Shown here piece by piece: positions 1 to 64,000 of a stretch of DNA of 64,000 nt. The DNA is from Acutalibacteraceae bacterium. Lineage in GTDB: Bacteria > Bacillota > Clostridia > Oscillospirales > Acutalibacteraceae. Made by a program: the position numbers and the translations under genes. Where the stretch lies: positions 671 through 64,670 of the forward strand of contig JAZQTM010000104.1 of NCBI GenBank assembly GCA_045630765.1, in the 5' to 3' direction. Under the pieces are notes generated by a model that did not search any database, was not told the origin of the DNA, and saw only the letters and a list, made by a program, of their open reading frames with translations. Within the stretch, counting starts at the first letter, position 1. Each line of letters opens with the position of its first letter.

Positions 1-1
1 C

Positions 2-1414
2 TATTGCAGTCTTAGTGCTACCTTGAGTGAGATGCGCGATATGCCGCTCGATATTGATCAGATCTATTTGACGAAACCGGGCGACAGCTTACCGGAAAAG
101 ACAGGCTTCTTCAAGAGCATGGGCTTCTCGATCCATCGCTTGGCAGCCTCCTTCTATTTGGATTATAACAACATTTCCGGTTCCGCTGATGGTCAACAGT
201 CCGTTGACATTTGGGTTAACTGGGGTCAAGACCAAGCACAGGTTTTGAACACTCTTAACCAAACCTTCACCGAAAAGACGGGCATTGCGGTCAACTTGAA
301 GATCGTTAACGCCTCGATCGTCCAGGCTGTTTTGTCAGGTAAAGGTCCTAACGTCATCTTGCAGCACAGCCGAAGCGAACCTGTCAACCTCGCTATGCGT
401 GGTGTGTTGAGAGAGTTAAGTTCTTTCCCGGATTACAAAGAGGTATTGGAACGGTTTATGCCGGGTGCAGAAGATCCTTACTATTATAAAGGTGAGTTGT
501 ACGCACTGCCGGATACGCAGAACTTCTATATTATGTTCATCCGTACCGATATTTTCGAACAATTCGGTTTGGAATATCCGACGACTTGGGAAGAGTTCGA
601 AGAAGTCACCAAGATCTTGGCACGTAACAACTTGGACGCTTCTATCCCGTATGCGCAGATCACGACGACTACTGCGACCAACGCAGGTGTCGGCAGCTTG
701 AGCTTGTTCCCGAGCCTTGTCATGCAGCGCGGATTGTCCTTGTATGCTGAGGATGGCAAGAGCACGACGTTATCCACTCCGGAGATCATTCAGACCTTCA
801 CCGATTGGACAGACTTCTACACGAAACTGAAAATACCGGTTACCGTTGACTTCTACAACCGTTTCCGTACCGGTACTTGCCCGATGGGCGTTGCCGTGTA
901 TTCCACGTACAACACCTTGAAAGCAACAGCACCGGAAATCGAAGGCTTGTGGACAATGGTTCCGATCCCCGGAACGGTGCAGGAAGATGGTTCGGTCAAC
1001 CACGCATCTACCGGTGGTGGCACCTCTTGCTCGATCTTGAAATCGACGCCTGAAAAAGAAGAGGCGGCTTGGGAATACCTGAAGTGGTGGACGGATGTCG
1101 AAACCCAGACCACCTACTCAATGACGGTTGAATCCATCTTAGGCCCGACCGGTCGTATTTCCATTTCCAACAAAGAAGCAATGCTCAACGGCCTTTCCTG
1201 GGAAGACGACGCTGCTGAAAAATTAGAAGAAGCGTGGAGCCAGGTAAAAGAGGTTCCGGAGGTTCCCGGTAGTTACTATATTTCGCGTTCTATTGATCAC
1301 TGCTTCTGGAATGTTATCAACGCCGGCAAGATTCCGAAGGATATGCTTAACAAATGGGGTCTTGAGGTTGATAGCGAAATTGAGCGTAAATGGAACCAGT
1401 ATGAAAACAGGTAA
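2..1414 (+). CDS. ABC transporter extracellular solute-binding protein (carbohydrate type), 5' end cut by window edge
   Basis: The reading frame is open from nt 2, with no stop before the listed ATG at 23. The SBP-like core starts near DIWVNWGQDQAQVLNTLNQTFTEKTGIAVNLKIV, so an N-terminal extension lies off-window. Two MalF/MalG-type permease genes follow directly. Confidence 0.75.
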   Translation, partial: YCSLSATLSEMRDMPLDIDQIYLTKPGDSLPEKTGFFKSMGFSIHRLAASFYLDYNNISGSADGQQSVDIWVNWGQDQAQVLNTLNQTFTEKTGIAVNLKIVNASIVQAVLSGKGPNVILQHSRSEPVNLAMRGVLRELSSFPDYKEVLERFMPGAEDPYYYKGELYALPDTQNFYIMFIRTDIFEQFGLEYPTTWEEFEEVTKILARNNLDASIPYAQITTTTATNAGVGSLSLFPSLVMQRGLSLYAEDGKSTTLSTPEIIQTFTDWTDFYTKLKIPVTVDFYNRFRTGTCPMGVAVYSTYNTLKATAPEIEGLWTMVPIPGTVQEDGSVNHASTGGGTSCSILKSTPEKEEAAWEYLKWWTDVETQTTYSMTVESILGPTGRISISNKEAMLNGLSWEDDAAEKLEEAWSQVKEVPEVPGSYYISRSIDHCFWNVINAGKIPKDMLNKWGLEVDSEIERKWNQYENR

Positions 1415-1514
1415 GCAAACCTGAAAGTATTGTAGTAATTGTTAGGTATCCGACAAACGGCAGTTGCCGTTTGTCGGGCACTCGCAGATTTATGTAACAA
1501 GAGGAGGAAACAGG

Positions 1515-2438
1515 GTGAAAACAAAAGCAATACCCACCTCAAAATCGAAACTGTCCGGAGCAGGAGAAAACACAGCTTCCTGGTTGTTAGTGGCACCGTT
1601 TATGACGTTCTTTATTTTATGTACGCTCATTCCGGTTGCCTCCTCGATCGTGCTTAGCTTCTTCGATTACGATATGGTTTCAACCCCGATTTTCACGGGC
1701 ATTCAAAACTATATGCGTATGTTCACCGACGACAGTGTGTTTTTCACGGTTTTGGGCAACACCTTAAAATTTGCAGTCGTAACCGGCCCGTTAAGCTTTT
1801 TACTTTCGTTTTTGCTTGCCTGGTTGATTAACGAATTTCCGCACGCCGTCCGTAGCATCTTGTCCTTTTTGTTCTATGCGCCCGCCTTGGTTGGTAACGC
1901 ATATTACATTTGGCAGGTTGCCTTCTCGGGCGATAGTTTCGGTTATGTGAACAACTTATTGATCAGCTTAGGTTTCATCACCGAGCCGATTCAATGGTTG
2001 AAGAGCGTCGCCTACAACGCTACGATTATTATGATCGTACAGTTGTGGATGAGTATGGGTGTTTCGTTCTTGGCAAACATTTCCGGTTTGCAGAACGTCA
2101 ACACCGAATTGTATGAAGCGGGCGCCATCGATGGTGTTCGTTCGCGTTGGCATGAGTTGTGGTATATCACACTCCCGTCCATGAAGAGCATTTTGTTGTT
2201 CAGTGCGGTTATGCAGATCCAGTCCGTCTTCTCCATCAGTGTTGTTGTAACGACCTTGGCGGGTTACCCCAGTGTTAACAACTCCGTTGATACGTTGGTC
2301 CCGTTAATTCAGGACGTCGGTACGGCACGATATGAAATGGGTTATGCGGCAGCGCTGTCCGTGTTCTTGTTCCTCATGATGGCCGTATTCAGAACCTTGG
2401 TAGGTAAGGCCTTGGATTTGATGGGTAAACAAGACTAA
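1515..2438 (+). CDS. Carbohydrate ABC transporter permease (MalF-like)
   Basis: Multiple hydrophobic spans and an EAA loop (YEAGAIDGVRSRWHELWYITLPSM). GTG at 1515 is in frame with the track ORF (1464) and is preceded by GAGGAGGAAAC, so I prefer it as the start. Confidence 0.8.
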   Translation: MKTKAIPTSKSKLSGAGENTASWLLVAPFMTFFILCTLIPVASSIVLSFFDYDMVSTPIFTGIQNYMRMFTDDSVFFTVLGNTLKFAVVTGPLSFLLSFLLAWLINEFPHAVRSILSFLFYAPALVGNAYYIWQVAFSGDSFGYVNNLLISLGFITEPIQWLKSVAYNATIIMIVQLWMSMGVSFLANISGLQNVNTELYEAGAIDGVRSRWHELWYITLPSMKSILLFSAVMQIQSVFSISVVVTTLAGYPSVNNSVDTLVPLIQDVGTARYEMGYAAALSVFLFLMMAVFRTLVGKALDLMGKQD

Positions 2439-2490
2439 CAGAACGTTAAAGTAAACGAATCTATGATATTATTTAGGCGGTGAGTGTGAT

Positions 2491-3390
2491 TTGACTAATA
2501 ACACGGTAAAGGCAATCCGTATGCTGCGCCCCAAGAAACGCTCGGAATACCGACGGTATACGCGCTCGAAGGCAGGTACGGTACTGTATTTTTCCCTTTT
2601 GTTCTTAGCGGGTATGTTCACGGTTTTACCGATGATATACTGTATATGCACCTCTTTTAAGCCGTTGGACGAGTTGTTGATTTTCCCGCCCCGCTTTTTG
2701 GTGCATCGTCCGACGCTGGAGAACTATATAGCCCTTCCTTCGCTGTTGAACACCCTGCGTGTTCCGATGGAACGCTATTTCTTCAACAGCTTGTTTGTTT
2801 CCGTAACCGGTGTGTTCCTGCACGTTATGGCGGCATCTGCTGCGGCCTTTGTTTTCTCGAAATCGCAGATCAAAGGCAGAAAGGTTCTCTTCTTGATCGT
2901 GCAGTTCGCCCTTTTGTACAACAGCTACACGTTGTCGGTTCCCCAATACTTGATCTTCAGTAAGATCGGTATTGTCGATACCTATTTGGTGTATCTGTTC
3001 CCGGCGATCCCCTCCGCGATGGGTTGTTTCTTGATGAAACAGTTTATCGATGTCAGTGTGCCGAACGCTTTGATGGAAGCGGCGCGTATTGACGGTGCGG
3101 GTATGGGACGTATTTACTGGCAGATCATTATGCCGATCGCAAAGCCCTCGTGGATGACCTTGATGTTGTTCTCATTCCAAAACCTGTGGTCAACCGTGCC
3201 GAGCGGAACCATCTTCAGCGAGGAATTGAAACTTATTCCTCAGGTTATGACCAACATAACCAACGGTGGTATTGCTCGATCGGGCAGTGCAATGGCTGCG
3301 ACGGTTTTGATGATGTTACCTCCGATTACTGTGTATTTCATTGCTCAAAGTAACGTTATCGAAACAATGAGTAGTTCCGGTATTAAGTAA
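2491..3390 (+). CDS. Carbohydrate ABC transporter permease (MalG-like)
   Basis: EAA loop MEAARIDGAGMGRIYWQIIMPIAKP and six hydrophobic segments. The start is uncertain: TTG at 2491 or ATG at 2521. Confidence 0.8.
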   Translation: MTNNTVKAIRMLRPKKRSEYRRYTRSKAGTVLYFSLLFLAGMFTVLPMIYCICTSFKPLDELLIFPPRFLVHRPTLENYIALPSLLNTLRVPMERYFFNSLFVSVTGVFLHVMAASAAAFVFSKSQIKGRKVLFLIVQFALLYNSYTLSVPQYLIFSKIGIVDTYLVYLFPAIPSAMGCFLMKQFIDVSVPNALMEAARIDGAGMGRIYWQIIMPIAKPSWMTLMLFSFQNLWSTVPSGTIFSEELKLIPQVMTNITNGGIARSGSAMAATVLMMLPPITVYFIAQSNVIETMSSSGIK

Positions 3391-3426
3391 GAAGCAGAGT
3401 GACAAGCGAAAGTTAGGTGGATTGTC

Positions 3427-5541
3427 TTGAAAAAAATAATTTCAGCTCTTTGCGTTGCCATACTGCTGTTTGCCAGCTCGGGCATTGCGGCTTCGGCGGA
3501 CTCCTTCACTCGTAAAGACGAGCCGAACGGTTCTTCAACGCAGGCACTTTCCCGCGAATTGTACGCAGCAACGCGCACCATTTCAGCAGCGGATTTAGGC
3601 CTTGAAGATACCCTTGAAGAGATGACCGATCTGTTTTGCGCGGCAAACGGCGAAGTCTACATTCTGTTGAGCAAATCATCCAAGATTGTTGTCTTGAACC
3701 CTGATTACACCTTGAAAGAAGTCTTGACGGCACACGATGCAGACGAGATGGAAATCGATTTCTCGGGCGCACAGGGTGTTTATGTAGATGCCAATGGCGA
3801 CTTGTACATTTCGGATACATTAAATGCGAGAATTCTGGTTACCGATTCTACCGGTTTGTTCAAAGAATCGTGGGATCTGCCGGATTCACCGTTGATTCCG
3901 GACGATTTCCAATATCAGCCCACACGTTTCCTCAAGGATAAAGACGGCTATGCATACGTTATCAGCTTGGGTTGCTATTACGGTGCGTTGGCCTATTCTC
4001 CCGAAGGCGAATTCATGGGCTTTTTCGGCGCGAACCGCGTAACCGCGACCGCGTTGAACACGATTTCTTACTTGTATGATATGATTACAAGTAACGATAC
4101 CAAGAAAGAGGCATCTGCCAAGGTTCTCCCGTATTCGTTTTTGGATATGGCATTGGATTCCGACGGCTACTTGACGGTTTGTTCCGGTAAAACTGCTGTA
4201 TGGTCCAATGGTAACGGTCAGATCCGTAAGATCAGCTCCGGTGGTTCCAACATTTTGCTGAAACGTCAGAGTGACGGTTCGACCACAGCGGCAGACTCGA
4301 TCAACTTCTTGGAAGGTTACGTAGCCAGCAAAGCGGGTAAAAACCGCGTGCAGGACTTGGCTGCGCTGGATGTGAGCGCAGACGACTATATCTTTGCGTT
4401 AGATAAAATTTACGGTTTGGTCTATATCTACGATAACACCTGTAACCGTATCAGCACGTTCGGCGGCGGTATCGGTGCGGGAACCGAGCTTGGTGAGTTT
4501 GTCTCGCCCTCTGCAATGGCACTGCATGGTACGTCGTTACTGGTTGCTGATGCAAAGACTGAGCAGGTCACGGTATTTGAGCAGACCGAGTTTGGTTCTC
4601 TTTACTTCAAAGCACAGACCTTGACCTTGAAAGGTGACTACATCGAATCCCAACCGTTATGGGAACAGGTCATTGAGCAGGATGCCAGCTGTCAGTTAGC
4701 GTATCGCGGTTTGGCAAACGCGGCGTATAGCTCCAAAGATTATCGCGCAGCGTTGGAATATGCTGAAAAGGGCTTGGATTACCCGACGTACGATTTGGCA
4801 TGGCAGATTTTGATCAAGGAGTTTGTCGCTCGCTATTTCATTTGGTTCTTTGTGGGTGCGATTCTTCTGCTTGTTGGTCTTGGCGTCCTCCTTGTGCGTT
4901 TGAATAAACGTGAGCAACCGTTAATTCAAAATGAAAAAGTAAAGGCACTCTTTGGTGTATCCACACATCCGTTCCGTGCCTTTGAAGACATTAAATATAA
5001 GAAGCGCGGTTCTCTGCTGATCGCTGCGATCATCGTTGTTCTGTTCTTCTTTGCCAAAGCTTTGGAGGCAACTTCGACCGGTTTCTTGTTCTGCCGTAAC
5101 AGCTCGCAGACCTATAACATCGTCTTTACCCTGGCACAGACGGTTGGTTTGGTTGTTTTGTGGAGCGTCGTTAACTGGTTGATGTGCACCTTGTTCTCCG
5201 GCAAAGGCTCTCTCAAGGAGATTGTGGTCGTAACAGCGTATTCACTGTTACCGCTTGTCATCTACACGTTTATCTTTGTAGCATTTTCCCACATTCTCCC
5301 GCTTTCAGGCGGAGCGCTTATGGGCGGCATCCAAACGGTATTGTTGATCTATACGTTCTACCTGTTGTCCGTCGGTATGATGGCAGTTCATGAATACACC
5401 TTCCCGAAATTCCTGCTTACCAGCTTGGTGACTTTGGTTTGTATGGTTTTGGCGATTTGCATCGGCTTTATCGTGGTCATCCTGCTTCAGCAGTTCTGGA
5501 ATTTCTTGTACTCCATCTTCATGGAGATAGTGTTTAGATAA
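3427..5541 (+). CDS. Secreted NHL-repeat beta-propeller-like protein with TPR-like segment and C-terminal Yip1-like multi-pass membrane domain
   Basis: TTG start follows AGGTGG. Signal peptide MKKIISALCVAILLFASSGIAASA. NHL-like blades include GVYVDANGDLYISDTLNARILVTD, GLVYIYDNTCNRISTFG and LHGTSLLVADAKTEQVTVFE. A TPR-like stretch (AYRGLANAAYSSKDYRAALEYAEKGL) precedes 5-6 hydrophobic spans that begin after FGVSTHPFRAFEDIKYKKRGS. Confidence 0.6.
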   Translation: MKKIISALCVAILLFASSGIAASADSFTRKDEPNGSSTQALSRELYAATRTISAADLGLEDTLEEMTDLFCAANGEVYILLSKSSKIVVLNPDYTLKEVLTAHDADEMEIDFSGAQGVYVDANGDLYISDTLNARILVTDSTGLFKESWDLPDSPLIPDDFQYQPTRFLKDKDGYAYVISLGCYYGALAYSPEGEFMGFFGANRVTATALNTISYLYDMITSNDTKKEASAKVLPYSFLDMALDSDGYLTVCSGKTAVWSNGNGQIRKISSGGSNILLKRQSDGSTTAADSINFLEGYVASKAGKNRVQDLAALDVSADDYIFALDKIYGLVYIYDNTCNRISTFGGGIGAGTELGEFVSPSAMALHGTSLLVADAKTEQVTVFEQTEFGSLYFKAQTLTLKGDYIESQPLWEQVIEQDASCQLAYRGLANAAYSSKDYRAALEYAEKGLDYPTYDLAWQILIKEFVARYFIWFFVGAILLLVGLGVLLVRLNKREQPLIQNEKVKALFGVSTHPFRAFEDIKYKKRGSLLIAAIIVVLFFFAKALEATSTGFLFCRNSSQTYNIVFTLAQTVGLVVLWSVVNWLMCTLFSGKGSLKEIVVVTAYSLLPLVIYTFIFVAFSHILPLSGGALMGGIQTVLLIYTFYLLSVGMMAVHEYTFPKFLLTSLVTLVCMVLAICIGFIVVILLQQFWNFLYSIFMEIVFR

Positions 5542-5589
5542 TGGTATCTGAGTGTGGTAATTGATTTTCCTGTATGAAGGATGTGCAGT

Positions 5590-7815
5590 ATGAAAAAGTG
5601 TGTATTATTTGCGATGTGCTGTATCCTGCTTCTTTCGATGGTAGGATGTAGCTCATCCAAAGCAGAAACCTATCCCGTTTATGATGAGAATGCGACGGTT
5701 TCTAACGTTGCAAGCGGCGTGGTAGCATCCAATGCCAACTACGAACTCATCTGGGATGAAACCGCATATTGCGTGATGCTTCGTGATATACAGACCGGTT
5801 ATATCTGGTCGAACATTCCGTACGAGTATCTGCAAGAAGGCGGTTTGAATTCAAACGTAAACTCAACCATCAGTATCACGACCGTTAAACAGTCGAACTT
5901 GACTTGGGATACCTATCGTGGTTACACCGATGCCGTCGAAGGCGGCAAGGTGTCTTGCGAGCAGGTTGAGAACGGCGTTCGTGTTACCTACTATTTCGAA
6001 AGCGCGCAAATTTCCGTTCCGGTTATTTACACGCTGGGCGCTACCTCACTGGATGTGACGGTTGATGCACAGAACATCAGCGAAGGGGAGGAGCATAAGA
6101 TCCTTTCCGTTTCGGTTGCACCGTTCCTGTGCTCCGCGCTTAATGAAAACGAAGGTTCTTACGTTATGGTTCCTTCCGGTTCCGGCTCTCTGATCTATGC
6201 TGCTGAAACCGTAAAGGGTACGCGTAAATACAGTGGGCAAGTATACGGCCGTGATCTTTCGCAGGCGTTTGTTGAGCTCGTTGTTGAAGAAGAAGCGCTT
6301 CGTTTGCCGGTGTTCGGTGTCAAGAACGGCGACAACGCTATGTTGTGCGTGATGAAGGACGGCGCAGAATCGGCAACCGTTGAAGTGGAAGCGGGTAACA
6401 AACGTACCGGTTACACAACGGTATACCCGACCTACTATATTCGTGGCTATGACCAATTGGCAACGAATTCCAGCAACAAGTCCATCCTTGGTGGCGGTGA
6501 CTACTATTCTGTTACCTCCATCGTGCGCACGACCGTTAATCCGACGTTGTCCTATTTCCCGTTAAAGGGTGAGGACGCCGACTATAACGGTATGGCAAAA
6601 TGCTATCGTAAGTATTTGGAAAGCACGGGCGAACTGGTAAAAACATCTTCCGACGCCAATTACGGCTTGACCATTCTTGGCGGCGCACAGGTTACGGGTT
6701 CCGTTTTGGGCTTCCCGTGCAGTGACACGGTCGCCGCGACAACGTTCGAGGAAGCACAAACCATCATAAGCTCCTTGTCGGAGGGCTCTGCCAGCCAACC
6801 GGCTGTTCGTTTGGTTGGTTTTGGCGACTGTGGCGTCAATCCCGGTAGTTTAGCCGGCGGTTTCTCGCTCAATTCCGCGTTTGGTACAGACGCCCAACGT
6901 GCTGCTCTGGAAAAATATTGCGCGGACAACGGCATCTCCTTGTTCTCCGACTTTGATTTGCTCCGTTTCAGCAAATCCGGAAATGGTTTCTCCACGTCAT
7001 CAGACGTTGCGAAGAGTTCCAGCTTGCGCAAAGCGATTTGCTATCCGTTGGGTACACCGCAACGTGAGAAGAAATTGAAATACGCCTACAATTTGTTGAG
7101 CCGTAGCCAACTGATTCCGGCGTCTCAAAAATTACTCAAGGCGGCTGACAAGTCAAATCTTTCCGGCGTTAGCTTTATGTCCCTCGGACATATCGCGTAT
7201 TCCGATTATGATGATGCTCTCTACGCTTTAAGAGGCAACACCCAAACCGATGTATCTTCCATCATCAGTGCCTTTATCAAAGGCGGTCATGCTGTGGCGG
7301 GTGGCCCGAATGCGTATTCCGCAGTTTCGTCTTCCATGGTCTTTGATGTTCCGACCGATAACGGCGGCAACTTCAATTTTGATGCTGAGATTCCGTTCTA
7401 TGAGCTGGTGTTCAGCGGAACCAAACCGATCTTCGGTGAATCCATCAATATGGCTGACGATATGAACCGCGCTACTCTGAAAACGTTGGCATACGGTGCG
7501 AACTTGAGCTTCTCCGTTCTGTACGAATACGATACGGACTTCACGGAAACCGATATGCTTTACGTGGGAATGGGTGCCAACAAATTGTATGCTTGCGGTT
7601 TTTCGGCAAACGAAAAGTTGATCAACAGCACCATGGAAAAATACGGTGCCCTGTACGAGAAGACCGGCAAAGCAAGCATGGTTCGTTACACTGCACTGTC
7701 GGATTCGGTTACCGAAACCGTATTTGATAATGGCGTAACGCTGTATATCAACCATAGTGACGCACCTGCTGAATCGCCTGTCGGCGAACTGGCAGCCTAC
7801 GAAGTGCGGTATTAA
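5590..7815 (+). CDS. Large lipoprotein of unknown function (possibly DUF5696-like; candidate extracytoplasmic glycan-active protein)
   Basis: ATG at 5590 is preferred (MKKCVLFAMCCILLLSMVGCSS, lipobox-like VGC). The 741 aa soluble body has no motif I can assign. The DUF5696 name rests only on my memory of such genes next to YIP1-family genes in Firmicutes sugar loci. Confidence 0.45.
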   Translation: MKKCVLFAMCCILLLSMVGCSSSKAETYPVYDENATVSNVASGVVASNANYELIWDETAYCVMLRDIQTGYIWSNIPYEYLQEGGLNSNVNSTISITTVKQSNLTWDTYRGYTDAVEGGKVSCEQVENGVRVTYYFESAQISVPVIYTLGATSLDVTVDAQNISEGEEHKILSVSVAPFLCSALNENEGSYVMVPSGSGSLIYAAETVKGTRKYSGQVYGRDLSQAFVELVVEEEALRLPVFGVKNGDNAMLCVMKDGAESATVEVEAGNKRTGYTTVYPTYYIRGYDQLATNSSNKSILGGGDYYSVTSIVRTTVNPTLSYFPLKGEDADYNGMAKCYRKYLESTGELVKTSSDANYGLTILGGAQVTGSVLGFPCSDTVAATTFEEAQTIISSLSEGSASQPAVRLVGFGDCGVNPGSLAGGFSLNSAFGTDAQRAALEKYCADNGISLFSDFDLLRFSKSGNGFSTSSDVAKSSSLRKAICYPLGTPQREKKLKYAYNLLSRSQLIPASQKLLKAADKSNLSGVSFMSLGHIAYSDYDDALYALRGNTQTDVSSIISAFIKGGHAVAGGPNAYSAVSSSMVFDVPTDNGGNFNFDAEIPFYELVFSGTKPIFGESINMADDMNRATLKTLAYGANLSFSVLYEYDTDFTETDMLYVGMGANKLYACGFSANEKLINSTMEKYGALYEKTGKASMVRYTALSDSVTETVFDNGVTLYINHSDAPAESPVGELAAYEVRY

Positions 7816-7835
7816 TGGGGAGGAGGGAACATACT

Positions 7836-8753
7836 ATGAAACCTTTTTGGAAATCTCAAAGTGGCTTGGTTGCTCGTCGTGAACGTATGGGTTATACCTT
7901 CGTTGCTCACTGGGCAATAGGCTTGATCTTGTTCTTTATTGTTCCGCTCGTCTCTTCGTTCATTTATGCATTTTCCGATGCACGAATCACTGAGAACGGT
8001 ATGGAAACAGCCTTCGTCGGTTTCACGCATTTCGACTACATTATTAACTCGGACGCGAAATACATTGACAACTTGACGGCTTCGTTGGGCTTGATCGGTT
8101 ACACACTTCCGCTGGTTTTGTCATTGAGCTTGATCTTGGCGGTTGTACTTAATCAGCAGTTTGCAGGTCGTACCGTTTTCCGTGCGATCTTTGCGTTGCC
8201 GATCATTATCGCTACTTCGCCGATTATCGACCTTTTGTCCGGTAGTTTGGTCAACGCTCCCATCTTTAACCTGACCAGTAATACCAGTGGTCAAGACCAA
8301 TATGGTGGCGTTATCGATTTCGCGAGTATTTTACAAAGTTTGGAATTGCCCGATCAGATCAATACTATGCTTGGCAACTTGTTGAGTAACGTCTTTAGTA
8401 TTATCTGGAGTTGCGGCGTGCAAACGATCCTGTTCTTGGCAGGCTTGCAGAGCATTCCCGCACAGCTGTACGAAGTGTCCAAGATCGAGGGCGCGAACAA
8501 GTGGGAAGAGTTCTGGATGGTAACCGTCCCGAGCTTGCGCCACGTTATCACGCTGGTTTTGATCTACACGATGATCCAGCTGTTTACCGCAACGGACAAC
8601 CCGGTTATGACGCAGGCGTTTGAATTGTTGCAGCAAAAACAGATCTACGATCAGAGCTCTGCTATGTTGTGGCTGTATTTCGGCATTGTTTTGGCGGTTA
8701 TGGGTGTGGTTCTCGGTTTGTACAATCGTTTCTGCATCCGCAAATGGGAATAA
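7836..8753 (+). CDS. Third carbohydrate ABC transporter permease (MalF-like)
   Basis: EAA-type loop YEVSKIEGANKWEEFWMVTVPSLRH and six hydrophobic spans. ATG at 7836 follows GGAGGAGGG; the track ORF starts at 7815. Confidence 0.75.
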   Translation: MKPFWKSQSGLVARRERMGYTFVAHWAIGLILFFIVPLVSSFIYAFSDARITENGMETAFVGFTHFDYIINSDAKYIDNLTASLGLIGYTLPLVLSLSLILAVVLNQQFAGRTVFRAIFALPIIIATSPIIDLLSGSLVNAPIFNLTSNTSGQDQYGGVIDFASILQSLELPDQINTMLGNLLSNVFSIIWSCGVQTILFLAGLQSIPAQLYEVSKIEGANKWEEFWMVTVPSLRHVITLVLIYTMIQLFTATDNPVMTQAFELLQQKQIYDQSSAMLWLYFGIVLAVMGVVLGLYNRFCIRKWE

Positions 8754-8773
8754 ACCACATTACGTATTATCAC

Positions 8774-8811
8774 AAAAAGCCGATGTGCCTTTTAGGCGCA
8801 TCGGCTTTTTT
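8774..8811 (+). terminator. Rho-independent terminator
   Basis: AAAAAGCCGATGTGCC TTTT AGGCGCATCGGCTTTTTT follows the third permease gene. Confidence 0.8.
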
Positions 8812-8930
8812 CTGTAAACAACCTTTTAAAAAATCGGTATTGCATTATGAAGGTTTTGATGTTACAATAAGATAGTACTTATTTCTCCGTGAATACTTAA
8901 AAATTATGATAGAACAGAGAGGGATACGTA

Positions 8931-9407
8931 ATGACAAAGATCAGCAAGCTCTTAGCATTGTGTTTCGTATTGATGGCATTGATTCTGTGTATGGCACTCG
9001 CCGGTTGTAAAAAGACTCCTGTGTCTGACACGAATGACGATGCACAGGTAACAACCACGGTACAAGCAGGTGGTTCGACAACCGAAATTCAAGTCGGCGA
9101 AGAGGGCTTTATGCCGGATGATGACGACGTTGTGGTTGGAATCGAAGGCACCAAATCCTCAAGCTCCGTTGCCACTTCCAAATCTTCCGGCACGATGACA
9201 TCCACCACAAAATCTTCTGCCGCAGGGGGGACGACGAAGTCTTCTTCAAAGGCTACCACCACCACGAAGGGTCAACAAAGCGGAAATGTTTCGCAAAGCC
9301 AATCGACTGCAGAAGCTACCACAACAACGACCAAAGGCGCCACAATTACTACAACAACCAAAGGTGCTACAAAGTCCACTAATAAAAATGAAACGCCGAT
9401 TTATTAA
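8931..9407 (+). CDS. Small Thr/Ser-rich lipoprotein
   Basis: Lipobox LAGC at residues 23-26. The rest is low-complexity T/S/K sequence containing the tandem motif TTTTKGATI/TTTTKGATK. Confidence 0.6.
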   Translation: MTKISKLLALCFVLMALILCMALAGCKKTPVSDTNDDAQVTTTVQAGGSTTEIQVGEEGFMPDDDDVVVGIEGTKSSSSVATSKSSGTMTSTTKSSAAGGTTKSSSKATTTTKGQQSGNVSQSQSTAEATTTTTKGATITTTTKGATKSTNKNETPIY

Positions 9408-9419
9408 GTAACGCTATAC

Positions 9420-9461
9420 AAAAAGCCACCGTCCGTTATGTTGAGGACGGTGGCTTTTTTT
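9420..9461. terminator. Bidirectional hairpin terminator
   Basis: AAAAAGCCACCGTCC-GTTATGTTGA-GGACGGTGGCTTTTTTT. The AraC stop codon sits in the loop. Confidence 0.75.
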
Positions 9462-10386
9462 GGCTCTTTTTAGCGGGGGAACGTTTAGGCTTTGAGGGGA
9501 CAGATTCGGCAGACGCAGCAAGTGAAGAGGCAAACAAGCCTAGTGAAACGTCACCGTTTTGCTGCAATTCGCGCTCAAAAGAGGGGGCGTGCCCGTATTG
9601 CTTGGTGTAAACACGAGAAAAGTATTCCAACGAGGAGAAACCGCACATTTCCGAAATCTTGGAAATGGGATGCTCACTTTTCAGCAAAAGAGCAAGTGCG
9701 TTGGAGCAACGATAACGGTTGATGTACTCAACGATGGAAATTCCGGTTTCCTTTTTAAAGAATTTCGACAAATACCAACGGGAAATACCCACCTGATTAC
9801 CAATCGTTTCAAGCGTGAGCGGTTGTGAGTAATGCTCGTGAATATACGACGTAATGGATTGCAAAAGGGGAGGAGTACCGTCTTCTTCCGAGGAGGTTTT
9901 CGTATGCTTTCGCAGCAACTGCAACAGAATCAATTGTATTAAATTTTGAATATACAAGTTGTTCCACGCCAGCGCCTGTTTCTTTTCTCGTATCACCGAA
10001 CGGAAGAGTTCGATGATCTTCGCATCTTTTATCAACCCCTCAAACGTGTAGGTCCACACCTTATTCCCCGCAGGTAACAAGGCTTCGTTGAAGGTTAACA
10101 TCCAAGCCACCAACGGCTCATTGGTAACGCCTTGCATGAAGCGGTGCGTTTGGAGAGGATTAACAACAACCAATTCACCGGCAACAGCGGTAAAAAATGA
10201 TCCTTCCACAAAACACCCCAGCGTTCCTTGTTCTACCAAAATCAATTCCAGGTGATCGTGTCGATTGAAAGCGGAAGCATTTTCATTTTCAAAATTTTCG
10301 CAGCGAAGCGAAAATAACTCACCCTTTTTCAGGTGAGTCCCCAATGGAATATTATGCGTGTCGTTGGTAGAAGTGTTCATAAGCAA
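9436..10386 (-). CDS. AraC family transcriptional regulator (cupin-like sensor + HTH)
   Basis: The C-terminal half carries a typical AraC double HTH (LTLETIGNQVGISRWYLSKFFKKETGISIVEYINRYRCSNALALL ... CGFSSLEYFSRVYTKQYGHAPS). It is divergent from the GH130 genes. Confidence 0.85.
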   Translation of the reverse strand: MLMNTSTNDTHNIPLGTHLKKGELFSLRCENFENENASAFNRHDHLELILVEQGTLGCFVEGSFFTAVAGELVVVNPLQTHRFMQGVTNEPLVAWMLTFNEALLPAGNKVWTYTFEGLIKDAKIIELFRSVIREKKQALAWNNLYIQNLIQLILLQLLRKHTKTSSEEDGTPPLLQSITSYIHEHYSQPLTLETIGNQVGISRWYLSKFFKKETGISIVEYINRYRCSNALALLLKSEHPISKISEMCGFSSLEYFSRVYTKQYGHAPSFERELQQNGDVSLGLFASSLAASAESVPSKPKRSPAKKSQKKPPSST

Positions 10387-10601
10387 CTCCTAAAATTAGC
10401 CAATATAATACAGGGGCGTAACAACATTAACACTTGCGTGCCGAAAGATAAAATGTTATAGTAAAACTGTATATAATTCACAGTATTCTGCGACTTTCTG
10501 CCGTAAAGTATAGCATAATATCGACAAGATAGTCAAGAGGGTTTTTGTGAATAATACCGCACTACGTATTGTGGCAGATTTGATATTAAGGAGAATGGCA
10601 A

Positions 10602-11543
10602 ATGGGAAAAGAAAAAGTATTCAATGAGTTCATTCTGCACCGTAGCGAGCACAACCCGTTGCTATCACCGTCAGATTTTCCGGGCGGTTTTGCCGACTCG
10701 GTTATGAACTGCGGTCAGGTTATCCACGATGGCAAGATTACCTTGTTGGTAGCGGTTGTTTATCGCGGCAGATACAATGGCGCGGAAGCCGGTATTCATG
10801 TGGCGACCAGTGAGGATGGTATTCATTTTGAAATCAATCCTGAACCGCTCTGCAAACCTGTAGATTGGGCTCCCGGCTGGAAGGAAATGGACCGTTGGGT
10901 TATCGATCCGCGCGTAACAAAGATCGACGATACCTATTATATTGTTCGTCCCGGCCAGTGTCCCGCCGGTCCGGTTGCCTTGTTGGAGAAAACCAAGGAT
11001 TTCAAATCGGTAGAATATATTGATTGCATTTCGTTACCTTCCAACCGTGTTCCTTGCTTGTTCCCCGAGAAGGTGAACGGCAGATATGCTCGGCTTGACA
11101 GACCGAATGCGGGCGGTATTTGGATTTCCTATTCACCCGATTTGGTTCATTGGGGCAGTTTCAAACCGCTGTTGATGCCGTGGGGTGCCTTTTTTGGATT
11201 GAAGGTTGGCCCGACACCTCCGATCAAGACCAAAGACGGTTGGTTGGAAATTTTTCACGGCGTGTGGCGCAACTGCGCGAACGAGCGCTATTCATTGAGC
11301 GCGATGTTGCTTGACCTGGATGATCCCTCCAAGATCATCGGCAACATGGAGAGCTGGATTTTGACCCCGCAAGCAGATTGCGAGCGTCTTGGAAACGTGA
11401 ACAATGTTGTGTTTGCGTGCGGTGCTTTGGCGGATGAAGAGAAAGATGAAATCCGTGTATACTACGGCGCCGCGGACGAGCACGTTTGCTTGGCAACCGG
11501 TTCGCTTAGCGAACTCATTGATGCTTGTAAAAAAGGAATCTAA
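10602..11543 (+). CDS. GH130 family glycoside phosphorylase, copy A (beta-mannoside phosphorylase-like)
   Basis: DPR catalytic-Asp context (WVIDPRVTKIDDTYYI). Basic phosphate-site-like residues are present (NRVPCLFPEKVNGRYARLDRP, IFHGVW), and the tail is YYGAADEHVCLA. RBS AAGGAG. Confidence 0.75.
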   Translation: MGKEKVFNEFILHRSEHNPLLSPSDFPGGFADSVMNCGQVIHDGKITLLVAVVYRGRYNGAEAGIHVATSEDGIHFEINPEPLCKPVDWAPGWKEMDRWVIDPRVTKIDDTYYIVRPGQCPAGPVALLEKTKDFKSVEYIDCISLPSNRVPCLFPEKVNGRYARLDRPNAGGIWISYSPDLVHWGSFKPLLMPWGAFFGLKVGPTPPIKTKDGWLEIFHGVWRNCANERYSLSAMLLDLDDPSKIIGNMESWILTPQADCERLGNVNNVVFACGALADEEKDEIRVYYGAADEHVCLATGSLSELIDACKKGI

Positions 11544-11577
11544 TAATCATTTTCTTAAAGCAAAAGGAGAAAGTCAA

Positions 11578-12543
11578 ATGGCAAAAGAAAAGGTATTAAA
11601 CGAGTTCATCTTACATCGTAGTGAGCATAACCCGCTGATTTCACCCACGGATTTTCCGGGTGGTATTGCTGACTCGGTTATGAACTGCGGTCAGGTTATC
11701 CATGACGGCAAGGTCACGTTATTGGTAGCGGTTATTTACCGTGGTCGATTAAACGGTGCGGAAGCCGGTATCCACGTAGCAACCAGTGAAGACGGTATTC
11801 ATTTTGAGATCAATCCGGAACCGCTGTGCAAACCCGTAGACTGGGCTCCCGGCTGGAAGGAAATGGATCGCTGGGTTATCGATCCGCGCGTAACGAAGAT
11901 CGATGACACCTATTACATTATGCGTCCCGGTCAATGCCGTCCGACCCTCGCTCCTGTTGCGTTGCTTGAAAAAACGAAAGATTTCAAATCTGTCGAATAT
12001 ATGGGTTGCGTTGCTTTGCCGGAAAACCGCGTGCCGTGTTTGTTCCCTGAAAAGGTCAACGGTCGCTATGTGCGTCTTGACAGACCGTACGCAACCAAGA
12101 ACACTCCTCAAGGCGGCATTTGGATTTCCTATTCGCCCGACCTCATTCACTGGGGCGATCACAAGCCGTTGTTGATGCCGTGGGGTGCATACTTTGGTTT
12201 GAAAGTTGGTCCGACGCCTCCGATCAAGACGAAGCATGGTTGGCTTGAAATTTTCCACGGCGTATGGCGTAACTGTGCCAACGATCGCTATTCGCTCAGC
12301 GCGATGCTGCTGGATTTAGAGGACCCCTCCAAGATCATCGGCAAGATGGAAAGCTGGATCCTGACCCCGCAGGCGGATTATGAGCGACTCGGCAACGTGA
12401 ACAACGTCGTATTTGCTTGTGGCGCGTTGGCGGATGAAGAGAAAGACGAAATCCGTGTTTATTATGGCGCGGCTGACGAGCACGTTTGCTTGGCAACCGG
12501 TTCGCTCAGCGAACTCATCGACGCCTGTAAGAAAGGGCTGTAA
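11578..12543 (+). CDS. GH130 family glycoside phosphorylase, copy B
   Basis: A paralog of copy A. ATG at 11578 follows AAAGGAGAAAG. The track ORF start at 11404 overlaps copy A in another frame and is rejected. Copy B carries a YATKNTPQGG loop insertion relative to copy A. Confidence 0.75.
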   Translation: MAKEKVLNEFILHRSEHNPLISPTDFPGGIADSVMNCGQVIHDGKVTLLVAVIYRGRLNGAEAGIHVATSEDGIHFEINPEPLCKPVDWAPGWKEMDRWVIDPRVTKIDDTYYIMRPGQCRPTLAPVALLEKTKDFKSVEYMGCVALPENRVPCLFPEKVNGRYVRLDRPYATKNTPQGGIWISYSPDLIHWGDHKPLLMPWGAYFGLKVGPTPPIKTKHGWLEIFHGVWRNCANDRYSLSAMLLDLEDPSKIIGKMESWILTPQADYERLGNVNNVVFACGALADEEKDEIRVYYGAADEHVCLATGSLSELIDACKKGL

Positions 12544-12606
12544 TCCCATTTAATCTGTCTCTAAATTGCGGAGAAAACCGAAATTTAAAATAAAGGAGAA
12601 TATCAA

Positions 12607-13566
12607 ATGGCAAAAGAGAAAGTATTAAACGAGTTCATCTTACATCGTAGCGAGCATAACCCGTTGATCTCGCCGACGGATTTCCCGGGCGGTATCGCTG
12701 ACTCGGTTATGAACTGCGGTCAGGTTATGCACGAGGGAAAGGTCGTATTATTGGTAGCTGTTGTCTATCGTGGCAGATACAATGGCGCTGAAGCCGGCAT
12801 CCACGTGGCAACCAGTGAGGATGGTATTCATTTTGATATCAATCCCGAACCGCTGTGCAAACCCGTAGACTGGGCTCCCGGCTGGAAGGAAATGGACCGT
12901 TGGGTTATCGATCCGCGTCTGACCAAGATCGACGATACCTACTACATTATGCGTCCCGGTCAGTGCCCCGGCGGTCCGGTAGCGCTGCTTGAAAAAACCA
13001 AGGATTTCAAAACCCTTGAGTACATGAGCTGTGTATCGTTGCCCGCCAACCGTGTGCCGTGTCTGTTCCCCGAAAAGATCAACGGTATGTACGTGCGGTT
13101 CGATAGACCGTATGCCGTCAAAAACACCCCGCAGGGTGGTATTTGGTTATCGTATTCTCCTGACCTCATTCACTGGGGTAATCACAAACCGGTGTTGATG
13201 CCGTGGGGAGCATACTTTGGCTTGAAGGTTGGTCCGACGCCTCCGATCAAGACGAAGCATGGATGGCTTGAAATTTTCCACGGCGTATGGCGCAACTGTG
13301 CGAACGATCGCTATTCGCTCAGCGCTATGCTGTTGGATTTGGAGGATCCCTCCAAGATTATCGGTAAGATGGAGAGCTGGATTTTGACTCCGCAGGCGGA
13401 TTACGAGCGTCTTGGCAACGTGAACAACGTTGTGTTTGCTTGCGGCGCAATAGCAGACGAAGAGAAAGACGAGATCCGTGTGTACTACGGTGCTGCTGAC
13501 GAGCACGTTTGCTTGGCAACCGGTTCTCTCAGCGAGCTGATTGATGCTTGTAAGAAAGGTCTGTAA
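12607..13566 (+). CDS. GH130 family glycoside phosphorylase, copy C
   Basis: A paralog of copies A and B with the same DPR, NR and IFHGVW motifs and the loop YAVKNTPQGG. RBS AAAGGAG. Confidence 0.75.
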   Translation: MAKEKVLNEFILHRSEHNPLISPTDFPGGIADSVMNCGQVMHEGKVVLLVAVVYRGRYNGAEAGIHVATSEDGIHFDINPEPLCKPVDWAPGWKEMDRWVIDPRLTKIDDTYYIMRPGQCPGGPVALLEKTKDFKTLEYMSCVSLPANRVPCLFPEKINGMYVRFDRPYAVKNTPQGGIWLSYSPDLIHWGNHKPVLMPWGAYFGLKVGPTPPIKTKHGWLEIFHGVWRNCANDRYSLSAMLLDLEDPSKIIGKMESWILTPQADYERLGNVNNVVFACGAIADEEKDEIRVYYGAADEHVCLATGSLSELIDACKKGL

Positions 13567-13624
13567 TAGCGCTATTCTTAATTAAAGTGCCTGCTATATC
13601 AGGTCAAAAGAAAGGTGATAGAAT

Positions 13625-15016
13625 ATGAAATTAGCCTTATTGGTAGCAAACCGTGGCTTCTTCCCGAGCTCGGTTATTGAATCCGCATACAGCGAAATGC
13701 TGGCAGCGTTTAAAAAAGTCGGTGTAGAAGCACTCTGCATCGATGACGGCGTTACGAAATATAACGCTGTCGAAACTACGCAGGAAGGTATGGCGTATGC
13801 CAAATTCTTGGAAGCCCACCGCGGCGAATACGACGGTTTGGTTATTTGCCTGCCGAACTTCGGTGATGAAAACGGCATCAAGGCCGCTATCGCCGACGTC
13901 AACGTGCCGATTCTGATTCAAGCCTATCCGGATGAGATCGGCAAGATGGACTTTGCTCATCGCCGTGACGCATTCTGCGGTAAGCTGGCACTGGGCAGCG
14001 TACTGGCACAGATGGGTAAGAAATACACGGCATATGCACCTTTCGTCGTGCATCCCGCCAGCGAGGAGTTCCACAAGCAGTTGTCGACCTTTGCGGCAAC
14101 TTGCCGTGTGGTTGCCGGTATGAAGAAAATGCGCGTCGGTTGCATCGGTGCAAGAACGACCGCGTTCAAGAGTGTCCGCTTTGACGAGTTTGCTCTCGAA
14201 AACGTGGGTATCGATGTCGAAACCTACGATCTTTCCACCTTCGTTCAGGCTATGCAGAAACTGGACGATAACGACAGCGCTGTGCTGGAGTGGAAGAAAA
14301 AGTTAGCGGATGTCGTTTGCTTTGCCAACGCTCCGGAAGGCCGCGAGTTGTCAGTCGCGAAACTCGGCGTAGTGGTTTCCCGCTTGATCGAAGAGAATCA
14401 GTTGGATGCGATCGCAATCCGTTGCTGGAGCGAATTGCAAACCACGTTCGGCATTTCGCCCTGCTCCATTATGGGTATCCTCAACCAGAACGGTATTGCT
14501 GCTGTTTGCGAGACTGACGTTGCCAACGCCATCGCGATGAAAGGCTTGTCCTTGGCGGCAGGCAAAGGCGCAGGCTGCTTGGATCTGAACAACAACTACG
14601 GCGACGAGTTGGATAAATGCATCCTGTTCCACTGCGGTCCGCTTCCGATGGATTTGATGCAGGGTCCCGGCGAGGCGCAAAGTCACAAAATGTTGGATAA
14701 ATCCTTTGGTCCGGATTGCAGCTGGGGTCTCAACGTCGGCAAAATGAAGACCGGCGCGGTTACCTATTCCGGTATGCGTACCGAGAACGGCAAACTGCAG
14801 TTCTTCGTTGACGAAGGCTGCATCACCGATGATCCGGTAGAAAAGGAATTCTTCGGTGTTCCGGGCGTTCTGCAAACTGAAAACCTGCAGAACAAGCTGT
14901 ACACCATCGGTATGGCTGGATTCCATCATCACGCAGCGATCGTTTCCGGTAATGTCGCGGATGCGGTAACGGAAGCTTTCACCAAGTACTTGGGCTATCA
15001 GCTGATCGATTGCTAA
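13625..15016 (+). CDS. L-fucose/L-arabinose isomerase family-like protein
   Basis: The 463 aa length and N-terminal MKLALLVANRGFFP pattern recall the sugar aldose-ketose isomerase family. So do the internal CETDVANAI, FHCGP and GFHHHAAIVSG segments. The assignment is from memory only. Confidence 0.5.
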   Translation: MKLALLVANRGFFPSSVIESAYSEMLAAFKKVGVEALCIDDGVTKYNAVETTQEGMAYAKFLEAHRGEYDGLVICLPNFGDENGIKAAIADVNVPILIQAYPDEIGKMDFAHRRDAFCGKLALGSVLAQMGKKYTAYAPFVVHPASEEFHKQLSTFAATCRVVAGMKKMRVGCIGARTTAFKSVRFDEFALENVGIDVETYDLSTFVQAMQKLDDNDSAVLEWKKKLADVVCFANAPEGRELSVAKLGVVVSRLIEENQLDAIAIRCWSELQTTFGISPCSIMGILNQNGIAAVCETDVANAIAMKGLSLAAGKGAGCLDLNNNYGDELDKCILFHCGPLPMDLMQGPGEAQSHKMLDKSFGPDCSWGLNVGKMKTGAVTYSGMRTENGKLQFFVDEGCITDDPVEKEFFGVPGVLQTENLQNKLYTIGMAGFHHHAAIVSGNVADAVTEAFTKYLGYQLIDC

Positions 15017-15077
15017 AAAACAGAAATAACCTGTGGTGTGTCGCACCTTTAAGGTGCGAGAATTACGGGAAAGAGGG

Positions 15078-15106
15078 AAGAGAGAAGCTTGCTTCTCTCT
15101 TTTTTC
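15078..15106 (+). terminator. Rho-independent terminator
   Basis: AGAGAGAAG-CTTG-CTTCTCTCT followed by a T-run, after the isomerase-like gene. Confidence 0.75.
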
Positions 15107-15167
15107 TTGCCCTTTTTTAATAAAAAGCTTAATTTCTTTTAGTTTAGCTGTATTCAGCGTAAAAAAG

Positions 15168-15196
15168 TTGTAAATATAATGTTTTTATGATAAAAT
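15168..15196 (+). promoter_or_regulatory. Sigma-70-like promoter TTGTAA-17-TAAAAT
   Basis: Hexamers read directly, with a 17 nt spacer, about 30 nt upstream of the 15228 start. Confidence 0.4.
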
Positions 15197-15227
15197 GATA
15201 ATAAATATAAATAAAAGGGGAATTATC

Positions 15228-15908
15228 ATGATTAAAAACAGAACCGCACAACTCATTTACCAGACTATCTACGTAACTCTTGGTATTGTTGGCTTTGTTG
15301 CTTGCCTTGGAATCTTTGATAATATCAATGTGATCCGTTGGGATTTCTATGTGCACTTCACGAACATCAGCAATTTTCTTTGCATAGGCGTTATGCTTGC
15401 CGGTCTTATCCAAACCGCAAAGAAAAAGGAAGACAGCTTTGTTTCTGCCGCTCCCATCCTCAAGTTCATTGGTATGCTCGGCATTTTGCTCACCTTCCTT
15501 GTGTTTAACATTATGCTTGCCGGCGCCGAGGGCCGTGATCCTCAGGCAAACTGGAGAATCGGAAGCCTTTGTTTCCACGTGGTTCTTCCCATTATGTACA
15601 TAGCTGACTGGTTCTTGTTCTACGAGCGCAAAAAGTGCAAATGGTATTATCCCATTGCCTCTATCGCATTCCCTTTAATTTATGTGATTTTCCTTCTTAT
15701 TCAGGCGGTTATTTTGAAGTTTGATTCTTCGATTTTGATTCCTACCACTACGACCCCTCTTATCTATCCTTACTTCTTTGTCAATCTTGACACACAGGGC
15801 GTTTCCGGTGTTCTCACCTGGATTGGTATCCTTTCTGCGGCGTTTGTTATCGTTGGGTTTTTGTTCTTTGGTCTTGACAGACTTGGAAAGAAAAAACTTG
15901 ATAAATAA
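15228..15908 (+). CDS. Six-pass integral membrane protein (Pr6Pr/FAR-17a-AIG1-like, tentative)
   Basis: ATG at 15228 follows AAAAGGGG. Six hydrophobic spans carry the motifs HFTNISN, HVVLPIMYIADW and YPYFFVN. Confidence 0.5.
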   Translation: MIKNRTAQLIYQTIYVTLGIVGFVACLGIFDNINVIRWDFYVHFTNISNFLCIGVMLAGLIQTAKKKEDSFVSAAPILKFIGMLGILLTFLVFNIMLAGAEGRDPQANWRIGSLCFHVVLPIMYIADWFLFYERKKCKWYYPIASIAFPLIYVIFLLIQAVILKFDSSILIPTTTTPLIYPYFFVNLDTQGVSGVLTWIGILSAAFVIVGFLFFGLDRLGKKKLDK

Positions 15909-16113
15909 GGGTTGTGGAAAACTGTTATGAAAAAAGATGTTGTTTTTACCCCCGCAATGCTTATCGTCGGTGCTTTCACGGTATCGTTGCGCTTTCTATC
16001 ATTCACAAGGTGAGTGCCGTTTTGTTTATGGCGCTTATCATTGTGTTGTTCACCCATAAAGCGGTTACAAATAAAAAATCGTAATAGGTTAACGTATTGT
16101 GTAAGGAGCAGAA

Positions 16114-16803
16114 ATGGACAAATTAGTCAGAAAAATAGAAATTCCGCTTGCTCGTCGAGCAATAGAAAGAGCGGGACTGTATATAGTGAAGAAAGAGGAT
16201 CTTGATCGTCTTTCTGAAGTTGCGGCAGATGCATACCGTGATTACCCCTTACACAATTGGCTCACTAAGGGTAAATACGATGCCAAAGCATCCAAACTCA
16301 TTATGCAAATCACCCTTAAATCAATGACGGAAGATGCGATAATCTATGCCGATAGTGAAGAAATCAACGGCTTTGCGGTTTGGTTGCCCTTCGGTTTTAC
16401 GGGCAGCAAAACCCTTCCGTTTTTATTAAATGGCGGACTCAGTCTGATCCTTCATTCAGGCCTTGGGATTATCGGAAGACTTTTAACCTATGAAACCTAT
16501 GCGATGAATCTCAAAAAAGAGTTTACCGATAATTACGATTGGTACTTATACAACCTTTCGATCAAACAAGATGCACAGGGGAAAGGTATTGCCAGTAAAC
16601 TGATGCGCCCAATGTTGCAGTTTTGCGATGACGAAAGAATGGTCTCCTATTTGGAAACCAACAAAGATAAAAACGTTGGTTTGTATCAGCATTATGGGTT
16701 TGAACTCAAAAGGGAAGAGATAATTCCCAAAAGCCCTGTTACGCATTATTCGATGGTTCGGTATCCCATAGAACAACCGGAAGGGAGCAAGGACAATGCC
16801 TAA
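16114..16803 (+). CDS. GNAT family N-acetyltransferase
   Basis: Acetyl-CoA binding motif context LSIKQDAQGKGIASKLMRPMLQFCD ... NVGLYQHYGFE. RBS TAAGGAG. Confidence 0.75.
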   Translation: MDKLVRKIEIPLARRAIERAGLYIVKKEDLDRLSEVAADAYRDYPLHNWLTKGKYDAKASKLIMQITLKSMTEDAIIYADSEEINGFAVWLPFGFTGSKTLPFLLNGGLSLILHSGLGIIGRLLTYETYAMNLKKEFTDNYDWYLYNLSIKQDAQGKGIASKLMRPMLQFCDDERMVSYLETNKDKNVGLYQHYGFELKREEIIPKSPVTHYSMVRYPIEQPEGSKDNA

Positions 16804-17755
16804 AAAACAGAAAAAGTTCGCTGATGACGGCTGGGCTATTTGGGTAGATGGCGATGATACCAGTACCGTCTATATTAACGATTGGCTTAACCCTAAAGGT
16901 AAAAGTTATGTTGATTTAGCCGTTCGTATACGCGGTATGAAATCCGGAAAATCATTGCACGTATACGTGCCTTTTGCTGTTTCTTCTGAAGAGATAGAAG
17001 ACGTGTCGCTGCTTTTTAACGATACGAAAATTTTGCAGGCGACCTTTAGTGCTGCTTGTATTGTCGATTACAAGAAAAACGAATACACGTCAGAAATTGC
17101 CTATAACGGAAAAACGGTGGACATTGTACATATCAGCACTTTGGGATATGAAATAATCTCGTTGTCCGACGGCACACTGATTAACATCGATTTTGAAAAG
17201 ATCCAGCCGTTTATAGATAACGACGAAGCGTATTTTATTTGGCGTATGCCGCATAAAACCTTGGATGCCATATTCAAACCCCGCGTAAACGTGGGCAATG
17301 TAATGGACAGACTTCGCGACCTGATCACTACACCGGTTGTGTCTGAAAAATACGGCTATTCCATTCGCATTAACGAATCCCGCCTTTTGCCGGAAGAAAT
17401 CACAAGAATCGGTATGTTCCACCGTCAAAAACTAAAAAAGGCGGTCGTTACGCTTTCCGTTGATGAAAGCTACGAACTTAACGATGCAGGTTGCTACCGT
17501 ATTCGCCGTTTGGAAGAAAATTTGTATTGTGGTTATCTTCCCAACAAATACGATTGCGAAGACATTATTACGTATCAATGGCAACAAAATCGTGAAGACA
17601 ACCTGAAAGGTCATTTTAATTTCTACTATAACATTGCCAAAAACTCGGTAAGCAAAAGCAGTATGTTTTTGTATATGGTCTTGCTTTTAGCCATTGGTAT
17701 TTTCGGTGATCTTTTGGCAGAAATCGTCAAAACATTATTGCGTCAGGTTATGTAA
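16796..17755 (+). CDS. Hypothetical protein with single C-terminal transmembrane helix
   Basis: The start overlaps the GNAT stop by 8 nt. I recognise no motif. The C-terminal hydrophobic anchor is SSMFLYMVLLLAIGIFGDLLAEIV. Confidence 0.5.
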   Translation: MPKKQKKFADDGWAIWVDGDDTSTVYINDWLNPKGKSYVDLAVRIRGMKSGKSLHVYVPFAVSSEEIEDVSLLFNDTKILQATFSAACIVDYKKNEYTSEIAYNGKTVDIVHISTLGYEIISLSDGTLINIDFEKIQPFIDNDEAYFIWRMPHKTLDAIFKPRVNVGNVMDRLRDLITTPVVSEKYGYSIRINESRLLPEEITRIGMFHRQKLKKAVVTLSVDESYELNDAGCYRIRRLEENLYCGYLPNKYDCEDIITYQWQQNREDNLKGHFNFYYNIAKNSVSKSSMFLYMVLLLAIGIFGDLLAEIVKTLLRQVM

Positions 17756-17767
17756 AGGAGAGGTATT

Positions 17768-20605
17768 GTGAGATTAACTATTCCCATACTATTTAACTGT
17801 ATTCTTGTTCTCGCAGTCTACCTCATTGATAAATATACTCCCCTTAAAAAAATGCCGTATATGGCAAAACAAGTCATCATCGGTGTTTTATTTGGTGGCG
17901 TTTCCGCTTTCGCTTCAAGTTATGGCGTAGAGTGGTTGGGAACGACTGTAAACGTACGTGATGCGGCGCCCTTATCAGCAGGTCTTATTTTTGGCGCGCC
18001 TGCCGGCATCATTTCCGGTCTTATCGGTGACCTTTACCGCTGGTTCTCGGTGTATTGCGGCGCAGCCGTATATACACAGCTTGCCTGCAGTGTCGCCACC
18101 ATCCTTGCCGGTTTTATGGCAGCAGGGCTCAGAAAGCTGATGTTTGACAACAAAAAGCCTACGTGGGGTTACGGCATTTGTATTGCCGTTGTTTGTGAAG
18201 TCATTCATATGATCCTCATTTTCCTCACAAATATGGATGACTCCTCATATGCCTTCGAATTTGTCAAAGGCGCCACAATCCCCATGATTCTTGGCAATGC
18301 GGTGGCTGTTGGTGTTGCCATTCTCATTGTATCTGTTTTAAGCCGTGAACGTTTTACTCGCAAGAAAGGCAGTGAACGAATTGCCAATACGTTTCAGCGT
18401 TGGCTCCTTGTTTGCATTGTTGTTGCTTATTTAATAACAAGTGCCTTTACGTTCGTTCTTCAAAACGGAATGGTCAGCATTGAAACACAAGAGGTGTTTA
18501 CTACTGCGATAAATGATGTTGAAACAGATATCAAGGGAAAGTCCAACGCACAACTACTTAGTATTGCAGAGAAAGTCAAAGTTGAATATGAAGCGGATCG
18601 TAACATTTCGTTGCAATCACTTGCTCAAAAATATGACATTAAGGAAATCAATATTGTTGCGCAAAGCGGCCTTATTACCAACTCAACCGAAGCGGATGTC
18701 ATAAACAACTACGATATGAACAGCAAGGCACAATCCAAGGAGTTTGTGGACACACTTAAAACCAAGGATTCCTTTGTTCAAGAGTATACTCCCAGAGGAA
18801 AAGATGAATCCGTTTGGAGAAAATACGCGGCTATCAACTTAGAAGATGGCGGATTTATCCAAGTGGGGTACGATGCCGAGCAGTTCCACAAAATGCTCAA
18901 CGAGTTCGTGGTAGACGTTACTAAAAATCGCCACGTTGGCACAGGTGGCTTCGTTGCCGTTTGTGACGATAAACTCAATATGGTAATCGATAACGATTAC
19001 GCCGGTCTTTCTATTTCTACCATAGGTATTGACCCTCCGACCGAAATGAAAGAGGGCAAAACCGCTACGTCGCTTTACTATGCCGACATTGTTGATGGCA
19101 AAACCACCGACAGTATGGAATACATATATGTGTTTAAGTTCGTTGAGGGCTACTGCATCATTGCGGCACAACCTGCTTCGGAAGCAATGTTTATGCGTGA
19201 TGCTTCTCTTTACACGAGCATTTTTATGCAAGTGCTGATTTTTGCCGCACTTTTCGTATTTATTTACATACTGATCAAAAGAGTCATCATCAACAACTTA
19301 AAGAAGATCAACGATACGCTTGGTAGAATTACAGACGGCGATTTGAACGTCACGGTAGACGTTCGCTCCAACGAAGAATTTTCGTCCCTTTCGGATGATA
19401 TCAACTCAACCGTTACAACGCTTAAACAATATATTGCTGAAGCCGCTGCTCGTATTGATAAGGAACTTGAGTACGCAAAGCAGATTCAGCTTTCGGCGTT
19501 GCCTACCAACTTCCCCGAAGGTGAAGAGTATAGCATTTATGCGGCAATGATCGCCGCGAAAGAGGTCGGTGGCGACTTCTATGATTTCTACAAATTAAAC
19601 GATACCACCGTGGCTTTCCTTGCTGCTGACGTGTCGGGCAAAGGAATTCCGGCGGCAATGTTTATGATGACTGCCAAGACGATTATCAAAGACTTGGCAG
19701 AAAGAGGTTTGGCGGTAAACGATATTTTCACAAAGGCAAACGAAAAGCTTTGTGAGAATAACGAATCGGGTATGTTTGTTACTGCTTGGATGGGTATTTT
19801 GGATTTGACTACCGGTAACGTGCAATTTGCCAATGCGGGACACAATCCGCCGCTGTTAAAACGTGCAGACGGCTCGTTTGAATATCTGAAAACACGAGCG
19901 GGATTTGTTCTGGCAGGTATGGAAGGCGTGTGTTACCGCGTGGGTGAAATCACGCTTGGCAAGGGCGATCGATTGTTCTTGTATACTGACGGTGTACCGG
20001 AGGCTACAAACGTCGAGAATAAGCTTTACGGTGAAGAAAGGCTCTTAACCTTTATGAACCAAAACGCCGACTTAAAAGCCGAATTGCTGTTACCTGCACT
20101 TAAAACGAATATCGATGAATTTGTGGGTGAAGCACCCCAGTTTGACGATATTACGATGCTGATGCTTGATTACAAACCTCAAAAAGGAGGTGAGCACTTG
20201 ACGAATAAAACATTCCCGGCCAAAACGGAAAGTTTGCCCGAGGTTCTTAGCTTCGTAGAAGAAACTCTCGAAAGTTTTGACTGTTCTATGAAAATCCAAA
20301 CGGCAATTTGCGTAGCCATTGAAGAAGTATTCGTCAACGTCGCTCGCTATGCCTATCCGGATACCGAGGGGGATATGTCACTTTACATTGGTTTTGATGA
20401 ACAAACCCGTGACGTGACGTTCCGTGTATCGGATAAGGGCGTTCCTTTTGATCCGCTAAAGAAACCCGATCCGGACATCACTCTTTCGGCAGAGGAGCGT
20501 GAAATCGGCGGCCTTGGCATTTTTATTACCAAGAAAACGATGGATACCGTAACTTACGCCTATGAAAATGGCGAAAACATTTTAACTATGATTAAGAAAA
20601 TCTAA
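17768..20605 (+). CDS. Membrane sensor: 5TM LytS-like module + Cache-like extracytoplasmic domain + HAMP + PP2C (SpoIIE-type) phosphatase + RsbW-type anti-sigma kinase (HATPase) domain
   Basis: GTG start follows AAAGGAGAGG. The N-terminal hydrophobic module contains NVRDAAPLSAGLIFGAPAGIISGLIGDLYRWF. The HAMP region is NNLKKINDTLGRITDGDLNVTVDVRSNEEFSSLSDDIN. PP2C motifs are GGDFYDFYKL, DVSGKGIPAAMFM, LYTDGVPEA and DDITMLML. The C-terminal kinase boxes are EEVFVNVARYAY, DKGVPFDP and GGLGIFI. Confidence 0.8.
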   Translation: MRLTIPILFNCILVLAVYLIDKYTPLKKMPYMAKQVIIGVLFGGVSAFASSYGVEWLGTTVNVRDAAPLSAGLIFGAPAGIISGLIGDLYRWFSVYCGAAVYTQLACSVATILAGFMAAGLRKLMFDNKKPTWGYGICIAVVCEVIHMILIFLTNMDDSSYAFEFVKGATIPMILGNAVAVGVAILIVSVLSRERFTRKKGSERIANTFQRWLLVCIVVAYLITSAFTFVLQNGMVSIETQEVFTTAINDVETDIKGKSNAQLLSIAEKVKVEYEADRNISLQSLAQKYDIKEINIVAQSGLITNSTEADVINNYDMNSKAQSKEFVDTLKTKDSFVQEYTPRGKDESVWRKYAAINLEDGGFIQVGYDAEQFHKMLNEFVVDVTKNRHVGTGGFVAVCDDKLNMVIDNDYAGLSISTIGIDPPTEMKEGKTATSLYYADIVDGKTTDSMEYIYVFKFVEGYCIIAAQPASEAMFMRDASLYTSIFMQVLIFAALFVFIYILIKRVIINNLKKINDTLGRITDGDLNVTVDVRSNEEFSSLSDDINSTVTTLKQYIAEAAARIDKELEYAKQIQLSALPTNFPEGEEYSIYAAMIAAKEVGGDFYDFYKLNDTTVAFLAADVSGKGIPAAMFMMTAKTIIKDLAERGLAVNDIFTKANEKLCENNESGMFVTAWMGILDLTTGNVQFANAGHNPPLLKRADGSFEYLKTRAGFVLAGMEGVCYRVGEITLGKGDRLFLYTDGVPEATNVENKLYGEERLLTFMNQNADLKAELLLPALKTNIDEFVGEAPQFDDITMLMLDYKPQKGGEHLTNKTFPAKTESLPEVLSFVEETLESFDCSMKIQTAICVAIEEVFVNVARYAYPDTEGDMSLYIGFDEQTRDVTFRVSDKGVPFDPLKKPDPDITLSAEEREIGGLGIFITKKTMDTVTYAYENGENILTMIKKI

Positions 20606-20619
20606 AGGGGATTATAACT

Positions 20620-20916
20620 ATGACTATCGAAACCAAAAAGACCGAAACAGCAACCATCATTGAGATCGTCGGCAGACTGGATACCATTACCGCTCCCGCA
20701 CTGGACAAAACCATTAACGAGGATATTGGAGATGCCAAAAATCTCGTCCTTGATCTGAAAGGTCTGGAGTATATCTCCAGCGCCGGTCTTCGCGTACTTC
20801 TCGCGGCGCAGAAGAAAATGCAAAAGATCGGTTCGATGAAAGTGACGGGCGTTTGCGCAGAGGTTATGGAAGTATTCGAGATGACCGGTTTTGCCGATAT
20901 TTTGGTGATTGAATAA
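20620..20916 (+). CDS. STAS domain protein (anti-sigma-factor antagonist, SpoIIAA/RsbV-like)
   Basis: 98 aa with the conserved phospho-serine context LKGLEYISSAGLRVLL. RBS AAAGGGG. Confidence 0.85.
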   Translation: MTIETKKTETATIIEIVGRLDTITAPALDKTINEDIGDAKNLVLDLKGLEYISSAGLRVLLAAQKKMQKIGSMKVTGVCAEVMEVFEMTGFADILVIE

Positions 20917-21482
20917 TGGAACTGGTAAGTGAAGCAATCGCATTTGCCGTGAAAGCGCACGACGGAATGCGTCGTAAAAAAAGTGAATTGCCCTATATTT
21001 TGCATCCAATGGAAGCGGCAACGATCGTCGGTACGATGACGGAGGATCAAAACTTGATTGCAGCCGCCGTTTTGCATGACGTTGTGGAAGATGCAGGGGT
21101 TACGATTGACGAGATTGAAGAAAAATTCGGCGCGCGTGTGCGGGAACTTGTTGAATCGGAAACGGAAAACAAACGAGCGGATTTACCACCAAGTGATACG
21201 TGGCGTATCCGCAAAGAAGAAACCCTTGCCGCCTTGAAAAGCACCGATGATATTGAGGTGCTGATGGTATGGCTTGGCGATAAGCTTGCCAATATGCGTG
21301 CCATCTACCGCGATTTCAAGGTAGAGGGTGTGGCAATGTGGCAGCGATTCAATCAAAAAGACGCAAACGAGCAGGCTTGGTACTATCGCTCCATTGTTGC
21401 TTTAACCGAGCGTCTGTCCGATACGTCGGCTTGGCTCGAATATAAGACTCTGACAGAACTTGTCTTTGGAAAAGGAGAATAA
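20916..21482 (+). CDS. RelA/SpoT-type HD domain protein (small alarmone hydrolase-like)
   Basis: Motifs AVKAHDGMRRKKSELPYILHPMEAA and AAVLHDVVEDAG (HD...ED), with no synthetase domain. The start shares one base with the STAS stop (TAATG). Confidence 0.7.
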   Translation: MELVSEAIAFAVKAHDGMRRKKSELPYILHPMEAATIVGTMTEDQNLIAAAVLHDVVEDAGVTIDEIEEKFGARVRELVESETENKRADLPPSDTWRIRKEETLAALKSTDDIEVLMVWLGDKLANMRAIYRDFKVEGVAMWQRFNQKDANEQAWYYRSIVALTERLSDTSAWLEYKTLTELVFGKGE

Positions 21483-21486
21483 ACCC

Positions 21487-22665
21487 ATGAACGTTACTTA
21501 TCGTGTTGATAAAGACATTTTGTATATTGCGATTGAGGGCAGAGTTGATGCTACCAACGCAGCAGAGGCAGAAGAGAAAATCTTTGCTATTAAGAATGAA
21601 AACCCCGACAAACATACCGTCATTGACGCCGATACACTTGAGTACATATCTTCTGCAGGGCTTAGAGTGATTTTAAGACTTCGCAAAGAAGAACCGAAAC
21701 TCGCCATTATCAACGTATCTTCCGATGTCTATGAAGTGTTTGATATGACCGGCTTTACCGATATGGTGACGGTTGAAAAAGCGTATCAACGAATGAGCGT
21801 TGAGGGCTGTGAGTTTATTGCAAAGGGTGCGAACGGTGCCGTTTATCGTTATGATGACGAAACCATCCTCAAAACCTATTTTGCAAAAGATGCTCTCCCT
21901 GAAATTAAGCAGGAGCGCGAAAACGCAAGAAAGGCGTTCATCCTCGGCATCAATACCGCTATTCCTTACGGTATTGTTCGCGTAGGGGAAGGGTACGGTA
22001 CCGTTACCGAACTTCTCAATGCGGTTAGCGTTACAAAATTAATTCGCAAAAATCCCGACGATATGTCCGAGGCTGCAAAATACTACATCGATATGCTTAA
22101 AAGCATTCACGCCATCGAGGTGGAAGACGGCGAAGTGCCCGATATGAAGGAAACGGCACTTGCTTGGGCAGATTTTGTTGCCAAACATATTCCTGAAGAT
22201 CAGGGCAAAAAACTGCGCGCCTTGATCGAAGCCGTTCCCAAGAGAAACACACTGATGCACGGTGACTATCACACCAATAATATTATGGTGCAAAACGGTG
22301 AGCCGTTGCTGATTGATATGGATACTCTTTGTATGGGACACCCTGTGTTTGAACTCGGCTCAATGTTCAATGCCTTTATCGGCTATTCCGAACTTGACCA
22401 CGAGGTGACCGAGAAATTCTTTGGCTACACTCACGAAGCTGCCGAGAAATTCTGGGATATGTCTCTTAAAATGTATCTCGGCACGGATGACGAAGGCGTG
22501 TGCAGAAGCGTTGCGGAAAAGGCAATGATTATCGGTTATACCCGTATGCTCCGTCGTGCCGTTCGCCGTCCTGAAGAAGCGGACAGCCCTGCTAAGATCG
22601 CAAGATGTAAGGAAATGCTCGCTATTCTTCTTGAAAAGACCGATAGCCTTTGTTTCGATTGCTAA
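21487..22665 (+). CDS. STAS domain fused to APH/protein-kinase-like domain
   Basis: ATG at 21487 follows AAGGAG. The N-terminal STAS domain carries LEYISSAGLRVILRL. The kinase-like fold shows a Gly loop (GANGAVY), a Lys (ILKTY), a catalytic HGDYHTNNIM and IDMDT. Confidence 0.7.
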   Translation: MNVTYRVDKDILYIAIEGRVDATNAAEAEEKIFAIKNENPDKHTVIDADTLEYISSAGLRVILRLRKEEPKLAIINVSSDVYEVFDMTGFTDMVTVEKAYQRMSVEGCEFIAKGANGAVYRYDDETILKTYFAKDALPEIKQERENARKAFILGINTAIPYGIVRVGEGYGTVTELLNAVSVTKLIRKNPDDMSEAAKYYIDMLKSIHAIEVEDGEVPDMKETALAWADFVAKHIPEDQGKKLRALIEAVPKRNTLMHGDYHTNNIMVQNGEPLLIDMDTLCMGHPVFELGSMFNAFIGYSELDHEVTEKFFGYTHEAAEKFWDMSLKMYLGTDDEGVCRSVAEKAMIIGYTRMLRRAVRRPEEADSPAKIARCKEMLAILLEKTDSLCFDC

Positions 22666-22679
22666 AGGAGACGGATGTT

Positions 22680-23576
22680 ATGAAAAGTAAGGGCTTGAAA
22701 GTACCGGTAATCCTTATTGTCGTCAGCATAATTGTTGCGATTTTGGCAAGTTTACTGGTCTCGATGCAAAAAACTCCCGCCATAACAAAACACGATTTTG
22801 ATTTCTCAATCACTTATAAACTCGACGGAGAAACCAAAACGCTAAACGGTGTTTACAGTTGTCGTTTTACAGGTTTTGGAGGGGACGGTGTCGACCCGCT
22901 TTGCCGATATTACGAAGGCACGTATACGGTAGAAGGCGAGAGCGATAATGACCGTTGCTTTACAATTGCCCAAAAAGACGGATACGAACTTTATATCGTG
23001 GCGCTTTTGAACGATTCCTACCTTATGGGTGATGTGAAAAACGATTCGTATGACTCGTACAACGAAAGACCTACTCTTGAAGCAGAAGACAACGAAGGCT
23101 ATCAATACGATGAAGCGGATTTGCCCGCTGTTTTTGATGCCGAGATCGTCAGCTTTGAATATCCCGAACCGATTGAAAACACATTCCGTTTTACGGGCTT
23201 TTCGGGGCTTCATGCTACAAGTACGGGTGTGATGACGCTCGTTGGTGTTTTAGCCCTTATTCTTTGTATGATTTTTGTAAGGAAGGGCAGCGACGTTGAA
23301 TATCGTGTGCTCGATAAGTTTGGCATTGCGCTCAATTTCGCGGCGATGTTTTTTGTGCTTCCCATTCTGTATATCACGGCGGTTTTTGTTCAGGCATACC
23401 CGACGGGACCGGATTGGATATATCAAGCGTATCTGTGTATTCCGCAGATGATTCCGTTCTCCATTGCGGCATCGGTATCTTTGCGGCGTAAAGGATTCAG
23501 AAAAAGCGGATTTTGTGTTCAGTTCATAGCACTTGTGATAGAAGCGATACTTATTCTGATAGAATATATCTTATAA
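22680..23576 (+). CDS. Membrane protein of unknown function, paralog 1
   Basis: ATG at 22680 follows AAAGGAG. An N-terminal TM helix precedes an acidic, aromatic-rich external domain (FDFSITYKLDGETKTLNGVYSCRF ... VSFEYPEPIENTFRF) and about four C-terminal TM helices. Confidence 0.55.
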   Translation: MKSKGLKVPVILIVVSIIVAILASLLVSMQKTPAITKHDFDFSITYKLDGETKTLNGVYSCRFTGFGGDGVDPLCRYYEGTYTVEGESDNDRCFTIAQKDGYELYIVALLNDSYLMGDVKNDSYDSYNERPTLEAEDNEGYQYDEADLPAVFDAEIVSFEYPEPIENTFRFTGFSGLHATSTGVMTLVGVLALILCMIFVRKGSDVEYRVLDKFGIALNFAAMFFVLPILYITAVFVQAYPTGPDWIYQAYLCIPQMIPFSIAASVSLRRKGFRKSGFCVQFIALVIEAILILIEYIL

Positions 23577-23597
23577 ACCACGGGAAGGGATTTCATT

Positions 23598-24485
23598 ATG
23601 AAAAACCAAAAATTGTTTTTACCAACCATCATTTTTGTTGCGGCACTTGTGATTACTATGGTTGCTGTACTTATCGCCGGTATCGCGTTAAAACCAAAGA
23701 TTACCGAAAGTGAGTTCCCGTTTTCTATCACGTACGAATTAGATGGCGAAACCGTAACAATCAGTGACGTTTACAAAGTGCGGTATGAACCGGATAACGA
23801 ATATAAAAACCGTGTATACGTCGGTGAAATTTGCAATAAGGAAGAAGACAATACCTACTACACTCTTAAAAGGGATGACACCGGCAGAATTGAGTTGTGG
23901 ACTCATTTTTATGCGGACTATCTGATGGGCGATCCCGAGTACGATTATTTTGATGAATATTCTTTTGAACCGATAATTTATTATTATGATACTCAAGAAA
24001 TCGAGTATCACGATGAAGAAACCTTGTCGAAGCAAGGCGTAAAGCTGATAAGCTTTGAATATCCCGAACCGATTGAGAATTCGTTGGCTTTTTCGCATTT
24101 CGTATTTCCGGGAAGTGAAGTGATATTCCCCTCGCTTTTGATCGCTTTCTTGGCAATGATCGCAACCCTTATTTTTGTCAAAAAAGATAGCGAGTATGTT
24201 CGTAAGCCAATCAACATCATTACACTCGTTTTCAATTTTGTTATCGGATTTACCGTGTTGCCGTTTTTCACGATTTTGGCTCTTATGCTCAGCGCATTGG
24301 GTGACATTGGCGATGTAATGGATTTGGTGTCTTACTTACTTCCTGCGATAACACTTCTTTGCATTACCGCTTCGATTGGCTTGCGCCGCAAATTATATGC
24401 TAAGAGTGCACTGATCGTTCAGTTTGTATCTCCTGCCATCTTTGCGGTGATTATGATTATTAGTGCTTGCCTCGGTTTAATGTGA
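23598..24485 (+). CDS. Membrane protein of unknown function, paralog 2
   Basis: Same architecture as 22680-23576, with shared motifs (FPFSITYELDGETVTISDVYKVRY ... ISFEYPEPIENSLAF). Confidence 0.55.
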   Translation: MKNQKLFLPTIIFVAALVITMVAVLIAGIALKPKITESEFPFSITYELDGETVTISDVYKVRYEPDNEYKNRVYVGEICNKEEDNTYYTLKRDDTGRIELWTHFYADYLMGDPEYDYFDEYSFEPIIYYYDTQEIEYHDEETLSKQGVKLISFEYPEPIENSLAFSHFVFPGSEVIFPSLLIAFLAMIATLIFVKKDSEYVRKPINIITLVFNFVIGFTVLPFFTILALMLSALGDIGDVMDLVSYLLPAITLLCITASIGLRRKLYAKSALIVQFVSPAIFAVIMIISACLGLM

Positions 24486-24499
24486 AAAACACAAAAAAG

Positions 24500-24531
24500 A
24501 AAAGGCATAGCCCGTGTGGGCTATGCCTTTT
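24500..24531. terminator. Bidirectional terminator between convergent operons
   Basis: AAAAGGCATAGCCC-GTGT-GGGCTATGCCTTTT. Confidence 0.85.
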
Positions 24532-24539
24532 CTTTAATT

Positions 24540-26222
24540 TTAAGCTTTCTCAATATACTCGCGGATGAATTGTGCGAGCGCTTGTTCGGTCGCCGTAGCA
24601 GCTTCACGGTTTGCGGCGGAAACGGAAAGATAGATCTTCAGTTTCGGCTCCGTACCGGACGGACGGACGACAACAGAACCGGTATCCTTCAAGAAGAATT
24701 TAAGCACGTTGGATTTGGGTAAACCGTCAATTCCCAGGCTGTAGTCTAACATGTTAACAACGGTTTTACCTGCCATTTCGTCAAATCCGCCACGGAAAGC
24801 ATCCATAATTGCTTGCATCTTGTGGAAACCGGATTCGCCCTCAAATTCAAACGAATACAGCGTATTGTACGTGAATCCGAATTCTTCGTACAGCATTTCG
24901 AGTTTTTGGAGCAAGGAAATGCCTTGTGCCTTATAATACGAGAACATCTCGCAGATCAACAACGACGCATTCACCGCGTCCTTATCGCGCACGTAGTTGC
25001 CGCTCAAATACCCGTAGCTTTCCTCAAATCCCAGAATATATGCGTCTTTACGACCGGCAGCTTCCAGCACCGCGATTTGTTCGCCGATAAATTTGAATCC
25101 CGTTAAAACGTCAATGGTCTTAACGCTATATTTGTCAGCGATCTTTTTCGCCATATCCATCGTGACGATGGTTTTGACGAAAACGGGATCTTTCGGCATT
25201 TTATTATGCTTTTTCCGCTGTGAGCAAATGTAATCAAGGAGCAGAATACCGGTCTCATTACCCGACAGCAATACAAACTCATTGTCAAGGTTTCGTACCG
25301 CGATTCCCACACGGTCACAATCGGGATCCGTCGCAAGCAACAGATCGGCGTTTTCTTTTTTGGCATACTCCATGCCGAGCATCATCGTTTCGCGAATTTC
25401 GGGGTTCGGATACGGGCAGGTGGGGAAGTGACCGTCGGGTAATTCTTGCTCTTTCACCACCGTGATATTGGTGTATCCGCTTTCGGATAAGGCGCGAAGC
25501 ACAGGCTTCAATCCCGAACCGTTGAGCGGGGAATAGACGATGGAAACGGATTTGTCAATATTCTCGCCAAACAAAACGGATTGATTTTTCACTTCTTCGG
25601 TGAAGTGGGTATACACGTCATCCGGAATGTAGGAGATCGTGCCGTCTTGTTTCGCAGCCTCAAAATCGGTCAGTTTCACATCCTCGAAAACGTCCGTTTT
25701 TGAAATCTCGGCATAGATTTCATCCGCGGCGGCAACCGTGATCTGGCAACCGTCACTTCCGTACACCTTATAACCGTTATATTTCGAGGGGTTGTGGGAT
25801 GCCGTAACCATAACACCGGCGGCACACCCTAAATCACGTACTGCAAACGACAAACACGGTGTCGGCATTAACTCTTTATATAAGCACACCTGAATTCCGT
25901 TGGCAGCAAACACGCGGGCGGCAGTGACGGCAAACAGATCCGATTTGATTCTCGAATCGTAGCTGATCGCGATCTTGCGTTCCTTTTCACTGTAGTGCTT
26001 TACCACGTAATTGGCAAGACCTTGCGAAGCCTTGGCAACCGTATACACGTTCATACGGTTGCTTCCTGCGCCGATTACGCCGCGGAGTCCGCCTGTTCCG
26101 AATTCCAGTTCACGGTAGAACGCATCTTGGATCGCGTCTGCGTCATTCTCAATGCGTTTCAACTCTGCAACCAAATCGGGATCGGCAATTGCTTTTTCAC
26201 GCCAAAGTTTATATGCTTCCAT
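24540..26222 (-). CDS. Phosphoglucomutase/phosphomannomutase family phospho-sugar mutase
   Basis: Active-site loop TASHNPSKYNGYKVY and metal loop ATDPDCDRVG. 560 aa. Confidence 0.9.
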   Translation of the reverse strand: MEAYKLWREKAIADPDLVAELKRIENDADAIQDAFYRELEFGTGGLRGVIGAGSNRMNVYTVAKASQGLANYVVKHYSEKERKIAISYDSRIKSDLFAVTAARVFAANGIQVCLYKELMPTPCLSFAVRDLGCAAGVMVTASHNPSKYNGYKVYGSDGCQITVAAADEIYAEISKTDVFEDVKLTDFEAAKQDGTISYIPDDVYTHFTEEVKNQSVLFGENIDKSVSIVYSPLNGSGLKPVLRALSESGYTNITVVKEQELPDGHFPTCPYPNPEIRETMMLGMEYAKKENADLLLATDPDCDRVGIAVRNLDNEFVLLSGNETGILLLDYICSQRKKHNKMPKDPVFVKTIVTMDMAKKIADKYSVKTIDVLTGFKFIGEQIAVLEAAGRKDAYILGFEESYGYLSGNYVRDKDAVNASLLICEMFSYYKAQGISLLQKLEMLYEEFGFTYNTLYSFEFEGESGFHKMQAIMDAFRGGFDEMAGKTVVNMLDYSLGIDGLPKSNVLKFFLKDTGSVVVRPSGTEPKLKIYLSVSAANREAATATEQALAQFIREYIEKA

Positions 26223-26246
26223 AACACACCTCGTTATTTATTGTCA

Positions 26247-27203
26247 TTAAAGAGAACTTACCAGAATGGATGCCGTACCGTTTAATGTAACGGCAAGATT
26301 AGCGGGGATGAAAACACTGTCACCTTTTTTGACGTTGAACGATTCTTCACCAAAGCAAAGGGAAGCGTTTCCGTCGAGTACGACGAGTGACACAAAGGTT
26401 TCCGTTTCAAAGATCGAATACGTCTCTTTAAGTTCCAGCACCTTCGCGGAGAAGAAACGGCAGGAGGCGAGTTCGCGTACGGTGTTCGCTCCTACGTTTG
26501 AGATTTCTCCGATCTGCCCGTACGGCATGGAGGGGATTTCGGTCCGGGTTACGTCCAATGCCTTGTCGATGTGCAGCTCGCGCGGTTTCCCGTCTGCTCC
26601 CAAGCGTCCGTAGTCGGAAATGCGGTACGTAGTGTTGGAGTTCTGCTGTACCTCTGCGATCAAGATTCCTTCGCCGATCGCGTGCAACGTGCCGGCATCG
26701 ATGAAGAACACGTCTCCTTTATGCACGGGAACGGAATTACAAACGTCGGTTAAAGTATTGTCGCTCATTCTTTTCTTAAATTCCTCTTTGGAAATGTTTT
26801 CAGAAAAGCCGTACAACAATTCGGCGCCTTCTTGGCAGTCCACAACGTACCACATCTCGGTTTTACCGAACTCGCCTTCGTTTGCCAACGCGTAGTCATC
26901 ACTGGGATGTACCTGTACGGACAACTTTTGCTTGGCATCGATCAGTTTTATTAAGATGGGGAAATAGGGGAAAGCAGCAGCACGTATACCCAGCGCTTCT
27001 TCTCCCCAGACCGCCAATACATCAGGCAAAGATTTCCCGGCAAACTCCCCGTTTACAACGGTGTTTGAGCCGTCTTTATGGCAAGACAACATCCAACCTT
27101 CGGCAGCAATGTCGGTATCGGATGCTAAACCAAATTCAGTTTTTAAACGTGTACCGCCCCATAAATAATCCTTCACGGGTGGCTTTAATAATAACGGATA
27201 CAT
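26247..27203 (-). CDS. manA: Mannose-6-phosphate isomerase, class I
   Basis: Motifs LSVQVHPSD, KTEMWYVV and LHAIGEG, in a 318 aa type I PMI layout. Confidence 0.85.
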   Translation of the reverse strand: MYPLLLKPPVKDYLWGGTRLKTEFGLASDTDIAAEGWMLSCHKDGSNTVVNGEFAGKSLPDVLAVWGEEALGIRAAAFPYFPILIKLIDAKQKLSVQVHPSDDYALANEGEFGKTEMWYVVDCQEGAELLYGFSENISKEEFKKRMSDNTLTDVCNSVPVHKGDVFFIDAGTLHAIGEGILIAEVQQNSNTTYRISDYGRLGADGKPRELHIDKALDVTRTEIPSMPYGQIGEISNVGANTVRELASCRFFSAKVLELKETYSIFETETFVSLVVLDGNASLCFGEESFNVKKGDSVFIPANLAVTLNGTASILVSSL

Positions 27204-27334
27204 AGCGGAACCCCATTTCGTATTTCTATACTATAATAGTACCCTTTTCAAGGCGCAAAGTCAAGGAAAAGCCTCTGCATTTCACTTCATAATTGGATAT
27301 GGACAAAAAACACAAAAATTGGACTGATTTCGCA

Positions 27335-27363
27335 TTGCAATCGGTTGAGAGAGGTGTTATGCT
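27335..27363 (+). promoter_or_regulatory. Sigma-70-like promoter TTGCAA-17-TATGCT with TG extended -10
   Basis: Read directly, 36 nt upstream of ATG 27399. Confidence 0.45.
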
Positions 27364-27374
27364 ACAAGCATAAC
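27356..27374. promoter_or_regulatory. Perfect 8 bp palindrome GTTATGCT-ACA-AGCATAAC overlapping the predicted -10
   Basis: The left arm covers the TATGCT -10 hexamer (27358-27363) of the promoter in front of the DUF5107-like gene. Confidence 0.45.
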
Positions 27375-27398
27375 AGTAATGTGAAATGAGGGAAAGTT

Positions 27399-29384
27399 AT
27401 GACAACTCTGGAACTCACCAAGATCACCATTAAAGGTGGCAGATTGGGTGAAGCGGGCGATTATCCGATTTTATTTTTCCCGCTGATTACACCGAAAAAG
27501 AAGATCACCATTGCCGAAACGGAAGGTCTGTATCTGGGCTACGGTTATCAGAAACACGGCTTGCCGTATACCACGCAGGGTGATTACGATCACACGGAAG
27601 AACCGCGTGAGTTTGACGCCTACATTTTGGAAAACGATTATTTGAAGGCAACGTTTTTGCCTTCTCTCGGCGGTCGTTTGTGGTCGTTGTATGATAAGAA
27701 AAAGGGAAGAGATCTGCTCGGCGTGAACACCGTATTCCGTCCGTGTAACATTGCTATGCGTAATGCGTGGTTCTCGGGCGGTGTTGAATGGAACTGCGGC
27801 GCGCCCGGTCATCATCCGTTGTCGAGCGATAAAATGTACGGCGCGGAATATATCTCGGAAGATGGCTCGCCTGCACTCCGTTTGTACGCGTTTGAGCGTT
27901 GCCGCGATATCACCTATCAGATGGACTTTTTCCTGCCGCACGACAGCGATACGCTGTTCTCTCGCGTGCGTTTGGTCAATGCCAACGAGCGCGTGACCCC
28001 CATTTACTGGTGGAGCACCATCGCGGTTGATCAGGAAGAAGGTTGCCGCGTAGTTGTGCCTGCAACGGAAGCCTACGTCAACCACGGATGGGGTGCCGCG
28101 ATTTTCAAAACGCAGTTGCCGATGCGCGATGGCTTTGATACCACGTATGCGACCAACCATACGGATGCAAATGACGATTTTTATAAGATTCCGGATGACA
28201 AACGCAAGTTTGAAGCATGCATCTATAAAGATGGTTATGGCTTGATTCACTCTTCCACACGTTTGCTGAAAGGCCGTAAGATGTTTGTGTGGGGTATGGG
28301 CGAAGGCGGTCAAAACTGGCAAAAACAGCTCACCAACGAAGAGGGTAAACCCTATTTGGAGATCCAAGCGGGTCTTCGTTATACGCAGCAAGAAAGTATG
28401 CCTTTCGCGCCTCGTTCCGTCCTGGAATGGGTAGAAGCGTATACGGCGATCGAGATTGATCCCGAAGCGGTACACGGCGACTGGGACGATGCGCGTCGCA
28501 ACGTCGAAAACTGGATCGATGAAAAACTCCCTGAATCCGTTTTGGACGAAATGCTCGAAAAACGCAAAGCCGATTCGCTGAAAGAAGTTGAGTATTCTTA
28601 TAAAGGCTATCCGTGGGGCACGTTGGATAACGAACTGCGTGCTGCCATCGGTCAAAAGCAGATGTCTGCCAACCTGTGCTTCGGCGAGCTGGAAGAGGAG
28701 CAGATGGTTTGGTACAACTTCCTCAAGACAGGCAAGTTGGATGAGCCCGATCCGTCAAAAGTCCCCGCCTCGTATATGGTTCAAGAGGAATGGTTTGATC
28801 TTCTTAAAAAAGCGGTGCGCGGCGCTGATAAAGACAACTGGTATGCGTGGTACAATATGGGACTCTGCTATTACGCAAGAGAAGACTTCTATCTGGCGGT
28901 GGAAGCGCTTGAGAAATCCGTTGCTTTGTGTCCCAGCACGTGGGGCTACCATGCGCTTGCTTGCGCGTTGTTCTCGCTCGGCGAGTGCGAAGATGCTGCT
29001 GTTGCCTTGACGCAGGCGGTTAAAATGAATAACGGCGATATGAACCTTGCTAAGGAATCGCTCAAGCTCTGCGGTCACTTCAAGCAATATGAGGCGGCAG
29101 ACGTTATCTACGAGGCGCTGTCCGAGGAATGCCAACAGGATCACTACGTGATGGGTTATCACGCAGCGGCGCTGGCATATATCGGCAGAGCTGCCGAGTG
29201 TAAAGAGATCTTGGAGCAGGATGGCGGTCTGTACATTATGGATATCCGTGAAGGCGATGAAACCATCACCAACGGCTATATCCGCGCCATTCAGGAATTG
29301 GCGAAATTAGAAGGCAAGGAAATTGCTGCCGAAGACGTCGAAGTACCTCAAAAGATCGATTTCAGACTCTTTAATAAAAAATAA
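27399..29384 (+). CDS. DUF5107-like domain protein with C-terminal TPR repeats
   Basis: The N-terminal segment ENDYLKATFLPSLGGRLWSLYDK ... NAWFSGGVEWNCGAPGHH matches my memory of the DUF5107 signature. The C-terminal TPR-like helices include WYNMGLCYYAREDFYLAVEALEKSVAL. Confidence 0.55.
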   Translation: MTTLELTKITIKGGRLGEAGDYPILFFPLITPKKKITIAETEGLYLGYGYQKHGLPYTTQGDYDHTEEPREFDAYILENDYLKATFLPSLGGRLWSLYDKKKGRDLLGVNTVFRPCNIAMRNAWFSGGVEWNCGAPGHHPLSSDKMYGAEYISEDGSPALRLYAFERCRDITYQMDFFLPHDSDTLFSRVRLVNANERVTPIYWWSTIAVDQEEGCRVVVPATEAYVNHGWGAAIFKTQLPMRDGFDTTYATNHTDANDDFYKIPDDKRKFEACIYKDGYGLIHSSTRLLKGRKMFVWGMGEGGQNWQKQLTNEEGKPYLEIQAGLRYTQQESMPFAPRSVLEWVEAYTAIEIDPEAVHGDWDDARRNVENWIDEKLPESVLDEMLEKRKADSLKEVEYSYKGYPWGTLDNELRAAIGQKQMSANLCFGELEEEQMVWYNFLKTGKLDEPDPSKVPASYMVQEEWFDLLKKAVRGADKDNWYAWYNMGLCYYAREDFYLAVEALEKSVALCPSTWGYHALACALFSLGECEDAAVALTQAVKMNNGDMNLAKESLKLCGHFKQYEAADVIYEALSEECQQDHYVMGYHAAALAYIGRAAECKEILEQDGGLYIMDIREGDETITNGYIRAIQELAKLEGKEIAAEDVEVPQKIDFRLFNKK

Positions 29385-29396
29385 TCGTTTCAATAT

Positions 29397-29424
29397 AAAA
29401 GGCGTTCCGTTCGGAACGCCTTTT
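29397..29424 (+). terminator. Rho-independent terminator
   Basis: AAAAGGCGTTCCG-TT-CGGAACGCCTTTT. Confidence 0.75.
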
Positions 29425-29449
29425 ATCTCCTACGAAAGGACGCGTTGCT

Positions 29450-30322
29450 ATGAAAATTGATTGTCATGTTCATTCGCGTATGGGCGGTGTTTACGGAGAG
29501 CCGCCTTTTGATCAGCAGGCGTTTATGAAGGATTTGAAGGCGGCGGGAATGGACGGTGCGGCACTGTTTTCGCCAAGCCCCCTCACGTGTGCGGATATTC
29601 CCGTTCAAGAACGTATGACAAACACCTTGAATATGTGCGAAGGTCAACCAACGCTGTATCCGTTTTACTGGATCAATCCGTTGGAAGACGGGGCATTGGA
29701 ACAAGTGGATTTGGCAGTAGAACGCGGCTTTCTCGGTTTTAAAATGATCTGCAGCAACTATCATCCCGGGTGCCGTGAGTCAATGGACCTTCTTCACAAA
29801 ATCGCATCTGTGGACAAACCCGTTTTGTTCCATAGCGGCATTTTGTGGGATGGTATGAACTCCGCCAACTACAATCGTCCCGGCAACTTCGAAGCCTTAC
29901 TGGACGTGCCGAAACTTCGCTTTTGTCTGGCACACATTTCTTGGCCGTGGACCGATGAATGTATTGCCGTGTACGGTAAGTTTAACAATGCGTATTTCCG
30001 CCGTCCCGACTTAAGCTGCGAAATGTTTATTGATGTCACGCCGGGAACTCCCCGCGTATACCGCGAGGAAGTCTTTCACCATTTACTGTGCAGTGACTAT
30101 GAACTGCGTTACAATTTGATGTTCGGCACCGATAGCAGCACCGAACAGTATAACGTAAGTTGGAGCAAAGAATGGCAGGAGCGGGATAACGCACTGTATG
30201 AAAAATTCATCCCCGAAGACGTCGAAGATTTCAAAGACCACGTTTACGGCAAAAACTTTTTACGTTTCCTCGGCTTATCCGATGAAATCCCTGTCAAAAA
30301 GATCCCCATGGTAGGCGAATAA
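29450..30322 (+). CDS. Amidohydrolase-2 (TIM-barrel metal-dependent hydrolase) family protein
   Basis: N-terminal MKIDCHVHS metal motif, plus later HSGILWDG and AHISWPW. Confidence 0.65.
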   Translation: MKIDCHVHSRMGGVYGEPPFDQQAFMKDLKAAGMDGAALFSPSPLTCADIPVQERMTNTLNMCEGQPTLYPFYWINPLEDGALEQVDLAVERGFLGFKMICSNYHPGCRESMDLLHKIASVDKPVLFHSGILWDGMNSANYNRPGNFEALLDVPKLRFCLAHISWPWTDECIAVYGKFNNAYFRRPDLSCEMFIDVTPGTPRVYREEVFHHLLCSDYELRYNLMFGTDSSTEQYNVSWSKEWQERDNALYEKFIPEDVEDFKDHVYGKNFLRFLGLSDEIPVKKIPMVGE

Positions 30323-30325
30323 CCG

Positions 30326-30358
30326 AAAGGGCGCACAGATAGTTCTGTGCGCCCTTTT
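30326..30358 (+). terminator. Rho-independent terminator
   Basis: AAAGGGCGCACAGA-TAGT-TCTGTGCGCCCTTTT. Confidence 0.8.
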
Positions 30359-30378
30359 AATCTATACAAAGCAGCGCA

Positions 30379-30390
30379 AAAAACGGACAT
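30379..30390 (+). promoter_or_regulatory. Single AAAAACGGACAT site 5 nt upstream of the AraC gene -35
   Basis: It matches 11 of 12 nt of the repeat at 31343-31354 and sits in the same position relative to the -35. Confidence 0.4.
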
Positions 30391-30395
30391 AAGCA

Positions 30396-30424
30396 TTGAC
30401 GACGCTTGCGATTGCAAGTATAAT
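30396..30424 (+). promoter_or_regulatory. Sigma-70-like promoter TTGACG-17-TATAAT
   Basis: Read directly, upstream of the AraC gene start at 30450. Confidence 0.55.
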
Positions 30425-30449
30425 ACTGTCAAGGGAAGGGGGAACGAGT

Positions 30450-31301
30450 ATGAATATCACTGCCTTAAACGGTATCGACTATTTACACTCTACTGCCAAG
30501 GGCAACCCGTTTCATATTTTTTGGGCGAACGGCTCGTCGGCACCGAATCGTGATACGCTAACTTATACGTTCCATCATCATTCCTTTTGTGAGGCACACT
30601 TTATTCTCCGTGGCTCTGTCAGCTACGGTGTAGGTGAAGAAAGCGTTAACGTTTGCGCGGGTCAGTTTATCGTTGTTCATCAAAAGCGGGCACATCGGGT
30701 CGAAAACTGCAGCGAGGATTTCTTGAAATTGACGGTGGCTTTTGAAATCTCCGATGCGAAAGACATTTCACTTAAGTTTGATGAAATCACGGGCAACGTC
30801 TTTACGGTCAACGCCTCCGTGCAAAACGTTATCAACACTCTTATCGACGAAGCAGAACAAAAAGGATGCTTCAAAACCGAACGCGTAATGCATACGCTGT
30901 ACAATCTTCTTTTCCTGGTTGCCGAAACCGCTGGGTGCACGCGGTCTGAACAAGCCGCAGAAAAAGCAGGCGACCTGCGCGTGACCAAGGCGAAAACATA
31001 TATAGCGGATAACAGCGAAAGCTTTTTCACCTGTGAAGAGGTGGCGCGTTACTGTCATGTGAGCGTCAAACAACTCGGCAGATTGTTTCGGCAATATGAA
31101 AGTGTCGGACTTTTAGAGTTCATTCACAAAAACAAGACGGATGCTGCTGTCGCGCTCTTGAAGGAAACCGATCTGTCTCAAAAAAAGATTTCCGATAAAT
31201 TAGGCTTTTCCGATGTTCGCTATTTTGGAAAATTTATAAGTCGTATGACGGGGCAGACTCCGTCAGAGATACGGGCATCAAAAGCAAAAGAAGGCGTTTG
31301 A
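30450..31301 (+). CDS. AraC family transcriptional regulator
   Basis: ATG at 30450 follows GGGGGAA; the track ORF starts at 30396. A cupin-like N-terminus is followed by the HTH region FFTCEEVARYCHVSVKQLGRLFRQYESVGLLEFIHKNKTDAAVALL ... LGFSDVRYFGKFISRMTGQTPSE. Confidence 0.85.
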   Translation: MNITALNGIDYLHSTAKGNPFHIFWANGSSAPNRDTLTYTFHHHSFCEAHFILRGSVSYGVGEESVNVCAGQFIVVHQKRAHRVENCSEDFLKLTVAFEISDAKDISLKFDEITGNVFTVNASVQNVINTLIDEAEQKGCFKTERVMHTLYNLLFLVAETAGCTRSEQAAEKAGDLRVTKAKTYIADNSESFFTCEEVARYCHVSVKQLGRLFRQYESVGLLEFIHKNKTDAAVALLKETDLSQKKISDKLGFSDVRYFGKFISRMTGQTPSEIRASKAKEGV

Positions 31302-31322
31302 TGCCTTCCTTTTTAGGGGGTA

Positions 31323-31354
31323 AATATCGGACATCGTGTGCGAATAACGGACAT
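31323..31354 (+). promoter_or_regulatory. Direct repeat AATA(T/A)CGGACAT x2, 20 bp apart, abutting a -35 element (candidate AraC-type activator site)
   Basis: Copies lie at 31323-31334 and 31343-31354. The proximal copy ends 4 nt before TTGCTT (-35) of the M55-operon promoter. Confidence 0.5.
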
Positions 31355-31358
31355 ATCC

Positions 31359-31387
31359 TTGCTTTTTAACTTGCTGGAGAATACAAT
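31359..31387 (+). promoter_or_regulatory. Promoter with weak -35: TTGCTT-17-TACAAT
   Basis: Read directly, 24 nt upstream of GTG 31412. Confidence 0.45.
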
Positions 31388-31411
31388 GAAAACAATTAAG
31401 GGGGTATTATC

Positions 31412-32206
31412 GTGAAATTTTTAGTTATGACAGATATCGAAGGAGTAACGGGTGTTACTACCTTCACACAAGCAGAAAACACAGAGTTCGGCAGAAAAAT
31501 GCTGATGAACGACCTGAAAGCGGTGCTCAAAGGCATTAAGGACGCGGGCGCGGAGGCTGTCGTATACGATATGCATACTGATGGCAGAAACGTTGACATT
31601 GAACAGATCGACGTACCTGTGGTGATGGGCAAGCCTATTCTCGGCAACCGTTGGCGCGGCGTCGGTGGCGAAGGCTTTGACGGCTTGTTCTTGATGGGGC
31701 TTCACACGATGCAACATACGGGCGCATTGTTGGCACATAGTTATCTGCGTGAATACGATGCGATTTACCTCAACGGTCTGCTTGTCGGCGAAATCGGTAT
31801 GGAAGCAGCGTTGGCGGGTGAGCAGGGCGTTCCGCTGAAATTTATCAGCGCGGATGACCGTGGCTGTGCCGAAGGAAGCGCACTGATCCCGAATCTTGTC
31901 ACCTGCGCGGTCAAACAATCGCTCACCTCAGACACGGCGGTTTGCTTGCCCACAAGCGAAACCGAGAAACGTCTTTGTGAAGCTGCGTCAAAAGCGGTCA
32001 AAGCAGAGGTGAAGCCCTTCAAAGTGCAAGGTCCCTATGAAATTAAAATCGTCTTTTCGGAATGCGATTATCGACGCAAAATGCAAGAATTGCATCCTGA
32101 ACTGTTTGTTGATGAAAAGACCGTCGTGATGCGCGGTGACAATCTGCTTCAGGTATGGTCCGAATATCTTGGTTATGAAAAAGAGATGGTGGCAGCATGT
32201 CAGTAA
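31412..32206 (+). CDS. Peptidase M55 (DppA D-aminopeptidase-like) family protein
   Basis: GTG start follows AAGGGGG. N-terminal MKFLVMTDIEGVTGV and VVYDMHTDGRN resemble the DppA D.EG..G / D.H pattern. Confidence 0.6.
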   Translation: MKFLVMTDIEGVTGVTTFTQAENTEFGRKMLMNDLKAVLKGIKDAGAEAVVYDMHTDGRNVDIEQIDVPVVMGKPILGNRWRGVGGEGFDGLFLMGLHTMQHTGALLAHSYLREYDAIYLNGLLVGEIGMEAALAGEQGVPLKFISADDRGCAEGSALIPNLVTCAVKQSLTSDTAVCLPTSETEKRLCEAASKAVKAEVKPFKVQGPYEIKIVFSECDYRRKMQELHPELFVDEKTVVMRGDNLLQVWSEYLGYEKEMVAACQ

Positions 32207-33084
32207 TTTTAGGCGTTAATCATATGTTCTTGTATCCCGACTCGATCGTGAACCCGAAAGCACACCTCGAAAGCTTGAAAAAACTTGCGTCCAACGACCT
32301 GGTGGATGCGCTGGATTGCTGGATGTGGCGCGGGGAAACGTCGAGAGAGGAAAAGAAAATACTGCTCGACAGCGGTAAAGTAATCAATTACAACATCGGA
32401 GATCGGTTTGGCGAGGGTACGGCGTTGCCGGCATCCAAAAACAAAGCCGACCGCGAGCACGCGTACGATCTGATGATGCGTGAGATCGGTTATGCACTGG
32501 AACTGAACTCCAAAAAGATCATTTTCGGCAGCGGTCCCGATGATCCCGCTGACCGAGAAGGCGCAAAAGAGCGTTTCGGCGAGTTGATTCTCCGCGTCGC
32601 CTCTCAGCTTCCCGATGACGTCGCACTGTCTTTTGAACCTACCGACCGTGACGTGGATAAGTTCTTCCTGTTCGGTCCTTTGGATGAAACGGTTGATTTC
32701 ATCCACTTCATACGTCAAAACGGCTTTGAGCGCATCGGCTTACTGCTGGATATGTGCCACGTCCCGATCATTCACGAAAGTTTGGAAAGCGCACTGCAAA
32801 AAGGCGGCGAGGTACTTAACCACGTTCATTTGGGAAATTCGGTAATTAAGAATCCGACCGATCCTTTTTATGGTGATAAGCATACTGCCTGGAGTTACGC
32901 GGGCGGTGAGTATACCGAAAGAGATGCTGTTCACTTTATTCATTTGTTGAAAGATAGCGGCTACTTGAACAACGACCGAGCCACCGTTTCTTTTGAAATG
33001 CGTCCTTACGAGGGGATGAACTCGGAGGAGAGCCTTGCGAAATTTGTGAGTGTTTGGAAAGAAGCAACAGGGGGAAGCGTATGA
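32197..33084 (+). CDS. Sugar phosphate isomerase/epimerase (xylose isomerase-like TIM barrel) family protein
   Basis: 295 aa with the pattern GLLLDMCHVPI ... HVHLGN, typical of the AP_endonuc_2/xylose-isomerase-like fold. It overlaps the M55 gene by 10 nt. Confidence 0.6.
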   Translation: MSVILGVNHMFLYPDSIVNPKAHLESLKKLASNDLVDALDCWMWRGETSREEKKILLDSGKVINYNIGDRFGEGTALPASKNKADREHAYDLMMREIGYALELNSKKIIFGSGPDDPADREGAKERFGELILRVASQLPDDVALSFEPTDRDVDKFFLFGPLDETVDFIHFIRQNGFERIGLLLDMCHVPIIHESLESALQKGGEVLNHVHLGNSVIKNPTDPFYGDKHTAWSYAGGEYTERDAVHFIHLLKDSGYLNNDRATVSFEMRPYEGMNSEESLAKFVSVWKEATGGSV

Positions 33085-34496
33085 ACTATCAGATTGAAGC
33101 AAAACCTTACGGCGAATACGACGTTGTGGTCTGCGGCGGCGGAACGTCAGGGTGTTTTGCCGCTATAGCGGCGGCGCGTGAAGGCGCGAAAACGCTCTTG
33201 ATCGAGCGCTCTTTTATGGTGGGCGGTATGCTTACCGTGGGAGAGGCAGGAATTACCAAGTTCACCGAGCATTGTAAAGACGTCGACAAATACAAAACCG
33301 AGGTATTGGACAAACTTTCCACCGATCCGCAATCCGTTCACGTGGTGCGCGGTATTGCTCACGAGTATGTCAAGCGGCTGATCGACAGTAAAAAAGCCGT
33401 GGGTACCCACGGCGATGCGGGAAGTTACGTTTTCACCGACAAAGCCGAAGCACAGTACATATTGGTACAAATGCTTGACGAAGCAGGCGTTGAGGTGCTT
33501 TACGATACTCGCGTTTGCCTTGTCGAAAAAGACGGCACGGCTGTCAAAGCTGTGGTGGTGTGTAACAAAGAAGGATTTGGACGGATCGAAGCAAAAGCAT
33601 TTGTAGATGCCACGGGCGACGGCGACGTTGCCGCGTTGGCAGGTGCTCCTTTCAATAAAGGTGCCACCGAAGACGAAGTTGCCAAAGGCTACGCGCGAAC
33701 CGTCGGTGAGATGCAGGATGTCGGTGTTATGTACCGCGTGGCAAAGGTGGATTTTGAAAAACTGTTTGATTATTTAGAGAAAAATCCCGAGAAGTATCAC
33801 ACACACGAATTTGGCGTGATGAGCTTTGAGGATGCGCGCGAAAGCTATCGCAAAGGCGATATGTGCGTGTTCAGAATCCGCCACCAAAACGGTCGTGTAC
33901 AGGTGTATAATTTACCTGCCAAAGACGAAGCGATCCTCCTTGGCGCCGGCACTTATTTCACGCATGATGGATTGGATGGACGTTCGCTCAGCCGCGCACA
34001 GGAGAATCTTCAAAAGGGATGCCGCGCTCTTACGGAATCTATGAGAGAGATCCCCGGCTTTGAATATGCCGAGATCATCTATGTTCCCGATGTCGGCGTG
34101 CGCGAAACCCGTCATATTGTCGGCGAATATATGTTGACAGTAACCGACGTCTTGTTAGGAAAAGATTTTGACGATTCCATCGCCTGCGGCGGACATCCGC
34201 TTGACATCCACCCGCTCCCGCCCGAGGTTGAGCACGTCAATTACGACCATTGGCGATTCCATATTCCGTATCGCATTTTACTGCCGCAAAGTACCGACAA
34301 TTTGTTGGTGGCGGGACGTTGCGTTTCGGCAACGCGCGGCGCATCGGGTGCGATTCGCCCCACGGCACAATGTATGGCAATGGGGGAGGCTGCGGGCACC
34401 GCAGCGGCGCTTGCGGCAAAAGACGGTGTATCGCCGAAAGCGATCGACGTCACCCTTTTGCAAAATACACTTCTCAAAAACGGCGCCGTAATTTAA
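33081..34496 (+). CDS. FAD-dependent oxidoreductase (FAD_oxidored-type)
   Basis: ATG at 33081 follows GGGGGAAG and forms an ATGA overlap with the upstream stop. Dinucleotide-binding motif DVVVCGGGTSGCFAAIAAAREGAKTLLIE. Confidence 0.75.
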   Translation: MNYQIEAKPYGEYDVVVCGGGTSGCFAAIAAAREGAKTLLIERSFMVGGMLTVGEAGITKFTEHCKDVDKYKTEVLDKLSTDPQSVHVVRGIAHEYVKRLIDSKKAVGTHGDAGSYVFTDKAEAQYILVQMLDEAGVEVLYDTRVCLVEKDGTAVKAVVVCNKEGFGRIEAKAFVDATGDGDVAALAGAPFNKGATEDEVAKGYARTVGEMQDVGVMYRVAKVDFEKLFDYLEKNPEKYHTHEFGVMSFEDARESYRKGDMCVFRIRHQNGRVQVYNLPAKDEAILLGAGTYFTHDGLDGRSLSRAQENLQKGCRALTESMREIPGFEYAEIIYVPDVGVRETRHIVGEYMLTVTDVLLGKDFDDSIACGGHPLDIHPLPPEVEHVNYDHWRFHIPYRILLPQSTDNLLVAGRCVSATRGASGAIRPTAQCMAMGEAAGTAAALAAKDGVSPKAIDVTLLQNTLLKNGAVI

Positions 34497-34502
34497 TTAA
34501 CG

Positions 34503-34535
34503 AAAAAAGGAGCACGATCATCGTGCTCCTTTTTT
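34503..34535 (+). terminator. Rho-independent terminator
   Basis: AAAAAAGGAGCACGAT-CATCGTGCTCCTTTTTT. Confidence 0.85.
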
Positions 34536-34559
34536 GAATTATAACGCATTTTTTGATAC

Positions 34560-34617
34560 GGGTTGCATTGGGTTGCAAAGTTGCACCAAAATGCAACCCA
34601 AAACAGGGATGCAACCC
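34560..34617. repeat. Nested inverted-repeat cluster GGGTTGCA x2 / GTTGCA / TGCAACCC x2
   Basis: GGGTTGCA lies at 34560-34567 and 34570-34577, and GTTGCA at 34580-34585. TGCAACCC lies at 34592-34599 and 34610-34617. Confidence 0.8.
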
Positions 34618-34675
34618 GAAACTATTGTGGGATATTTTTGCTTCTTCGTTTTTGTATTGCGCATTCGGAAAACCG

Positions 34676-35050
34676 TTATTTCCGTCTGATTTCCCAATTC
34701 TCGACAAATTTTTTTGTTTCTTTTCGATCGGCAGAAGTTCGTGCCCACCAAACCCATCCCTCTATAGCCTCAAGGTAAGCAATGATTTCTAATACAACCG
34801 GTTTATAAATTCGTTGTGTCCTAATGTTCTCTAAACAGTCAACAGGGATCTGTTCCAAAACGATTCTTCCAAATCTGTTGCGACCTATAACACTTATATC
34901 CTCTCGTGTAGCGTCCCAGCCTTTTCCGGCTAAATATACTTTCGTGCTCGCTGTGAATGGCTTTGTGCCACGATACACAGTTCCGTCCTTGTCGGTATGA
35001 AATTCTGTTATGTTTGCAACAACGCCAAACCTCCATGACTGATTCTCCAT
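34676..35050 (-). CDS. Orphan hypothetical protein (124 aa)
   Basis: ATG at 35050 follows GAGGTG and a TGTTATAAT extended -10. I recognise no motif. The gene lies inside a repeat-dense intergenic patch beside tRNA-Leu. Confidence 0.45.
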   Translation of the reverse strand: MENQSWRFGVVANITEFHTDKDGTVYRGTKPFTASTKVYLAGKGWDATREDISVIGRNRFGRIVLEQIPVDCLENIRTQRIYKPVVLEIIAYLEAIEGWVWWARTSADRKETKKFVENWEIRRK

Positions 35051-35117
35051 ATAACACACCTCGACTCTTCCGTTTTTACTAATTATAACATACTTTCTGT
35101 CCGATTAAAAGGACTCT

Positions 35118-35211
35118 GAAACTATTCTTTAGCCACGATGAAACTTTTCTCCCACAATGAAACTAATCTCGGTCACGATGAAACTATTCTTTTGAGAAAA
35201 GTTTCATTGTG
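35118..35211. repeat. Phased GAAACT repeats (4 direct, 1 inverted) with 12 bp hairpin
   Basis: GAAACT occurs at 35118, 35140, 35159 and 35180 (spacing 22, 19, 21 nt). The longer unit CAC(G/A)ATGAAACT occurs three times. An inverted copy AGTTTCATTGTG at 35200-35211 pairs with 35174-35185. Confidence 0.8.
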
Positions 35212-35340
35212 ATTTGAGCGTGTGAAAATAGGGTGGGTTCAAGTCTCCCAACTTCGACTTTTTTGTGTTTAATTTTGATACAAAGAAACGAATCTCATTT
35301 GCAAAAGTGACGAAAAGCCTTATACCAAGCGGTTTTTGAC

Positions 35341-35382
35341 AAAAAGAAAAGGAACGCAAGTATCGTATCAATACTTGCGTTC
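35341..35382 (-). terminator. Terminator of tRNA-Leu
   Basis: A perfect 12 bp stem GGAACGCAAGTA/TACTTGCGTTCC with a 9 nt loop, then TTTTCTTTT on the minus strand. Confidence 0.85.
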
Positions 35383-35386
35383 CAAT

Positions 35387-35468
35387 ATGGTGCGGGCGAC
35401 AAGACTTGAACTTGCACGCTTGCGCATTGGCTCCTAAGACCAACGTGTCTGCCATTCCACCACGCCCG
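35387..35468 (-). tRNA. tRNA-Leu (anticodon UAG), type II with long variable arm, CCA encoded
   Basis: The reverse complement reads GCGGGCG TG GTG GAATGGCAGA CAC G TTGGT CTTAGGA GCCAA TGCGCAAGCGT GCAAG TTCAAGT CTTGT CGCCCGC A CCA. The acceptor stem is 7 bp, the anticodon loop is CT-TAG-GA and the T-loop is TTCAAGT. Confidence 0.9.
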
Positions 35469-35474
35469 CATAAC

Positions 35475-35503
35475 GGATATAAGTGTAGCATATTTGAGTG
35501 TCA
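35475..35503 (-). promoter_or_regulatory. Promoter of tRNA-Leu: TTGACA-17-TATATC (minus strand)
   Basis: The reverse complement reads TTGACA CTCAAATATGCTACACT TATATC CGTTAT then GCGGGCG (the tRNA 5' end). Confidence 0.55.
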
Positions 35504-35595
35504 AATGCAAATCATTTCTGCAAGGAAACGAAAAAAACACATATAGTATATCTGAAACCGGAAAAAACTAACAATGCCTATTTCGTCGGAAAGTG

Positions 35596-35624
35596 TTGCA
35601 AGCGGTAGTGTTTTTTGGTATGAT
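35596..35624 (+). promoter_or_regulatory. Sigma-70-like promoter TTGCAA-17-TATGAT
   Basis: Read directly, upstream of the GHL10-like lipoprotein gene. Confidence 0.5.
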
Positions 35625-35647
35625 AGAAATAATTGGGGGGATGGGTT

Positions 35648-37012
35648 GTGAAACGGTACGTAGCGGTCTTGTTGTCCTTTGTGATGCTATTCCTGACCGC
35701 GTGCGGTAATGATCTGCCCGCTACGGACGACACGACTCTCGCGCCTGTTATTACAACGACCACCACCGTGCAAACTACGGTGGATACCACGACCCTTACC
35801 GAAGATACAACTACGCAAACTTCAGCATCTGTCGCTTCCAAGACAAAGAAACCGACCACCTCAAAAACGACTACAACGACGACTGCCACCACGACCACGC
35901 AACCGACTTTGGTAACGCCGTCAGGTGAACTGCGTGCTACGTGGGCGTCGTTTTTCGAGTTAGATACGCTGTTTCGCAATTGCACAACCGCCGAAAAAGC
36001 TAAGACGGCGATTGACAGTATCTTCGATACGATGGAAGATTTTGAACTCAACACCTTGTTTTTTCACGTGCGCGCCAACAGCGATGCGTATTACTCATCC
36101 AAGTATTTTAAGCCGGCAGCTTCGGTTGCCAAACTGATCGCTTCTGGCTTTGATCCGCTCGCTTACGCGGTCGAATCTGCCCATAAGCGCGGAATTGCAC
36201 TTCACGCGTGGGTGAATCCGTATCGCGTGGGGAAGGATACAACGTATCTTGTCAGTAACGTTCCGACACTCACCGATTCGAGCGGTCGGTATTACTATGT
36301 TCCGAGTTCAACGGCGGCTCAGCAACTGATATTGAACGGTGTCCGTGAATTGGTGGACAATTACGCCATAGACGGCATTCAGTATGATGATTATTTTTAT
36401 CCGACAGGCACCTTGGCAGCAACCACCATATACGGCTATGAGAGCGCGGACTATGAAGCGTATCGAAAGGGTGGCGGTACGTTGTCGATTGCCGATTGGC
36501 GCCGTGCCGCTGTGGATGCGCTGGTTGCCGGCACCCACGCCATTACTAAAGCGAAGAACCGTACGTTTGGTGTATCACCCGCTATCAATGCGCAAAACAC
36601 GTACGACGATTTGTATGCCAACCCCCAAAAATGGTTGGCGGAAAGCGGCTACGTGGATTACATCTGCCCGCAGATCTATACAGGTTTTAACCATTCCGGC
36701 AGCCCGTTTGATAAAATGACCGATGTCTGGTTATCATACCCGCGACATTCTTCCGTGAAATTGTACGTCGGCATTGCCACCTACAAAGCAGGACTTCTTA
36801 GCGACACGTGGGCGGGCAACGGCAAGACGGAATGGACCTCTCACACCGATATTCTCAAGCGATCTGTGCTGTATCTGCGTTCAAAGAACGTATCCGGTAT
36901 GGCATTTTACAGTTACAGTTATCTAAAACCTGATAAAGTGTCAGGCTTGTCGTCGACGAACGACGTATCCGTTGCTCGCAAGGAAATGGAAAATTTACGG
37001 ACGGTTTTATAA
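35648..37012 (+). CDS. GHL10 (DUF187, YngK-like glycoside-hydrolase-like) family lipoprotein with Thr-rich linker
   Basis: GTG at 35648 follows GGGGGGA. Lipobox LTAC. A Thr-rich linker precedes a TIM-barrel-like body with NTLFFHVRANSDAYY, HAWVNPYRV and DGIQYDDYFYP. Confidence 0.65.
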   Translation: MKRYVAVLLSFVMLFLTACGNDLPATDDTTLAPVITTTTTVQTTVDTTTLTEDTTTQTSASVASKTKKPTTSKTTTTTTATTTTQPTLVTPSGELRATWASFFELDTLFRNCTTAEKAKTAIDSIFDTMEDFELNTLFFHVRANSDAYYSSKYFKPAASVAKLIASGFDPLAYAVESAHKRGIALHAWVNPYRVGKDTTYLVSNVPTLTDSSGRYYYVPSSTAAQQLILNGVRELVDNYAIDGIQYDDYFYPTGTLAATTIYGYESADYEAYRKGGGTLSIADWRRAAVDALVAGTHAITKAKNRTFGVSPAINAQNTYDDLYANPQKWLAESGYVDYICPQIYTGFNHSGSPFDKMTDVWLSYPRHSSVKLYVGIATYKAGLLSDTWAGNGKTEWTSHTDILKRSVLYLRSKNVSGMAFYSYSYLKPDKVSGLSSTNDVSVARKEMENLRTVL

Positions 37013-37029
37013 AAAAGAGGTGAAACGAT

Positions 37030-40000
37030 ATGGCAAAGCACGCACGAGCAGTTGGTCTTTCTACAGGATGGAAAATCGCAATTGCTGCCACCGCCACAGT
37101 ATTGGCTGTGGCTGTTCTCTGCGCGCTTTTTGCTTACGGTGGTGTATTGGATGCCGTGGCATCTCTCTTTGATGGCAACACTGACACAGCTCCCACTACC
37201 ACGGTAACAAGCCCTACCACGACCAAACCGGAAAAAATCGAGCCGGTATATCAAAAACCGGATGAAATGAAAGGTGTTTGGCTGACACCGGGAGTGGAGT
37301 ATTACACCTCTTCCAAAAACACCGCCCAAACTGTGAAACAACAAATCGACACAGCTTTTTCCGCGATGGGGGAATGGCAGTTTAACACGCTTATCCTACC
37401 TCTCAAAGCGGAAAATGATGACCTGTGGATATACCCGTCCGAGATTACCGATAGTGTAAAACTGACCGGTGAAGACGGACAAGCCTTCGATCCCATTTCG
37501 TACAGTATAACGTTGGCACGAGAAAAGAATATGTACGTGTACGCCGTGTTAGATCTGCGTGTGCAGGACGACGAGTGGGATCCTCGCACTGATGCGGGGC
37601 AAAAGCGCACGTTGGACGTCGTGCGCGAAGTAACGAAGCGTTATGCGGTAGACGGCTATTTCGTGTCCGGTTTCACCTTTTCAGGTGATCAGGTGGAGGA
37701 GCAAGAGCGCGAAACTGCCAAAGCTTCGTTGAACACCTTGGTAAAACAGGTGACACAGATCATCGGTGAAACCGATCCGAATTTGTATACCGGGTTACTC
37801 TCCAATGGTATCTGGGCGCATAGTTCGGTGGATGAGCGTGGCTCCAAAACAGCAGAATATTACGAGGAATACACCGACGGTTGTGCCGATACGCTCTCTT
37901 GGGTAGAACAAGGGTTGTTCCAATGCGTAATGGCGCAGATCACAGGCTCTACCAGCCACCCGACCGCCTCTTTCCAAAAGATCCTTGAATGGTGGAACGG
38001 TGTTGCCGAAAAGCAACAACTTCCGCTCTACATATCCCACATGGCATCACGACTTGGCACCTATCATACCGGTTGGAACGCCATCGATCAATTAGCGCAG
38101 CAGTATTTATATTGCAAATCGGCTACCGCTTGGCAAGGCAGTTGTTACAACTCGCTCAATGCATTGTCGACCAATACCGGCGGTGCCGCCGACGCTTTGA
38201 TGCGCGCTTATGAAGGCACCTTGGACGAGGAATATATCTACAAGAAACTTACGCTGACTTTCCCGACCAGCACAAACTACACGACGTCGGAATCCACCAT
38301 CACCCTGCAAGGTGGCGGTGATACCAATTTCCCGCTGACGATGAACGGTGAAACGATTGAATTGTCAGAACACGGCTTCTTCTCGCTGAACTATACCTTG
38401 AAGGTGGGGAAGAATACCTTTGTCTTCTCTCATAAAGGTACCACGAAAACCTATACGGTCACCTACAAGCAGACGGTATTAAAAAGTGTTTTGCCGACCG
38501 ACAATATGACTGTGGACGGCGGCGGTACGGTTATTATCAGTGCCATTGCCCGAGAGGGATCGAGCGTTACAGCGACCATTAACGGCACAAAAATCACGCT
38601 GACGGCTTCGGCCATCAAAGAAGACGAAAGCGGCAATGCGCCTACCGATTTCAAGGAATACAAAGGGGCATATACCTTACCGAAGGGCAAGATCGGGCAG
38701 ACGACAGATCTTGGGAAAATCACGGTTAGTGCTACCTATAACGGCTTGATCGAATCCAAGACCGGCGGCAATATCACTATCAAAGCGTTACCTCAACCCA
38801 CGACGACGTCGCCATCGGCGGGTACAACGATGCCTGCGGGCACACCGTTGCCCGCTCCCTCCAATGATGTGAAGATTGTTACCATTACGTCAGCATATGC
38901 CGAAACGTTTTCGGGCGGCGGGCAGACAGACGATTATTCCCGTCCCTACAACTCCTACTTACCAAAAGGCACCAAGGACTACTTGGTAAGCACCTACAGC
39001 GGCAGTTTGTCGTATTATCTGTTAGCTTCCGGCAAACGCGTATACTGCAAGGATGCTACCGTAACCAATGGCGGTACGTTGACCTATACGCCGCTGGAAA
39101 ACGGAAAAACGACCATCACGTCCACACATACGAATTTCACCTTTGATGCCGCGTATCCCATTCCTGTCTACGCGCGCACAAGAGGGCAACGCTATTATCG
39201 TGACCCTACCCAAGGCAATGTTACGCCGCATTACGGACTGGAACTGTATTCGCAAACCACCACACATGTGGAACTCTCTTTTTACTATCTTTCAGAGGTG
39301 CCGAGCATTCCCGATATTTCCAAAAGCCCTCTGTTCAGTGCGGCTGAGTGGATCGCGGGCGAGACGCGTGATTGCTTGATCTTAAGACTAACGCTTAAGA
39401 AGCAAGGCGCCTTGTACGGCGTTTCCACCTCCTGGAACGGTAACCAATTAACGGTTTCTTTCTTAAATCCCGCAAACATTTCGGGCAATGCCGCTTCCGA
39501 AAAATTGAAGGGCGTGCGTATTTTGTTGGATCCCGGTCACGGATCACCGGACGATAAGCCGTGGGAAGCGCCGTTCAATTTAGACTATGCCAATACCCTA
39601 AAAGCCAAATTGGAAGCGTTGGGTGCAACAGTCGATATGACACGTACCACGGCTCTTACCACCAATTTATCGTTGCAAAACCGTGTGCTGATGGCACAAA
39701 CGAAGGGATACCATCTGGTCATCAGTGTGCATATGAACGGCGCCGACGGCCAAGCGACCGGTGCAACGGTGCACTACTATACTGAGTGGGCGTACACACC
39801 CTCCAAAATTATTTATGATAAGATGCACGCCGTCGAAACCACCTATGGGGTAGGCACCACAGCGAACGGAACGCCGCGTGCCGACGGCACGTACTGGGGA
39901 ACGCTTTACATGACGCGTTCGTTGTTCCATTGTCCGTCCATCCTGCTGGAATGTGCCTTCTTGGACAATATTCACGATAAGGAAGCGCTTATTAAACCGG

Positions 40001-40065
40001 AGTATCGCGACAAACTGATGCAAGCGGTCACCGACGGTGTGGTTGAGTATTTCAGCGCAATGTAA
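37030..40065 (+). CDS. Membrane-anchored GHL10-like domain protein fused to C-terminal N-acetylmuramoyl-L-alanine amidase (Amidase_3)
   Basis: An N-terminal TM helix and TTT linker precede a GHL10-like region (KGVWLTPGVEYY ... NTLILPLKAEND ... YAVDGYFVSGFTF). The central region is beta-rich. The C-terminal amidase motifs are RILLDPGHGSPDD, LVISVHMNGADG and ILLECAFLDN. Confidence 0.75.
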   Translation: MAKHARAVGLSTGWKIAIAATATVLAVAVLCALFAYGGVLDAVASLFDGNTDTAPTTTVTSPTTTKPEKIEPVYQKPDEMKGVWLTPGVEYYTSSKNTAQTVKQQIDTAFSAMGEWQFNTLILPLKAENDDLWIYPSEITDSVKLTGEDGQAFDPISYSITLAREKNMYVYAVLDLRVQDDEWDPRTDAGQKRTLDVVREVTKRYAVDGYFVSGFTFSGDQVEEQERETAKASLNTLVKQVTQIIGETDPNLYTGLLSNGIWAHSSVDERGSKTAEYYEEYTDGCADTLSWVEQGLFQCVMAQITGSTSHPTASFQKILEWWNGVAEKQQLPLYISHMASRLGTYHTGWNAIDQLAQQYLYCKSATAWQGSCYNSLNALSTNTGGAADALMRAYEGTLDEEYIYKKLTLTFPTSTNYTTSESTITLQGGGDTNFPLTMNGETIELSEHGFFSLNYTLKVGKNTFVFSHKGTTKTYTVTYKQTVLKSVLPTDNMTVDGGGTVIISAIAREGSSVTATINGTKITLTASAIKEDESGNAPTDFKEYKGAYTLPKGKIGQTTDLGKITVSATYNGLIESKTGGNITIKALPQPTTTSPSAGTTMPAGTPLPAPSNDVKIVTITSAYAETFSGGGQTDDYSRPYNSYLPKGTKDYLVSTYSGSLSYYLLASGKRVYCKDATVTNGGTLTYTPLENGKTTITSTHTNFTFDAAYPIPVYARTRGQRYYRDPTQGNVTPHYGLELYSQTTTHVELSFYYLSEVPSIPDISKSPLFSAAEWIAGETRDCLILRLTLKKQGALYGVSTSWNGNQLTVSFLNPANISGNAASEKLKGVRILLDPGHGSPDDKPWEAPFNLDYANTLKAKLEALGATVDMTRTTALTTNLSLQNRVLMAQTKGYHLVISVHMNGADGQATGATVHYYTEWAYTPSKIIYDKMHAVETTYGVGTTANGTPRADGTYWGTLYMTRSLFHCPSILLECAFLDNIHDKEALIKPEYRDKLMQAVTDGVVEYFSAM

Positions 40066-40067
40066 CC

Positions 40068-40101
40068 AAAAAGAGCGTCAGAAATAATCTGACGCTCTTT
40101 T
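40068..40101 (+). terminator. Rho-independent terminator
   Basis: AAAAAGAGCGTCAGA-AATAA-TCTGACGCTCTTTT. Confidence 0.85.
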
Positions 40102-40123
40102 AAATCGGAAAGGAGAGAAGAGT

Positions 40124-40909
40124 ATGCCGAACGGATTGTTGTCAGAAGCTGTTCTAAAAGAACGGCTTGGACAAGCTTTCTCGTTGCAAGTGTACGGTGA
40201 AGTCGACTCTACCAACACGTTTGCGCGCGAGCAAGCGGTTGCGGGCGCACCCGAGGGTACGGTTATTCTTGCCGATACACAACGACAGGGAAGAGGTCGT
40301 ATGGGCAGACAGTTCTTTTCTCCGCAAGGCAGTGGATTGTATATGAGTGTGATTCTTCGCCCCGATGCTGGTGCTACACCTCTATACGTCACCACTGCTG
40401 CTGCCGTTGCCGTTGCCGAAGCGATAGAGGAGGTAGCCCAAGTTCCGTCATCCATCAAATGGGTAAACGACGTCTATTGCCGCGGTAAAAAAGTGTGTGG
40501 TATTTTAACGGAAGGCGCGATCACCAATAATTTGGACTATGCCGTTTTAGGAATCGGCGTTAATGTGCTTCCGCCGATCGGCGGATTCCCGTCCGACATA
40601 CAATCGCGCGCAGGCACTGTTTTTGATGAAAAAACGCCACCGCCGGTCCATGCAAGGGAAGAACTGGCGGCGGCGATCATCGCTCGATTTTGGGGGTATT
40701 ATAAGGCACTTTCGGCAAAAGCATTTTTGCCGTCCTACCGCAGACGTGACCTTTTGAAAGGTCGCACCGTAGAGGTGCTGGACGTAAACGGCGCGGTTAT
40801 TGAGGAAGTAACGGCGCAGGGCATAACCGATACGTTTGAGTTACTGGTATCGGATTGCCACGGCAACACCAAAGCACTTTCCTCCGGCGAGGTAAGCTTG
40901 CGTTTATAA
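40124..40909 (+). CDS. birA: Biotin--[acetyl-CoA-carboxylase] ligase (no N-terminal HTH)
   Basis: Motif ADTQRQGRGRMGRQFFSPQGSGLYMSV, followed by KWVNDV. Confidence 0.85.
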   Translation: MPNGLLSEAVLKERLGQAFSLQVYGEVDSTNTFAREQAVAGAPEGTVILADTQRQGRGRMGRQFFSPQGSGLYMSVILRPDAGATPLYVTTAAAVAVAEAIEEVAQVPSSIKWVNDVYCRGKKVCGILTEGAITNNLDYAVLGIGVNVLPPIGGFPSDIQSRAGTVFDEKTPPPVHAREELAAAIIARFWGYYKALSAKAFLPSYRRRDLLKGRTVEVLDVNGAVIEEVTAQGITDTFELLVSDCHGNTKALSSGEVSLRL

Positions 40910-41590
40910 CTTGGCTAGCAACGCGGGCAAGTCGGATAAACGGTCAACTTCAAAATCCGGTTTGGCGAGGGGAAGGCAGACACTATGCGAGGGGTTAAAC
41001 CAGCAGGTGCGCAAGCCAACCAGATTGCCGCCGCGAATATCGGAACTCAGGCTGTCACCGATGATGACAGCCTTTTCTTTTTCAAAACCGTCGATACAGG
41101 AAAAGCAGTGTTCAAAATATCGCGGATCGGGTTTGTTGAAGCCGATTTCGTGCGAAATAAATACGTCTTTAAAATACGGGAGAATAGCGGCACTTTCCAA
41201 ACGGCGGCGCTGAATGGATGCCGTGCCGTTTGTCATCAGATACAAGTCGTAGGTCTTGTGCAGTGTCTTGAGAAGTTCTGGTGCTCCCGGCATAAAATAA
41301 TGCCCGACGCCCAAAAGATATTCATACAGGGCTTTTACCTTTTCAACGTCACAAGGCAGCCCGTATTCCTCAAACAACAGCGTGAAACGGCGGCGGAGGA
41401 CTTGTTCTCGTGTGATTTCTCCGCGTTCGAGTAATTCCCATTGCGTACGGTTTATGACGTGGTAACGCTCTAACATATCGTCGGTCGGCGTAAATCCCAA
41501 TTCCTTTAAGGTCGAGGATAATGCGACGAGTTCTGCCTTCTTAAAATCCAGCAGTGTATCGTCCACGTCAAAGAAAATGGTAGTAAGCAT
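40904..41590 (-). CDS. HAD family hydrolase (YjjG-like nucleotidase subfamily)
   Basis: HAD motif I IFFDVDDTLLDF, motif II MTNGT and motif IV IGDSLSSDIRGG. Confidence 0.75.
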   Translation of the reverse strand: MLTTIFFDVDDTLLDFKKAELVALSSTLKELGFTPTDDMLERYHVINRTQWELLERGEITREQVLRRRFTLLFEEYGLPCDVEKVKALYEYLLGVGHYFMPGAPELLKTLHKTYDLYLMTNGTASIQRRRLESAAILPYFKDVFISHEIGFNKPDPRYFEHCFSCIDGFEKEKAVIIGDSLSSDIRGGNLVGLRTCWFNPSHSVCLPLAKPDFEVDRLSDLPALLAKL

Positions 41591-41608
41591 CGTGACTCAA
41601 TCCTTTGT

Positions 41609-41639
41609 AAAAAGCCCCCGAAAGTTTCGGGGGCTTTTT
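41609..41639 (-). terminator. Terminator after secF
   Basis: AAAAAGCCCCCGAAA-G-TTTCGGGGGCTTTTT. Confidence 0.85.
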
Positions 41640-41646
41640 GTAAATG

Positions 41647-42585
41647 TTATTTTTTCTTGGCTTTTGCAGCTTTGCGGCGGGCACTGTGCTCCACCCAAAG
41701 CGCCCACATCGGGGTGCACAGGAAGGTGGAGGAGTAGAAACCGGAGATAACACCGAAGGACATCGGCAACGCAAAACTGATGATGGCATCCATCGAGAAG
41801 ATGGCGGCGATTACCGCGACCGTACCGATAGCAACGAAAGTGCAGATCGAAGTGTTCACTGTACGACCGAAGGATTGACGCAAACTAACGTTGACAACTT
41901 CGCCGATCGAAGCTTTCTTTTCCATCTTTACACGGTTTTCACGGATACGGTCGTAGATGACGATGGTATCGTTGAGTGAATAACCGAGGATGGTGAGCAC
42001 GACTGCCACGAAGTTGTCGTTCAACGGAATACGGAAGATCACAAACACAAAGTAAGCGATCAAAATATCGTGCAGCAGTGCGAGCAGTGCCATTACGCCG
42101 GCGGAGAAACCGCCGATCTTGCGGAAACGCCAACCAACGTAGATAACCAAGAAAAGCGAAGCCAATGCAATTGCCATCCAGCACTTGGCAAAGAAGGTGC
42201 GACCATAGGACGGCTGCAAGGAGTTGGTTTCAATTTCCTTGATGTTGTTATTCGCAAATTTCTTTTGCAGTGTCTCCACAAAGGTGGTCTGTGTTTCCAC
42301 GTCGATTTCATCGGGGAGGGAAACCACAATGGTCTTCAAACCACTTTCACCATTTTCGGTGACGTCGATCTCGGCGCCGTCAAGTTCCACTTGGATGAAC
42401 TCTTTTACAGCGTCGGCGTCCAGTGCGTTTTCATAGCTGTATTTAAGAAGCGTACCGCCCTTGAAGTCGATGTCCAGCTCAACACCCATCACCAAGTTGC
42501 AGATCAGACCGATGGCAAGCAATGCGATGGAGATGAAGAGGAATACGCGTCTTTTCGCGATAAAATCAAAGTTCTTAAGCATCAT
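41647..42585 (-). CDS. secF: Protein translocase subunit SecF
   Basis: 312 aa with six TM helices, immediately downstream of secD with an 11 nt overlap. Typical IDFKGGT and VVLTILGYSLNDTIVIYDRIREN motifs. Confidence 0.9.
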   Translation of the reverse strand: MMLKNFDFIAKRRVFLFISIALLAIGLICNLVMGVELDIDFKGGTLLKYSYENALDADAVKEFIQVELDGAEIDVTENGESGLKTIVVSLPDEIDVETQTTFVETLQKKFANNNIKEIETNSLQPSYGRTFFAKCWMAIALASLFLVIYVGWRFRKIGGFSAGVMALLALLHDILIAYFVFVIFRIPLNDNFVAVVLTILGYSLNDTIVIYDRIRENRVKMEKKASIGEVVNVSLRQSFGRTVNTSICTFVAIGTVAVIAAIFSMDAIISFALPMSFGVISGFYSSTFLCTPMWALWVEHSARRKAAKAKKK

Positions 42586-43999
42586 TGCGTTTACCTCCTA
42601 ACAGCCAGGGTTTACGGAGGAACTTGAAGCGAGATACCGACTTGAGCATCAGTCGCGAGCAAGTTACGCCCATAATGAAGTTGAAGATGATACCGGCGAG
42701 CAGCGTGTAACCGAAAGAGTATACGGCGCCGCTGGCGGAAACAGGGAACATAAACAAGAAGGGTTTGAGCAGTTTGGCGAACAACGTGTCAGCAGGACCG
42801 AACACACCCATCAAGACGATGGAGATGATGATAACGGTAATGTTGCCGTCGAAAATAGCCGAGAAGGACTCGCTACAACCGTTGTTGATCGCGCCGTCAA
42901 TGGTGCGACCGCCGCGGATCTGCTCTCTGATACGCTCGGCGGTGATGATGTTCGCATCGACACCCATACCGATCGACAGGATAATACCGGCGATACCGGG
43001 AAGGGTCAACGTAAAGCTGTTGAAGAACGAGAAATATCCCGAAACAACCGCGATGGAACCGGCGACCTGACCGAGCAGGGCAATCACGCCGACAAAGCCG
43101 GGCAAGCGGTAGTACACGATCATAAAAACGGAGATAAGAACGAAGGCGATGATACCGGCGAGTACCATGATCTCCAAAGCACGTTCACCGAGCGTTGCGG
43201 TAACGGTGCTGGTGTTTTTCGCCGTAATGCTGAACGGCAAAGAACCGGAGTTGATCAGATTTGCCAGATCCAATGCTTCCGCGTAATCGGCAAAGCCGCC
43301 CGAGATCTGTGCACTGCCATCGGCAATATGTTCGTTAACGGTGGGGTTGGAGATACACTCGTCATCCAGCCAAATGGAGATCGTGTAGGTAGAACCGCTG
43401 GCACCGTTAAGGTTTGCTTGCTTTTGCGTAGCGGTGGAGAACGCTTCTTTACCGGCGCTATCCAACTCTAAAGAAACGATCGGCGTGTTTTCCTGGTCAA
43501 AGCCGGGGGTTGCCGAGCTTACCAGAGAGCCGTTGAGAACAAAATCCTCTTTACCGGGTTTCTCGGTGGGCAAACCGGCGCTTTCCGATTTGTCGAGATA
43601 GAACTCCAGCAAAGCCGTCTTACCAAGTTCTTCAATAGCAGAAGCAGCGTCAAACTCGGTTTCATTGTTCTTCCACGGGAACCGAATGATAACCTGATCG
43701 TTATCCATATCGGTATACGCCTCGTAGTCGGTAATGTTGTTGGCGATCATACGACGCACGATAACTTCTTTCATCGCTTCGATCTGTGCATCGGTCGCTT
43801 CAATGGTTTCGTCTTCGGGAGCAAAGGTCACTTCGATACCGCCGTTAATATCAATACCGGTTCGAATGTGTGAAGCTCCGCGTATCACCGTGTCCTCTCG
43901 GTCGCCGTAATTGGTGTATATACCAAAGAAGGAAGTATACGCCAAGGCAACGATGAGCAGTGCCACGATGAAAAATACTGGTTTTGGTGTACGCTTCAT
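42575..43999 (-). CDS. secD: Protein translocase subunit SecD
   Basis: A large periplasmic loop is followed by LPGIAGIILSIGMGVDANIITAERIRE, characteristic of SecD. Confidence 0.9.
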   Translation of the reverse strand: MKRTPKPVFFIVALLIVALAYTSFFGIYTNYGDREDTVIRGASHIRTGIDINGGIEVTFAPEDETIEATDAQIEAMKEVIVRRMIANNITDYEAYTDMDNDQVIIRFPWKNNETEFDAASAIEELGKTALLEFYLDKSESAGLPTEKPGKEDFVLNGSLVSSATPGFDQENTPIVSLELDSAGKEAFSTATQKQANLNGASGSTYTISIWLDDECISNPTVNEHIADGSAQISGGFADYAEALDLANLINSGSLPFSITAKNTSTVTATLGERALEIMVLAGIIAFVLISVFMIVYYRLPGFVGVIALLGQVAGSIAVVSGYFSFFNSFTLTLPGIAGIILSIGMGVDANIITAERIREQIRGGRTIDGAINNGCSESFSAIFDGNITVIIISIVLMGVFGPADTLFAKLLKPFLFMFPVSASGAVYSFGYTLLAGIIFNFIMGVTCSRLMLKSVSRFKFLRKPWLLGGKRNDA

Positions 44000-44103
44000 C
44001 GGTCAATCCTCCATCATTTGCATTCCATACAAGAATAGGATCTCATATAGAATCTATTATAGGTGACTTTGCTCAAAAAGTCAATGAAATTCACGGAATA
44101 ATC

Positions 44104-44134
44104 AAAAAACCGCCGTGAAAATCACGGCGGTTTT
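44104..44134 (-). terminator. Terminator after the aminotransferase gene
   Basis: AAAAAACCGCCGTGA-AAA-TCACGGCGGTTTT. Confidence 0.85.
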
Positions 44135-44137
44135 CCA

Positions 44138-45415
44138 TTATTTGTTTAACAGTTTCTTAATACCAACGATCTGTGCACAAATGCAAAACAGATTCATTGC
44201 GGTTTGTAATTCATCGCAAGGCGGGAAGGTGGGGGCGATGCGCAGATTGGCATCGTGCGGATCCTGATGATAAGGATAGGTGGCGCCAGCTCCCGTCAGC
44301 ACCACACCGGCCTCTTTCAGCATACGTACCACTTCTTTGGCGCAACCGTCCATCAACGTAACGCTGACGAAATAACCGCCGTTCGGCGTGTGCCAGTTGG
44401 CAATGCCCGTACCGCCCAGTTGTTCGTTCAGCGTACGCAGAGTAATGTCAAACTTCGGACGAAGAACTGCCGCGTGAAGTTTCATATGCTCGTTGATACC
44501 GTTGATATCGCGGAAGAAGCGAGTATGCCGCAACATATTTTGCTTATCATAGCCGATCGTTTGAACAGACAAACGCTTTTTGATGTCAGCAATGTTCGCA
44601 TCGCTGGCGCCGAGAGCCGCCACACCGGAACCGGGGAAACTGATTTTTGAAGTGGAGGTAAAGCAAACGAAAATATCTTCGTTGTTAGCGGCTTTTGCTT
44701 CGTCAAACAGATTTAAAAGATGATCCGGTGTATCCGTCAAATGATGCACGCAATACGCGTTATCCCACATAATGCGGAAATCGGGTGCCGCAGGCTTTAA
44801 GCGGGCAAAGCGACGTACCGTTTCATCGGAATAGGTGATGCCGTCGGGGTTGGAATACATCGGCACACACCAAATACCTTTCACACTCGGATCTTTGACA
44901 AGTTCTTCCACCACGTCCATATCCGGACCTTCTGCTGTCATGGGAACCGTGACGAGCGTAAATCCGAAATGCTCGGTAACGGCAAAATGACGATCGTAAC
45001 CGGGAGCGGGGCAGAGGAACTTGACCTCGTCCAACTTACACCACGGCGTATGACCGCAAAGACCGGTCGAATAGGCTTGTGCAATATAATCGAACATTAA
45101 ATTCAAACTGGAGTTGCCGCCAACGAGAACGTTCGCTGCAGGCATTCCCAAAATCTCGCCGAAGAGCCGTCTTGCTTCTTCAATGCCGTCCAGGAATCCG
45201 TAGTTGCGGGTATCGGTGTTATTCTCCGTCTTGGCACCGCTGGACGCGTTAACAGTCGTGCAAAGCTCCATTGTCAATTCCAACTGTTCGGTACACGGTT
45301 TGCCGCGGGACATATCCAACTGTAATCCGCGAGCTTTGTAAGCTGCATATTCGGACTCACAGGCCGCTAATCGAGCGGTCAATTGTTCTTTAGTTAAAGA
45401 TGAAAAATCAGGCAC
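44138..45415 (-). CDS. Class I/II PLP-dependent aminotransferase
   Basis: GTG start follows GAGGAG. The PLP-lysine context is FTSTSKISFPGSGVA. 425 aa. Confidence 0.7.
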   Translation of the reverse strand: MPDFSSLTKEQLTARLAACESEYAAYKARGLQLDMSRGKPCTEQLELTMELCTTVNASSGAKTENNTDTRNYGFLDGIEEARRLFGEILGMPAANVLVGGNSSLNLMFDYIAQAYSTGLCGHTPWCKLDEVKFLCPAPGYDRHFAVTEHFGFTLVTVPMTAEGPDMDVVEELVKDPSVKGIWCVPMYSNPDGITYSDETVRRFARLKPAAPDFRIMWDNAYCVHHLTDTPDHLLNLFDEAKAANNEDIFVCFTSTSKISFPGSGVAALGASDANIADIKKRLSVQTIGYDKQNMLRHTRFFRDINGINEHMKLHAAVLRPKFDITLRTLNEQLGGTGIANWHTPNGGYFVSVTLMDGCAKEVVRMLKEAGVVLTGAGATYPYHQDPHDANLRIAPTFPPCDELQTAMNLFCICAQIVGIKKLLNK

Positions 45416-45445
45416 AAAAAACGACTCCTCTCAAATACTTCCCCC

Positions 45446-45474
45446 ATTGTAATGCATATCGTTTGATTTTGCAA
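45446..45474 (-). promoter_or_regulatory. Promoter TTGCAA-17-TACAAT (minus strand) for the aminotransferase gene
   Basis: The reverse complement reads TTGCAA AATCAAACGATATGCAT TACAAT. Confidence 0.5.
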
Positions 45475-45525
45475 GTTAAATTTGCAAAACTTGCAAAAAA
45501 TATTTATTTTTTTGAAAAAATGCAG

Positions 45526-45560
45526 AAAAACGCCCCGCTCGATAACGGGCGGGGCGTTTT
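45526..45560 (-). terminator. Terminator after asnS
   Basis: AAAAACGCCCCGC-TCGATAACG-GGCGGGGCGTTTT. Confidence 0.85.
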
Positions 45561-45571
45561 GAAAATCAAAA

Positions 45572-46966
45572 TTAGAAGTCGGCAGAACCGGTCGTACGGG
45601 GGAAGGGGAGTACGTCGCGGATGTTAGCCATACCGGTGACGTAGAGGATCAGACGCTCAAAGCCCAGACCGAAGCCGGAGTGCTTGGCACCGCCGTAACG
45701 GCGCAGATCCAAATACCACCAATAATCCTCGCGGTTGAGTCCCAATTCGTCCATACGCGCCTCGAGCAGATCCAAACGCTCTTCACGCTGGCTGCCGCCG
45801 ATGATCTCGCCGACACCGGGTACCAACAGATCCATTGCGGCAACGGTCTTGCCGTCGTCGTTAAGACGCATATAAAACGCCTTGATCTCTTTCGGATAAT
45901 CGGTAACGAAGACGGGCGACTTGTATACCTGTTCGGTCAGGAAACGCTCGTGCTCGGTCTGCAGATCGCAACCCCAGTAGACAGGATATTCAAACTCGTC
46001 TTTATGCTGCTCCAAAATCTCGATTGCCTTGGTATAGGTCACGTGAGTGAAATCGGAGTGTACCAACGCGTTCAAGCGCTCCAAGAGATTCTTGTCGTAG
46101 AAGTCGTTAAAGAACTTCATCTCATCGGGGCAGTTTTCCAGCAGATACGAAACCACGTAGGTGATCATATCCTGTGCCAGATCCATATTATCTTCCAGAT
46201 CCGCAAACGCGAATTCCGGCTCGATCATCCAGAACTCGGCGGCATGGCGGGCGGTATACGATTTTTCTGCACGGAAGGTGGGACCAAACGTATAGATCTT
46301 ACCGAATGCCATTGCCATACACTCACCGGCAAGCTGACCGGAAACCGTCAGCGAGGTGTGCTTGCCGAAGAAATCTTGCGTATAATCAACGTCACCGTTT
46401 TCGGTGCGCGGAATATCGTTCAGATCCAGGGCGGTCAGATGGAACATCTCACCGGCGCCCTCACAGTCACTGGAGGTGATGATAGGCGTATGAGCGTACA
46501 CGAAACCACGCTCTTGGAAGAAACGATGGATCGCGTAAGCGGCAACCGAACGCACACGGAAAACCGCGCTGAACGTATTGGTGCGGGGACGCAGATGTGC
46601 GATCGTGCGCAAGAACTCCATCGAATGGCGCTTTTTCTGCAGCGGATAATCCGAGGTGGAAGCACCTTCCACTTCAATTGCCGTGGCGTGCAGCTCGCAC
46701 GGTTGCTTCGCTTCGGGTGTTAATTGCAACATACCGCGCACGCAAAGGGCAGCACCAACGTTCTGATGGCAGATCTCCTCAAAATTAGCGAGCTTCGATT
46801 CTTCAATAATGACTTGCAGATTGCGCTGACAACTGCCGTCGTTTAACTCAATAAAAGCCAGCGATTTGGATTGACGCAACGTGCGCACCCAACCGCAAAC
46901 GGTCAGTTCTTTGTCGCAAAGAGAAGCGGCATCCGCATAAACAGCGGCGATTTCATTTCGTTTCAT
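45572..46966 (-). CDS. asnS: Asparagine--tRNA ligase
   Basis: A class IIb synthetase with an OB-fold N-terminus ([21 protein letters not shown]). Motif 3 and the tail read [30 protein letters not shown] at 46966 is preferred over TTG at 46987. Confidence 0.85.
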
Positions 46967-47050
46967 ACGTTCCAGTTCCTTTACCAAAAATTATCCATAC
47001 AGGACATTATACCAAATTTTATTCAGAAAACAAGAGTAAATCAAGAATTT

Positions 47051-48808
47051 CTATGTTGTTTGCCGATATAAAATCAAAAGTTCGTCGGTAGTCTTCCACA
47101 CCTCATACCCGTTTTGCAGGCAGGTATCACGATACGTTTTGGAGAAGGTAGCATAATTGTTGCGCATATCCAACGCGACGTAATCAGTATCGGGATTCTC
47201 GTGATAAAAGTCCTCATAGATCACATCGCGTTGTGCCAGGTGTGCTACCAACATCGTGGAGGCAGTGACCGAAGCCTCTTGCGGGATTTCATCCAGCACG
47301 GCTTCCATAGCGATGTACGTATCGCTGTCATTGATCCATCGACCGACGTAGGTTTCGATTTTAGGCATCACGATCATTGCGTATAAGAAGCAAGAGGAAA
47401 CCACGCTGAACAACAAAAGATTGCGTTGCTTGGAGAGCGGTCGCTCGCTAATGTTCTGTACGTATAAATAGAAACAAAAGGCGAGAGAAGCAAAACTGTA
47501 CTGAAAGCCGATGTCGTATTGATGCACAAAGCCGGACAACAAATTCAGCAAAATCGGCGCCAGTAACAAATAACGGCTACACTGCTTGGTTCGCCATAAC
47601 ACCGCTCCAAACGGCAACAACATCTGTAACAAATAGATCGGCTTTTCGGTGGCGGTGTTGACAAAGGATACCACCAGGTCCAAGAAATAAGCGGGGGCCC
47701 GCAACAAAGTTTGCCAAAATCCGCCGACGGTTTTTGCCTCGTCAAATAAGGCACTGTAACGTCCGATCATTGTGCCGGTGCCAAAGGTATTGAGTAAAAA
47801 TACCGCTAAGGCGAAATACAGCAAAGCACCGCCGATCAGTGGCACCGCCGTGCGGTGATCTTTGCGGGAAAACAAAAGATATACACCGAAGATCACAAGG
47901 AAAACAGCGGCATCTTCTTTTACCAGTAAAATGAGAACTGCTACGACGATCAGCCGGCGTCTACGATCCGTTTCATAGCAGTAAAACAACCACAGTAACA
48001 GCGGAAGCAGAAAGCAGTTTTCGTGCAGGTCATACGAGCAACCGGCGCTGACGGCAGGATGTGCAACGTACAGCAGCGCGAACAGGGCAGTATACTTATA
48101 CGGCAACCGAAAATGCTGTGCCAACAAATACACGGGCAAAATACCGCTTGCCAGTATAACGGCTTGAGCGATCTGCAACGTAACCGGTGAGGGAAACAGC
48201 ATATAGAACGGTAACAGAAGGTAATAGATGGGGGAAATGTGAACGGCAAAATGCGAGAGAAGCATATCGCGTTCGGCGGTGGTAAGCGGCAAAAAGCGTT
48301 CCTTCATATTGTGGAACATCTGGCAAAACAGACCAAAATCAAAGTTTGGTGAAGCAAAGGTGTAATACCGCATCACCGTGAAAGAACCGATTCCCACAGC
48401 TAACACGACGCCAAGAATCAACACCCATATACGGCACGCTTTGGCGGATAAATCATTTCCGCCGACGAGCGAGGTCGAGGTGCTTTTGAGTATCGGCAAG
48501 GTGATCAATACGACGGCAAGCAGCACGATCAGCAGATATGCATACGGTGCTTCCCCCGCGTAGCGATAGACCGACACCAGTCCGTATGAAACCGCACTGC
48601 CGCACAAGACCCAATTGTCGAGCGAGGGTAAGTAACCGTAAATTTTCAAGAACCCGAGTGCTGCGAAAAGTAGTATAAACAATGCCGAAAAGAGCAAAGA
48701 GGGGATGCGAAACCAGATCTCACAGCATTTGAACAACGTGCAAAGGCACAGCCAACTGCCGAGCAGCCGCTTGATACAAGGGATGGGCGAGAGCAGTTCC
48801 TTTAGCAC
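47051..48808 (-). CDS. DUF2079-like polytopic membrane protein (glycosyltransferase-C-like)
   Basis: More than 10 hydrophobic spans. The segment NFDFGLFCQMFHNMKERFLPLTTAERDMLLSHFAVHISPIYYLLLPFYMLFPSP matches my memory of DUF2079. Confidence 0.55.
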   Translation of the reverse strand: MLKELLSPIPCIKRLLGSWLCLCTLFKCCEIWFRIPSLLFSALFILLFAALGFLKIYGYLPSLDNWVLCGSAVSYGLVSVYRYAGEAPYAYLLIVLLAVVLITLPILKSTSTSLVGGNDLSAKACRIWVLILGVVLAVGIGSFTVMRYYTFASPNFDFGLFCQMFHNMKERFLPLTTAERDMLLSHFAVHISPIYYLLLPFYMLFPSPVTLQIAQAVILASGILPVYLLAQHFRLPYKYTALFALLYVAHPAVSAGCSYDLHENCFLLPLLLWLFYCYETDRRRRLIVVAVLILLVKEDAAVFLVIFGVYLLFSRKDHRTAVPLIGGALLYFALAVFLLNTFGTGTMIGRYSALFDEAKTVGGFWQTLLRAPAYFLDLVVSFVNTATEKPIYLLQMLLPFGAVLWRTKQCSRYLLLAPILLNLLSGFVHQYDIGFQYSFASLAFCFYLYVQNISERPLSKQRNLLLFSVVSSCFLYAMIVMPKIETYVGRWINDSDTYIAMEAVLDEIPQEASVTASTMLVAHLAQRDVIYEDFYHENPDTDYVALDMRNNYATFSKTYRDTCLQNGYEVWKTTDELLILYRQTT

Positions 48809-48847
48809 GGTGAGACCTCCTTTTCATAATCTGTTAAACGCGTAGTG

Positions 48848-50083
48848 TTAATTTGCCGTAGTGGTCGTTTCGGTGTTCGTGGTAGTCGTCGTATCAGACG
48901 TATCAGTAGAAGTGTCGGGTGTTTCCGATTCCTCAATAATATTCGTCAGTGCGACGGCCTTCCATTCGTCGTCCACTTGCACAAACATCAGACGGCAGTG
49001 GAACGGTGCGCCGTCAATTTCGGTCTTACCCAAATAATATTTGGGCTGGAAACTGATCTCGCAAGCAAAATCAGTGCTTGTAAATTGTGAATAGGATAAC
49101 AGCTTTACATCCGTAAAGTCGTAAGAGGTATGTCCCGTGAACCACTGATTGTCAAAGCGAAGGATGGTCTGATACAGATCGCTGCTTTTGTGAATGACCT
49201 TGAGGAGATCGTTCTTTTTGGCGTCACGCGCCACAAATTTTGCGTACAGGAACGCCGTGTCCTGCGCAAGTGCTTCACGCTCGGTACGCAATACCTCTGC
49301 CACGGGTTGGTAAACCTCGTACACGTAATCGCCTGTTTGCGCGACCTCACAAGCATCACCGCTTAACGTCAGTGCTTCAACAGTGGGAGGATTCAAGAGA
49401 TTCTCCAGGGTGTATTGGTAAACCACGGGCAGATCCTCGGTTGCGCTCATACCGCTCCACACCGTTTCCTGTGCGGGCACACTCGGCAAGTTTAAGAGAG
49501 CGGCATCCACTCCGTTGACCGTGATACGCATCGTGTCTGCGGCAATGATGGAAACAGGGGGTAAATATTCCACTTCCGTGACATAGTTCCACGCCGTTTC
49601 ACCCCACTCGGGGTTTTTGATCAGCGTGAGATTGCTTACGCGCTTGTTGTCAATGTAGATAGTATAGTCTTTTTGTTCCTCCGTGGAGGTGATCTTTTCC
49701 CGTACGGAAAGGGTAGAAAGATCTCCGTCATACAAACGCTCAAGATATTTGAAGAATTCCTGCTTGGTGTTCAAAATCGTTTCCTCAAATTCCGAAGCGG
49801 CGTAGATGGATTCGTAATCACCATCCTGTATCCATTGCAAGTAATTTGCCAAAGCGGCACTCGACGTTCCCGCTTCGTATACTTTTAGGTGGTTATAGAA
49901 AAACCATAACGCGACGGTGATGCATACCAACAGCACGGCGGAATAAATGGCCAGCACTTTCCCGAATTTTCGTTTTTTCGGGGGTGTGGCGTTATCGGGA
50001 TCCGGATATACCGGCACTTCCATTACCGTATCTTCCGCCTGAATGTCGTTGGGTTGTTCTTGTAAAATGGTATTTTCAGTCAT
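48848..50083 (-). CDS. Single-pass membrane protein of unknown function with Thr-rich C-terminal tail
   Basis: One TM helix (VLAIYSAVLLVCITVALWFFY), an unassigned external domain and the tail TSTDTSDTTTTTNTETTTTAN. Confidence 0.5.
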   Translation of the reverse strand: MTENTILQEQPNDIQAEDTVMEVPVYPDPDNATPPKKRKFGKVLAIYSAVLLVCITVALWFFYNHLKVYEAGTSSAALANYLQWIQDGDYESIYAASEFEETILNTKQEFFKYLERLYDGDLSTLSVREKITSTEEQKDYTIYIDNKRVSNLTLIKNPEWGETAWNYVTEVEYLPPVSIIAADTMRITVNGVDAALLNLPSVPAQETVWSGMSATEDLPVVYQYTLENLLNPPTVEALTLSGDACEVAQTGDYVYEVYQPVAEVLRTEREALAQDTAFLYAKFVARDAKKNDLLKVIHKSSDLYQTILRFDNQWFTGHTSYDFTDVKLLSYSQFTSTDFACEISFQPKYYLGKTEIDGAPFHCRLMFVQVDDEWKAVALTNIIEESETPDTSTDTSDTTTTTNTETTTTAN

Positions 50084-50097
50084 AGATAACCCTCCCG

Positions 50098-51111
50098 TCA
50101 GACCACAATGAGAGCGGTCGGCAATTTGCGCAAACCGCCGAAAGAGTAGCGATGATTGATGATTTCTCCGTTATACAGCATAGCGGTAGAGGTACCGCCG
50201 TCAAGGTTGGCGGCGTTGATGGCACCGTATTCCATCATCACTTCAATGCAATCCTTATAAGTCGCACCGATGCTCTGCGGTTGCCGTCCGTCGATGACTA
50301 AAATGAGCACGGCACCGTCCGCACGTTGTCCGACAACGGTACGGGGGTTAACACCGCCGCTCACACCGGCGATTTCAGCAGGTGTTCCGTTTATGATAAA
50401 GGCGGGACCAAAGCTGACCGCATCGCGCATATTCTGCTGTAAAGCTTTTTGGGCGGACATTCTGCCCACGATCAAACGATTGTCATAGTCGAAACCGACA
50501 ACGGAGGAAACGTCACTCGCGGACCCGTATACCAACTTACCGTCGCGAATGACGATGCCGGTCGGTAAGCCCCCGAGTCCTTTACCTTCCTCATCCCAAA
50601 AGCCGCCACCGTTTACCGCGGCGACAGCGTTGTTTTCCTCGGCAAATTTATACAAGTTTTTCCCGACAACGGTTTCGCCAAAGGTAGTCAGCGAAGAAAA
50701 CTTCACTCGTGACGGATCGTGCACGATCATCATTTTTCCGGAATAGGCGGCACCGCTGATATTGATTACTTCGATCGTTTGCGGATCAATGTCATCGTCC
50801 TTTTCGGTAAACTCGGTGGTGTTATCCGTGCTTTCCTCGGTTTCAATAACGGCATTCCCCGAAGTAATCTCCTTGAGTTCCTCTTCGGAAAGGAAGATCG
50901 AAGGCACAAATTTCATGGCACTGGTTTCCAAAAGGCTGTGAACGAACAAATTGCGCGCCGTCGGAGATGGACCTTTGAACAGTACCCAACAAACGCCGAC
51001 CACTGCGATCAGCAATGCGAGTAACGTTATTCCAAACATCGCAAAAAAACGACCGATAAATCGTCCGAAAGCAGCACCCTTCGAATTGCGTTGCATACTA
51101 ACTTCACCCAT
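50098..51111 (-). CDS. Phosphodiester glycosidase (NAGPA/DUF2233) family protein, membrane anchored
   Basis: An N-terminal TM helix is followed by AAVNGGGFWDEEG, GIVIRDGKLV and RTVVGQRADGAVLILVIDGRQ ... AANLDGGTSTAM. Confidence 0.7.
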   Translation of the reverse strand: MGEVSMQRNSKGAAFGRFIGRFFAMFGITLLALLIAVVGVCWVLFKGPSPTARNLFVHSLLETSAMKFVPSIFLSEEELKEITSGNAVIETEESTDNTTEFTEKDDDIDPQTIEVINISGAAYSGKMMIVHDPSRVKFSSLTTFGETVVGKNLYKFAEENNAVAAVNGGGFWDEEGKGLGGLPTGIVIRDGKLVYGSASDVSSVVGFDYDNRLIVGRMSAQKALQQNMRDAVSFGPAFIINGTPAEIAGVSGGVNPRTVVGQRADGAVLILVIDGRQPQSIGATYKDCIEVMMEYGAINAANLDGGTSTAMLYNGEIINHRYSFGGLRKLPTALIVV

Positions 51112-51231
51112 TCTTTCGAAATACTAAACTAAAGACTATAATACTATATTTATCGACGTCTTGTCAATCGTTTCGTACTTTACAGACCGGCTTTGAAATG
51201 ATATACTCATAGGCAGAAAGGAGGCGACGTT

Positions 51232-52578
51232 ATGCAACTACCGCCGTATGTTTCAAAAACACTGTTTGCGTTAGAGAGTGCCGGCTTTGAGGCTTATGTT
51301 GTCGGTGGTTGTGTACGTGACAGTCTTCTTGGGTTAACGCCGCATGATTTCGACCTGTGCACCAACGCGTTACCCGAACAGATCACAGCAGTTTTTTTAA
51401 CACAAACCGTGATTCCAACGGGTATTCGGCACGGTACGGTGACGGTGATCGCGGAGGAACACCCGCTGGAGATCACTACCTACCGTACGGAGGTCGGTTA
51501 TCAGGATCATCGCCATCCGGATACCGTACAATTTGTCAGTACGATTGAACAAGATCTCGGTCGTCGCGATTTTACGGTCAACGCCATAGCGTATCATCCG
51601 ACTCGCGGAATGGTCGATCCGTTTGGTGGGGCAGACGATATCAAGCAGCGGTTATTGCGTGCGGTCGGGGATCCCGCCAAGCGTTTTGAAGAAGATGCGC
51701 TGCGTATGTTGCGCGCCTTGCGTTTTGCTTCGGTATACGGCTTGGAAATCGAGCAAAAGACAAAAACCGCGCTGCTTGATTGTGCACCGCTTTTAACGGA
51801 GATTGCCGCTGAACGCGTGGGTGCGGAACTGGGTCGGATGCTGACAGGGGAGTATATCGGCAAAGTGCTTTTTGATCTGTATCCCGTATTGTTTCCTATT
51901 TTGCCGGAACTGAAAGCCGCACAAGGGGTGGACCAACATAGCCGTTACCATCACTTGGACGTTCTTATGCATATTTTGACGTCGGTGACGTCTGCCGATG
52001 CGGATACTACCGTACGGTTAGCGGCGTTGTTGCACGATATCGGAAAACCGCATTGTTTTTCGCTTGACAATAGGGGGAACGGACATTTTTACGGTCACGC
52101 AGAGATCGGAGAGCGTGTGGCACGGGATATTCTCTCTCGCTTGCGCTTTGATAAAAAGACTATCGAAGATGTTTGCTTGTTGATCCGTTATCACGATACG
52201 ACAATTGAGCGGACCGATAAAGCAGTGGGACGTTGGATGAATCGTTTGGGTGTACCGCTGTTGCGAAAATTACTGGTACTCAAACGCGCAGATACGATGG
52301 CGCACGCTGTTGAATTGATGGATGGGCGTTTGCAGGAGTTGCACGACATTAACGAGCGGATCGATACCTTACTTGCACAACAAGCGTGTTTCTCCCTTAA
52401 GGATTTGGCGGTAAACGGCAGCGATCTTATGACCATTGGCATTCCACAGGGAAAAGCGGTCGGTGAATGCCTTTCGTGGCTTTTGGACGAGGTGATGGAT
52501 CAGCACTTCGAAAATGAAGCCACCGTTTTGTTGGATGCGGCACGAAAAAGACTTGATTATTTTGCAAAAAAACGATAG
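51232..52578 (+). CDS. cca: CCA tRNA nucleotidyltransferase
   Basis: Head-domain motif GGCVRDSLLGLTPHDFDLCT, then RRDFTVNA, plus an HD region LLHDIGKP. Confidence 0.85.
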   Translation: MQLPPYVSKTLFALESAGFEAYVVGGCVRDSLLGLTPHDFDLCTNALPEQITAVFLTQTVIPTGIRHGTVTVIAEEHPLEITTYRTEVGYQDHRHPDTVQFVSTIEQDLGRRDFTVNAIAYHPTRGMVDPFGGADDIKQRLLRAVGDPAKRFEEDALRMLRALRFASVYGLEIEQKTKTALLDCAPLLTEIAAERVGAELGRMLTGEYIGKVLFDLYPVLFPILPELKAAQGVDQHSRYHHLDVLMHILTSVTSADADTTVRLAALLHDIGKPHCFSLDNRGNGHFYGHAEIGERVARDILSRLRFDKKTIEDVCLLIRYHDTTIERTDKAVGRWMNRLGVPLLRKLLVLKRADTMAHAVELMDGRLQELHDINERIDTLLAQQACFSLKDLAVNGSDLMTIGIPQGKAVGECLSWLLDEVMDQHFENEATVLLDAARKRLDYFAKKR

Positions 52579-52613
52579 AATATAGGGTAATGTTTTTTAC
52601 GGAGGGTACCTTT

Positions 52614-54200
52614 GTGGCACAGTTTACGAAAGAGATAGAAAAACGGCGCACGTTTGCGATTATTTCGCACCCTGATGCCGGTAAAACCACTTTGACAGAA
52701 AAGTTCTTGCTGTACGGTGGCGCAATTGCGTCTGCCGGTATGGTTAAGGGCAAAAAATCGATGAAACACGCGGTTTCCGACTGGATGGAAATTGAAAAAC
52801 AGCGTGGTATTTCCGTTACATCCTCCGTGTTGCAGTTTGAATATGATGGGTATTGCATTAACATCTTGGATACCCCCGGTCACCAGGATTTCTCGGAGGA
52901 TACCTATCGTACCTTGATGGCGGCGGACTCCGCGGTCATGGTGATCGATGCTTCCAAGGGTGTGGAAAAGCAGACCATCAAGTTGTTTAAGGTTTGTATG
53001 CTGCGGGATATTCCGGTATTTACTTTTATCAACAAAATGGACCGCGAAGCGCGTGATCCGTACGATCTGATGGCAGACATTGAAAGTGTGCTCGGTATCA
53101 AAACGTACCCCGTTAACTGGCCGATCGGTTCGGGCAAGGAGTTTAAGGGCGTTTACGAGCGCGAGAAAGAACGGGTACTCTCTTTCACTTACAACGGCAT
53201 TGGACACGAAGCGGATGAAAAGGTAACCGATATGGATGATCCTGCTTTGAAAGAAATGCTGGGTGATACGCTGTATCAGACCTTGATGGACGATCGTGAG
53301 TTACTCGACGGTGCGGGCGATGAATTTGATTTAGAGGCTGTTCGTCACGGTAAACTTTCACCGGTGTTTTTCGGCTCGGCTTTAACGAACTTCGGCGTCG
53401 AACCGTTCTTGGAGAACTTCCTCAAAATGACGACCTCGCCGTTGCCGCGTGCATCCTCAGAAGGGGAGATCGATCCGTTCAACGATGATTTTTCGGCTTT
53501 TGTTTTTAAAATTCAAGCCAACATGAACAAGGCACACCGCGACCGTATTGCTTTTATGCGTATCTGCTCGGGCAGATTTGAAAAAGGGCAGGAGGTCCAC
53601 CACGTACAGGGCGGGCGCAAGATCAAACTTTCCCAGCCGCAACAGATGATGGCACAAGATCGCGAGATCGTGGAAGAAGCCTTTGCGGGCGATATTATCG
53701 GTGTGTTTGATCCCGGTATTTTCTCCATTGGCGATACCGTATGTGCATCCTCCAAAAAATTCGTGTTTGAAGGTATCCCGACCTTTGCGCCCGAGCATTT
53801 CCGTTTGGTGCGCCAAAAGGATACCATGAAACGAAAACAGTTTATCAAAGGAACCTCGCAGATCGCGCAAGAAGGCGCTATTCAGATCTTCCAGGAGCCG
53901 GGCGGCGGTATGGAAGAAGTGATCGTCGGCGTGGTCGGTACGTTGCAATTTGACGTGCTCGAATACCGCTTGAAGAACGAATACGGTGTGGATGTCATTA
54001 TGGAAGGACTGCCGTATCAGTACATTCGTTGGGTAGTTGGCGATGACATTGATGTAAAGGCTCTTGACTTAACGTCGGATACTAAATATGTGCAAGATCT
54101 TAAAGGAAATCCGCTGTTGCTTTTCACCAGCAGTTGGAACATTCAATGGGCACTCGATCACAATAAAGAGTTACAATTACAGGAGTTTAGCCGTTCATGA
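52614..54200 (+). CDS. prfC: Peptide chain release factor 3
   Basis: GTG at 52614 lies 7 nt after GGAGGG. GTPase motifs are RRTFAIISHPDAGKTTLTEK, DTPGHQDF and NKMD. Confidence 0.9.
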   Translation: MAQFTKEIEKRRTFAIISHPDAGKTTLTEKFLLYGGAIASAGMVKGKKSMKHAVSDWMEIEKQRGISVTSSVLQFEYDGYCINILDTPGHQDFSEDTYRTLMAADSAVMVIDASKGVEKQTIKLFKVCMLRDIPVFTFINKMDREARDPYDLMADIESVLGIKTYPVNWPIGSGKEFKGVYEREKERVLSFTYNGIGHEADEKVTDMDDPALKEMLGDTLYQTLMDDRELLDGAGDEFDLEAVRHGKLSPVFFGSALTNFGVEPFLENFLKMTTSPLPRASSEGEIDPFNDDFSAFVFKIQANMNKAHRDRIAFMRICSGRFEKGQEVHHVQGGRKIKLSQPQQMMAQDREIVEEAFAGDIIGVFDPGIFSIGDTVCASSKKFVFEGIPTFAPEHFRLVRQKDTMKRKQFIKGTSQIAQEGAIQIFQEPGGGMEEVIVGVVGTLQFDVLEYRLKNEYGVDVIMEGLPYQYIRWVVGDDIDVKALDLTSDTKYVQDLKGNPLLLFTSSWNIQWALDHNKELQLQEFSRS

Positions 54201-54538
54201 TGAATATTCAAATCTTCGGAAAATCCAAATGCTTTGATACCAAAAAAGCAGAGCGGTATTTTAAGGAACGCGGCATTCGCTTCCAGCGCATTGAATTGGA
54301 CAAGTACGGCATCAGCCGCGGGGAATTTCAATCGGTTAGAGCAGCCGTTGGTTTGGAGGCTTTAATTGATCCAAAGGCAAAAGAAGCGGCTTTGATCCGT
54401 TACCTTGCGTATGACAGCGACAAGGAAGAAAAACTGCTTGAAACCCCAAAAGCGTTGCGTACACCCATTGTGCGTAACGGTAAACTTGCCACCGTCGGAT
54501 ATTGTCCAGACGTGTGGGAAACGTGGAGAACACTATGA
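54197..54538 (+). CDS. ArsC/Spx family protein (YffB-like)
   Basis: 113 aa with the N-terminal MNIQIFGKSKCFDTKKAERYFKERGI single-Cys motif. ATGA overlap with the prfC stop. Confidence 0.7.
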   Translation: MMNIQIFGKSKCFDTKKAERYFKERGIRFQRIELDKYGISRGEFQSVRAAVGLEALIDPKAKEAALIRYLAYDSDKEEKLLETPKALRTPIVRNGKLATVGYCPDVWETWRTL

Positions 54539-55578
54539 AAAAGCCGATTACGGGCATTGCCGCACCGCTTGTCGCGTGGTACCGTCAGCATGAGCGTTCT
54601 TTTCCGTGGCGGGAAGATCCTTCGCCGTATCGGGTATGGGTGTCGGAGATTATGCTTCAACAAACGCGCATCGAAGCGGCTTTACCGTATTTCGAGCGCT
54701 TTATGCAGGCATTGCCGACCGTCGCCGATTTGGCGGAAGCCTCGGAGGACGTATTGCTGAAATTGTGGGAGGGACTCGGCTATTACAGCCGCGTGCGCAA
54801 CCTGCAAAAAGCCGCGCAAACGGTTATGCGGGAATTCGGGGGACAGCTTCCCGAAAATTATGAACAACTGCTTATGTTGCCCGGTATCGGTGAATACACC
54901 GCGGGTGCGATCGCATCGATCGCTTTCGGTAAACGCGCTGCCGCGGTGGACGGGAACGTATTGCGCGTTATGGCGCGCCTTACGGATGATCCCTCCGACG
55001 TGATGCAACCCCAACATCGAAAACGATTAACCGTGCTTGTACAAAGCCTTGTGCCGGAGCAACACGCGGGAGATTTTAATCAAGGGATTATGGAACTCGG
55101 TGAAACGGTCTGCTTGCCGAATGCGCAACCGCGTTGCAGCGACTGCCCGTTGTTTGACTACTGTGCGGTGGCAGGTTTGGAGAGAGCAAGGGAATTGCCC
55201 ACGCGCGCCAAACCGAAACAACGCCGCGTGGAACATCGTACGGTGTTTATAGTCGTGGCAGACGGCAAGGTGTTGTTGCATCGCCGCCCGAAAAAGGGGT
55301 TGCTCGGCGGTATGTGGGAGTTGCCGAACATCGAATCCGACTATTCGGGCGACGTGTTGTCCGAATGGGGTATTCAGGTAACTTCTGTGGATGAACTTCC
55401 CGCCGAAAAACACGTGTTTTCACACGTTGAGTGGCATATGGTCGGTCACCTTGTAAAGGCAAAATCCATTACCCCGCAAACCGATTTCCAATTAGTTTCC
55501 AAAGAGGAATTGGCAGAGTATGCACTGCCAACAGCCTTTCGCACCTATAGTGATATACTAAAGGAGGACGTTTTATGA
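54535..55578 (+). CDS. mutY: A/G-specific adenine DNA glycosylase
   Basis: Motifs PYRVWVSEIMLQQT and LPGIGEYTAGAI, the Fe-S cluster CLPNAQPRCSDCPLFDYC and a NUDIX-like C-terminus. ATG at 54535 forms an ATGA overlap with the upstream stop. Confidence 0.9.
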   Translation: MKKPITGIAAPLVAWYRQHERSFPWREDPSPYRVWVSEIMLQQTRIEAALPYFERFMQALPTVADLAEASEDVLLKLWEGLGYYSRVRNLQKAAQTVMREFGGQLPENYEQLLMLPGIGEYTAGAIASIAFGKRAAAVDGNVLRVMARLTDDPSDVMQPQHRKRLTVLVQSLVPEQHAGDFNQGIMELGETVCLPNAQPRCSDCPLFDYCAVAGLERARELPTRAKPKQRRVEHRTVFIVVADGKVLLHRRPKKGLLGGMWELPNIESDYSGDVLSEWGIQVTSVDELPAEKHVFSHVEWHMVGHLVKAKSITPQTDFQLVSKEELAEYALPTAFRTYSDILKEDVL

Positions 55579-56054
55579 AACGCGAAGATTATCTTTCCTG
55601 GGACGAATATTTTATGGGGGTTGCCTTGCTGTCGGCACAACGCAGTAAAGATCCCGGAACGCAGGTCGGTGCCTGTATTGTCGGTCAAGACAATAAAATT
55701 TTGTCAATGGGTTATAACGGTATGCCGATCGGCTGCAGTGATGATTGTATGCCGTGGGACCGTGACGGCGATCCGCTGAATACGAAGTATCTGTTTGTTT
55801 GTCACGCCGAGCTCAATGCGATCTTAAACCACGGTCGTTCCGGCTTGGAGGGTGCCAAGGTGTATACCACGCTGTTCCCGTGTAACGAATGTGCCAAGGC
55901 TATCATTCAATCGGGTATCAAAGAGGTCATTTATTTGCAAGATAAGTATGCCGACACGGATTCTGTCATTGCCTCCAAGAGAATGTTTGATATGACAGGC
56001 GTTACGTATCGTGCGTTTAACGGTGAACATAAAGACATCACACTGAAACTGTAA
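55575..56054 (+). CDS. comEB: dCMP deaminase (ComEB-type)
   Basis: Zinc motifs CHAELNAI and PCNECAKAI. ATGA overlap with the mutY stop. Confidence 0.85.
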   Translation: MKREDYLSWDEYFMGVALLSAQRSKDPGTQVGACIVGQDNKILSMGYNGMPIGCSDDCMPWDRDGDPLNTKYLFVCHAELNAILNHGRSGLEGAKVYTTLFPCNECAKAIIQSGIKEVIYLQDKYADTDSVIASKRMFDMTGVTYRAFNGEHKDITLKL

Positions 56055-56068
56055 GAGAGATTGCGGTT

Positions 56069-56800
56069 ATGAAAACAGTTTTGATCACGGGCGCCTCCCG
56101 CGGCATCGGTGCGGCGGCGGCGCGTCTGTTTGCAAAAAACGGATATGCGGTAGCGGTCAATTACTGCTCTTCAAAAGAAGCGGCAGACCGCTTGGTTGCC
56201 GAGGTTGTAAAGACAGGCGGCGAAGCCTTTGCGGTGCAGGCGGACGTGTCGAAGGCGGATGAGGTGCGGCGAATGGTGCAGGCGGTGTATGACCGCTGCG
56301 GGCATATCGACGTACTGATCCATAACGCCGGCATTGCGCAACAAAAATTATTGACGGATACCGAAGAGCGGGAATGGAACCATATGATGGGTGTCCATTT
56401 GGACGGCGCGTATCACTGCTGCAAAGAGGTCATCCCCGGTATGGTACGGCAAGGGTGCGGCAGTATCGTGACGTTATCTTCAATTTGGGGTGTCACGGGC
56501 GCTTCGTGTGAAGTGCCGTATTCCGCCGCCAAAGCGGGACTTATTGGGTTCAGCAAGGCGCTCGCAAAAGAACTCGGCCCGTCCCATATTCGGGTGAATT
56601 GTGTAGCCCCCGGTGTGATCGACACCGATATGTGCGCGTCGTTTGATGAAGAAACCTTGAACGGCTTGGCAGAGGAAACGCCGCTCGGACGGCTCGGTAA
56701 ACCGGAAGAGGTTGCCGAAACACTTTTCTTTTTAGCATCCGATGCCGCTTCTTATATTACCGGTCAGGTGATCGGTGTCAACGGCGGTTTTGTAATTTGA
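56069..56800 (+). CDS. SDR family oxidoreductase (3-oxoacyl-ACP reductase-like)
   Basis: Motifs TGASRGIG, NAG and YSAAKAG. Confidence 0.8.
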   Translation: MKTVLITGASRGIGAAAARLFAKNGYAVAVNYCSSKEAADRLVAEVVKTGGEAFAVQADVSKADEVRRMVQAVYDRCGHIDVLIHNAGIAQQKLLTDTEEREWNHMMGVHLDGAYHCCKEVIPGMVRQGCGSIVTLSSIWGVTGASCEVPYSAAKAGLIGFSKALAKELGPSHIRVNCVAPGVIDTDMCASFDEETLNGLAEETPLGRLGKPEEVAETLFFLASDAASYITGQVIGVNGGFVI

Positions 56801-56804
56801 CGAT

Positions 56805-56837
56805 AAAAAGCGATGAAGCTTGGCTTCATCGCTTTTT
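56805..56837 (+). terminator. Rho-independent terminator
   Basis: AAAAAGCGATGAAGC-TTG-GCTTCATCGCTTTTT. Confidence 0.85.
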
Positions 56838-56903
56838 ATGTATATGTGGCTTTTTTCGGGGAGAAACTGTGGATAGTGATAAACAGAAAGGAACCGTTTG
56901 TCA

Positions 56904-59228
56904 ATGATTGATTTTTCGCAGGAAATTCTCTGTGCCTTACGGTTGGAGGGCGTTAGTGATCCCCAAAAAGCGACCGTAAAACAATGGTATACTGCCGTAT
57001 CCAAAGCCGCGATGGCGCGGCTTTGCGAAGCGGAAGCGAGCACGACGAATAAAAGACGGGTTGCCTATTTTTCGGCAGAATTTTTGATCGGGCGGATGAT
57101 AGAATCCAATCTGATGAATATGGGGCTATGGGAAGGCGTGGACACCTTGCTGCGCGAAAACGGCCTTTCTACCGCTATTTTTGAGGAGATTGAAGATGCT
57201 GCACTCGGCAATGGTGGACTTGGCAGGCTTGCTGCCTGTTTTTTAGATTCTGCCGCCACGCAAGGAATCCCGCTGGACGGATACGGTATTCGCTATCGGT
57301 ACGGATTGTTCAAGCAAGAGATTGAGGAGGGCTTTCAAAAAGAAATCGCGGACGATTGGCTTGGTTTTGGTGATCCGTGGTCGGTGCGCAAGGCGGATGA
57401 AAAGGTGCTCGTGACCTTTGCTGATGAGCAGGTTTATGCCGTGCCGTACGATAGTCCCGTGATCGGTTACGGCGGTAAGACCGTCAACCACTTGCGTTTG
57501 TGGCAAGCCGAGGCGGTCCATCCTTTCGATTTTGCGTTGTTTAATCAGCAAAAATACGACAAAGCCGTCAAGGAACGTGATCGCGCCGAACGGATCAGTA
57601 TGGTGTTATATCCAAACGACGACACCGAAGCGGGTAAAAAGCTTCGATTAAAACAACAGTATTTCTTTTGCAGTGCCTCGTTGCAGGATCTTCTTCGGCG
57701 CTATAAGCGGCAGTATGGCACGGATTTTTCGCATTTCTCCGAACGATATGCCATTCAACTTAACGATACGCATCCGACAGTGTCTATCCCCGAACTTATT
57801 CGTTTGCTGACGGAAGAAGGGGTATCGTTTGCCGATGCGTTGCAGATCGCGCGAGATACCTTTGCGTATACCAATCACACCATTTTACCGGAAGCGCTTG
57901 AAAAGTGGAACGTCAAACTATTTCGTAGCGTATTGCCACAGATATATCGCTATATTTTGCGTATCCAAAAGGCGTTGGCGCGCCATCTTACGGCGCGTGG
58001 TATCACAGATACCAAACCATACGATATCATTGATGGCTCGCACGTTCATATGGCACGTTTGGCGATTTTTGTGTCACACTCGGTCAACGGTGTGGCGCGC
58101 TTGCACAGCGAATTGCTCAAAATAAGCGCTTTGCCGGAATGGTATCGCCTGTATCCCGAACGTTTCAACAACAAGACGAACGGTATCACACAACGCCGCT
58201 GGTTGGCACTTGCCAATCACGAATTGTCAAGGCTGATTACCGAAACCATTGGCAAACGTTGGATCACCGATTTGATGCAACTTGAACAACTGAAACCTTA
58301 TGCGGAGGATCCTGCATTTTTACAAGCACTGCATACCGTAAAAAGACTCAAAAAGCAACAACTTGCCGAGTATATCCAAGCGCACAGCGGGTTGCATCTC
58401 AAATCCGACTTTCTGCTGGACGTTCAAGCAAAACGTTTGCACGAATATAAACGGCAACTGCTCAATGCGTTTTCCATTCTCGACACCTATTTCGGTATCA
58501 AAGACGGTCGCATCACCGATTTTACACCGACAGCATACCTGTTTGCCGCGAAAGCCGCTCCCGGTTACGGGCGTGCAAAAGCGATTATCAAGTTTATCAA
58601 TGAAATCGCCGCTCTTATCAATAAAGATACGGTGGTTTCGGATCGTATGCAGGTACTCTTTTTGCCCAACTACACGGTATCGTATGCCGAAAAGATCATT
58701 CCCGCGGCGGACGTATCAGAACAGATTTCCACGGCAGGAACGGAAGCTTCCGGTACCGGCAATATGAAATTCATGCTCAATGGTGCGGTGACACTCGGCA
58801 CGTACGACGGTGCAAACATTGAGATCGTCGAGCGGGCAGGGGAGGAAAACAACTATATTTTCGGTGCGCGTGTGGAGGATCTCCACGCAATGAAGGATAC
58901 CTATTCACCGCAAGCATATCTGCAGTCAGAGCCGCGTTTGCGGCGCGTAGTCGATACCTTGGTTGACGGCACGTTTGACGATGGCGGAACGGGAATGTTT
59001 CGCGACCTGTACGATTCGCTCACCACGGGCGCGTTATGGCATCGTTCCGATCCGTATTACGTGCTCGCCGATTTTATACCGTATTGCAAGCGGCGAGCAG
59101 AACTGAATCGTGATTATCAAAACCGCGAGTTGTTTGATCGCAAATCGCTGCTTAATATCGCCCATGCCGGTTACTTTTCCAGCGACAGGACTATCAAAGA
59201 ATATGCCGAAGATATCTGGAAACTATAA
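56904..59228 (+). CDS. glgP: Glycogen/starch/alpha-glucan phosphorylase
   Basis: PLP-site EASGTGNMKFMLNGA plus NGGLGRLAACFLDS. The start is ATG at 56904 or TTG at 56898. Confidence 0.9.
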   Translation: MIDFSQEILCALRLEGVSDPQKATVKQWYTAVSKAAMARLCEAEASTTNKRRVAYFSAEFLIGRMIESNLMNMGLWEGVDTLLRENGLSTAIFEEIEDAALGNGGLGRLAACFLDSAATQGIPLDGYGIRYRYGLFKQEIEEGFQKEIADDWLGFGDPWSVRKADEKVLVTFADEQVYAVPYDSPVIGYGGKTVNHLRLWQAEAVHPFDFALFNQQKYDKAVKERDRAERISMVLYPNDDTEAGKKLRLKQQYFFCSASLQDLLRRYKRQYGTDFSHFSERYAIQLNDTHPTVSIPELIRLLTEEGVSFADALQIARDTFAYTNHTILPEALEKWNVKLFRSVLPQIYRYILRIQKALARHLTARGITDTKPYDIIDGSHVHMARLAIFVSHSVNGVARLHSELLKISALPEWYRLYPERFNNKTNGITQRRWLALANHELSRLITETIGKRWITDLMQLEQLKPYAEDPAFLQALHTVKRLKKQQLAEYIQAHSGLHLKSDFLLDVQAKRLHEYKRQLLNAFSILDTYFGIKDGRITDFTPTAYLFAAKAAPGYGRAKAIIKFINEIAALINKDTVVSDRMQVLFLPNYTVSYAEKIIPAADVSEQISTAGTEASGTGNMKFMLNGAVTLGTYDGANIEIVERAGEENNYIFGARVEDLHAMKDTYSPQAYLQSEPRLRRVVDTLVDGTFDDGGTGMFRDLYDSLTTGALWHRSDPYYVLADFIPYCKRRAELNRDYQNRELFDRKSLLNIAHAGYFSSDRTIKEYAEDIWKL

Positions 59229-59256
59229 AAAAGGCAGCGCCTTTGGCGCTGCCTTT
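59227..59256. terminator. Bidirectional terminator between glgP and rlmD
   Basis: AAAAAAGGCAGCGCC-TTT-GGCGCTGCCTTT. Confidence 0.8.
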
Positions 59257-59257
59257 A

Positions 59258-60415
59258 CTATTTTTTATCAAGACATACCACACACTCAATATGCTGTGTG
59301 TGCGGGAACATATCAAACGGTTGAATGTAGGTGACGCGATACCCGTTTTTTGTCAGCACGCGCAAGTCGCGCGCCTGCGTTTCGGGATTGCAGGAAATGT
59401 AGACAACCTTTTTCGGCGCCAACGTAATCAACGAGTTTAGGAACGGCATATCACTGCCCGCACGCGGCGGATCCATAAAGACCACGTCTACGTGCTGTCC
59501 TTCCTCGGCAAGCGCTACCATATAGTTTCCCGCATCGGCTTCGATGAAATGTGCGTTGGTGATATTGTTGCGTTTGGCGTTTACACGCGCATCCCGCACC
59601 GCATCACCGTTGACCTCGACACCCACCACTTGACCGGCAGATTTTGCGGCGATCAAGCCGATCGTGCCGATCCCGCAATACGCATCCAATACCGCTTCTT
59701 TACCGGTAAGAGCGGCAAGTTCAATAGCTTTACCGTACAGCTTTTCGGTCTGCGCGGGGTTGATCTGATAAAACGAGCGGGGAGAGATGCGGAACACGCA
59801 CCCGCACAGCGTATCTTCAATGTAACCGACGCCGTGCAGCACTTCTTCGCGCTCACCGAGCACCATACTGGTTTGGTGAGGGTTGATGTTCAGCACTACC
59901 GTGGTGATTTCGGGATGCCGCTCCAATAACGCTTGTACAAAGCGCTTTTTCATCGGGAATATGGGGTGCGCGGCAACCAAGGCCACCATCACTTGACCGC
60001 TTGTAAATCCTCGACGGATCAGCACGTGGCGCAAAAAGCCTTTGCGGCTGTCTTCTTGATAGGGGAGCATTTGAAATTCAGGGAGCATACGACGAATGGA
60101 TACCACGATCTTATCGGCGACAGGATCCTCAATCTGACAAGAATCCACCTTGACAATGCGGTGCGTGCTGGACTGGTATACACCCGACAAGATTTCGTGC
60201 CGACGCGTTAAGGCAAATGCCGCTTGTACCTTGTTGCGATAGTGATAGGGGAAATCCATTCCAACGATCGGCGAAACGCGGTGATAGCGACCGAGCAAGG
60301 AGATCACTTTCTCCTGCTTATAACGCAGTTGTTGCTCGTAGCTCATATTTTGCAGCTGACAGCCGCCGCACTTTTTAGAGAGCGGACAGCGTGGCAGTGT
60401 TGCGGGTTTTGCCAT
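59258..60415 (-). CDS. rlmD: 23S rRNA (uracil-C5)-methyltransferase, RlmD/RumA (TrmA) family
   Basis: An N-terminal Fe-S Cys cluster CPLSKKCGGCQLQ and a SAM-binding DAYCGIGTIG. Confidence 0.8.
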   Translation of the reverse strand: MAKPATLPRCPLSKKCGGCQLQNMSYEQQLRYKQEKVISLLGRYHRVSPIVGMDFPYHYRNKVQAAFALTRRHEILSGVYQSSTHRIVKVDSCQIEDPVADKIVVSIRRMLPEFQMLPYQEDSRKGFLRHVLIRRGFTSGQVMVALVAAHPIFPMKKRFVQALLERHPEITTVVLNINPHQTSMVLGEREEVLHGVGYIEDTLCGCVFRISPRSFYQINPAQTEKLYGKAIELAALTGKEAVLDAYCGIGTIGLIAAKSAGQVVGVEVNGDAVRDARVNAKRNNITNAHFIEADAGNYMVALAEEGQHVDVVFMDPPRAGSDMPFLNSLITLAPKKVVYISCNPETQARDLRVLTKNGYRVTYIQPFDMFPHTQHIECVVCLDKK

Positions 60416-60997
60416 TTATTTCCCCTCCAAGAAGTAGGTAGCCTCCATATCGGCGACCGACAAGGCGAAAGCAAGCGGGAACATTTCAAAGGCTTTGCCG
60501 ACGTTGCGCGCATCCTCGTCACCTGCAAAACCCATATGATACCGAATTGCAAACGCCTCCTCGCGGGTCAAACGCATGTAACCGGAGAGAATGTATACCG
60601 ATTTTTCACCGTGACCGTAGGGAAGGGTATCATCGATCTCGTAAGTGGGAACTTTTTGCCACACGCCGTTTTCATCTTTCACGTTGCGTGTGCCCGCTTT
60701 GTAAAAATTGATCTTGCATACGTCGTGAAGTAGGGCAGCAATCGCGATGCTTTCTTCGCTGTATTCCAAACCGTACACACCTTTTACACGCTCACGGTCA
60801 AGGTAGTGGTGTAAACAATCGTATACGTTTAAACTATGCTCCACAAGTCCGCCTTCGTGCGATCCGTGAAACCGCGTGCTGGCAGGGGCAGTGAAAAAAT
60901 CACAGTTTTTGGATTCCAAATACTCCAAAAACTTGTCAGCACCTTCGCGCTTGATATGCTCTTTGTAGATAGCAATAAAACGTTCTTTCGGACTCAT
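60416..60997 (-). CDS. HD domain phosphohydrolase (YhaM-like HD)
   Basis: ATG at 60997 follows AAGGAG. Motifs STRFHGSHEGGLVEHSLNV and ALLHDVCK. Confidence 0.65.
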   Translation of the reverse strand: MSPKERFIAIYKEHIKREGADKFLEYLESKNCDFFTAPASTRFHGSHEGGLVEHSLNVYDCLHHYLDRERVKGVYGLEYSEESIAIAALLHDVCKINFYKAGTRNVKDENGVWQKVPTYEIDDTLPYGHGEKSVYILSGYMRLTREEAFAIRYHMGFAGDEDARNVGKAFEMFPLAFALSVADMEATYFLEGK

Positions 60998-61129
60998 TTC
61001 GAACTCCTTTTTCTCATAAAGATATCGTGATGAGTATAGTATAAAGTGTTTTGCGGAAAATTTCAAGATTTCGCGTGACAAAAGCATATGAATGGTGTAG
61101 AATAGGCGGTAGGTAAAGGGGATAGAGTT

Positions 61130-62023
61130 ATGAAATCGTTCTTTAAGCGTTTTATGGTTCCTATCAAAGGCTTGATTATCGGCTCATCTATGGCTGTTCC
61201 CGGTGTCAGCGGCGGCACGATGGCGATCGTTCTCGGTATTTATGATCGCTTGCTCGGCGCCATTAGCGGTATCCGTAAAAATTTCAAGGAGAATATGTGG
61301 TTCCTTATCCGTTTCGGCTTGGGTGCCGGAATCGGCTTGGTACTGTTTTATGAACTTATCGGCTACTTGCTTGAGATTTTCCCGATCCCTGTTGCCGCTT
61401 TGTTCTTCGGTGCGGTAATCGGCGGCATTCCCGCGCTGATCGGTAAGATCAAGCCGGAGAAGGCGACGGCAGGATTTTGCATCACCTCACTGTTGTGGGG
61501 CGTCTTAGGCGTGGCGATCGTACTGGGTGTTGCGAACATCTTGGATATTCTCAAATGGTTTGGTTTGGTTGAACCGAACGTTACCTCTTTGGTATCCACT
61601 ACCGGCAGCATCACACTTGCTAACGTTTTGCTCTGGATTGTCACAGGTTTTGTGATTTCGATTGCGCTTATCTTACCCGGCATCAGCACCTCGCATATGC
61701 TGATTATTTTGGGTATCACCAGCATCTTAAAGATGCCGTTGCCGGCACTCGCCGTTATCGGTATTTCGTTGCTCGTCGGCATTTTTGCTATCACAAAGCC
61801 GCTCGAATGGGCAATGAACCGCTTTACACGTCCGACCTATTGCGTCATTATCGGCTTTGTAATTGGTTCGTTGTGGGATATTTTTGAGGAACGTATCATT
61901 CCGGGATTCGGTGCGCTCGGCACGGTGTGGTGGCATTGGGTGCTGACGATTGCCGCCGCGGTTGTTCTGTTTATCGGCGGTTTGACCGGTCTATTGTACC
62001 TTTCAAAGTTTTCAGATGACTAA
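61130..62023 (+). CDS. DUF368 family membrane protein (PopT-type polyprenyl-phosphate transporter family)
   Basis: A duplicated signature, VPGVSGGTMAIVLGIYDRL and LPGISTSHMLIILGI, across about 8 hydrophobic spans. Confidence 0.75.
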   Translation: MKSFFKRFMVPIKGLIIGSSMAVPGVSGGTMAIVLGIYDRLLGAISGIRKNFKENMWFLIRFGLGAGIGLVLFYELIGYLLEIFPIPVAALFFGAVIGGIPALIGKIKPEKATAGFCITSLLWGVLGVAIVLGVANILDILKWFGLVEPNVTSLVSTTGSITLANVLLWIVTGFVISIALILPGISTSHMLIILGITSILKMPLPALAVIGISLLVGIFAITKPLEWAMNRFTRPTYCVIIGFVIGSLWDIFEERIIPGFGALGTVWWHWVLTIAAAVVLFIGGLTGLLYLSKFSDD

Positions 62024-62026
62024 TGC

Positions 62027-62064
62027 AAAAAGGATGAGGCATTGCGCCTCATCCTTTGTTTTTT
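62027..62064 (+). terminator. Rho-independent terminator
   Basis: AAAAAGGATGAGGC-ATTGC-GCCTCATCCTTTGTTTTTT. Confidence 0.85.
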
Positions 62065-62067
62065 ATA

Positions 62068-62096
62068 TTGATATTTCGTTACTATGACAGTATAAT
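62068..62096 (+). promoter_or_regulatory. Sigma-70-like promoter TTGATA-17-TATAAT upstream of murD
   Basis: Read directly. Confidence 0.55.
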
Positions 62097-62129
62097 AGTA
62101 GTATTGTTATGAAAGGCGTGCGTGAAGAT

Positions 62130-63497
62130 ATGAACTATACGGAATTCTATACCTCGCTGTCCGGTAAAAAGGTAGCAGTTTGCGGTATCGGCCGCAATAA
62201 TACCCCTGTCGTGTTGCAACTACTTGCTCACGGTGCCGACGTGACGGCTTGTGATAAACGCTCACGTGAAGAACTCGGTGAAACGGCTGACCTTTTGGAA
62301 CGTGCCGGTGCTGCGCTTCAACTTGGTGAAGGCTACTTAGACACCCTGGATGCGGATCTGATTTTACGTACCCCCGGTATGAAACCGTATCTGCCGCCGT
62401 TTGAAGCAGCACGTACTGCGGGCAAAATCGTCACTTCCGAAATGGAATTGTTTTTTGATCTGTGCCCCGCACCGATCTATGCGGTAACGGGATCAGACGG
62501 CAAGACCACCACGACCACCGTGATCGCAGGTTTGTTGCAAGCCGCGGGAAAGACGGTGCATCTCGGCGGCAATATCGGCAGACCGTTGTTACCGATTATT
62601 GAAGAAATTGAAGATTCGCATACCGCTGTGACCGAACTTTCCAGTTTTCAGTTAACGATGATGACTCAAAGCCCGAAAGTCGCGGTTGTCACCAACGTTG
62701 CTCCGAATCATCTGGATTGGCATACCGATATGCAAGAATATATTGATGCCAAAAAGAATTTGGTAGCGCATCAGCAACCGACAGACCGTGCGGTATTGAA
62801 TGCAGATAACGAGATCACGGCATCCTTTGCCGATGATTGCACGGGTGAAGTTTGGTACTTCTCGCGTCGTCATCCCGTAAAACGGGGAACTTATCTCGGT
62901 GAAGACGGGATTCTCTACGGCACGGACGGCACGAAAACGGTTGCCATTATGCCCGCCTCGGAGATCCGTATTCCGGGTGTCCATAATATCGAAAACTTTT
63001 TGGCAGCTTTTGCCGCTGTTTGGGGCGTGGTGCCGGTATCCGTAATGGCAGACTATGCCCGTACGTTCAGTGCTGTGCCGCACCGCTCGGAATTGGTTCG
63101 CGAGCGTAACGAGGTTCGTTGGTACAACGATTCCATCGGTTCCAGTCCGTCGCGCACCATCGCGGGACTCAAAGCCTTCAAGCAAAAGGTGATCTTGATT
63201 GCGGGCGGATACGATAAGCATATTCCGTACGATCCATTGGGACCTGTCGCTGCCGAAACGGTGTCTGCCGCTATCTTGCTCGGTGCTACCGCGGGTGCGA
63301 TCGAAACCGCCATACGCGCCTGTTCCGATCTGCCGATCTATCACGTTGCCGATATGGCAGAAGCGGTCAAAACAGCCGATAAAATCGCAAAAAACGGGGA
63401 TATTGTATTTATGTCACCCGCCAGCGCCAGCTTTGATATGTATAAAAACTTTGAAGAGCGCGGCGATCACTTTAAGCAACTCGTTAACAGTTTGTGA
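62130..63497 (+). CDS. murD: UDP-N-acetylmuramoylalanine--D-glutamate ligase
   Basis: Motifs KKVAVCGIGRNN and VTGSDGKTTTTT, with a Mur ligase C-terminal domain. The start is ATG at 62130 or 62109. Confidence 0.85.
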   Translation: MNYTEFYTSLSGKKVAVCGIGRNNTPVVLQLLAHGADVTACDKRSREELGETADLLERAGAALQLGEGYLDTLDADLILRTPGMKPYLPPFEAARTAGKIVTSEMELFFDLCPAPIYAVTGSDGKTTTTTVIAGLLQAAGKTVHLGGNIGRPLLPIIEEIEDSHTAVTELSSFQLTMMTQSPKVAVVTNVAPNHLDWHTDMQEYIDAKKNLVAHQQPTDRAVLNADNEITASFADDCTGEVWYFSRRHPVKRGTYLGEDGILYGTDGTKTVAIMPASEIRIPGVHNIENFLAAFAAVWGVVPVSVMADYARTFSAVPHRSELVRERNEVRWYNDSIGSSPSRTIAGLKAFKQKVILIAGGYDKHIPYDPLGPVAAETVSAAILLGATAGAIETAIRACSDLPIYHVADMAEAVKTADKIAKNGDIVFMSPASASFDMYKNFEERGDHFKQLVNSL

Positions 63498-63508
63498 GGA
63501 AATACGTT

Positions 63509-64000
63509 ATGGAATTAAAAAGTACGTTACGTGCGCTCTGCTCGGCATCCGGTGTGAACGGTTGCTGTGAAGCGGGGGATGTTGCGGCGCAGTTGTTATC
63601 GGAGTTTACCGATGACATTCACCGCGACCGCTTGGGAAACGTCCGGGGTGTGCTGAAATCCGACATTCCCAATGCGCCTACACTGCTGTTGGAAGCGCAT
63701 ATTGATGAGATTGGCTTTACCGTTACCGCCATTGACGATAACGGCTTTTTGCGCGTTGCCCCGTGTGGTGGGGTGGACAACCGCGCTTTGTCGGCGGCAC
63801 CCGTTATGGTGTTGTCTGATCCGCTTTGTAACGGTGTGTTTTGTGCGATACCGGCACACCTCGCAAAAGACGATGCACCGCTCACGGAACTGACCGAACG
63901 CGGTATTGACGTCGGTATGAGTGCCGAAGAAGCAAAGACGCGTATCCCGATCGGTACACGCGTCGTGTTTGCGGCTCATTTTGAGGAGTTATTAAATGAC
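63509..64000 (+). CDS. M42 family aminopeptidase/endoglucanase-like protein, 3' end cut by window edge
   Basis: Not in the ORF track because no stop is reached. My translation from ATG 63509 gives MELKSTLRALCSASGV ... LLLEAHIDEIGFTVTAIDDNGFLRVAPCGGVD, the M42 H.DEIG pattern. Confidence 0.65.
   Translation, partial: MELKSTLRALCSASGVNGCCEAGDVAAQLLSEFTDDIHRDRLGNVRGVLKSDIPNAPTLLLEAHIDEIGFTVTAIDDNGFLRVAPCGGVDNRALSAAPVMVLSDPLCNGVFCAIPAHLAKDDAPLTELTERGIDVGMSAEEAKTRIPIGTRVVFAAHFEELLND

What the first reader, a model, noticed from the sequence alone, without database searches (positions are those of the whole stretch)
3427..5541. Secreted NHL-type propeller fused to a Yip1-like membrane domain inside a transporter operon
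**Seen:** a cleavable signal peptide, then at least four NHL-like blades (for example GVYVDANGDLYISDTLNARILVTD). A TPR-like helix pair and a 5-6 span C-terminal membrane domain with a Yip1-like start follow. The gene lies between permease 2 and a large lipoprotein, 37 nt and 49 nt from its neighbours.

**Established:** bacterial Yip1-domain proteins have essentially no assigned function. Canonical ABC importers do not need such a component.

**Inference:** this could be a surface substrate-capture or scaffolding subunit that hands glycans to the SBP. That would make it an undescribed accessory module of Gram-positive glycan uptake.
Basis: partly seen in the sequence, partly recalled or inferred. 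Interest (0 to 1): 0.6.

Follow-up and report, generated by a model that had tools for sequence, protein, structure and literature searches.

The report
Membrane propeller partner of sugar importers
This membrane protein, with a six-bladed propeller facing outward, is a fixed and transcribed part of a widespread Gram-positive gene cassette for sugar-polymer uptake, always sitting next to a glycosidase-like surface protein between two sets of transporter channels, and no function has been shown for it.

Summary
ORF 3427..5541 (704 aa) encodes a signal peptide, a six-bladed NHL propeller, a short TPR-like unit, one transmembrane helix and a five-helix Yip1 domain. Profile searches and an AlphaFold model support each part.

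The gene never occurs alone. In about 108 loci from Acutalibacteraceae, Lachnospiraceae, Paenibacillaceae and Ruminiclostridium the order is always the same: giant SBP, permease 1, permease 2, NHL-TPR-Yip1, DUF5696, permease 3, then often permease 4 and a second SBP.

DUF5696, the "large lipoprotein", has a full-length GH129/GH101-type glycosidase fold. In Lachnospiraceae the NHL part and the Yip1 part are two overlapping genes. The giant SBP has a cleavable signal peptide and usually no lipid anchor.

Gut metatranscriptome contigs cover the operon. In Caldicellulosiruptor bescii the same gene order (xloEFG-X-GH129-axoFGE, X = "NHL repeat-containing protein") is induced on xylan, with X left unassigned.

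My best reading (about 0.4) is a membrane scaffold or tether joining the glycosidase-like protein and the unanchored SBP to the two importers. Direct substrate capture by the propeller is not shown.

The family is annotated but functionally uncharacterised. I file it as a new variant of a known kind.

The parts
23..1414 (+). C-terminal half (SBP fold) of the giant solute-binding protein. The gene is cut by the window start; relatives are about 920-1000 aa.
   Evidence: Pfam SBP_bac_8/SBP_bac_1. Full-length relatives are 922-1004 aa with the SBP fold in the C-terminal half. They have a type-I signal peptide and no lipobox in 56 of 63.
1464..2438 (+). ABC importer permease 1 (MalF/UgpA-like)
   Evidence: Pfam BPD_transp_1. 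Conserved position in all loci.
2491..3390 (+). ABC importer permease 2 (MalG-like)
   Evidence: Pfam BPD_transp_1. Conserved position.
3427..5541 (+). NHL-TPR-Yip1 protein, the finding (704 aa)
3427..3498 (+). Signal peptide (aa 1-24, AASA|DS)
   Evidence: Read from the sequence. A24 is invariant.
3505..4584 (+). Extracellular NHL beta-propeller, read as six-bladed (aa 27-386)
   Evidence: AF2 model. Foldseek match to TRIM71/TRIM2/Thin/Brat NHL domains, E 1e-13, TM 0.76. Profile hits.
4033..4131 (+). Helical insert in the propeller (aa 203-235), next to the best-conserved stretch of the protein and modelled with low confidence. Candidate partner interface.
   Evidence: pLDDT 43-47. In 20-residue windows across 36 sequences the highest conservation is at aa 181-200 (0.72), and the windows covering the insert score 0.62 and 0.58. 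Over 61 loci the stretch aa 196-240 is more conserved (0.55) than the whole propeller (0.44). The insert is present in all three clades.
4588..4773 (+). TPR-like helical unit (aa 388-449), just outside the membrane
   Evidence: Profile hits to consensus TPR proteins, E 1e-15 to 2e-23. Four helices in the model. Pfam TPR models are below their cut-offs.
4780..4908 (+). Long helix containing transmembrane span 1 (aa 452-494)
   Evidence: AF2 model. In Lachnospiraceae this span stays with the NHL gene.
4951..5538 (+). Yip1 domain: a cytoplasmic HPF motif (aa 514-516) followed by five transmembrane helices (aa 530-703)
   Evidence: Pfam Yip1, 61.5 bits. AF2 model. Cross-clade invariant residues P515, F553, N583, G592, G594, Y605, P609, E700.
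5590..7815 (+). DUF5696 lipoprotein with a GH129/GH101-like glycosidase fold
   Evidence: Pfam DUF5696, 407 bits. AF2 model pLDDT 88, pTM 0.89. Foldseek match to ZgGH129 at 8.5e-29 and NagBb at 5e-25. Profile hit to 5opq at 5.7e-6. Lipobox in at least 61 of 74.
7815..8753 (+). ABC importer permease 3 (UgpA-like). Its partner permease 4 is not in the window.
   Evidence: Pfam and NCBIfam. Permease 4 and the second SBP lie after P3, or upstream of the giant SBP, in relatives.
8931..9407 (+). Small Ser/Thr-rich lipoprotein (lipobox LAGC), the last gene of the operon in this clade
   Evidence: present in L001, L002, L004, L005, L045. Terminator-like site at 9433-9450. RNA contig depth falls to about zero in the bin starting at 9341.
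9436..10386 (-). Convergent AraC-family regulator
   Evidence: The helix-turn-helix region is readable in the translation. Homologues flank 16 related loci. Pfam was not run on it.
10602..13566 (+). Three tandem GH130 beta-mannoside phosphorylase paralogues (10602-11543, about 11578-12543, 12607-13566), the variable CAZyme cargo of this copy
   Evidence: Pfam Glyco_hydro_130 for the first. Paralogy is visible in the translations.

Best explanation
The protein is a structural subunit of a multi-protein glycan-import machine at the surface of monoderm bacteria.

**The cassette**
- Two CUT1-type ABC importer channels, P1P2 and P3P4.
- One or two MalK-type ATPases, in the operon in some lineages.
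- A giant secreted SBP with an extra N-terminal half.
- Often a second, lipid-anchored SBP.
- A lipid- or TM-anchored GH129-like protein (DUF5696).
- The NHL-TPR-Yip1 protein.

**Proposed mechanism (inferred, not shown)**
1. The five-helix Yip1 module packs against the transporter membrane domains in the bilayer, as the Yip1-family protein YknW does in the YknWXYZ ABC exporter.
2. The propeller and TPR unit, held just above the membrane by TM1, bind DUF5696 and/or the unanchored giant SBP.
3. Glycan capture, trimming and uptake are thereby kept together at one site.

**Shown:** domain architecture, strict gene linkage, the gene fission, transcription, and the fold of the partner. **Inferred:** the physical contacts and the tethering role.
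For: **Linkage**
- The order giant SBP, P1, P2, NHL-Yip1, DUF5696, P3 has no exception across sequences down to about 26% identity.
  - 80 Oscillospirales loci.
  - 14 of 14 Paenibacillaceae loci retrieved with DUF5696 only.
  - The 10 of 11 Lachnospiraceae loci long enough to show it.
  - B. fibrisolvens, P. cellulosilyticus, R. hungatei, P. hemerocallicola and Marinicrinis.
- In the plasmid collection both proteins hit the same two records and no others.

**Coupling to DUF5696**
- The stop of NHL-Yip1 (or of Yip1) overlaps the DUF5696 start by 4 nt in all five annotated cultured genomes. This arrangement is typical of stoichiometric partners.

**Two modules that can be separate chains**
- In Lachnospiraceae NHL+TPR+TM1 and Yip1 are two overlapping genes in all 11 complete loci of that clade: L081 and 10 of the 11 fetched relatives.
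- Of 1.84 billion representatives, 894 match the Yip1 part at E<=1e-10. In the top 150 listed, most are either about 700 aa (fused) or about 200-235 aa (stand-alone); the remainder look like fragments or longer fusions.

**Co-diversification**
- Pairwise identity of NHL-Yip1 correlates 0.90-0.96 with each core gene over 61 complete loci, including paralogous copies within one genome.

**Something needs tethering**
- The giant SBP has a type-I signal peptide and no lipobox in 56 of 63. SBP2 and DUF5696 are lipoproteins.

**Shape fits a scaffold**
- NHL propellers and TPRs are interaction modules.
- The stretch aa 196-240, which contains the helical insert, is more conserved than the rest of the propeller (0.55 against 0.44), and the insert itself is modelled with low confidence, as expected for a partner interface.
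- No conserved catalytic-looking set of residues emerged. The invariant propeller Asp residues are the canonical one-per-blade NHL Asp.

**Precedent**

**Expression**
- Metatranscriptome contigs cover 1-9340 at similar depth across all genes. Depth is about zero over araC, which argues against DNA carry-over.
- C. bescii Athe_0177 is induced on xylan and Avicel together with its operon.
Against: - No physical interaction was tested or predicted; no multimer modelling was available.
- Rate covariation after removing the shared trend is weak: propeller-DUF5696 0.26 and Yip1-SBP N-half 0.22, against 0.60 for the P1-P2 control. Yip1 against P1 or P2 is about 0. The locus pairs in that analysis are not independent.
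- The propeller evolves about as fast as the substrate-facing parts (0.44 mean identity against 0.62 for P1 and P2). A ligand-binding role would also produce this.
- In Paenibacillus the giant SBP may keep an uncleaved N-terminal anchor, so tethering may not be needed everywhere.
- The YknW analogy is to a different type of ABC system, a MacB-like exporter.
Confidence: 0.4

Rival explanations
1. Surface glycan-binding protein. The propeller binds the polymer or long oligosaccharides directly and passes them to the SBP or to DUF5696, like the SGBPs of Bacteroidota loci. The Yip1 domain would be only a membrane anchor.
For: - The ectodomain is extracellular and sits in loci whose cargo CAZymes vary: GH130 here, and GH43, GH36, GH3, GH106/GH88 and beta-helix proteins elsewhere.
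- The propeller diverges between paralogues at a rate close to that of the SBP N-half (0.44 against 0.39), as expected for a specificity determinant.
Against: - A single TM helix would be enough as an anchor. Five more conserved helices with invariant polar residues (N583, E700; H655 conserved in 85-97% of sequences) and a conserved cytoplasmic HPF motif argue that the membrane part has its own role.
- The best-conserved propeller region lies around an insert, not on an obviously variable face.
- The giant SBP already carries an extra N-terminal half with weak CBM-like hits, which could do the capturing.
- No carbohydrate-binding family matched the propeller.
Confidence: 0.2
2. Membrane-anchored extracellular enzyme. 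The six-bladed propeller would be a lactonase, lyase or esterase that removes a decoration or opens a linkage before import.
For: - Relatives give Pfam SGL hits (SMP-30/gluconolactonase region) above the cut-off, at 36.9 and 37.6 bits against 26.3.
- Hits to Vgb-lyase and Phytase-like models are below their cut-offs.
- Many database names follow these hits: "SMP-30/gluconolactonase/LRE family", "streptogramin lyase".
Against: - The SGL hits cover only one or two blades (about 80 residues of a 246-position model), which fits generic blade similarity.
- The window protein itself gives no SGL hit.
- The cross-clade invariant acidic residues are the structural one-per-blade NHL Asp, and no metal-site-like cluster is conserved.
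- The top structural matches are non-enzymatic NHL domains.
Confidence: 0.12
3. Sensor or gate. The propeller senses extracellular glycan or the loaded SBP, as the NHL sensor domain of PknD is proposed to do. The signal would pass through the Yip1 helices and the conserved cytoplasmic HPF...KYK..GS loop to the ATPases or permeases, switching between or coordinating the two importers.
For: - A conserved cytoplasmic segment with invariant P515 and near-invariant H514 and S529.
- Position between two permease pairs. Some Bacilli cassettes encode four permeases but only one SBP and one ATPase, so coordination may be needed.
- The PknD NHL domain appears among the profile hits.
Against: - There is no recognisable signalling output domain.
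- The adjacent regulators vary (AraC, two-component systems, LacI in C. bescii), so no fixed signalling partner is encoded.
- Yip1 rate covariation with P1 and P2 is about 0.
Confidence: 0.1

Closest known systems
[quoted passage not shown]
   Same: - The printed gene order is the same: SBP, two permeases, NHL protein, GH129-like protein, two permeases, SBP.
- Both sets are CUT1 importers.
- The operon is co-induced on its glycan (xylan, Avicel), and Athe_0177 is expressed at or above the level of the permeases.
   Different: - I could not fetch the C. bescii sequence, so homology of Athe_0177 and presence of its Yip1 domain rest on annotation and synteny only.
- The cargo there is xylanases, here GH130.
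- The paper assigns no function to X and does not describe the cassette as a unit.
YknW of the Bacillus YknWXYZ ABC exporter (Yip1 family)
   Same: It is a Yip1-family polytopic membrane protein encoded inside an ABC-transporter operon of Bacillota. It is required as an accessory and is reported to modulate complex assembly (PMC4887032).
   Different: - YknW belongs to a MacB-type exporter with a membrane-fusion protein, not an SBP-dependent importer.
- As far as I know it has no large ectodomain.
- Sequence relatedness beyond the shared Pfam family was not tested.
NHL-repeat beta-propellers (TRIM71, TRIM2, Brat, Thin; PknD sensor domain)
   Same: Same NHL propeller fold (Foldseek E 1e-13, TM 0.76), the NHL sequence motif with one Asp per blade, and use as an interaction or sensor module.
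   Different: - Those are cytoplasmic RNA- or protein-binding domains, or in PknD are fused to a kinase.
- This one is secreted, carries a conserved helical insert, and is fused to TPR and Yip1.
GH129 / GH101 glycosidases (ZgGH129 3,6-anhydro-D-galactosidase; NagBb alpha-N-acetylgalactosaminidase), as relatives of the partner protein DUF5696
   Same: Full-length fold match covering an N-terminal beta-sandwich, a (beta/alpha)8 barrel and a C-terminal beta domain, plus a local profile hit at E 5.7e-6. An invariant Asp (D542) lies in the barrel.
   Different: - Sequence identity is only 13-14%.
- Catalytic residues could not be mapped.
- The D457/D459 pair is not conserved in Paenibacillus.
- Pfam keeps it as a DUF.
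Bacteroidota Sus-like 'utilisomes' and Gram-positive PULs (from general knowledge)
   Same: A conserved transport core with surface binding and hydrolysing proteins, next to variable CAZymes and a local regulator, and multiplied within genomes. Twelve assemblies carry 2-3 copies among the 80 loci.
   Different: There is no outer membrane or TonB-dependent transporter. The core is two ABC importers. The organising protein, if it is one, is a Yip1-type inner-membrane protein with no counterpart in Sus systems.

Membership tests
Yip1 domain family (Pfam PF04893) | Match to the family HMM above the curated cut-off over the whole domain | tested here: met
   61.5 bits against 28.6, covering profile positions 1-171 of 173. 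Also met by the Butyrivibrio stand-alone protein (50.4 bits) and the Paenibacillus fusion (37.7 bits).
Yip1 domain family (Pfam PF04893) | Polytopic topology: cytoplasmic N-terminal segment, five membrane helices, C-terminus outside | tested here: met
   AF2 helices at 530-550, 565-589, 596-621, 626-655 and 659-703. They follow a basic loop at 491-529, which itself follows an out-to-in TM1. The orientation is inferred from the signal peptide and the positive-inside rule.
Yip1 domain family (Pfam PF04893) | Eukaryotic signature motifs DLYGP and GY (recalled from the Pfam description) | tested here: inconclusive
   Neither motif occurs literally in aa 496-704. The invariant P515 (in HPF) and Y605 (in AYS..P) may be their counterparts, but I did not align to eukaryotic Yip1.
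NHL-repeat beta-propeller | NHL repeat HMM match | tested here: met
   21.5 bits against 20 for one repeat in the window protein. Orthologues score 50-61 bits. Family profile against solved NHL domains gives E 5e-14.
NHL-repeat beta-propeller | Six-bladed propeller fold | tested here: met
   AF2 model, pLDDT about 85-94 over most blades. Foldseek TM 0.72-0.78 normalised to NHL targets. The blade number is my reading of the strand pattern and of the six-bladed targets, not a tool count.
Tetratricopeptide repeat | TPR HMM match above cut-off and helix-turn-helix pairs | tested here: inconclusive
   All Pfam TPR models are below their cut-offs (best is TPR_16, 20.6 against 32.7). The family profile hits consensus TPR proteins at E 1e-15 to 2e-23, and four helices are modelled. 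I call it TPR-like, about two repeats.
CUT1-type SBP-dependent ABC importer (as an accessory subunit) | Encoded in one operon with BPD_transp_1 permeases and a family-1 SBP, and co-transcribed | tested here: met
   RNA contigs cover all genes from 1 to 9340. No convincing terminator lies in the 36-nt and 48-nt gaps.
CUT1-type SBP-dependent ABC importer (as an accessory subunit) | Physical association with the transporter and a requirement for transport | not testable with these tools
   Needs biochemistry, genetics or multimer modelling.
GH129 (for the partner DUF5696) | Fold of beta-sandwich, (beta/alpha)8 barrel and C-terminal beta domain | tested here: met
   Foldseek full-length matches at 8.5e-29 (5opq) and 5e-25 (5wzr). 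Model pLDDT 88.
GH129 (for the partner DUF5696) | Conserved catalytic nucleophile and acid/base residues | tested here: inconclusive
   Only aa 312-403 align by sequence. D542 is invariant in all clades, and D457/D459 are not. No residue-level superposition was possible.

The most novel reading that the evidence does not exclude
The cassette would encode a stable surface machine of monoderm bacteria that plays the role of the Bacteroidota utilisome. A Yip1-type membrane core, carrying an NHL propeller and TPR arm, would organise two ABC importers, an unanchored CBM-SBP fusion and a GH129-like lipoprotein into one complex that binds, trims and imports complex glycans. This would also give the bacterial Yip1 fold a general role as an assembly platform for ABC transporters.
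Probability: 0.3. Interest if true: 0.8.

Novelty: new variant of a known kind. Interest (0 to 1): 0.62.

Why it matters
**Why the gap is unusual**
- SBP-dependent ABC importers are usually described as SBP, two permeases and ATPases, with no further subunits.
- This cassette has two extra core proteins of unknown function held in a fixed order, across Bacilli and Clostridia.
- It is multiplied within gut and rumen genomes next to different CAZymes.
- It sits inside the well-studied xylan locus of C. bescii.

**How large the family is**
- At least 2,672 clusters at 90% identity match the NHL-Yip1 profile at E<=1e-10.
- 894 clusters at 50% identity match the Yip1 part alone at E<=1e-10.

**What an answer would give**
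- A first function for the bacterial Yip1 fold in import.
- An explanation of how an unanchored SBP stays at a Gram-positive surface.
- A marker set (NHL-Yip1 plus DUF5696) for finding glycan-utilisation loci in Bacillota.

**Annotation.** The family's names are in disorder: "nuclease PIN", "PknD", "gluconolactonase", "streptogramin lyase".

**Testability.** Paenibacillus and C. bescii are culturable, and to my knowledge C. bescii has genetic tools.

Tried and rejected
1. **The window's own contig.** I tried to fetch it to see the genes upstream of position 1. The exact-protein look-up found nothing. I used relatives at 83-88% identity instead (L001, L002, L005, L045).
2. **Cross-clade DUF5696 alignment as a genome query.** I used single-protein queries instead.
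3. **The C. bescii locus.** I searched for the XynR operator oligonucleotide printed in PMC12285236, as the 44-mer and as the 20-mer core. A profile search aimed at distant clades returned mostly Paenibacillaceae, with no Caldicellulosiruptor among the 120 listed.
4. **Solved structure for the Yip1 part.** A profile search of the PDB found none, even at E<=10.
5. **Literature.** "DUF5696" is in 0 papers. "NHL repeat" with ABC transporter and polysaccharide utilization is in 0 papers. "YIP1 family protein" does not occur in any of the 15 papers listed for that search. Athe_0177 and Csac_2416 are in 0 main texts.
6. **Taxonomy of distant representatives.** The cluster look-up returned mostly unnamed metagenome proteins.
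7. **Rate covariation to pick the binding partner.** The signals were weak (0.26 at most, against 0.60 for the control). I treat them only as a hint.
8. **Rejected reading: the gene is a hitchhiker or mis-called ORF.** Excluded by conservation, synteny and transcription.
9. **Rejected database names.** "Nuclease PIN" and "serine/threonine kinase PknD" have no matching PIN or kinase domain.
Full report
**1. The observation**

- The ORF is at 3427..5541 on the + strand and is 704 aa long. It starts at TTG with AGGTGG 7 nt upstream.
- Pfam gives Yip1 well above its cut-off: 61.5 against 28.6 bits, aa 509-677.
- Pfam gives one NHL repeat just above its cut-off: 21.5 against 20 bits, aa 112-138.
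- Several TPR models fall below their cut-offs at aa 393-463.
- A profile of 20 homologues (A1) makes the weak parts firm. It hits the solved NHL domains of Thin, TRIM2, TRIM71 and Brat at E 5e-14 to 3e-8. It hits consensus TPR proteins at E 2e-23 to 1e-15 over positions 401-454.
- The AlphaFold2 model has mean pLDDT 79 and pTM 0.65. It shows:
  - a signal-peptide helix;
  - about 27 beta strands between aa 27 and 386;
  - four helices at 388-449;
  - a long helix at 452-494 that holds the first membrane span;
  - two short helices in a basic loop;
  - five long helices at 530-703.
- Foldseek places the strand region on the NHL propellers of TRIM71, TRIM2, Thin and Brat (E 1e-13, TM 0.72-0.78 normalised to the target). 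From the strand pattern and these six-bladed targets I read six blades.
The corrections are six blades rather than "at least four", six membrane spans (one plus five), and spacings of 36 and 48 nt.

**2. The family**

- More than 250 full-length homologues of about 700 aa at 44-88% identity came back from the protein collection. Almost all are from Clostridia MAGs and are named "YIP1 family protein" or left unnamed.
- A scan of one genome per species found 370 loci. The best 80 are almost all Acutalibacteraceae or Oscillospiraceae from gut and rumen.
- Twelve assemblies contribute two or three different copies among those 80 loci.

**3. The gene order**

- I translated all six frames of the 80 loci and searched them with the window's proteins.
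- Wherever the contig reaches, the order is SBP (about 920-970 aa), P1, P2, NHL-Yip1, DUF5696, P3, with no exception.
- In the clade at 33-38% identity a fourth permease follows P3, often with a second SBP of about 490 aa.
- In the clade at 44-49% identity the fourth permease and the second SBP lie upstream of the giant SBP.
- The window begins inside the giant SBP, so its own upstream part is not visible.
- Close relatives show second SBP, beta-helix protein(s), then giant SBP upstream (L002, 83% identical), and permease 4 further up (L008).

**4. Reach beyond this clade**

- A tblastn against plasmid records found exactly two hits. A DUF5696 query found the same two:
  - Butyrivibrio fibrisolvens D1 pNP243;
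  - a Paenibacillus cellulosilyticus replicon.
- Their RefSeq annotation shows the same cassette:
  - Paenibacillus: UgpC-type ATPase, SBP (986 aa), two permeases, "YIP1 family protein" (719 aa), "DUF5696 domain-containing protein", two permeases.
  - Butyrivibrio: GH43, SBP (977 aa), two permeases, "NHL repeat-containing protein" (498 aa), "YIP1 family protein" (206 aa), DUF5696, two permeases, two SBPs.
- Querying genomes with the Paenibacillus DUF5696 alone gave 14 Paenibacillaceae loci. All have the NHL-Yip1 gene directly upstream and the same order. This test of co-occurrence does not depend on the finding's own sequence.
- Querying with the Butyrivibrio NHL protein gave 11 Lachnospiraceae loci at 58-76% identity. 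In all 10 that are long enough, NHL+TPR+TM1 and Yip1 are separate ORFs overlapping by about 25 nt in different frames. This is a conserved gene fission, not a sequencing error.
- Three more cultured genomes show the cassette with Pfam-annotated genes:
  - Ruminiclostridium hungatei, with two MalK-type ATPases in front;
  - Paenibacillus hemerocallicola;
  - Marinicrinis lubricantis, flanked by GH106 and GH88.
- In all five annotated cultured genomes the NHL-Yip1 (or Yip1) stop overlaps the DUF5696 start by 4 nt.
- A profile search found 2,672 clusters at 90% identity with E<=1e-10 among the 8,000 candidates scored, many from named Paenibacillus and Cohnella species. Their names are contradictory: "YIP1 family", "nuclease PIN", "SMP-30/gluconolactonase/LRE family", "serine/threonine-protein kinase PknD", "streptogramin lyase", "DUF1282".
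- The Yip1 part alone matches 894 of 1.84 billion representatives at E<=1e-10. In the 150 best listed, most are either about 700 aa with Yip1 at the C-terminus or about 200-235 aa stand-alone; the rest look like fragments or longer fusions.

**5. The partner protein**

- The "large lipoprotein" is Pfam DUF5696 at 407 bits.
- Its model is confident: pLDDT 88, pTM 0.89.
- Over its whole length it matches GH129 enzymes: Zobellia 3,6-anhydro-D-galactosidase 5opq at E 8.5e-29, and Bifidobacterium NagBb at 5e-25. GH101, GH36 and GH31 follow.
- A sequence profile also reaches 5opq and 8rzk at E 5.7e-6 over aa 312-403.
- One barrel Asp (D542) is invariant from Paenibacillus to this window. The D457/D459 pair is not.
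- I could not map catalytic residues, so whether it is an active hydrolase stays open.
- It carries a lipobox in at least 61 of 74 Oscillospirales copies and an N-terminal hydrophobic anchor in Paenibacillus and Butyrivibrio.

**6. The giant SBP**

- Its SBP fold occupies only the C-terminal half.
- The N-terminal half of about 540 aa has no family above threshold. In four distant clades it gives recurrent weak hits to Golvesin_C, with single weak hits to GH115_C and CBM35 beta-sandwich models (E 1e-5 to 0.13). It has no PDB relative.
- It has a classical type-I signal peptide and no lipobox in 56 of 63 copies.
- By contrast, the second SBP is a lipoprotein in at least 16 of 19 copies.
- From general knowledge, Gram-positive SBPs are normally lipid-anchored. 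An unanchored one needs something to keep it at the cell.

**7. Expression and published context**

- Two gut metatranscriptome runs contain near-identical contigs. These cover window 1-9340 at roughly even depth, and also the GH130 genes. Depth is about zero across the convergent araC gene at 9341-10741. This argues for RNA rather than DNA carry-over and fits one transcript from the SBP to the small Ser/Thr-rich lipoprotein.
- No convincing terminator lies in the short gaps around the gene. A terminator-like site follows at 9433-9450. That scan is weak overall, with 18 sites found against 13.4 expected.
- A reconstruction of C. bescii carbohydrate regulons prints the xylan-degradation-locus operon as "xloEFG-X-GH129-axoFGE-...". 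[quoted passage not shown] Both are listed as differentially expressed on xylan and Avicel.
- This is the same order of gene types. Neither that paper nor the later XynR/XylR paper (PMC12285236) discusses X.
- I could not obtain the C. bescii sequence to confirm the Yip1 domain.

**8. Evolutionary behaviour**

- Over 61 complete loci, pairwise identity of NHL-Yip1 correlates 0.90-0.96 with each other core protein, so the cassette diversifies as a unit.
- Mean pairwise identities are:

| Component | Mean identity |
|---|---|
| P1 / P2 | 0.62 |
| SBP C-half | 0.54 |
| P3 | 0.48 |
| NHL-Yip1 (whole) | 0.42 |
| Propeller | 0.44 |
| Yip1 | 0.43 |
| SBP N-half | 0.39 |
| DUF5696 | 0.34 |

- After removing the shared trend, known partners stand out: P1-P2 at 0.60, and SBP C-half with P1 or P2 at 0.43-0.46.
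- The propeller's best partial correlations are with DUF5696 (0.26) and P3 (0.23). Yip1's best are with the SBP N-half (0.22) and P3 (0.21). Yip1 against P1 or P2 is about 0.
- These values are small and the locus pairs are not independent, so I use them only as a hint.
- Across 36 sequences from three clades, the invariant propeller residues are the per-blade NHL Asp (D68, D130, D336, D375) and glycines or prolines.
- In 20-residue windows the best-conserved segment is aa 181-200 (0.72). It lies next to the helical insert (aa 203-235), which is modelled at pLDDT 43-47. The windows that cover the insert score 0.62 and 0.58.
- In the membrane part P515, F553, N583, G592, G594, Y605, P609 and E700 are invariant.

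**9. Flanking genes**

- Outside the core the loci differ. Flanking genes include:
  - a recurrent right-handed beta-helix family (73 ORFs in 37 of 78 loci, directly adjacent);
  - AraC regulators;
  - GH3, GH36 and MGH1-like GH;
  - xylose-isomerase-like TIM-barrel proteins and phosphoglucomutase;
  - very large surface proteins with CBM4_9, GDSL or CarboxypepD_reg domains.
- This window carries three GH130 genes, a fucose-isomerase-like gene and, further on, a PGM/PMM gene.
- In P. cellulosilyticus and R. hungatei the neighbours are redox enzymes instead: LLM flavin oxidoreductases and HGD-D dehydratases. The substrate class may therefore not always be a plain glycan, or those neighbours may be unrelated operons.

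**10. Interpretation**

*What is shown*
- The protein is a conserved, transcribed, obligatory member of a dual ABC-importer cassette.
- It is always directly followed by a GH129-like surface protein.
- It is separable into an NHL-TPR-TM1 chain and a Yip1 chain.

*What I infer as most likely (0.4)*
- It is an assembly or tethering subunit.
- The Yip1 helices dock on transporter membrane domains, following the precedent of YknW in YknWXYZ (PMC4887032).
- The propeller and TPR arm hold DUF5696 and/or the unanchored giant SBP.

*Rivals*
- Direct glycan binding by the propeller (0.2).
- An enzymatic propeller (0.12).
- A sensor or gating role (0.1).

None of these is excluded by computation.

**11. 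Novelty**

- The family is catalogued and the gene order has appeared in print, but no function, complex or name exists for either core unknown.
- I file it as a new variant of a known kind: SBP-dependent glycan importers with two extra fixed subunits.
- If the complex is real it would be considerably more interesting than that label suggests.

Noticed in passing
window 23-1414 and relatives L001:857-3661, L082:7035-9995, L081:7043-9976, L108:5229-8150: The SBP of the cassette is about 920-1000 aa. The SBP fold is only the C-terminal half. The N-terminal half of about 540 aa has no family, with recurrent sub-threshold Golvesin_C hits and single weak GH115_C and CBM35 hits. The protein has a type-I signal peptide and no lipid anchor in 56 of 63 copies, which is unusual for a Gram-positive SBP.
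   Followed up: partly
window 5590-7815: Pfam DUF5696 has a confident full-length GH129/GH101-like fold (beta-sandwich, TIM barrel, beta domain). D542 is invariant across classes. It looks like an unrecognised distant glycosidase family, and C. bescii Athe_0178 is already labelled GH129 in one paper.
   Followed up: partly
window 7815-8753: Permease 3 has no partner permease in the window. In relatives the fourth permease and a second, lipid-anchored SBP lie either after P3 or upstream of the giant SBP, so the operon order is circularly permuted between clades. Some Bacilli cassettes have four permeases but only one SBP and one ATPase gene.
   Followed up: partly
L081:11827-13922 and L097-L107: In Lachnospiraceae the NHL-TPR-TM1 part and the Yip1 part are two genes that overlap by about 22-25 nt in different frames. 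This is conserved in all 11 complete loci of that clade.
   Followed up: yes
L002:1005-4021, L041:111-2273, L046:3532-5277 and 34 other loci: A family of right-handed beta-helix proteins of about 500-720 aa (Pfam Beta_helix, weak) sits directly next to the core in 37 of 78 Oscillospirales loci, often in two copies. It is not seen in the Paenibacillus or Butyrivibrio versions.
   Followed up: partly
window 8931-9407: A small lipoprotein (lipobox LAGC) made almost entirely of Ser/Thr/Lys/Gly low-complexity sequence ends the operon. It is conserved only in the closest relatives (L001, L002, L004, L005, L045).
   Followed up: no
window 10602-13566: Three tandem GH130 paralogues that are visibly very similar in the translations. 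The middle ORF as listed (11404) starts too early, and MAKEKVLNEF at about 11578 matches its neighbours.
   Followed up: no
window 17768-22665: A 945-aa protein joins a 5TMR-LYT membrane sensor, a SpoIIE/PP2C phosphatase and an HATPase_c_2 (anti-sigma-kinase-like) domain. After a gap of about 850 nt comes a STAS + APH-kinase fusion protein. Together they look like an unusual fused partner-switching module.
   Followed up: no
window 1-14000, runs X4 and X10: Gut metatranscriptome contigs at 95-99% identity cover the operon and the GH130 genes but not araC (9341-10741). The organism and this locus are active in a sampled gut community.
   Followed up: partly
L082:18288-25905 and L108:1-2856, 18257-21813: In P. 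cellulosilyticus the cassette is followed by three LLM flavin oxidoreductases, two further SBPs and an NADPH oxidoreductase. In R. hungatei it is flanked by HGD-D dehydratase and BcrAD/BadFG activator genes. These neighbours are not CAZymes.
   Followed up: no
L015 (JAQUCE010000124.1): One locus at 49% identity is filed under a Kiritimatiellae MAG while all others are Bacillota. This is probably a mis-binned contig.
   Followed up: no
proteins P0437, P0443, P0472, P0522: Orthologues are named "nuclease PIN" or "serine/threonine-protein kinase PknD" in public records, although no PIN or kinase domain is detectable in the family members I scanned. These look like propagated misannotations.
   Followed up: partly

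Follow-up and report, generated by a model that had tools for sequence, protein, structure and literature searches.

Organization of the locus

What does a partner-switching-type module control when no sigma factor is encoded beside it? This question is raised by eight plus-strand open reading frames that span positions 16114–24485 of the window (the whole 64-kb stretch of DNA analyzed here). The open reading frame coordinates and the gene calls in the public NCBI contig (76,996 bp), in which the same eight products have identical starts, reproduced the eight same-strand genes and the gaps given for them in an earlier note on this DNA, that is –8, 12, 14, –1, 4, 14, and 21 nt from gene 1 to gene 8. 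The note had also assigned a Shine-Dalgarno sequence to every gene, which is clear for seven of the eight starts, each preceded by an AGGAG/GGGAG-type motif, and less so for gene 5, which has just GGTGA upstream and shares the sequence TAATG, as its start, with the gene 4 stop. A Pfam search of all eight products returned the domain order described before (Table 1), and neither a sigma factor nor a DNA-binding gene was found within the eight-gene operon, as had been claimed. The single bidirectional terminator said to close the operon was recovered as a strong hairpin between gene 8 and a convergent phosphomannomutase gene, and it is common to both; the Rfam matches at this position were sub-threshold and were judged to be hairpin artefacts. 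The operon is flanked by mannoside-utilization genes and AraC regulators. The gene located upstream of the block at 15195–15908, which itself follows a terminator-like hairpin at 15071–15108, is possibly part of the same transcription unit. Its product has five hydrophobic segments and shares 93% identity with the product encoded upstream of the GNAT gene in the near relative L081; the two genes are syntenic.

Table 1. Features of the locus, with window coordinates and the basis of each assignment
Feature	Position	Strand	Basis
237-aa polytopic membrane protein, no family; accessory, probably clade-specific	15195-15908	+	Synteny with L081
Gene 1, GNAT acetyltransferase; probably accessory	16114-16803	+	Pfam Acetyltransf_7/1/10
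Gene 2, 319-aa tail-anchored protein; probable clade-specific companion of the sensor	16796-17755	+	C-terminal TM helix, aa 285-314
Gene 3, 945-aa membrane sensor with both switch enzymes	17768-20605	+	Pfam
Gene 3, 5TMR-LYT sensor domain, aa 31-189	17858-18334	+	PF07694, E 1.1e-23
Gene 3, PP2C/SpoIIE phosphatase domain, aa 612-802	19601-20173	+	PF07228, E 4.5e-49
Gene 3, HATPase_c_2 (RsbW/SpoIIAB-type serine kinase) domain, aa 816-943	20213-20596	+	PF13581, E 8.5e-25
Gene 4, free STAS (RsbV/SpoIIAA-like)	20620-20916	+	PF01740, E 4e-17; TIGR00377 above cut-off
Gene 5, stand-alone HD_4, small-alarmone-hydrolase (RelH) type	20916-21482	+	PF13328, E 8e-22
Gene 6, STAS-APH fusion	21487-22665	+	Pfam STAS E 1e-12, APH E 1.5e-20
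Gene 7, 298-aa membrane protein; probably accessory	22680-23576	+	N-terminal TM, ~150-aa extracytoplasmic region, three more hydrophobic segments
Gene 8, 295-aa membrane paralogue of gene 7; probably accessory	23598-24485	+	30% identity to gene 7
Bidirectional intrinsic terminator	24496-24535	.	18-pair stem, 8 GC pairs, 4-nt loop; A-run 5', T-run 3'

Conserved core and lineage-specific neighbors

The STAS-APH protein encoded by gene 6 belongs to a family of 671 clusters (50% identity, E < 1e-30), with at least 598 matching loci in a collection of species-representative genomes. The neighborhoods were surveyed in 80 genomes whose loci carry distant STAS-APH homologues (≤55% identity to the window protein); counts refer to the same-strand gene run around the STAS-APH gene, and neighbors were taken from simple ORF calls. 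HATPase_c_2 was found in 60 of these loci, free STAS in 52, HD_4 in 38, and PP2C in 37, and at least one of the four accompanied STAS-APH in 72. The search for a conserved core, which the earlier note had proposed, thus yielded genes 3–6, with HD_4 in roughly half of the loci, and did not yield genes 1, 2, 7, and 8, for which no homologue was detected across the 80 loci. By this comparison, the conserved system appears to comprise four of the eight genes, and genes 1, 2, 7, and 8 are best regarded as lineage-specific neighbors outside it.

The idea that all eight genes form one functional system, in which the membrane paralogues (and GNAT or gene 2) serve the switch as substrates or effectors, draws on the tight spacing of the genes, the one terminator, and the synteny of the block from the 15195 gene to gene 7 in L081, where the other flanks are different. 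On the other hand, the composition of the block varies even between relatives that are ~91–94% identical, which differ in GNAT, gene 7, and gene 8. The GNAT gene is kept in L081 and L087, and L088 has at this position a 112-aa gene without an acetyltransferase match. At the position of gene 7, a 298-aa gene without a Pfam match is present in L081 and L088, and nothing in L087; gene 8 was seen only in the window, and the L081 gene at the same position is unrelated. A 318–319-aa gene without a Pfam match, similar in length to gene 2, adjoins gene 3 upstream in L081, L087, and L088. Neither Pfam nor NCBIfam gave a match for gene 2 or a family for genes 7 and 8, which are 30% identical to each other over their full length (E 7e-46), and the AF2 model of gene 2 (pLDDT 57) was too poor for use. 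Because genes 7 and 8 lack homologues in the 80 loci and vary among relatives, the earlier proposal that the two membrane paralogues are targets of the switch is left without comparative support, and we consider a single eight-gene system very improbable.

The switch proteins and the sigma factor question

The gene 3 product combines, in order, 5TMR-LYT, an extracytoplasmic region, a TM segment, HAMP (a weak Pfam match), PP2C, and the RsbW-like ATPase, with eight hydrophobic segments in total, and its nearest solved chains are Rv1364c (the best PDB match), RssB, SiaA, and SpoIIE. The metal-binding motifs of the phosphatase (GGDFYD, ADVSGKG, YTDGV, and QFDD) are kept across 44 module-linked homologues, and the N-box (E..N), G1 (D.G), and G2 (GGLG) motifs of the HATPase_c_2 domain across 62 homologues. 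In the free STAS protein (gene 4), the SSAGLR motif is at least 95% conserved among 54 homologues, and the putative phosphoserine is Ser54 (20779–20781). The STAS domains of genes 4 and 6 are 42% identical and both contain YISSAGLRV, which is consistent with a single kinase/phosphatase pair acting on both.

A Pfam scan detected no sigma factor in the operon or in 20 further proteins of the 64-kb window. In the neighbor survey, a sigma-70 domain could occur in at most one of the 131 nearest same-strand neighbors, and no sigma-70 family reached two members. The Pfam search and the neighbor survey thus bear out the earlier description of a module of the partner-switching type that has two STAS domains and lacks a sigma factor. 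The canonical trio of PP2C, HATPase_c_2, and STAS would also agree with a conventional anti-sigma circuit whose target is encoded elsewhere in the genome. In such a circuit, the RsbW-like domain would sequester a distant sigma factor, the free STAS would act as the antagonist, and STAS-APH and HD_4 would serve as accessory inputs or decoys. Moreover, several antagonists per anti-sigma factor are known, e.g., for M. smegmatis SigF, and the view is restricted to 64 kb of the genome. The match of the HATPase domain to the NCBIfam RsbW and SpoIIAB models fits such a circuit as well, but it is weak and lies well under the cut-off (31 vs. 145 bits). Furthermore, a sigma-gene neighbor of the RsbW-like domain was not seen in the 80 loci, where this domain is always either fused (to PP2C, STAS-APH, or MatE) or adjoining STAS-APH. 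These fusions suggest that the RsbW-like domain has its physical partner in STAS-APH, and a remote sigma factor is unlikely to be the target.

The STAS-APH kinase

The gene 6 product consists of a STAS domain (aa 4–99, with Ser56 at 21652–21654), an APH-fold kinase domain (aa 108–314), and a C-terminal helical region, and it was modeled by AF2 confidently as one body (pLDDT 95.2, pTM 0.86). S56, K129, H258, D260, N265, and D277 are invariant across 39 diverse STAS-APH homologues. The Foldseek neighbors of the model are small-molecule kinases, the nearest being APH(2''), MTR kinase, and choline-kinase-like enzymes. The APH-fold domain is therefore best read as a catalytically intact kinase, probably of the small-molecule type. 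We consider it quite unlikely that it is instead a protein kinase, i.e., a second input kinase on STAS, or a xenobiotic/antibiotic kinase, which would work with GNAT under envelope-stress control to inactivate a compound of the aminoglycoside or macrolide kind. The top structural neighbors, APH(2'') and the macrolide and capreomycin phosphotransferases, would agree with the latter, as would the GNAT gene in the same operon, and some APH-fold proteins are protein kinases, with the YihE and CotS-like families matching gene 6 weakly. However, the identity to resistance enzymes is ~14%, gene 6 scores 17.5 with the NCBIfam APH(3') model, for which the cut-off is 205, and GNAT does not recur along with the module. 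In addition, a co-encoded cytoplasmic phosphoesterase would reverse a resistance modification, and the STAS domains are already accompanied by RsbW-like kinases.

Gene fusions tie the small-molecule-type kinase to the other components. Triple fusions of the STAS-APH-HATPase_c_2 type were counted in 22 of the 80 loci and are also seen in the representatives P0134, P0141, and P0271, and HATPase_c_2-STAS-APH is found in P0132. Among HD_4-STAS-APH fusions, there are at least 25 separate 90% clusters, which share 49–100% mutual identity. Other esterase domains are fused in HD-CE-STAS-APH (P0186) and STAS-APH-PHP (P0140), and PHP esterase genes share the gene run with the triple fusions and lie directly downstream in five loci without HD_4. 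The co-location in 72 of the 80 loci, together with these Rosetta-stone fusions, supports the STAS-APH kinase and the HD_4 hydrolase as specifically linked partners of the switch. The HD_4-STAS-APH fusions examined are orphan genes with no adjoining PP2C or RsbW-like gene and keep the serine, so the STAS domain may also act without a dedicated local switch.

The HD_4 hydrolase

The top PDB matches of gene 5 are 7QOE and 7QOC, both RelH small alarmone hydrolases. The counterparts of the RelH Mn ligands (H30, H54, D55, and D122) are conserved, as are E58-D59, R20-K21, and N126. Small alarmone hydrolases also strip the 2'-monophosphate from NADPH. In 34 of the 38 HD_4-bearing loci, HD_4 lies directly upstream of STAS-APH, mostly overlapping it or a few nt apart. 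HD_4 is missing from the other 42 loci and from nearly all triple-fusion loci, and hence does not seem to be obligatory.

The full catalytic residue set, nearest to that of the RelH enzymes, and the fusion or adjacency to STAS-APH could mean that alarmone hydrolysis is the true output. The switch would then govern HD_4 as a (p)ppGpp/(p)ppApp hydrolase and connect membrane sensing to the stringent response, with STAS-APH as a regulatory or scaffold partner and not a kinase that makes a product of its own. However, no alarmone synthetase is co-conserved with the module (one weak match among the 80 loci), and the invariant catalytic residues of the kinase argue against a mere scaffold. HD_4 is absent from many loci, and in others PHP or HD-CE, which are unrelated esterases, take its place. 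This pattern is easier to reconcile with a generic counter-phosphatase than with a role confined to alarmones, and the alarmone output is improbable.

Proposed mechanism

We hypothesize that genes 3–6 form a sigma-independent cassette of the partner-switching type, the output of which is an enzyme pair and not transcription; judged from sequence and comparative data, this reading has about an even chance of being correct. The domains, their intact catalytic motifs, the co-conservation, the fusions, and the lack of a linked sigma factor are observed, and from these we infer who phosphorylates whom, the direction of the regulation, and the substrate of the kinase. The membrane sensor (5TMR-LYT, HAMP) would set the balance between its PP2C phosphatase and its RsbW-like serine-kinase domain, which would remove and add, respectively, a phosphate at the STAS serines, Ser54 in the free and Ser56 in the fused domain. 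The phosphorylation state of the fused STAS, or its occupancy by the RsbW-like domain, would gate the attached APH kinase, and the free STAS would set a threshold by competing with the fused STAS for the same kinase and phosphatase. The APH-fold domain, a kinase probably of the small-molecule type, may then phosphorylate a hydroxyl substrate, and the translationally coupled HD_4 enzyme may take off the phosphate so added or a (pyro)phosphate of a related, ribose-linked kind.

Relation to known systems

The module shares three domain families, and the phosphoserine motif at the same STAS position, with the Bacillus RsbU/RsbV/RsbW-SigB and SpoIIE/SpoIIAA/SpoIIAB-SigF circuits, but it has no linked sigma factor, and its kinase domain is part of a fusion, where those circuits have a free dimeric anti-sigma factor. 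A phosphatase and an RsbW-like kinase in one polypeptide with a STAS target are also found in SypE/SypA of Vibrio fischeri, HsbR/HsbA of Pseudomonas, and Rv1364c of M. tuberculosis (PDB 3KE6; PMC10120452, PMC6482189), although these proteins take their input through receiver or PAS domains instead of 5TMR-LYT/HAMP and have biofilm or sigma-linked outputs, and none has a STAS-APH or HD_4 partner. In the Pseudomonas aeruginosa SiaABCD system, the PP2C SiaA, the kinase SiaB, and the phosphorylatable switch protein SiaC govern the enzyme SiaD without a sigma factor (PMC7647112, PMC8457831); however, SiaC binds its enzyme in trans, SiaD is a GGDEF (diguanylate) cyclase, and SiaB, unlike the kinase here, is no HATPase_c_2 domain joined to its phosphatase. 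The HenR (PP2C)/All4160/Alr3423 (kinase) module of Anabaena sp. PCC 7120 likewise has enzyme activity as its output and no sigma factor, with a phosphatase and a serine kinase acting on a STAS domain fused N-terminally to the enzyme, and STAS phosphorylation was reported in 2026 to turn off All4160 (bioRxiv 10.64898/2026.04.08.717354). All4160 is a STAS-glycosyltransferase and the Anabaena genes are dispersed, whereas the enzyme here is an APH-fold kinase, the genes are clustered and often fused, and a second, free STAS and a phosphoesterase partner are added.

For the individual enzymes, gene 5 resembles RelH of C. glutamicum and L. levettii (PMC9293644), Mesh1, and XccSAH (PMC9765508) as a single-domain HD_4 protein with the Mn ligands and the ED motif, but it has no toxic synthetase partner in its module, and the searched literature contained no small alarmone hydrolase under a partner switch or paired with an APH-fold kinase. 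Gene 6 shows the APH fold of the TIGR02172/Pfam APH small-molecule kinases, together with their Brenner motif (HGDxHxxN) and IDMD metal site; it scores below the TIGR02172 cut-off (123 vs. 228 bits), and its N-terminal STAS fusion marks a separate and much larger clade. The earlier statement that no described system has such a composition holds in the searched literature for the STAS-APH/HD_4 combination. It does not hold for the concept, since non-sigma partner switches (SiaABCD, SypE/SypA, and HsbR/HsbA) and one PP2C/kinase-controlled STAS-enzyme fusion have already been published. The cassette, which is widespread in gut Bacillota, seems to control not a sigma factor but an enzyme pair, namely a STAS-fused kinase of the small-molecule type and an enzyme resembling alarmone hydrolases.

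Operon Layout and Genomic Context

Genes 3 to 6 of the eight-gene operon at 16114-24485 are best explained as a partner switch that is independent of a sigma factor and has an enzymatic output, a reading to which we give about an even chance as a whole. The eight ORFs on the + strand are separated by -8, 12, 14, -1, 4, 14, and 21 nt, as an earlier note on this DNA had claimed, and the public NCBI contig (76,996 bp) agrees with this layout through independent gene calls for all eight products with identical start positions. The same note had given each gene its own Shine-Dalgarno sequence; this is clear at seven of the eight starts, and gene 5, the ATG of which overlaps the stop codon of gene 4, has GGTGA only. 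The proposed single bidirectional terminator was recognized in the hairpin that follows gene 8. No family exceeded the threshold in an Rfam scan of the operon region. The sub-threshold matches Thr_leader, ohsC, and mir-1270 (24451-24554) are artefacts of the terminator stem, and a riboswitch or leader was rejected because Rfam gave nothing else. An anti-phage defence system was likewise rejected, since PADLOC found no defence-model match among nine proteins. Because the gene for a 237-aa membrane protein is itself preceded by a strong terminator-like hairpin, the transcription unit may begin at that gene and not at 16114.

The operon is flanked by genes for three GH130 mannoside phosphorylases, a fucose-isomerase-like protein, phosphomannomutase, mannose-6-phosphate isomerase, a DUF5107/TPR protein, and AraC-type regulators. 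The signalling block thus sits within a mannoside-utilisation locus, in which the GH130 genes are in tandem. The first two GH130 ORFs as listed overlap by 140 nt, and the start of the second is probably a later codon because its Pfam match starts at residue 92.

Features of the operon and its surroundings in the window
Feature	Position	Assignment and remarks
Mannoside-utilisation locus	10602-15016 and 24540-29384	Surrounds the signalling block
First GH130 ORF	10602-11543	GH130
Second GH130 ORF	11404-12543	GH130
Upstream hairpin	15071-15108	Strong, terminator-like
237-aa membrane protein	15195-15908	No known family; five hydrophobic segments; 93% identical and syntenic upstream of GNAT in L081
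Gene 1		GNAT (Pfam)
Gene 2		No family (Pfam, NCBIfam); one C-terminal hydrophobic helix
Gene 3		5TMR-LYT (1e-23), HAMP (sub-threshold), SpoIIE/PP2C (PF07228, 4.5e-49), HATPase_c_2 (PF13581, 8.5e-25)
Gene 4		STAS; TIGR00377, 73 bits (cut-off 53)
Gene 5		HD_4 (PF13328, E 8e-22)
Gene 6	aa 4-99 and aa 108-314	STAS, N-terminal to the kinase domain, and APH (Pfam)
Genes 7 and 8		No family; paralogues, 30% identical; one N-terminal and three to four C-terminal hydrophobic segments
Terminator hairpin	24496-24535	18-pair stem, A-run on one side and T-run on the other; between gene 8 and the convergent phosphomannomutase gene
Second HD-domain protein	60416-61087 (- strand)	PF01966, 223 aa; unrelated, about 36 kb from the operon

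Domain Content and Catalytic Integrity

The domains claimed for genes 1 and 3 to 6 were all recovered by Pfam search. For gene 2, with a shallow alignment, the AlphaFold2 model reached a pLDDT of only 57. The nearest solved structures to gene 3 in the PDB are Rv1364c, RssB, SiaA, and SpoIIE. The metal-binding motifs of its PP2C domain are conserved in 44 homologues, and the N, G1, and G2 boxes of HATPase_c_2 in 62. The latter domain scores far under the cut-off on the RsbW and SpoIIAB equivalog models of NCBIfam. In 54 free STAS sequences, both the SSAGLR motif and the STAS serine are at least 95% conserved. The STAS domains of genes 4 and 6 are 42% identical and have LEYISSAGLRV in common, and among PDB chains the family profile finds those of SpoIIAA and RsbV across the STAS domain, with SSAGLRV matched in the printed 4hyl alignment. 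We take the STAS serine of the module to be equivalent to SpoIIAA Ser58. Judged by these motifs, genes 3, 4, and 6 have the parts of a partner switch, namely a predicted PP2C phosphatase, an HATPase_c_2 kinase domain, and STAS domains with a putatively phosphorylatable serine.

Gene 5 has its best PDB matches in the RelH small alarmone hydrolases 7QOE (E 3e-25) and 7QOC, from Leptospira levettii and Corynebacterium glutamicum; these identities are confirmed by PMC9293644, which also names the residues that bind Mn in the C. glutamicum enzyme. The Mn ligands H30, H54, D55, and D122 are at least 95% conserved among 39 HD_4 sequences, as are E58-D59, R20-K21, and N126. With a single HD_4 domain, the Mn ligands, and the ED pair, gene 5 is predicted to be a hydrolase of the small-alarmone-hydrolase type.

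In gene 6, the STAS domain scores 58.6 bits on TIGR00377 (cut-off 53), and its serine S56 is invariant in all 39 sequences of an alignment of diverse STAS-APH members. In the kinase domain, G114, K129, H258, D260, N265, and D277 are invariant in the same alignment, and G112, G117, and D279 are nearly so. These residues correspond to features of APH/choline-kinase-like proteins, as predicted from sequence: a Gly-rich loop, a catalytic Lys, an HxDxxxxN loop, and a DxD metal site. An AlphaFold2 model built with this alignment is a confident two-domain single body (pLDDT 95.2, pTM 0.86). Foldseek matched it in the PDB to APH(2''), 5-methylthioribose kinase, a choline/ethanolamine-kinase-like protein, and macrolide and capreomycin phosphotransferases, at about 14% identity and with target-normalised TM-scores up to 0.59. 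The modelled fold says that gene 6 is a predicted hydroxyl kinase of the APH/ChoK class. The fold matches would also agree with a protein kinase or an antibiotic kinase, but the family cut-offs and the paired esterase disagree, and we regard this assignment as quite improbable. Gene 6 differs from the resistance APH families and from TIGR02172 in falling under both curated cut-offs, with 17.5 bits on APH_3p (cut-off 205) and 123.2 bits on TIGR02172 (cut-off 228.2).

Conservation of the Module

A word-indexed search with STAS-APH returned at least 8000 candidates, the best 120 of which were all at least 89% identical. When 50%-identity representatives were searched exhaustively, 671 STAS-APH clusters were obtained at E <=1e-30, and the best 150 of these are mostly full-length proteins of about 390 aa. 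At least 600 matching stretches were obtained by scanning one genome per GTDB species, and 598 were confirmed, which corresponds to at least 598 loci. Such proteins are publicly annotated as "anti-sigma factor antagonist" or "phosphotransferase"; exact-product look-ups of the window STAS-APH gave no match, and the near relatives P0039, P0016, and P0118 stood in for it. The 80 loci retained are each at most 55% identical to the window STAS-APH, with the distances between these and the window clade unsampled, because the scan pattern G[IVL]PTAI... misses the clade of the window (GINTAI); a set this distant is well suited to a test of conservation. Their hosts are Oscillospiraceae, Acutalibacteraceae, Lachnospiraceae, Anaerovoracaceae/Mogibacterium, Christensenellales-like MAGs, and Erysipelotrichia (Solobacterium, Bulleidia).

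The ORFs of these loci were all searched for matches to the eight window proteins and, separately, to their domains. HATPase_c_2 was found near STAS-APH in 60 of the 80 loci, a free STAS in 52, HD_4 in 38, and PP2C in 37, and at least one of the four lies in the uninterrupted same-strand run of STAS-APH in 72 of 80; several of the others are on truncated contigs. In the 44 loci with full flanks, the numbers are 34 for HATPase_c_2, 33 for STAS, 16 for HD_4, and 18 for PP2C. Where HD_4 is present, it is directly upstream of STAS-APH in 34 of 38 loci. Neither GNAT nor genes 2, 7, and 8 had a homologue at E <=1e-3 in any of the 80 loci. The neighbourhood survey suggested by the earlier note thus returned a conserved core in genes 3 to 6 but not in the other four, and the claim of eight genes as a single conserved system did not hold. 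That all eight form one system is contradicted by these conservation data and is very improbable.

Three near relatives show an intermediate picture. L081, L087, and L088, with STAS-APH proteins 91, 94, and 91% identical to that of the window, all keep counterparts of genes 2 to 6 in the same order and with matching length and Pfam content. GNAT is present in L081 (88% identical) and L087 and is replaced in L088 by a 112-aa gene without acetyltransferase match. A 298-aa gene stands at the gene 7 position in L081 and L088, and gene 7 is absent from L087; gene 8 is missing in L081 and apparently also in L087 and L088. L087 and L088 carry a 226-aa gene without Pfam match at the upstream position of the 237-aa membrane protein. 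The mannoside locus surrounds the block in none of the three; a two-component system lies around it in L081 and L088, with sortase/pilin genes in the former and a pilin gene in the latter, and a relaxase/recombinase element lies downstream in L087.

Because of the 80-locus search and the comparison with near relatives, genes 3 to 6 are considered the conserved system. By gene content, gene 2 is a clade-specific companion, and the remaining non-core genes are variable neighbours. The co-location of the core components in most of the 80 loci, together with the HATPase_c_2 fusions, indicates that a predicted cognate PP2C and STAS kinase are genetically linked to STAS-APH. All-against-all clustering of neighbours with the core genes fixed gave no family in more than eight of the 80 loci, and the recurring families were lineage synteny. 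In L008, L010, L011, L017, L021-L023, and L042 (Mogibacterium/Anaerovoracaceae-type and related), a free STAS and a STAS-APH-HATPase_c_2 triple fusion lie in a conserved run with Peptidase_U32 upstream. Most of these loci continue with genes for an apolipoprotein-like protein and a 2-hydroxyacid dehydrogenase, and some have a glycerate-kinase-like gene, as judged by sequence. This run is probably lineage synteny as well.

Sigma Factors and Alarmone Synthetases

No sigma factor was found by Pfam in the operon, as the earlier note had stated, or among 20 other window proteins, which include ten of sigma-factor size from elsewhere in the window that have no sigma-70 domain. The test across loci relied on a Pfam scan of 131 same-strand genes that lie at most two positions from a core gene in 77 loci; it gave no Sigma70 family with two or more members. 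The commonest families were MatE (7), His_Phos_1 (6), SDF (6), HATPase_c_2 (6), Peptidase_U32 (5), and 2-Hacid_dh_C (5), with PHP at 4. A phmmer search with an approximate sigma query, the positive control of which was poor, gave one weak match in one locus, on the opposite strand and 5.8 kb away. A linked and co-conserved sigma factor outside the operon, which would have spoken against the earlier reading, was found neither among the 20 window proteins nor, as a family of two or more members, among the 131 neighbours. The target could be a sigma factor encoded remotely, as 64 kb of genome is visible, but none of the 80 neighbourhoods points to one, and we think this unlikely. It is probably the STAS-APH kinase, rather than a sigma factor, that forms the conserved output.

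Pfam detected no RelA_SpoT synthetase gene in the operon, and an alarmone synthetase probe matched one weak ORF, 4.3 kb away, in one of the 80 loci. By this survey, a small alarmone synthetase is not co-conserved with the module. The antitoxin-type small alarmone hydrolases differ in this respect, since they have an adjacent toxic synthetase gene, which is absent from the window operon.

Fusions and Phosphoesterase Partners

The RsbW-like domain has four arrangements in the 80 loci. It is joined either to PP2C, which is the window arrangement, or to the C-terminal end of STAS-APH, or it stands alone in a small gene, which is separate or comes straight after STAS-APH. The triple fusion STAS-APH-HATPase_c_2 is present in 22 of 80 loci (517-545 aa). 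Among the 50% representatives, Pfam assigned this architecture to P0134, P0141, and P0271, the reverse order HATPase_c_2-STAS-APH to P0132, and fusions with a phosphoesterase to P0205 (HD_4-STAS-APH), P0186 (HD-CE-STAS-APH), and P0140 (STAS-APH-PHP). The HD_4-STAS-APH clade holds at least 25 distinct 90% clusters (603-615 aa, 49-100% identity), which rules out a gene-calling accident. HD_4 almost never occurs together with the triple fusion, L056 being the only locus that has both. In six triple-fusion loci (L029, L039, L057, L058, L069, and L072) the run contains a PHP phosphoesterase gene, directly downstream of the fusion in five and further upstream in L057, and there PHP seems to substitute for HD_4. 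The recurrent pattern is a STAS-tethered kinase with an RsbW-like domain and a predicted phosphoesterase, the fold of which differs by locus. Alarmone hydrolysis as the real output is unlikely, since HD_4 is missing from half of the loci, with PHP or HD-CE in its place.

In L083-L086, the HD_4-STAS-APH fusions (P0414, P0410; P0205 clade) are orphan genes without an adjacent PP2C or RsbW-like gene, and they keep the STAS serine (EMISSAGLRV). A loss of this serine, which would have linked it to local switch enzymes, was not seen in them. In L083, a small alarmone synthetase gene precedes the fusion by about 5 kb.

The module loci L003, L012, L018, L025, L027, and L065 contain MatE efflux transporters of 577-585 aa (e.g., L018:7002-8738), and in L003, L018, L027, and L065 they come after Formyl_trans_N and LPG_synthase_C genes. 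The L018 transporter, scanned directly, has a C-terminal HATPase_c_2 (RsbW-like) domain, and the neighbour counts of MatE and HATPase_c_2 fit the same for the rest, which suggests partner-switch control of a transporter. An assignment of these HATPase_c_2 matches to SDF transporters was rejected because the direct scan places the domain on MatE transporters. SDF (sodium:dicarboxylate symporter) proteins with an unassigned N-terminal extension of about 140 aa adjoin the module in L002, L029, L038, L045, L047, and L074 (e.g., L045:5809-7461).

Proposed Mechanism and Related Systems

From the parts observed, their integrity, their linkage, and the missing sigma partner, we infer the following mechanism, the detailed wiring of which is tentative and somewhat short of an even bet. 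The 5TMR-LYT/HAMP sensor would set the balance between the PP2C and RsbW-like activities, and these would determine the phosphorylation state of the STAS serines. The fused STAS may gate the APH-fold kinase, either via phosphorylation or via capture by the RsbW-like domain, and the free STAS would compete for the same kinase and phosphatase. The HD_4 enzyme would chemically oppose the kinase. It is proposed as the counter-enzyme because it is adjacent to STAS-APH and because STAS-APH is fused with esterases of three folds. The role is chemically plausible because small alarmone hydrolases, besides cleaving 3'-pyrophosphates, remove the 2'-phosphate from NADPH (PMC9765508). We further hypothesize, as an improbable extension, that the STAS-gated kinase adds a phosphate to a ribose-type hydroxyl of a nucleotide-like small molecule and that the phosphoesterase (HD_4, HD-CE, or PHP) removes it. 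The cassette would then make and break down a second messenger or phospho-metabolite that is so far undescribed. It would do so under the control of a membrane sensor, via a partner switch, and would be widespread in gut Bacillota.

The strongest analogy for the module is HenR/All4160/Alr3423 of Anabaena, in which STAS phosphorylation turns a STAS-glycosyltransferase off and PP2C turns it on (bioRxiv 10.64898/2026.04.08.717354). As in gene 6, the STAS of All4160 is fused N-terminally to a catalytic domain; PP2C/kinase control, established there, is predicted for gene 6 from the linked genes. The fused enzyme of All4160 is a glycosyltransferase of exopolysaccharide synthesis and not an APH-fold kinase. 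SiaC-SiaD is a trans version of such control (PMC7647112, PMC8457831). In the searched literature, neither TIGR02172 nor STAS-APH fusions are treated, no small alarmone hydrolase is tied to partner switching, and nothing specific concerns partner switching with HD. The statement of the earlier note that no system of this composition is described thus stands, within that literature, for the STAS-APH/HD_4 combination, but the principle is already established: published cases include partner switches that do not act on a sigma factor and an enzyme fused to STAS that a PP2C and a kinase control.

The STAS-APH family is uncharacterised, large, and amenable to experiments. Partner switching is commonly presented as a means of sigma factor release, and to our knowledge examples with a direct enzymatic output are few and recent. 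The problem is narrowed from eight genes to four, and the natural fusions indicate proteins that act together, which allows clear in vitro experiments on the STAS-APH family, a neighbour of TIGR02172. Moreover, the module suggests one way in which small alarmone hydrolases may be regulated, their control having been described as unclear (PMC9293644). Most of the 80 loci examined belong to Clostridia and Erysipelotrichia of the gut and rumen that are uncultured. With its hundreds of 50%-identity clusters, the cassette would bring a large family to the partner switches with enzymatic output.

Follow-up and report, generated by a model that had tools for sequence, protein, structure and literature searches.

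Partner switching and enzymes under proposed STAS control

Partner switching is the textbook mechanism of sigma-factor control. The Bacillus systems RsbU/RsbV/RsbW and SpoIIE/SpoIIAA/SpoIIAB are built from a PP2C phosphatase, a GHKL-type serine kinase and a STAS protein with a serine at the position of SpoIIAA Ser58, which lies within the DSSGL motif and which we take to be the phosphosite. STAS proteins that act on enzymes are, to our knowledge, limited to a few cases. One of these is the SiaABCD system of Pseudomonas aeruginosa, which consists of the PP2C phosphatase SiaA, the kinase SiaB, the STAS protein SiaC and the diguanylate cyclase SiaD, and which has no sigma factor: the STAS protein controls a nucleotide second-messenger enzyme, and the output, a c-di-GMP cyclase, is regulated in trans. 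Another is All4160 of Anabaena, a STAS::glycosyltransferase that is switched by the PP2C phosphatase HenR and the kinases Alr3423 and All2284, and whose enzyme function is controlled by phosphorylation of the STAS domain (PMC13555669).

The operon described here lies in a 64-kb stretch of DNA from a gut bacterium, which is referred to as the window. With a probability of roughly 0.6, we regard its last three genes as the output half of a partner-switching operon of the RsbU/RsbV/RsbW type that has no sigma factor and regulates enzymes directly; a switch that normally serves gene expression seems here to be wired straight to an alarm-nucleotide hydrolase and a kinase. The operon shares with the Bacillus systems the PP2C phosphatase, the GHKL-type serine kinase and the STAS domain with a serine at the Ser58 position. 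Unlike them, it has no linked sigma factor, its outputs would be enzymes and not transcription, a single membrane-bound sensor carries both the kinase and the phosphatase, and there are two predicted STAS substrates, one of which is fused to an enzyme. Like All4160, it joins an N-terminal STAS domain to an enzyme, but that enzyme is an APH-fold kinase and not a glycosyltransferase, the kinase and phosphatase reside on one protein encoded in the same operon, and the module adds a second, free STAS protein together with an alarmone hydrolase. It differs from SiaABCD in its outputs, an RSH-type hydrolase and a fused kinase; the sole comparison made with that system, a match to the NCBIfam SiaA model (2.1e-16), fell far under the cutoff.

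Organization of the operon and its membrane sensor

The genes at 17768-22665 on the + strand are a single operon. In 5' to 3' order, they encode a sensor of 945 aa, a free STAS protein of 98 aa, an HD_4 protein of 188 aa and a STAS::APH fusion protein of 392 aa; successive genes are spaced by 14 nt, -1 nt and 4 nt, and the ribosome-binding sites sit inside the preceding genes. Open reading frames are found on the + strand at 20620-20916 (98 aa), 20916-21482 (188 aa) and 21460/21487-22665, and the sequence observations of the original prediction on 20620-22665 proved correct in every detail. For the third of these frames the true start is the ATG at 21487 (392 aa) and not 21460; AAGGAG is found ~10 nt upstream, and the homologues are 390-392 aa long. 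The first strong terminator 3' of the operon genes is a hairpin at 24496-24535 (no strand assigned), with an 18-pair stem followed by a T run, as found by a consensus scan only. It lies between the last + strand gene, which ends at 24485, and a convergent phosphomutase-like gene that ends at 24540, and it is probably the 3' end of the transcription unit. The operon is set among ordinary chromosomal genes. A 319-aa upstream gene and two downstream membrane-protein genes were considered as core parts and rejected, being confined to close relatives. An Rfam scan of the whole window gave a single match, a tRNA at 35391-35469, and no riboswitch (e.g. for ppGpp or PRPP) that would name a ligand, and the PHROGs matches to the operon proteins were to a generic phosphohydrolase and kinase only.

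The first gene (17768-20605, + strand) encodes the 945-aa membrane sensor, in which Pfam matches and motifs identify a PP2C phosphatase fused to an RsbW-type serine kinase. A 5TM-LytS domain (aa 31-189) is followed by a transmembrane segment at aa 211-231, a second at aa 481-503, a HAMP domain (aa 503-553), the SpoIIE/PP2C domain (aa 612-802; Pfam 4.5e-49) and, at the C-terminus, the HATPase_c_2 domain (aa 816-943; Pfam 8.5e-25); judging from the transmembrane layout, the domain of ~250 aa between the two segments is probably extracytoplasmic. All catalytic residues are present in the PP2C and RsbW-like domains: the former carries the metal-binding motifs GGDFYDF, ADVSGKG, LYTDGV and QFDDIT, and the latter the GHKL motifs EEVFVNVARYAY (N box), SDKGVPFDP and GGLGIF, in which the N-box E..N, DxGxPF and GGLG are invariant across nine homologues. 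By NCBIfam comparison, the kinase domain is similar to RsbW and SpoIIAB. It had been proposed that one kinase/phosphatase could toggle both STAS domains of the locus, a suggestion favoured by the presence of SpoIIE and HATPase_c_2 domains on one sensor and by the natural HATPase_c_2-STAS-APH fusions described below. No relevant paper was found in the literature on PP2C-HATPase sensors in Clostridia. The RsbW-like domain could still bind an unlinked partner encoded elsewhere.

The two STAS domains

The window contains only two STAS domains, which share 42% identity (E=3e-18). One is that of the free single-domain protein (98 aa; 20620-20916, + strand; Pfam STAS 4.3e-17), and the other is N-terminal in the fusion (aa 1 to about 105; 21487-21801, + strand; Pfam STAS 1e-12). 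The free protein matches the NCBIfam anti-sigma factor antagonist model at 1.3e-20, over the family cutoff. Both domains carry LEYISSAGLRV(L/I)L, as reported in the original prediction, which had taken this to be the position of the phosphorylatable serine. Alignment with the SpoIIAA structures 1auz, 1th8 and 1tid using HMMER upholds that assignment, in that the second serine of ISSAG aligns with the first serine of SpoIIAA DSSGL; alignment to 6m36 likewise puts the STAS serine at the Ser58 position, and the free STAS protein aligned to both SpoIIAA and RsbV structures. The predicted phosphoserines are S54 of the free protein (codon 20779-20781) and S56 of the fusion (codon 21652-21654). All 128 unique free STAS homologues from related loci have kept both S53 and S54, and the S56-equivalent serine is invariant in 57 diverse fusion proteins. 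LEYISSAGLRV was considered as a special signal and rejected: it is simply the core that two paralogous STAS domains have in common, and with its (L/I)L ending it marks the region of highest conservation in this STAS subfamily and occurs also in PDB 4hyl.

The free STAS protein had been assigned the role of a free antagonist. It probably regulates the HD hydrolase and is not only a generic antagonist, because STAS::HD_4 fusions exist in nature and the two genes are translationally coupled. The coupling takes the form of the one-base overlap noted previously, in which TAATG joins the STAS stop codon (20914-20916) to the HD start codon (20916-20918).

The predicted HD_4 alarmone hydrolase

The 188-aa protein (20916-21482, + strand) is a predicted small alarmone hydrolase of the RelH type. 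It had been described as an HD hydrolase without a synthetase, and it indeed consists of a single HD_4 domain (Pfam 8.4e-22) and lacks RelA_SpoT synthetase, TGS and ACT domains. Its closest solved structures, aligned over nearly the full length, are 7qoe (3e-25; aa 5-163), which is RelH of Leptospira levettii, and 7qoc (1e-20), which is RelH of Corynebacterium glutamicum (PMC9293644). It has the same single-domain HD_4 fold and the same length as RelH of these two species (7QOD/7QOE) and as Mesh1. The catalytic and metal-binding residues R20, H30, H54-D55, E58-D59, D122 and N126 are all present, and they are kept in 67-70 of the 73 unique neighbours of STAS::APH genes, the remainder being gaps in truncated ORFs. 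They include the counterparts of the residues (R, ED, N) that were mutated in the RelH study, as R32, D71 and N137 (PMC9293644). The protein most likely removes the 3'-(pyro)phosphate from nucleotides of the (p)ppGpp type or related ones. No paper was found that describes a link between an alarmone hydrolase and a STAS protein or partner switch.

The STAS::APH kinase

Downstream of its STAS domain, the fusion protein has a kinase domain of the APH/choline-kinase fold (aa about 106-392; 21802-22665, + strand; Pfam APH 1.6e-20; TIGR02172-like). On the same strand lie the G-loop GANGAVY (aa 114-120; 21826-21846), K129 in ILKTY (within 21865-21879), the catalytic loop HGDYHTNN (aa 258-265; 22258-22281) and the Mg-binding IDMDT (aa 276-280; 22312-22326). 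The G-loop, catalytic loop and IDMDT had been named in the original prediction, and the Pfam match backs the APH identity that was drawn from them; the catalytic residues on which that identity hinged, K129, D260 and D277, are present and conserved. None of K129, H258, N265 and D277 varies across 57 diverse fusion proteins, at least 90% of which also have D260. The best-scoring family is TIGR02172 (1.4e-35), a group of APH-like paralogues from Fibrobacter succinogenes; the score of 123 bits against a cutoff of 228 marks it as a related family of which the protein is not a member. No relevant paper on STAS-APH proteins or on TIGR02172 was found in the literature.

The AlphaFold model of the STAS-APH protein (pLDDT 96.2, pTM 0.88) shows two confidently packed domains and, in agreement with Foldseek, a kinase half with a bilobal kinase fold and a helical substrate-binding C-lobe. 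The top Foldseek matches are APH(2''), the viomycin/capreomycin kinase Cph, methylthioribose kinase and choline kinase, each with a probability of 1.0, together with macrolide phosphotransferase. Solved APH structures share 13-16% identity with the kinase half, and the modelled fold points to no particular substrate, the top matches having TM scores of 0.5-0.59 at ~14% identity. A sequence search against solved structures gave weak local matches to the kinase half, the best being hygromycin kinase (3e-6, ~75 residues). The protein has an N-terminal STAS domain with a predicted phosphoserine and a catalytic domain, and a PP2C phosphatase and a serine kinase are encoded within the same operon. 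The earlier idea that the fused STAS domain acts as an intramolecular switch gains from the invariant serine, the confident packing in the model and the small-molecule kinases among the closest structures, all of which are consistent with gating in cis.

It is unlikely that the APH-fold domain is instead a protein kinase resembling YihE/SrkA or CotS, which might target the STAS domain or the hydrolase as a second kinase layer. Its family similarity to SrkA (2e-4), CotS (1e-5) and Bud32 and its structural similarity to YihE and YtaA are weak, whereas small-molecule kinases that have the helical substrate-binding C-lobe head the structural matches; moreover, a dedicated RsbW-type kinase for the STAS domains is already there, fused even to STAS-APH in many relatives, and HD_4-APH fusions that have no STAS domain occur. 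We hold it to be decidedly improbable that the domain is an inducible xenobiotic or antibiotic kinase, which would inactivate an aminoglycoside-, macrolide- or peptide-type drug once activated through the STAS domain by the envelope sensor. This idea draws on the nearest structures, among them APH(2''), Cph, macrolide 2'-phosphotransferase and hygromycin kinase, but the similarity is remote, the NCBIfam APH(3') model reaches 17.5 bits against a cutoff of 205, the family is huge, chromosomal and found in gut anaerobes, and the recurrent pairing and fusion with nucleotide phosphoesterases would be left unexplained.

Conservation of the neighbourhood and natural fusions

The gene neighbourhood was compared in 62 close loci, from ruminant-gut Clostridia, and 57 divergent metagenome loci with 48-55% identity; clustering of the STAS::APH family as a whole at 50% identity gives at least 671 clusters. 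The sensor gene with its PP2C and kinase domains holds its position in 55 of the 62 close loci and the free STAS protein is found in 59 of them, whilst at least one partner-switch part is present in 43 of the 57 divergent loci. Some loci (L074, L078 and L161) have a STAS::APH gene and no partner-switch gene in the flanks available. HD_4 is the commonest neighbour of the fusion and lies directly upstream of it in 40/62 close and 17/57 divergent loci; it is missing in about one-third of the former and ~70% of the latter, and so is not obligatory. A ~200-aa accessory protein of related loci (X199) was compared by profile with the RsbW-like domain, and the match was not significant (probability 4.7%).

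Many of these parts are also found joined in one polypeptide. Fusions of HD_4, STAS and APH make up 25 clusters at 49-100% identity, to which P0345 is added (at least 26 clusters), and HD_4 is fused to APH without STAS in P0326 and P0378. Fusion of STAS to HD_4 is rare, with three clusters (and also L075 and L167) against more than 2600 stand-alone relatives. HATPase_c_2 is fused with STAS-APH in both orders (HATPase_c_2+STAS+APH and STAS+APH+HATPase_c_2), and it is joined directly to STAS-APH in P0125, P0127, P0134 and 19 of the 57 divergent loci. When joined end to end, the HD protein and the fusion protein of the window align colinearly with the natural fusions. The AlphaFold model of a natural HD_4-STAS-APH triple fusion has a pTM of 0.56 and a disordered linker, and does not show a fixed hydrolase-kinase interface. 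The order of domains in the HD_4-STAS-APH and HD_4-APH fusions is that of long RelA/SpoT homologues, an N-terminal hydrolase followed by a phosphoryl-transferring domain, and a functional analogy with them can be hypothesized; unlike those enzymes, the second domain is a protein-kinase-like APH fold and not a pyrophosphokinase of the nucleotidyltransferase fold, and in the window the hydrolase and kinase are separate genes. The original prediction had also linked the locus to alarmone turnover, which is supported by HD_4 being both the commonest neighbour and a fusion partner, and by RelA_SpoT synthetase genes within the operon in two relatives (L053 and L164).

A classical anti-sigma switch would have the HATPase_c_2 domain sequester a sigma factor encoded elsewhere, with the STAS proteins as antagonists and the hydrolase and kinase as co-transcribed members of the regulon. 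This is very improbable: the STAS proteins do pass the NCBIfam antagonist model, the kinase domain does resemble RsbW and SpoIIAB, and public records label relatives 'anti-sigma factor antagonist', but a sigma-70 query, which ECF-type sigmas could escape, gave no match in the window and only two across 167 loci plus the window, neither in an operon. The RsbW-like domain is, furthermore, attached either to a membrane sensor or to STAS-APH itself, and the covalent fusion of STAS to enzymes in hundreds of clusters is not explained by co-transcription alone. Least probable of all is a toxin-antitoxin or phage-defence system, in which the HD protein would act as antitoxin against a toxic small alarmone synthetase, with the kinase and STAS parts serving as accessory sensors: small alarmone hydrolases are able to neutralise toxic synthetases (PMC9765508), and RelA_SpoT genes adjoin the module in L053 and L164 and lie 5 kb away in L161, but these are the only three of 167 loci with one, PADLOC matched no defence model among seven operon proteins, the surroundings are ordinary chromosome, it is the kinase, and not a synthetase, that constantly accompanies the hydrolase, and the antitoxin role raised in the original prediction does not apply here because there is no RelA_SpoT synthetase ORF in the 64-kb window.

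A proposed switch without a sigma factor

The partner switch acting directly on enzymes accommodates the observed domain identities, the intact catalytic and phospho-acceptor residues, the gene linkage and the natural fusions. In this scheme, the 5TM-LytS, extracytoplasmic and HAMP modules of the 945-aa sensor would read a cue from the envelope or from outside the cell, and the cue would decide whether the PP2C phosphatase or the RsbW-like serine kinase of the sensor prevails; these two domains would respectively remove and add phosphate at S54 of the free STAS protein and S56 of the fusion. The fused STAS domain would gate the attached APH-fold small-molecule kinase in cis, whilst the free STAS protein, translationally coupled to the next gene, would gate the RelH-type hydrolase in trans; we infer both this STAS-hydrolase contact and the sensed signal. 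By analogy with SiaC and All4160, STAS probably activates when it is unphosphorylated. The hydrolase and kinase would make up one functional pair in the same pathway, as opposed to two unrelated outputs. If correct, this would be the first link of a partner switch to alarmone metabolism, and control by a STAS phospho-switch would be a novel way of regulating stand-alone alarmone hydrolases. The module would add a very large family (at least 671 clusters and thousands of proteins of gut and rumen Firmicutes) to the STAS-controlled enzymes; the pairing recurs in thousands of uncultured bacteria, and no earlier study of it was found in the literature.

A possible opposing pair

The consistent pairing with nucleotide 3'-phosphoesterases narrows the question of the kinase substrate, the answer to which could reveal a new signalling nucleotide. 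The kinase and its partner phosphoesterase look like an opposing pair, and it is conceivable, if doubtful, that they are the writer and eraser of an undescribed phosphorylated nucleotide, the eraser being HD_4 here and a PHP protein of the TrpH/Cv1693 type elsewhere. On a nucleotide or an RNA/tRNA end, the kinase would add a phosphate to the ribose 3'- (or 2'-) hydroxyl and the partner would take it off, with the balance set by the STAS phospho-switch; such alarmone-like second-messenger signalling would use a kinase fold that has no relation to the RelA/SpoT synthetases. The idea is put forward because nucleotide 3'-(pyro)phosphates are hydrolysed by the characterised relatives of either partner, because the partners were never found together and because each also occurs fused to the kinase. 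In loci without the hydrolase, a gene for a TrpH-type PHP phosphoesterase is often found 3' of the kinase gene, and no locus was found with both partners: among the loci with both flanks available, 16 have HD_4, eight have PHP, none has both and 23 have neither. From the side of the hydrolase, three of four sampled relatives adjoin a STAS::APH gene.

Gene order and domain composition

The best-supported reading of this region is a sigma-factor-free partner-switching system whose STAS domains regulate enzymes. According to the ORF listing, the genes on the forward strand between 16.1 and 24.5 kb are packed in a tight row, which includes those for a 945-aa membrane sensor (17768-20605), a free STAS protein of 98 aa (20620-20916), a 188-aa HD_4 hydrolase (20916-21482) and a 392-aa fusion of STAS to APH (STAS::APH; 21487-22665). 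These four are separated by 14 nt, -1 nt and 4 nt, the overlap being a TAATG whose A is common to the STAS and hydrolase genes; Shine-Dalgarno-like sequences sit within the preceding genes of the row, and its first strong hairpin terminator is found at 24496-24535. The ORF listing begins the fusion at TTG 21460; ATG 21487 has an AAGGAG, and homologues are 390-392 aa long.

The sensor combines 5TM-5TMR_LYT (1e-23), HAMP, SpoIIE/PP2C (4.5e-49) and HATPase_c_2 (8.5e-25) domains, and keeps both the metal-binding motifs of PP2C and the N and G boxes of an RsbW-type kinase. The 98-aa protein consists of a STAS domain (4e-17) and scores above the cutoff of the NCBIfam anti-sigma-factor-antagonist model, and relatives of the fusion carry just the public names 'anti-sigma factor antagonist' or 'phosphotransferase'. 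A classical anti-sigma switch, as the former name would suggest, fits less well, and no sigma-70-like gene linked to the module was found in the window or in 167 related loci. The closest precedent for a partner switch acting on enzymes is All4160 of Anabaena, a STAS::glycosyltransferase under the control of a PP2C and kinases (PMC13555669). In the proposed mechanism the STAS fused to the kinase domain would gate it in cis, and the HD_4 hydrolase would probably be gated by the free STAS. The hydrolase matches HD_4 only, its best solved relatives being 7qoe from Leptospira levettii (3e-25) and 7qoc from C. glutamicum, both identified as small alarmone hydrolases RelH (PMC9293644), and it keeps the residues that were mutated there.

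The two STAS domains

The motif LEYISSAGLRV(L/I)L, which the original prediction had placed in both STAS domains, is common to the two, which are 42% identical to each other; no third STAS domain was found in the 64-kb window. When the domains were aligned with SpoIIAA structures, the second serine of the motif, S54 in the free STAS and S56 in the fusion, fell on the first serine of the SpoIIAA DSSGL, which we take to be the Ser58 phosphosite. Across 57 fusion proteins (29-52% identity) the serine at the S56 position never varies, nor does that at the S54 position across 128 unique free STAS proteins. In the kinase half, GANGAVY, HGDYHTNN and IDMDT are found where they had been predicted and are conserved across homologues, as is K129. 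The shared motif, the aligned and invariant serines and the catalytic motifs in place therefore confirm what had been observed, and the accompanying proposal, that one kinase/phosphatase could toggle both a free antagonist and an intramolecular switch, is, at the level of sequence and genome comparison, supported and sharpened. The shared motif was also considered as a special signal; this was rejected, the motif being the conserved core of the STAS subfamily, present also in PDB 4hyl.

The kinase half

The fusion comprises STAS (1e-12) and APH (1.6e-20) domains, and among named families TIGR02172 comes closest (1.4e-35, under that family's cutoff). An AlphaFold model built on a 57-sequence alignment (pLDDT 96.2, pTM 0.88) indicates that STAS and kinase would be confidently placed relative to each other. 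Foldseek matched the kinase half to APH(2''), viomycin/capreomycin kinase, methylthioribose kinase, macrolide phosphotransferase and choline kinase, all remotely (TM 0.5-0.59, ~14% identity), and solved kinases were reached weakly by its sequence profiles. By its predicted fold the kinase half would be a small-molecule kinase, a fold that does not name the substrate. Two other roles for this domain, as an antibiotic resistance kinase akin to some of these matches and as a protein kinase, fit less well than an enzyme regulated by its STAS domain.

Family size, neighbourhood and natural fusions

The STAS::APH module represents a large family that is open to direct test. The fusion has more than 8000 relatives at E<=1e-5 (90% clusters); at the level of 50% representatives the count is 5614 clusters at E<=1e-3, of which 671 reach E<=1e-30, and almost every one of the best 150 spans both domains. 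No published work on the fusion family was found in the literature. The nearest genomes are Clostridia MAGs (Oscillospiraceae and Acutalibacteraceae) from ruminant and human gut.

Of 62 close loci with sufficient upstream flank, 55 contained the PP2C/kinase sensor and 59 a free STAS, and in 40 HD_4 lay immediately 5' of the fusion. The order is modular: sensor, STAS, [X199 and second STAS], [small membrane protein], [HD], STAS::APH, bracketed parts being optional. Of 57 metagenome loci that are more divergent (48-55% identity), 43 contain one or more parts of the partner switch; HD_4 lies immediately 5' of the fusion in 17, and HATPase_c_2 is joined to the C-terminus of STAS-APH in 19. When, in the reverse direction, four relatives of the hydrolase were sampled, three of them adjoined a STAS::APH gene.

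The same partners are found fused. HD_4+STAS+APH proteins form 25 clusters (49-100% identity), to which P0345 is added, and HD_4+APH occurs without STAS in P0326 and P0378; STAS+HD_4 is found in three clusters and also at L075 and L167, each immediately 5' of a STAS::APH gene. HATPase_c_2 is fused in either order (HATPase_c_2+STAS+APH, STAS+APH+HATPase_c_2). STAS+APH+PHP (P0133), with a TrpH/Cv1693-type phosphoesterase, and HD-CE+STAS+APH (P0179; 668 aa, N-terminal HD-CE 1e-37) are each single cases among the proteins checked. The window's hydrolase and fusion, joined end to end, align colinearly with the natural triple fusions. In a triple-fusion model the domains are well folded and the linker disordered (pTM 0.56), and the hydrolase is thus modelled as tethered, not rigidly docked. 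Two further architectures were noted: P0155 (516 aa), a STAS-APH with a C-terminal YezG-like immunity domain, and P0228 (580 aa), with an N-terminal extension of ~200 aa.

Alternative phosphoesterase and alarmone synthetases

Clustering of unannotated neighbour genes revealed a ~287-aa PHP protein immediately 3' of STAS::APH(::HATPase_c_2) in 17 loci (L144:1671-2534 and 16 others, including L096, L102 and L105), none of which has HD_4. Where both flanks were covered, 16 loci had HD_4, eight PHP, none both and 23 neither; thus the kinase is paired with one or other of two phosphoesterase types. The nearest families of PHP are 3',5'-nucleoside bisphosphate phosphatase (1e-33, under cutoff) and RNase RNM/AM, and its nearest structures 3e0f, 2yb1 (Cv1693) and 7ug9 (RNase AM), Cv1693 and RNase AM being described in PMC9410882. 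Characterised relatives of both partners act on nucleotide 3'-(pyro)phosphates. That kinase and phosphoesterase are the writer and the eraser of a new phosphorylated nucleotide is a speculative extension that we regard as unlikely.

At L164 a RelA_SpoT synthetase gene precedes HD_4, which in turn precedes STAS::APH. At L053, a relative with an 80% identical fusion, the fusion gene is followed (L053:9190-11104) by three adjacent or overlapping genes, which encode a RelA_SpoT small alarmone synthetase of 352 aa, another HD_4 hydrolase (178 aa) and a further STAS and make up a second alarmone cassette within the same operon. No RelA_SpoT synthetase was found within the 64-kb window. A toxin-antitoxin or defence module, for which PADLOC gives no match among seven operon proteins, fits less well than an enzyme-directed partner switch.

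Accessory genes

Immediately 5' of the sensor gene, always so in close relatives and missing from divergent loci, lies a 319-aa gene (16796-17755) whose product has a C-terminal hydrophobic segment and no match in Pfam or PADLOC. Two paralogous membrane-protein genes, found in close relatives only, lie 3' of the fusion (22680-23576 and 23598-24485), the likely start of the first being ATG 22680 behind AGGAGA, not TTG 22650; both products have an N-terminal TM segment, a ~150-aa domain and several C-terminal TM segments, and neither matched a Pfam or PADLOC family. A tRNA gene (35391-35469, reverse strand) is the sole Rfam match in the whole 64-kb window, which holds no riboswitch that might hint at a ligand.

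X199, a conserved protein of ~200 aa (L020:6535-7137 and 23 other loci, e.g. L107:581-1246; 19 close and five divergent), is encoded between the first STAS and HD genes, usually followed by the second STAS. It has the invariant motifs LRL..EE and WDE.E.S and no Pfam family; compared as profiles, it and the RsbW-like domain showed no significant similarity. In six loci (e.g. L105:5210-6955) a sodium:dicarboxylate symporter (SDF, 1e-94) bearing an N-terminal extension of ~130 aa is encoded immediately 5' of STAS+APH+HATPase_c_2, and in seven (e.g. L147:8556-9779) a DUF218-domain membrane protein adjoins the same fusion, on its 3' side in six.
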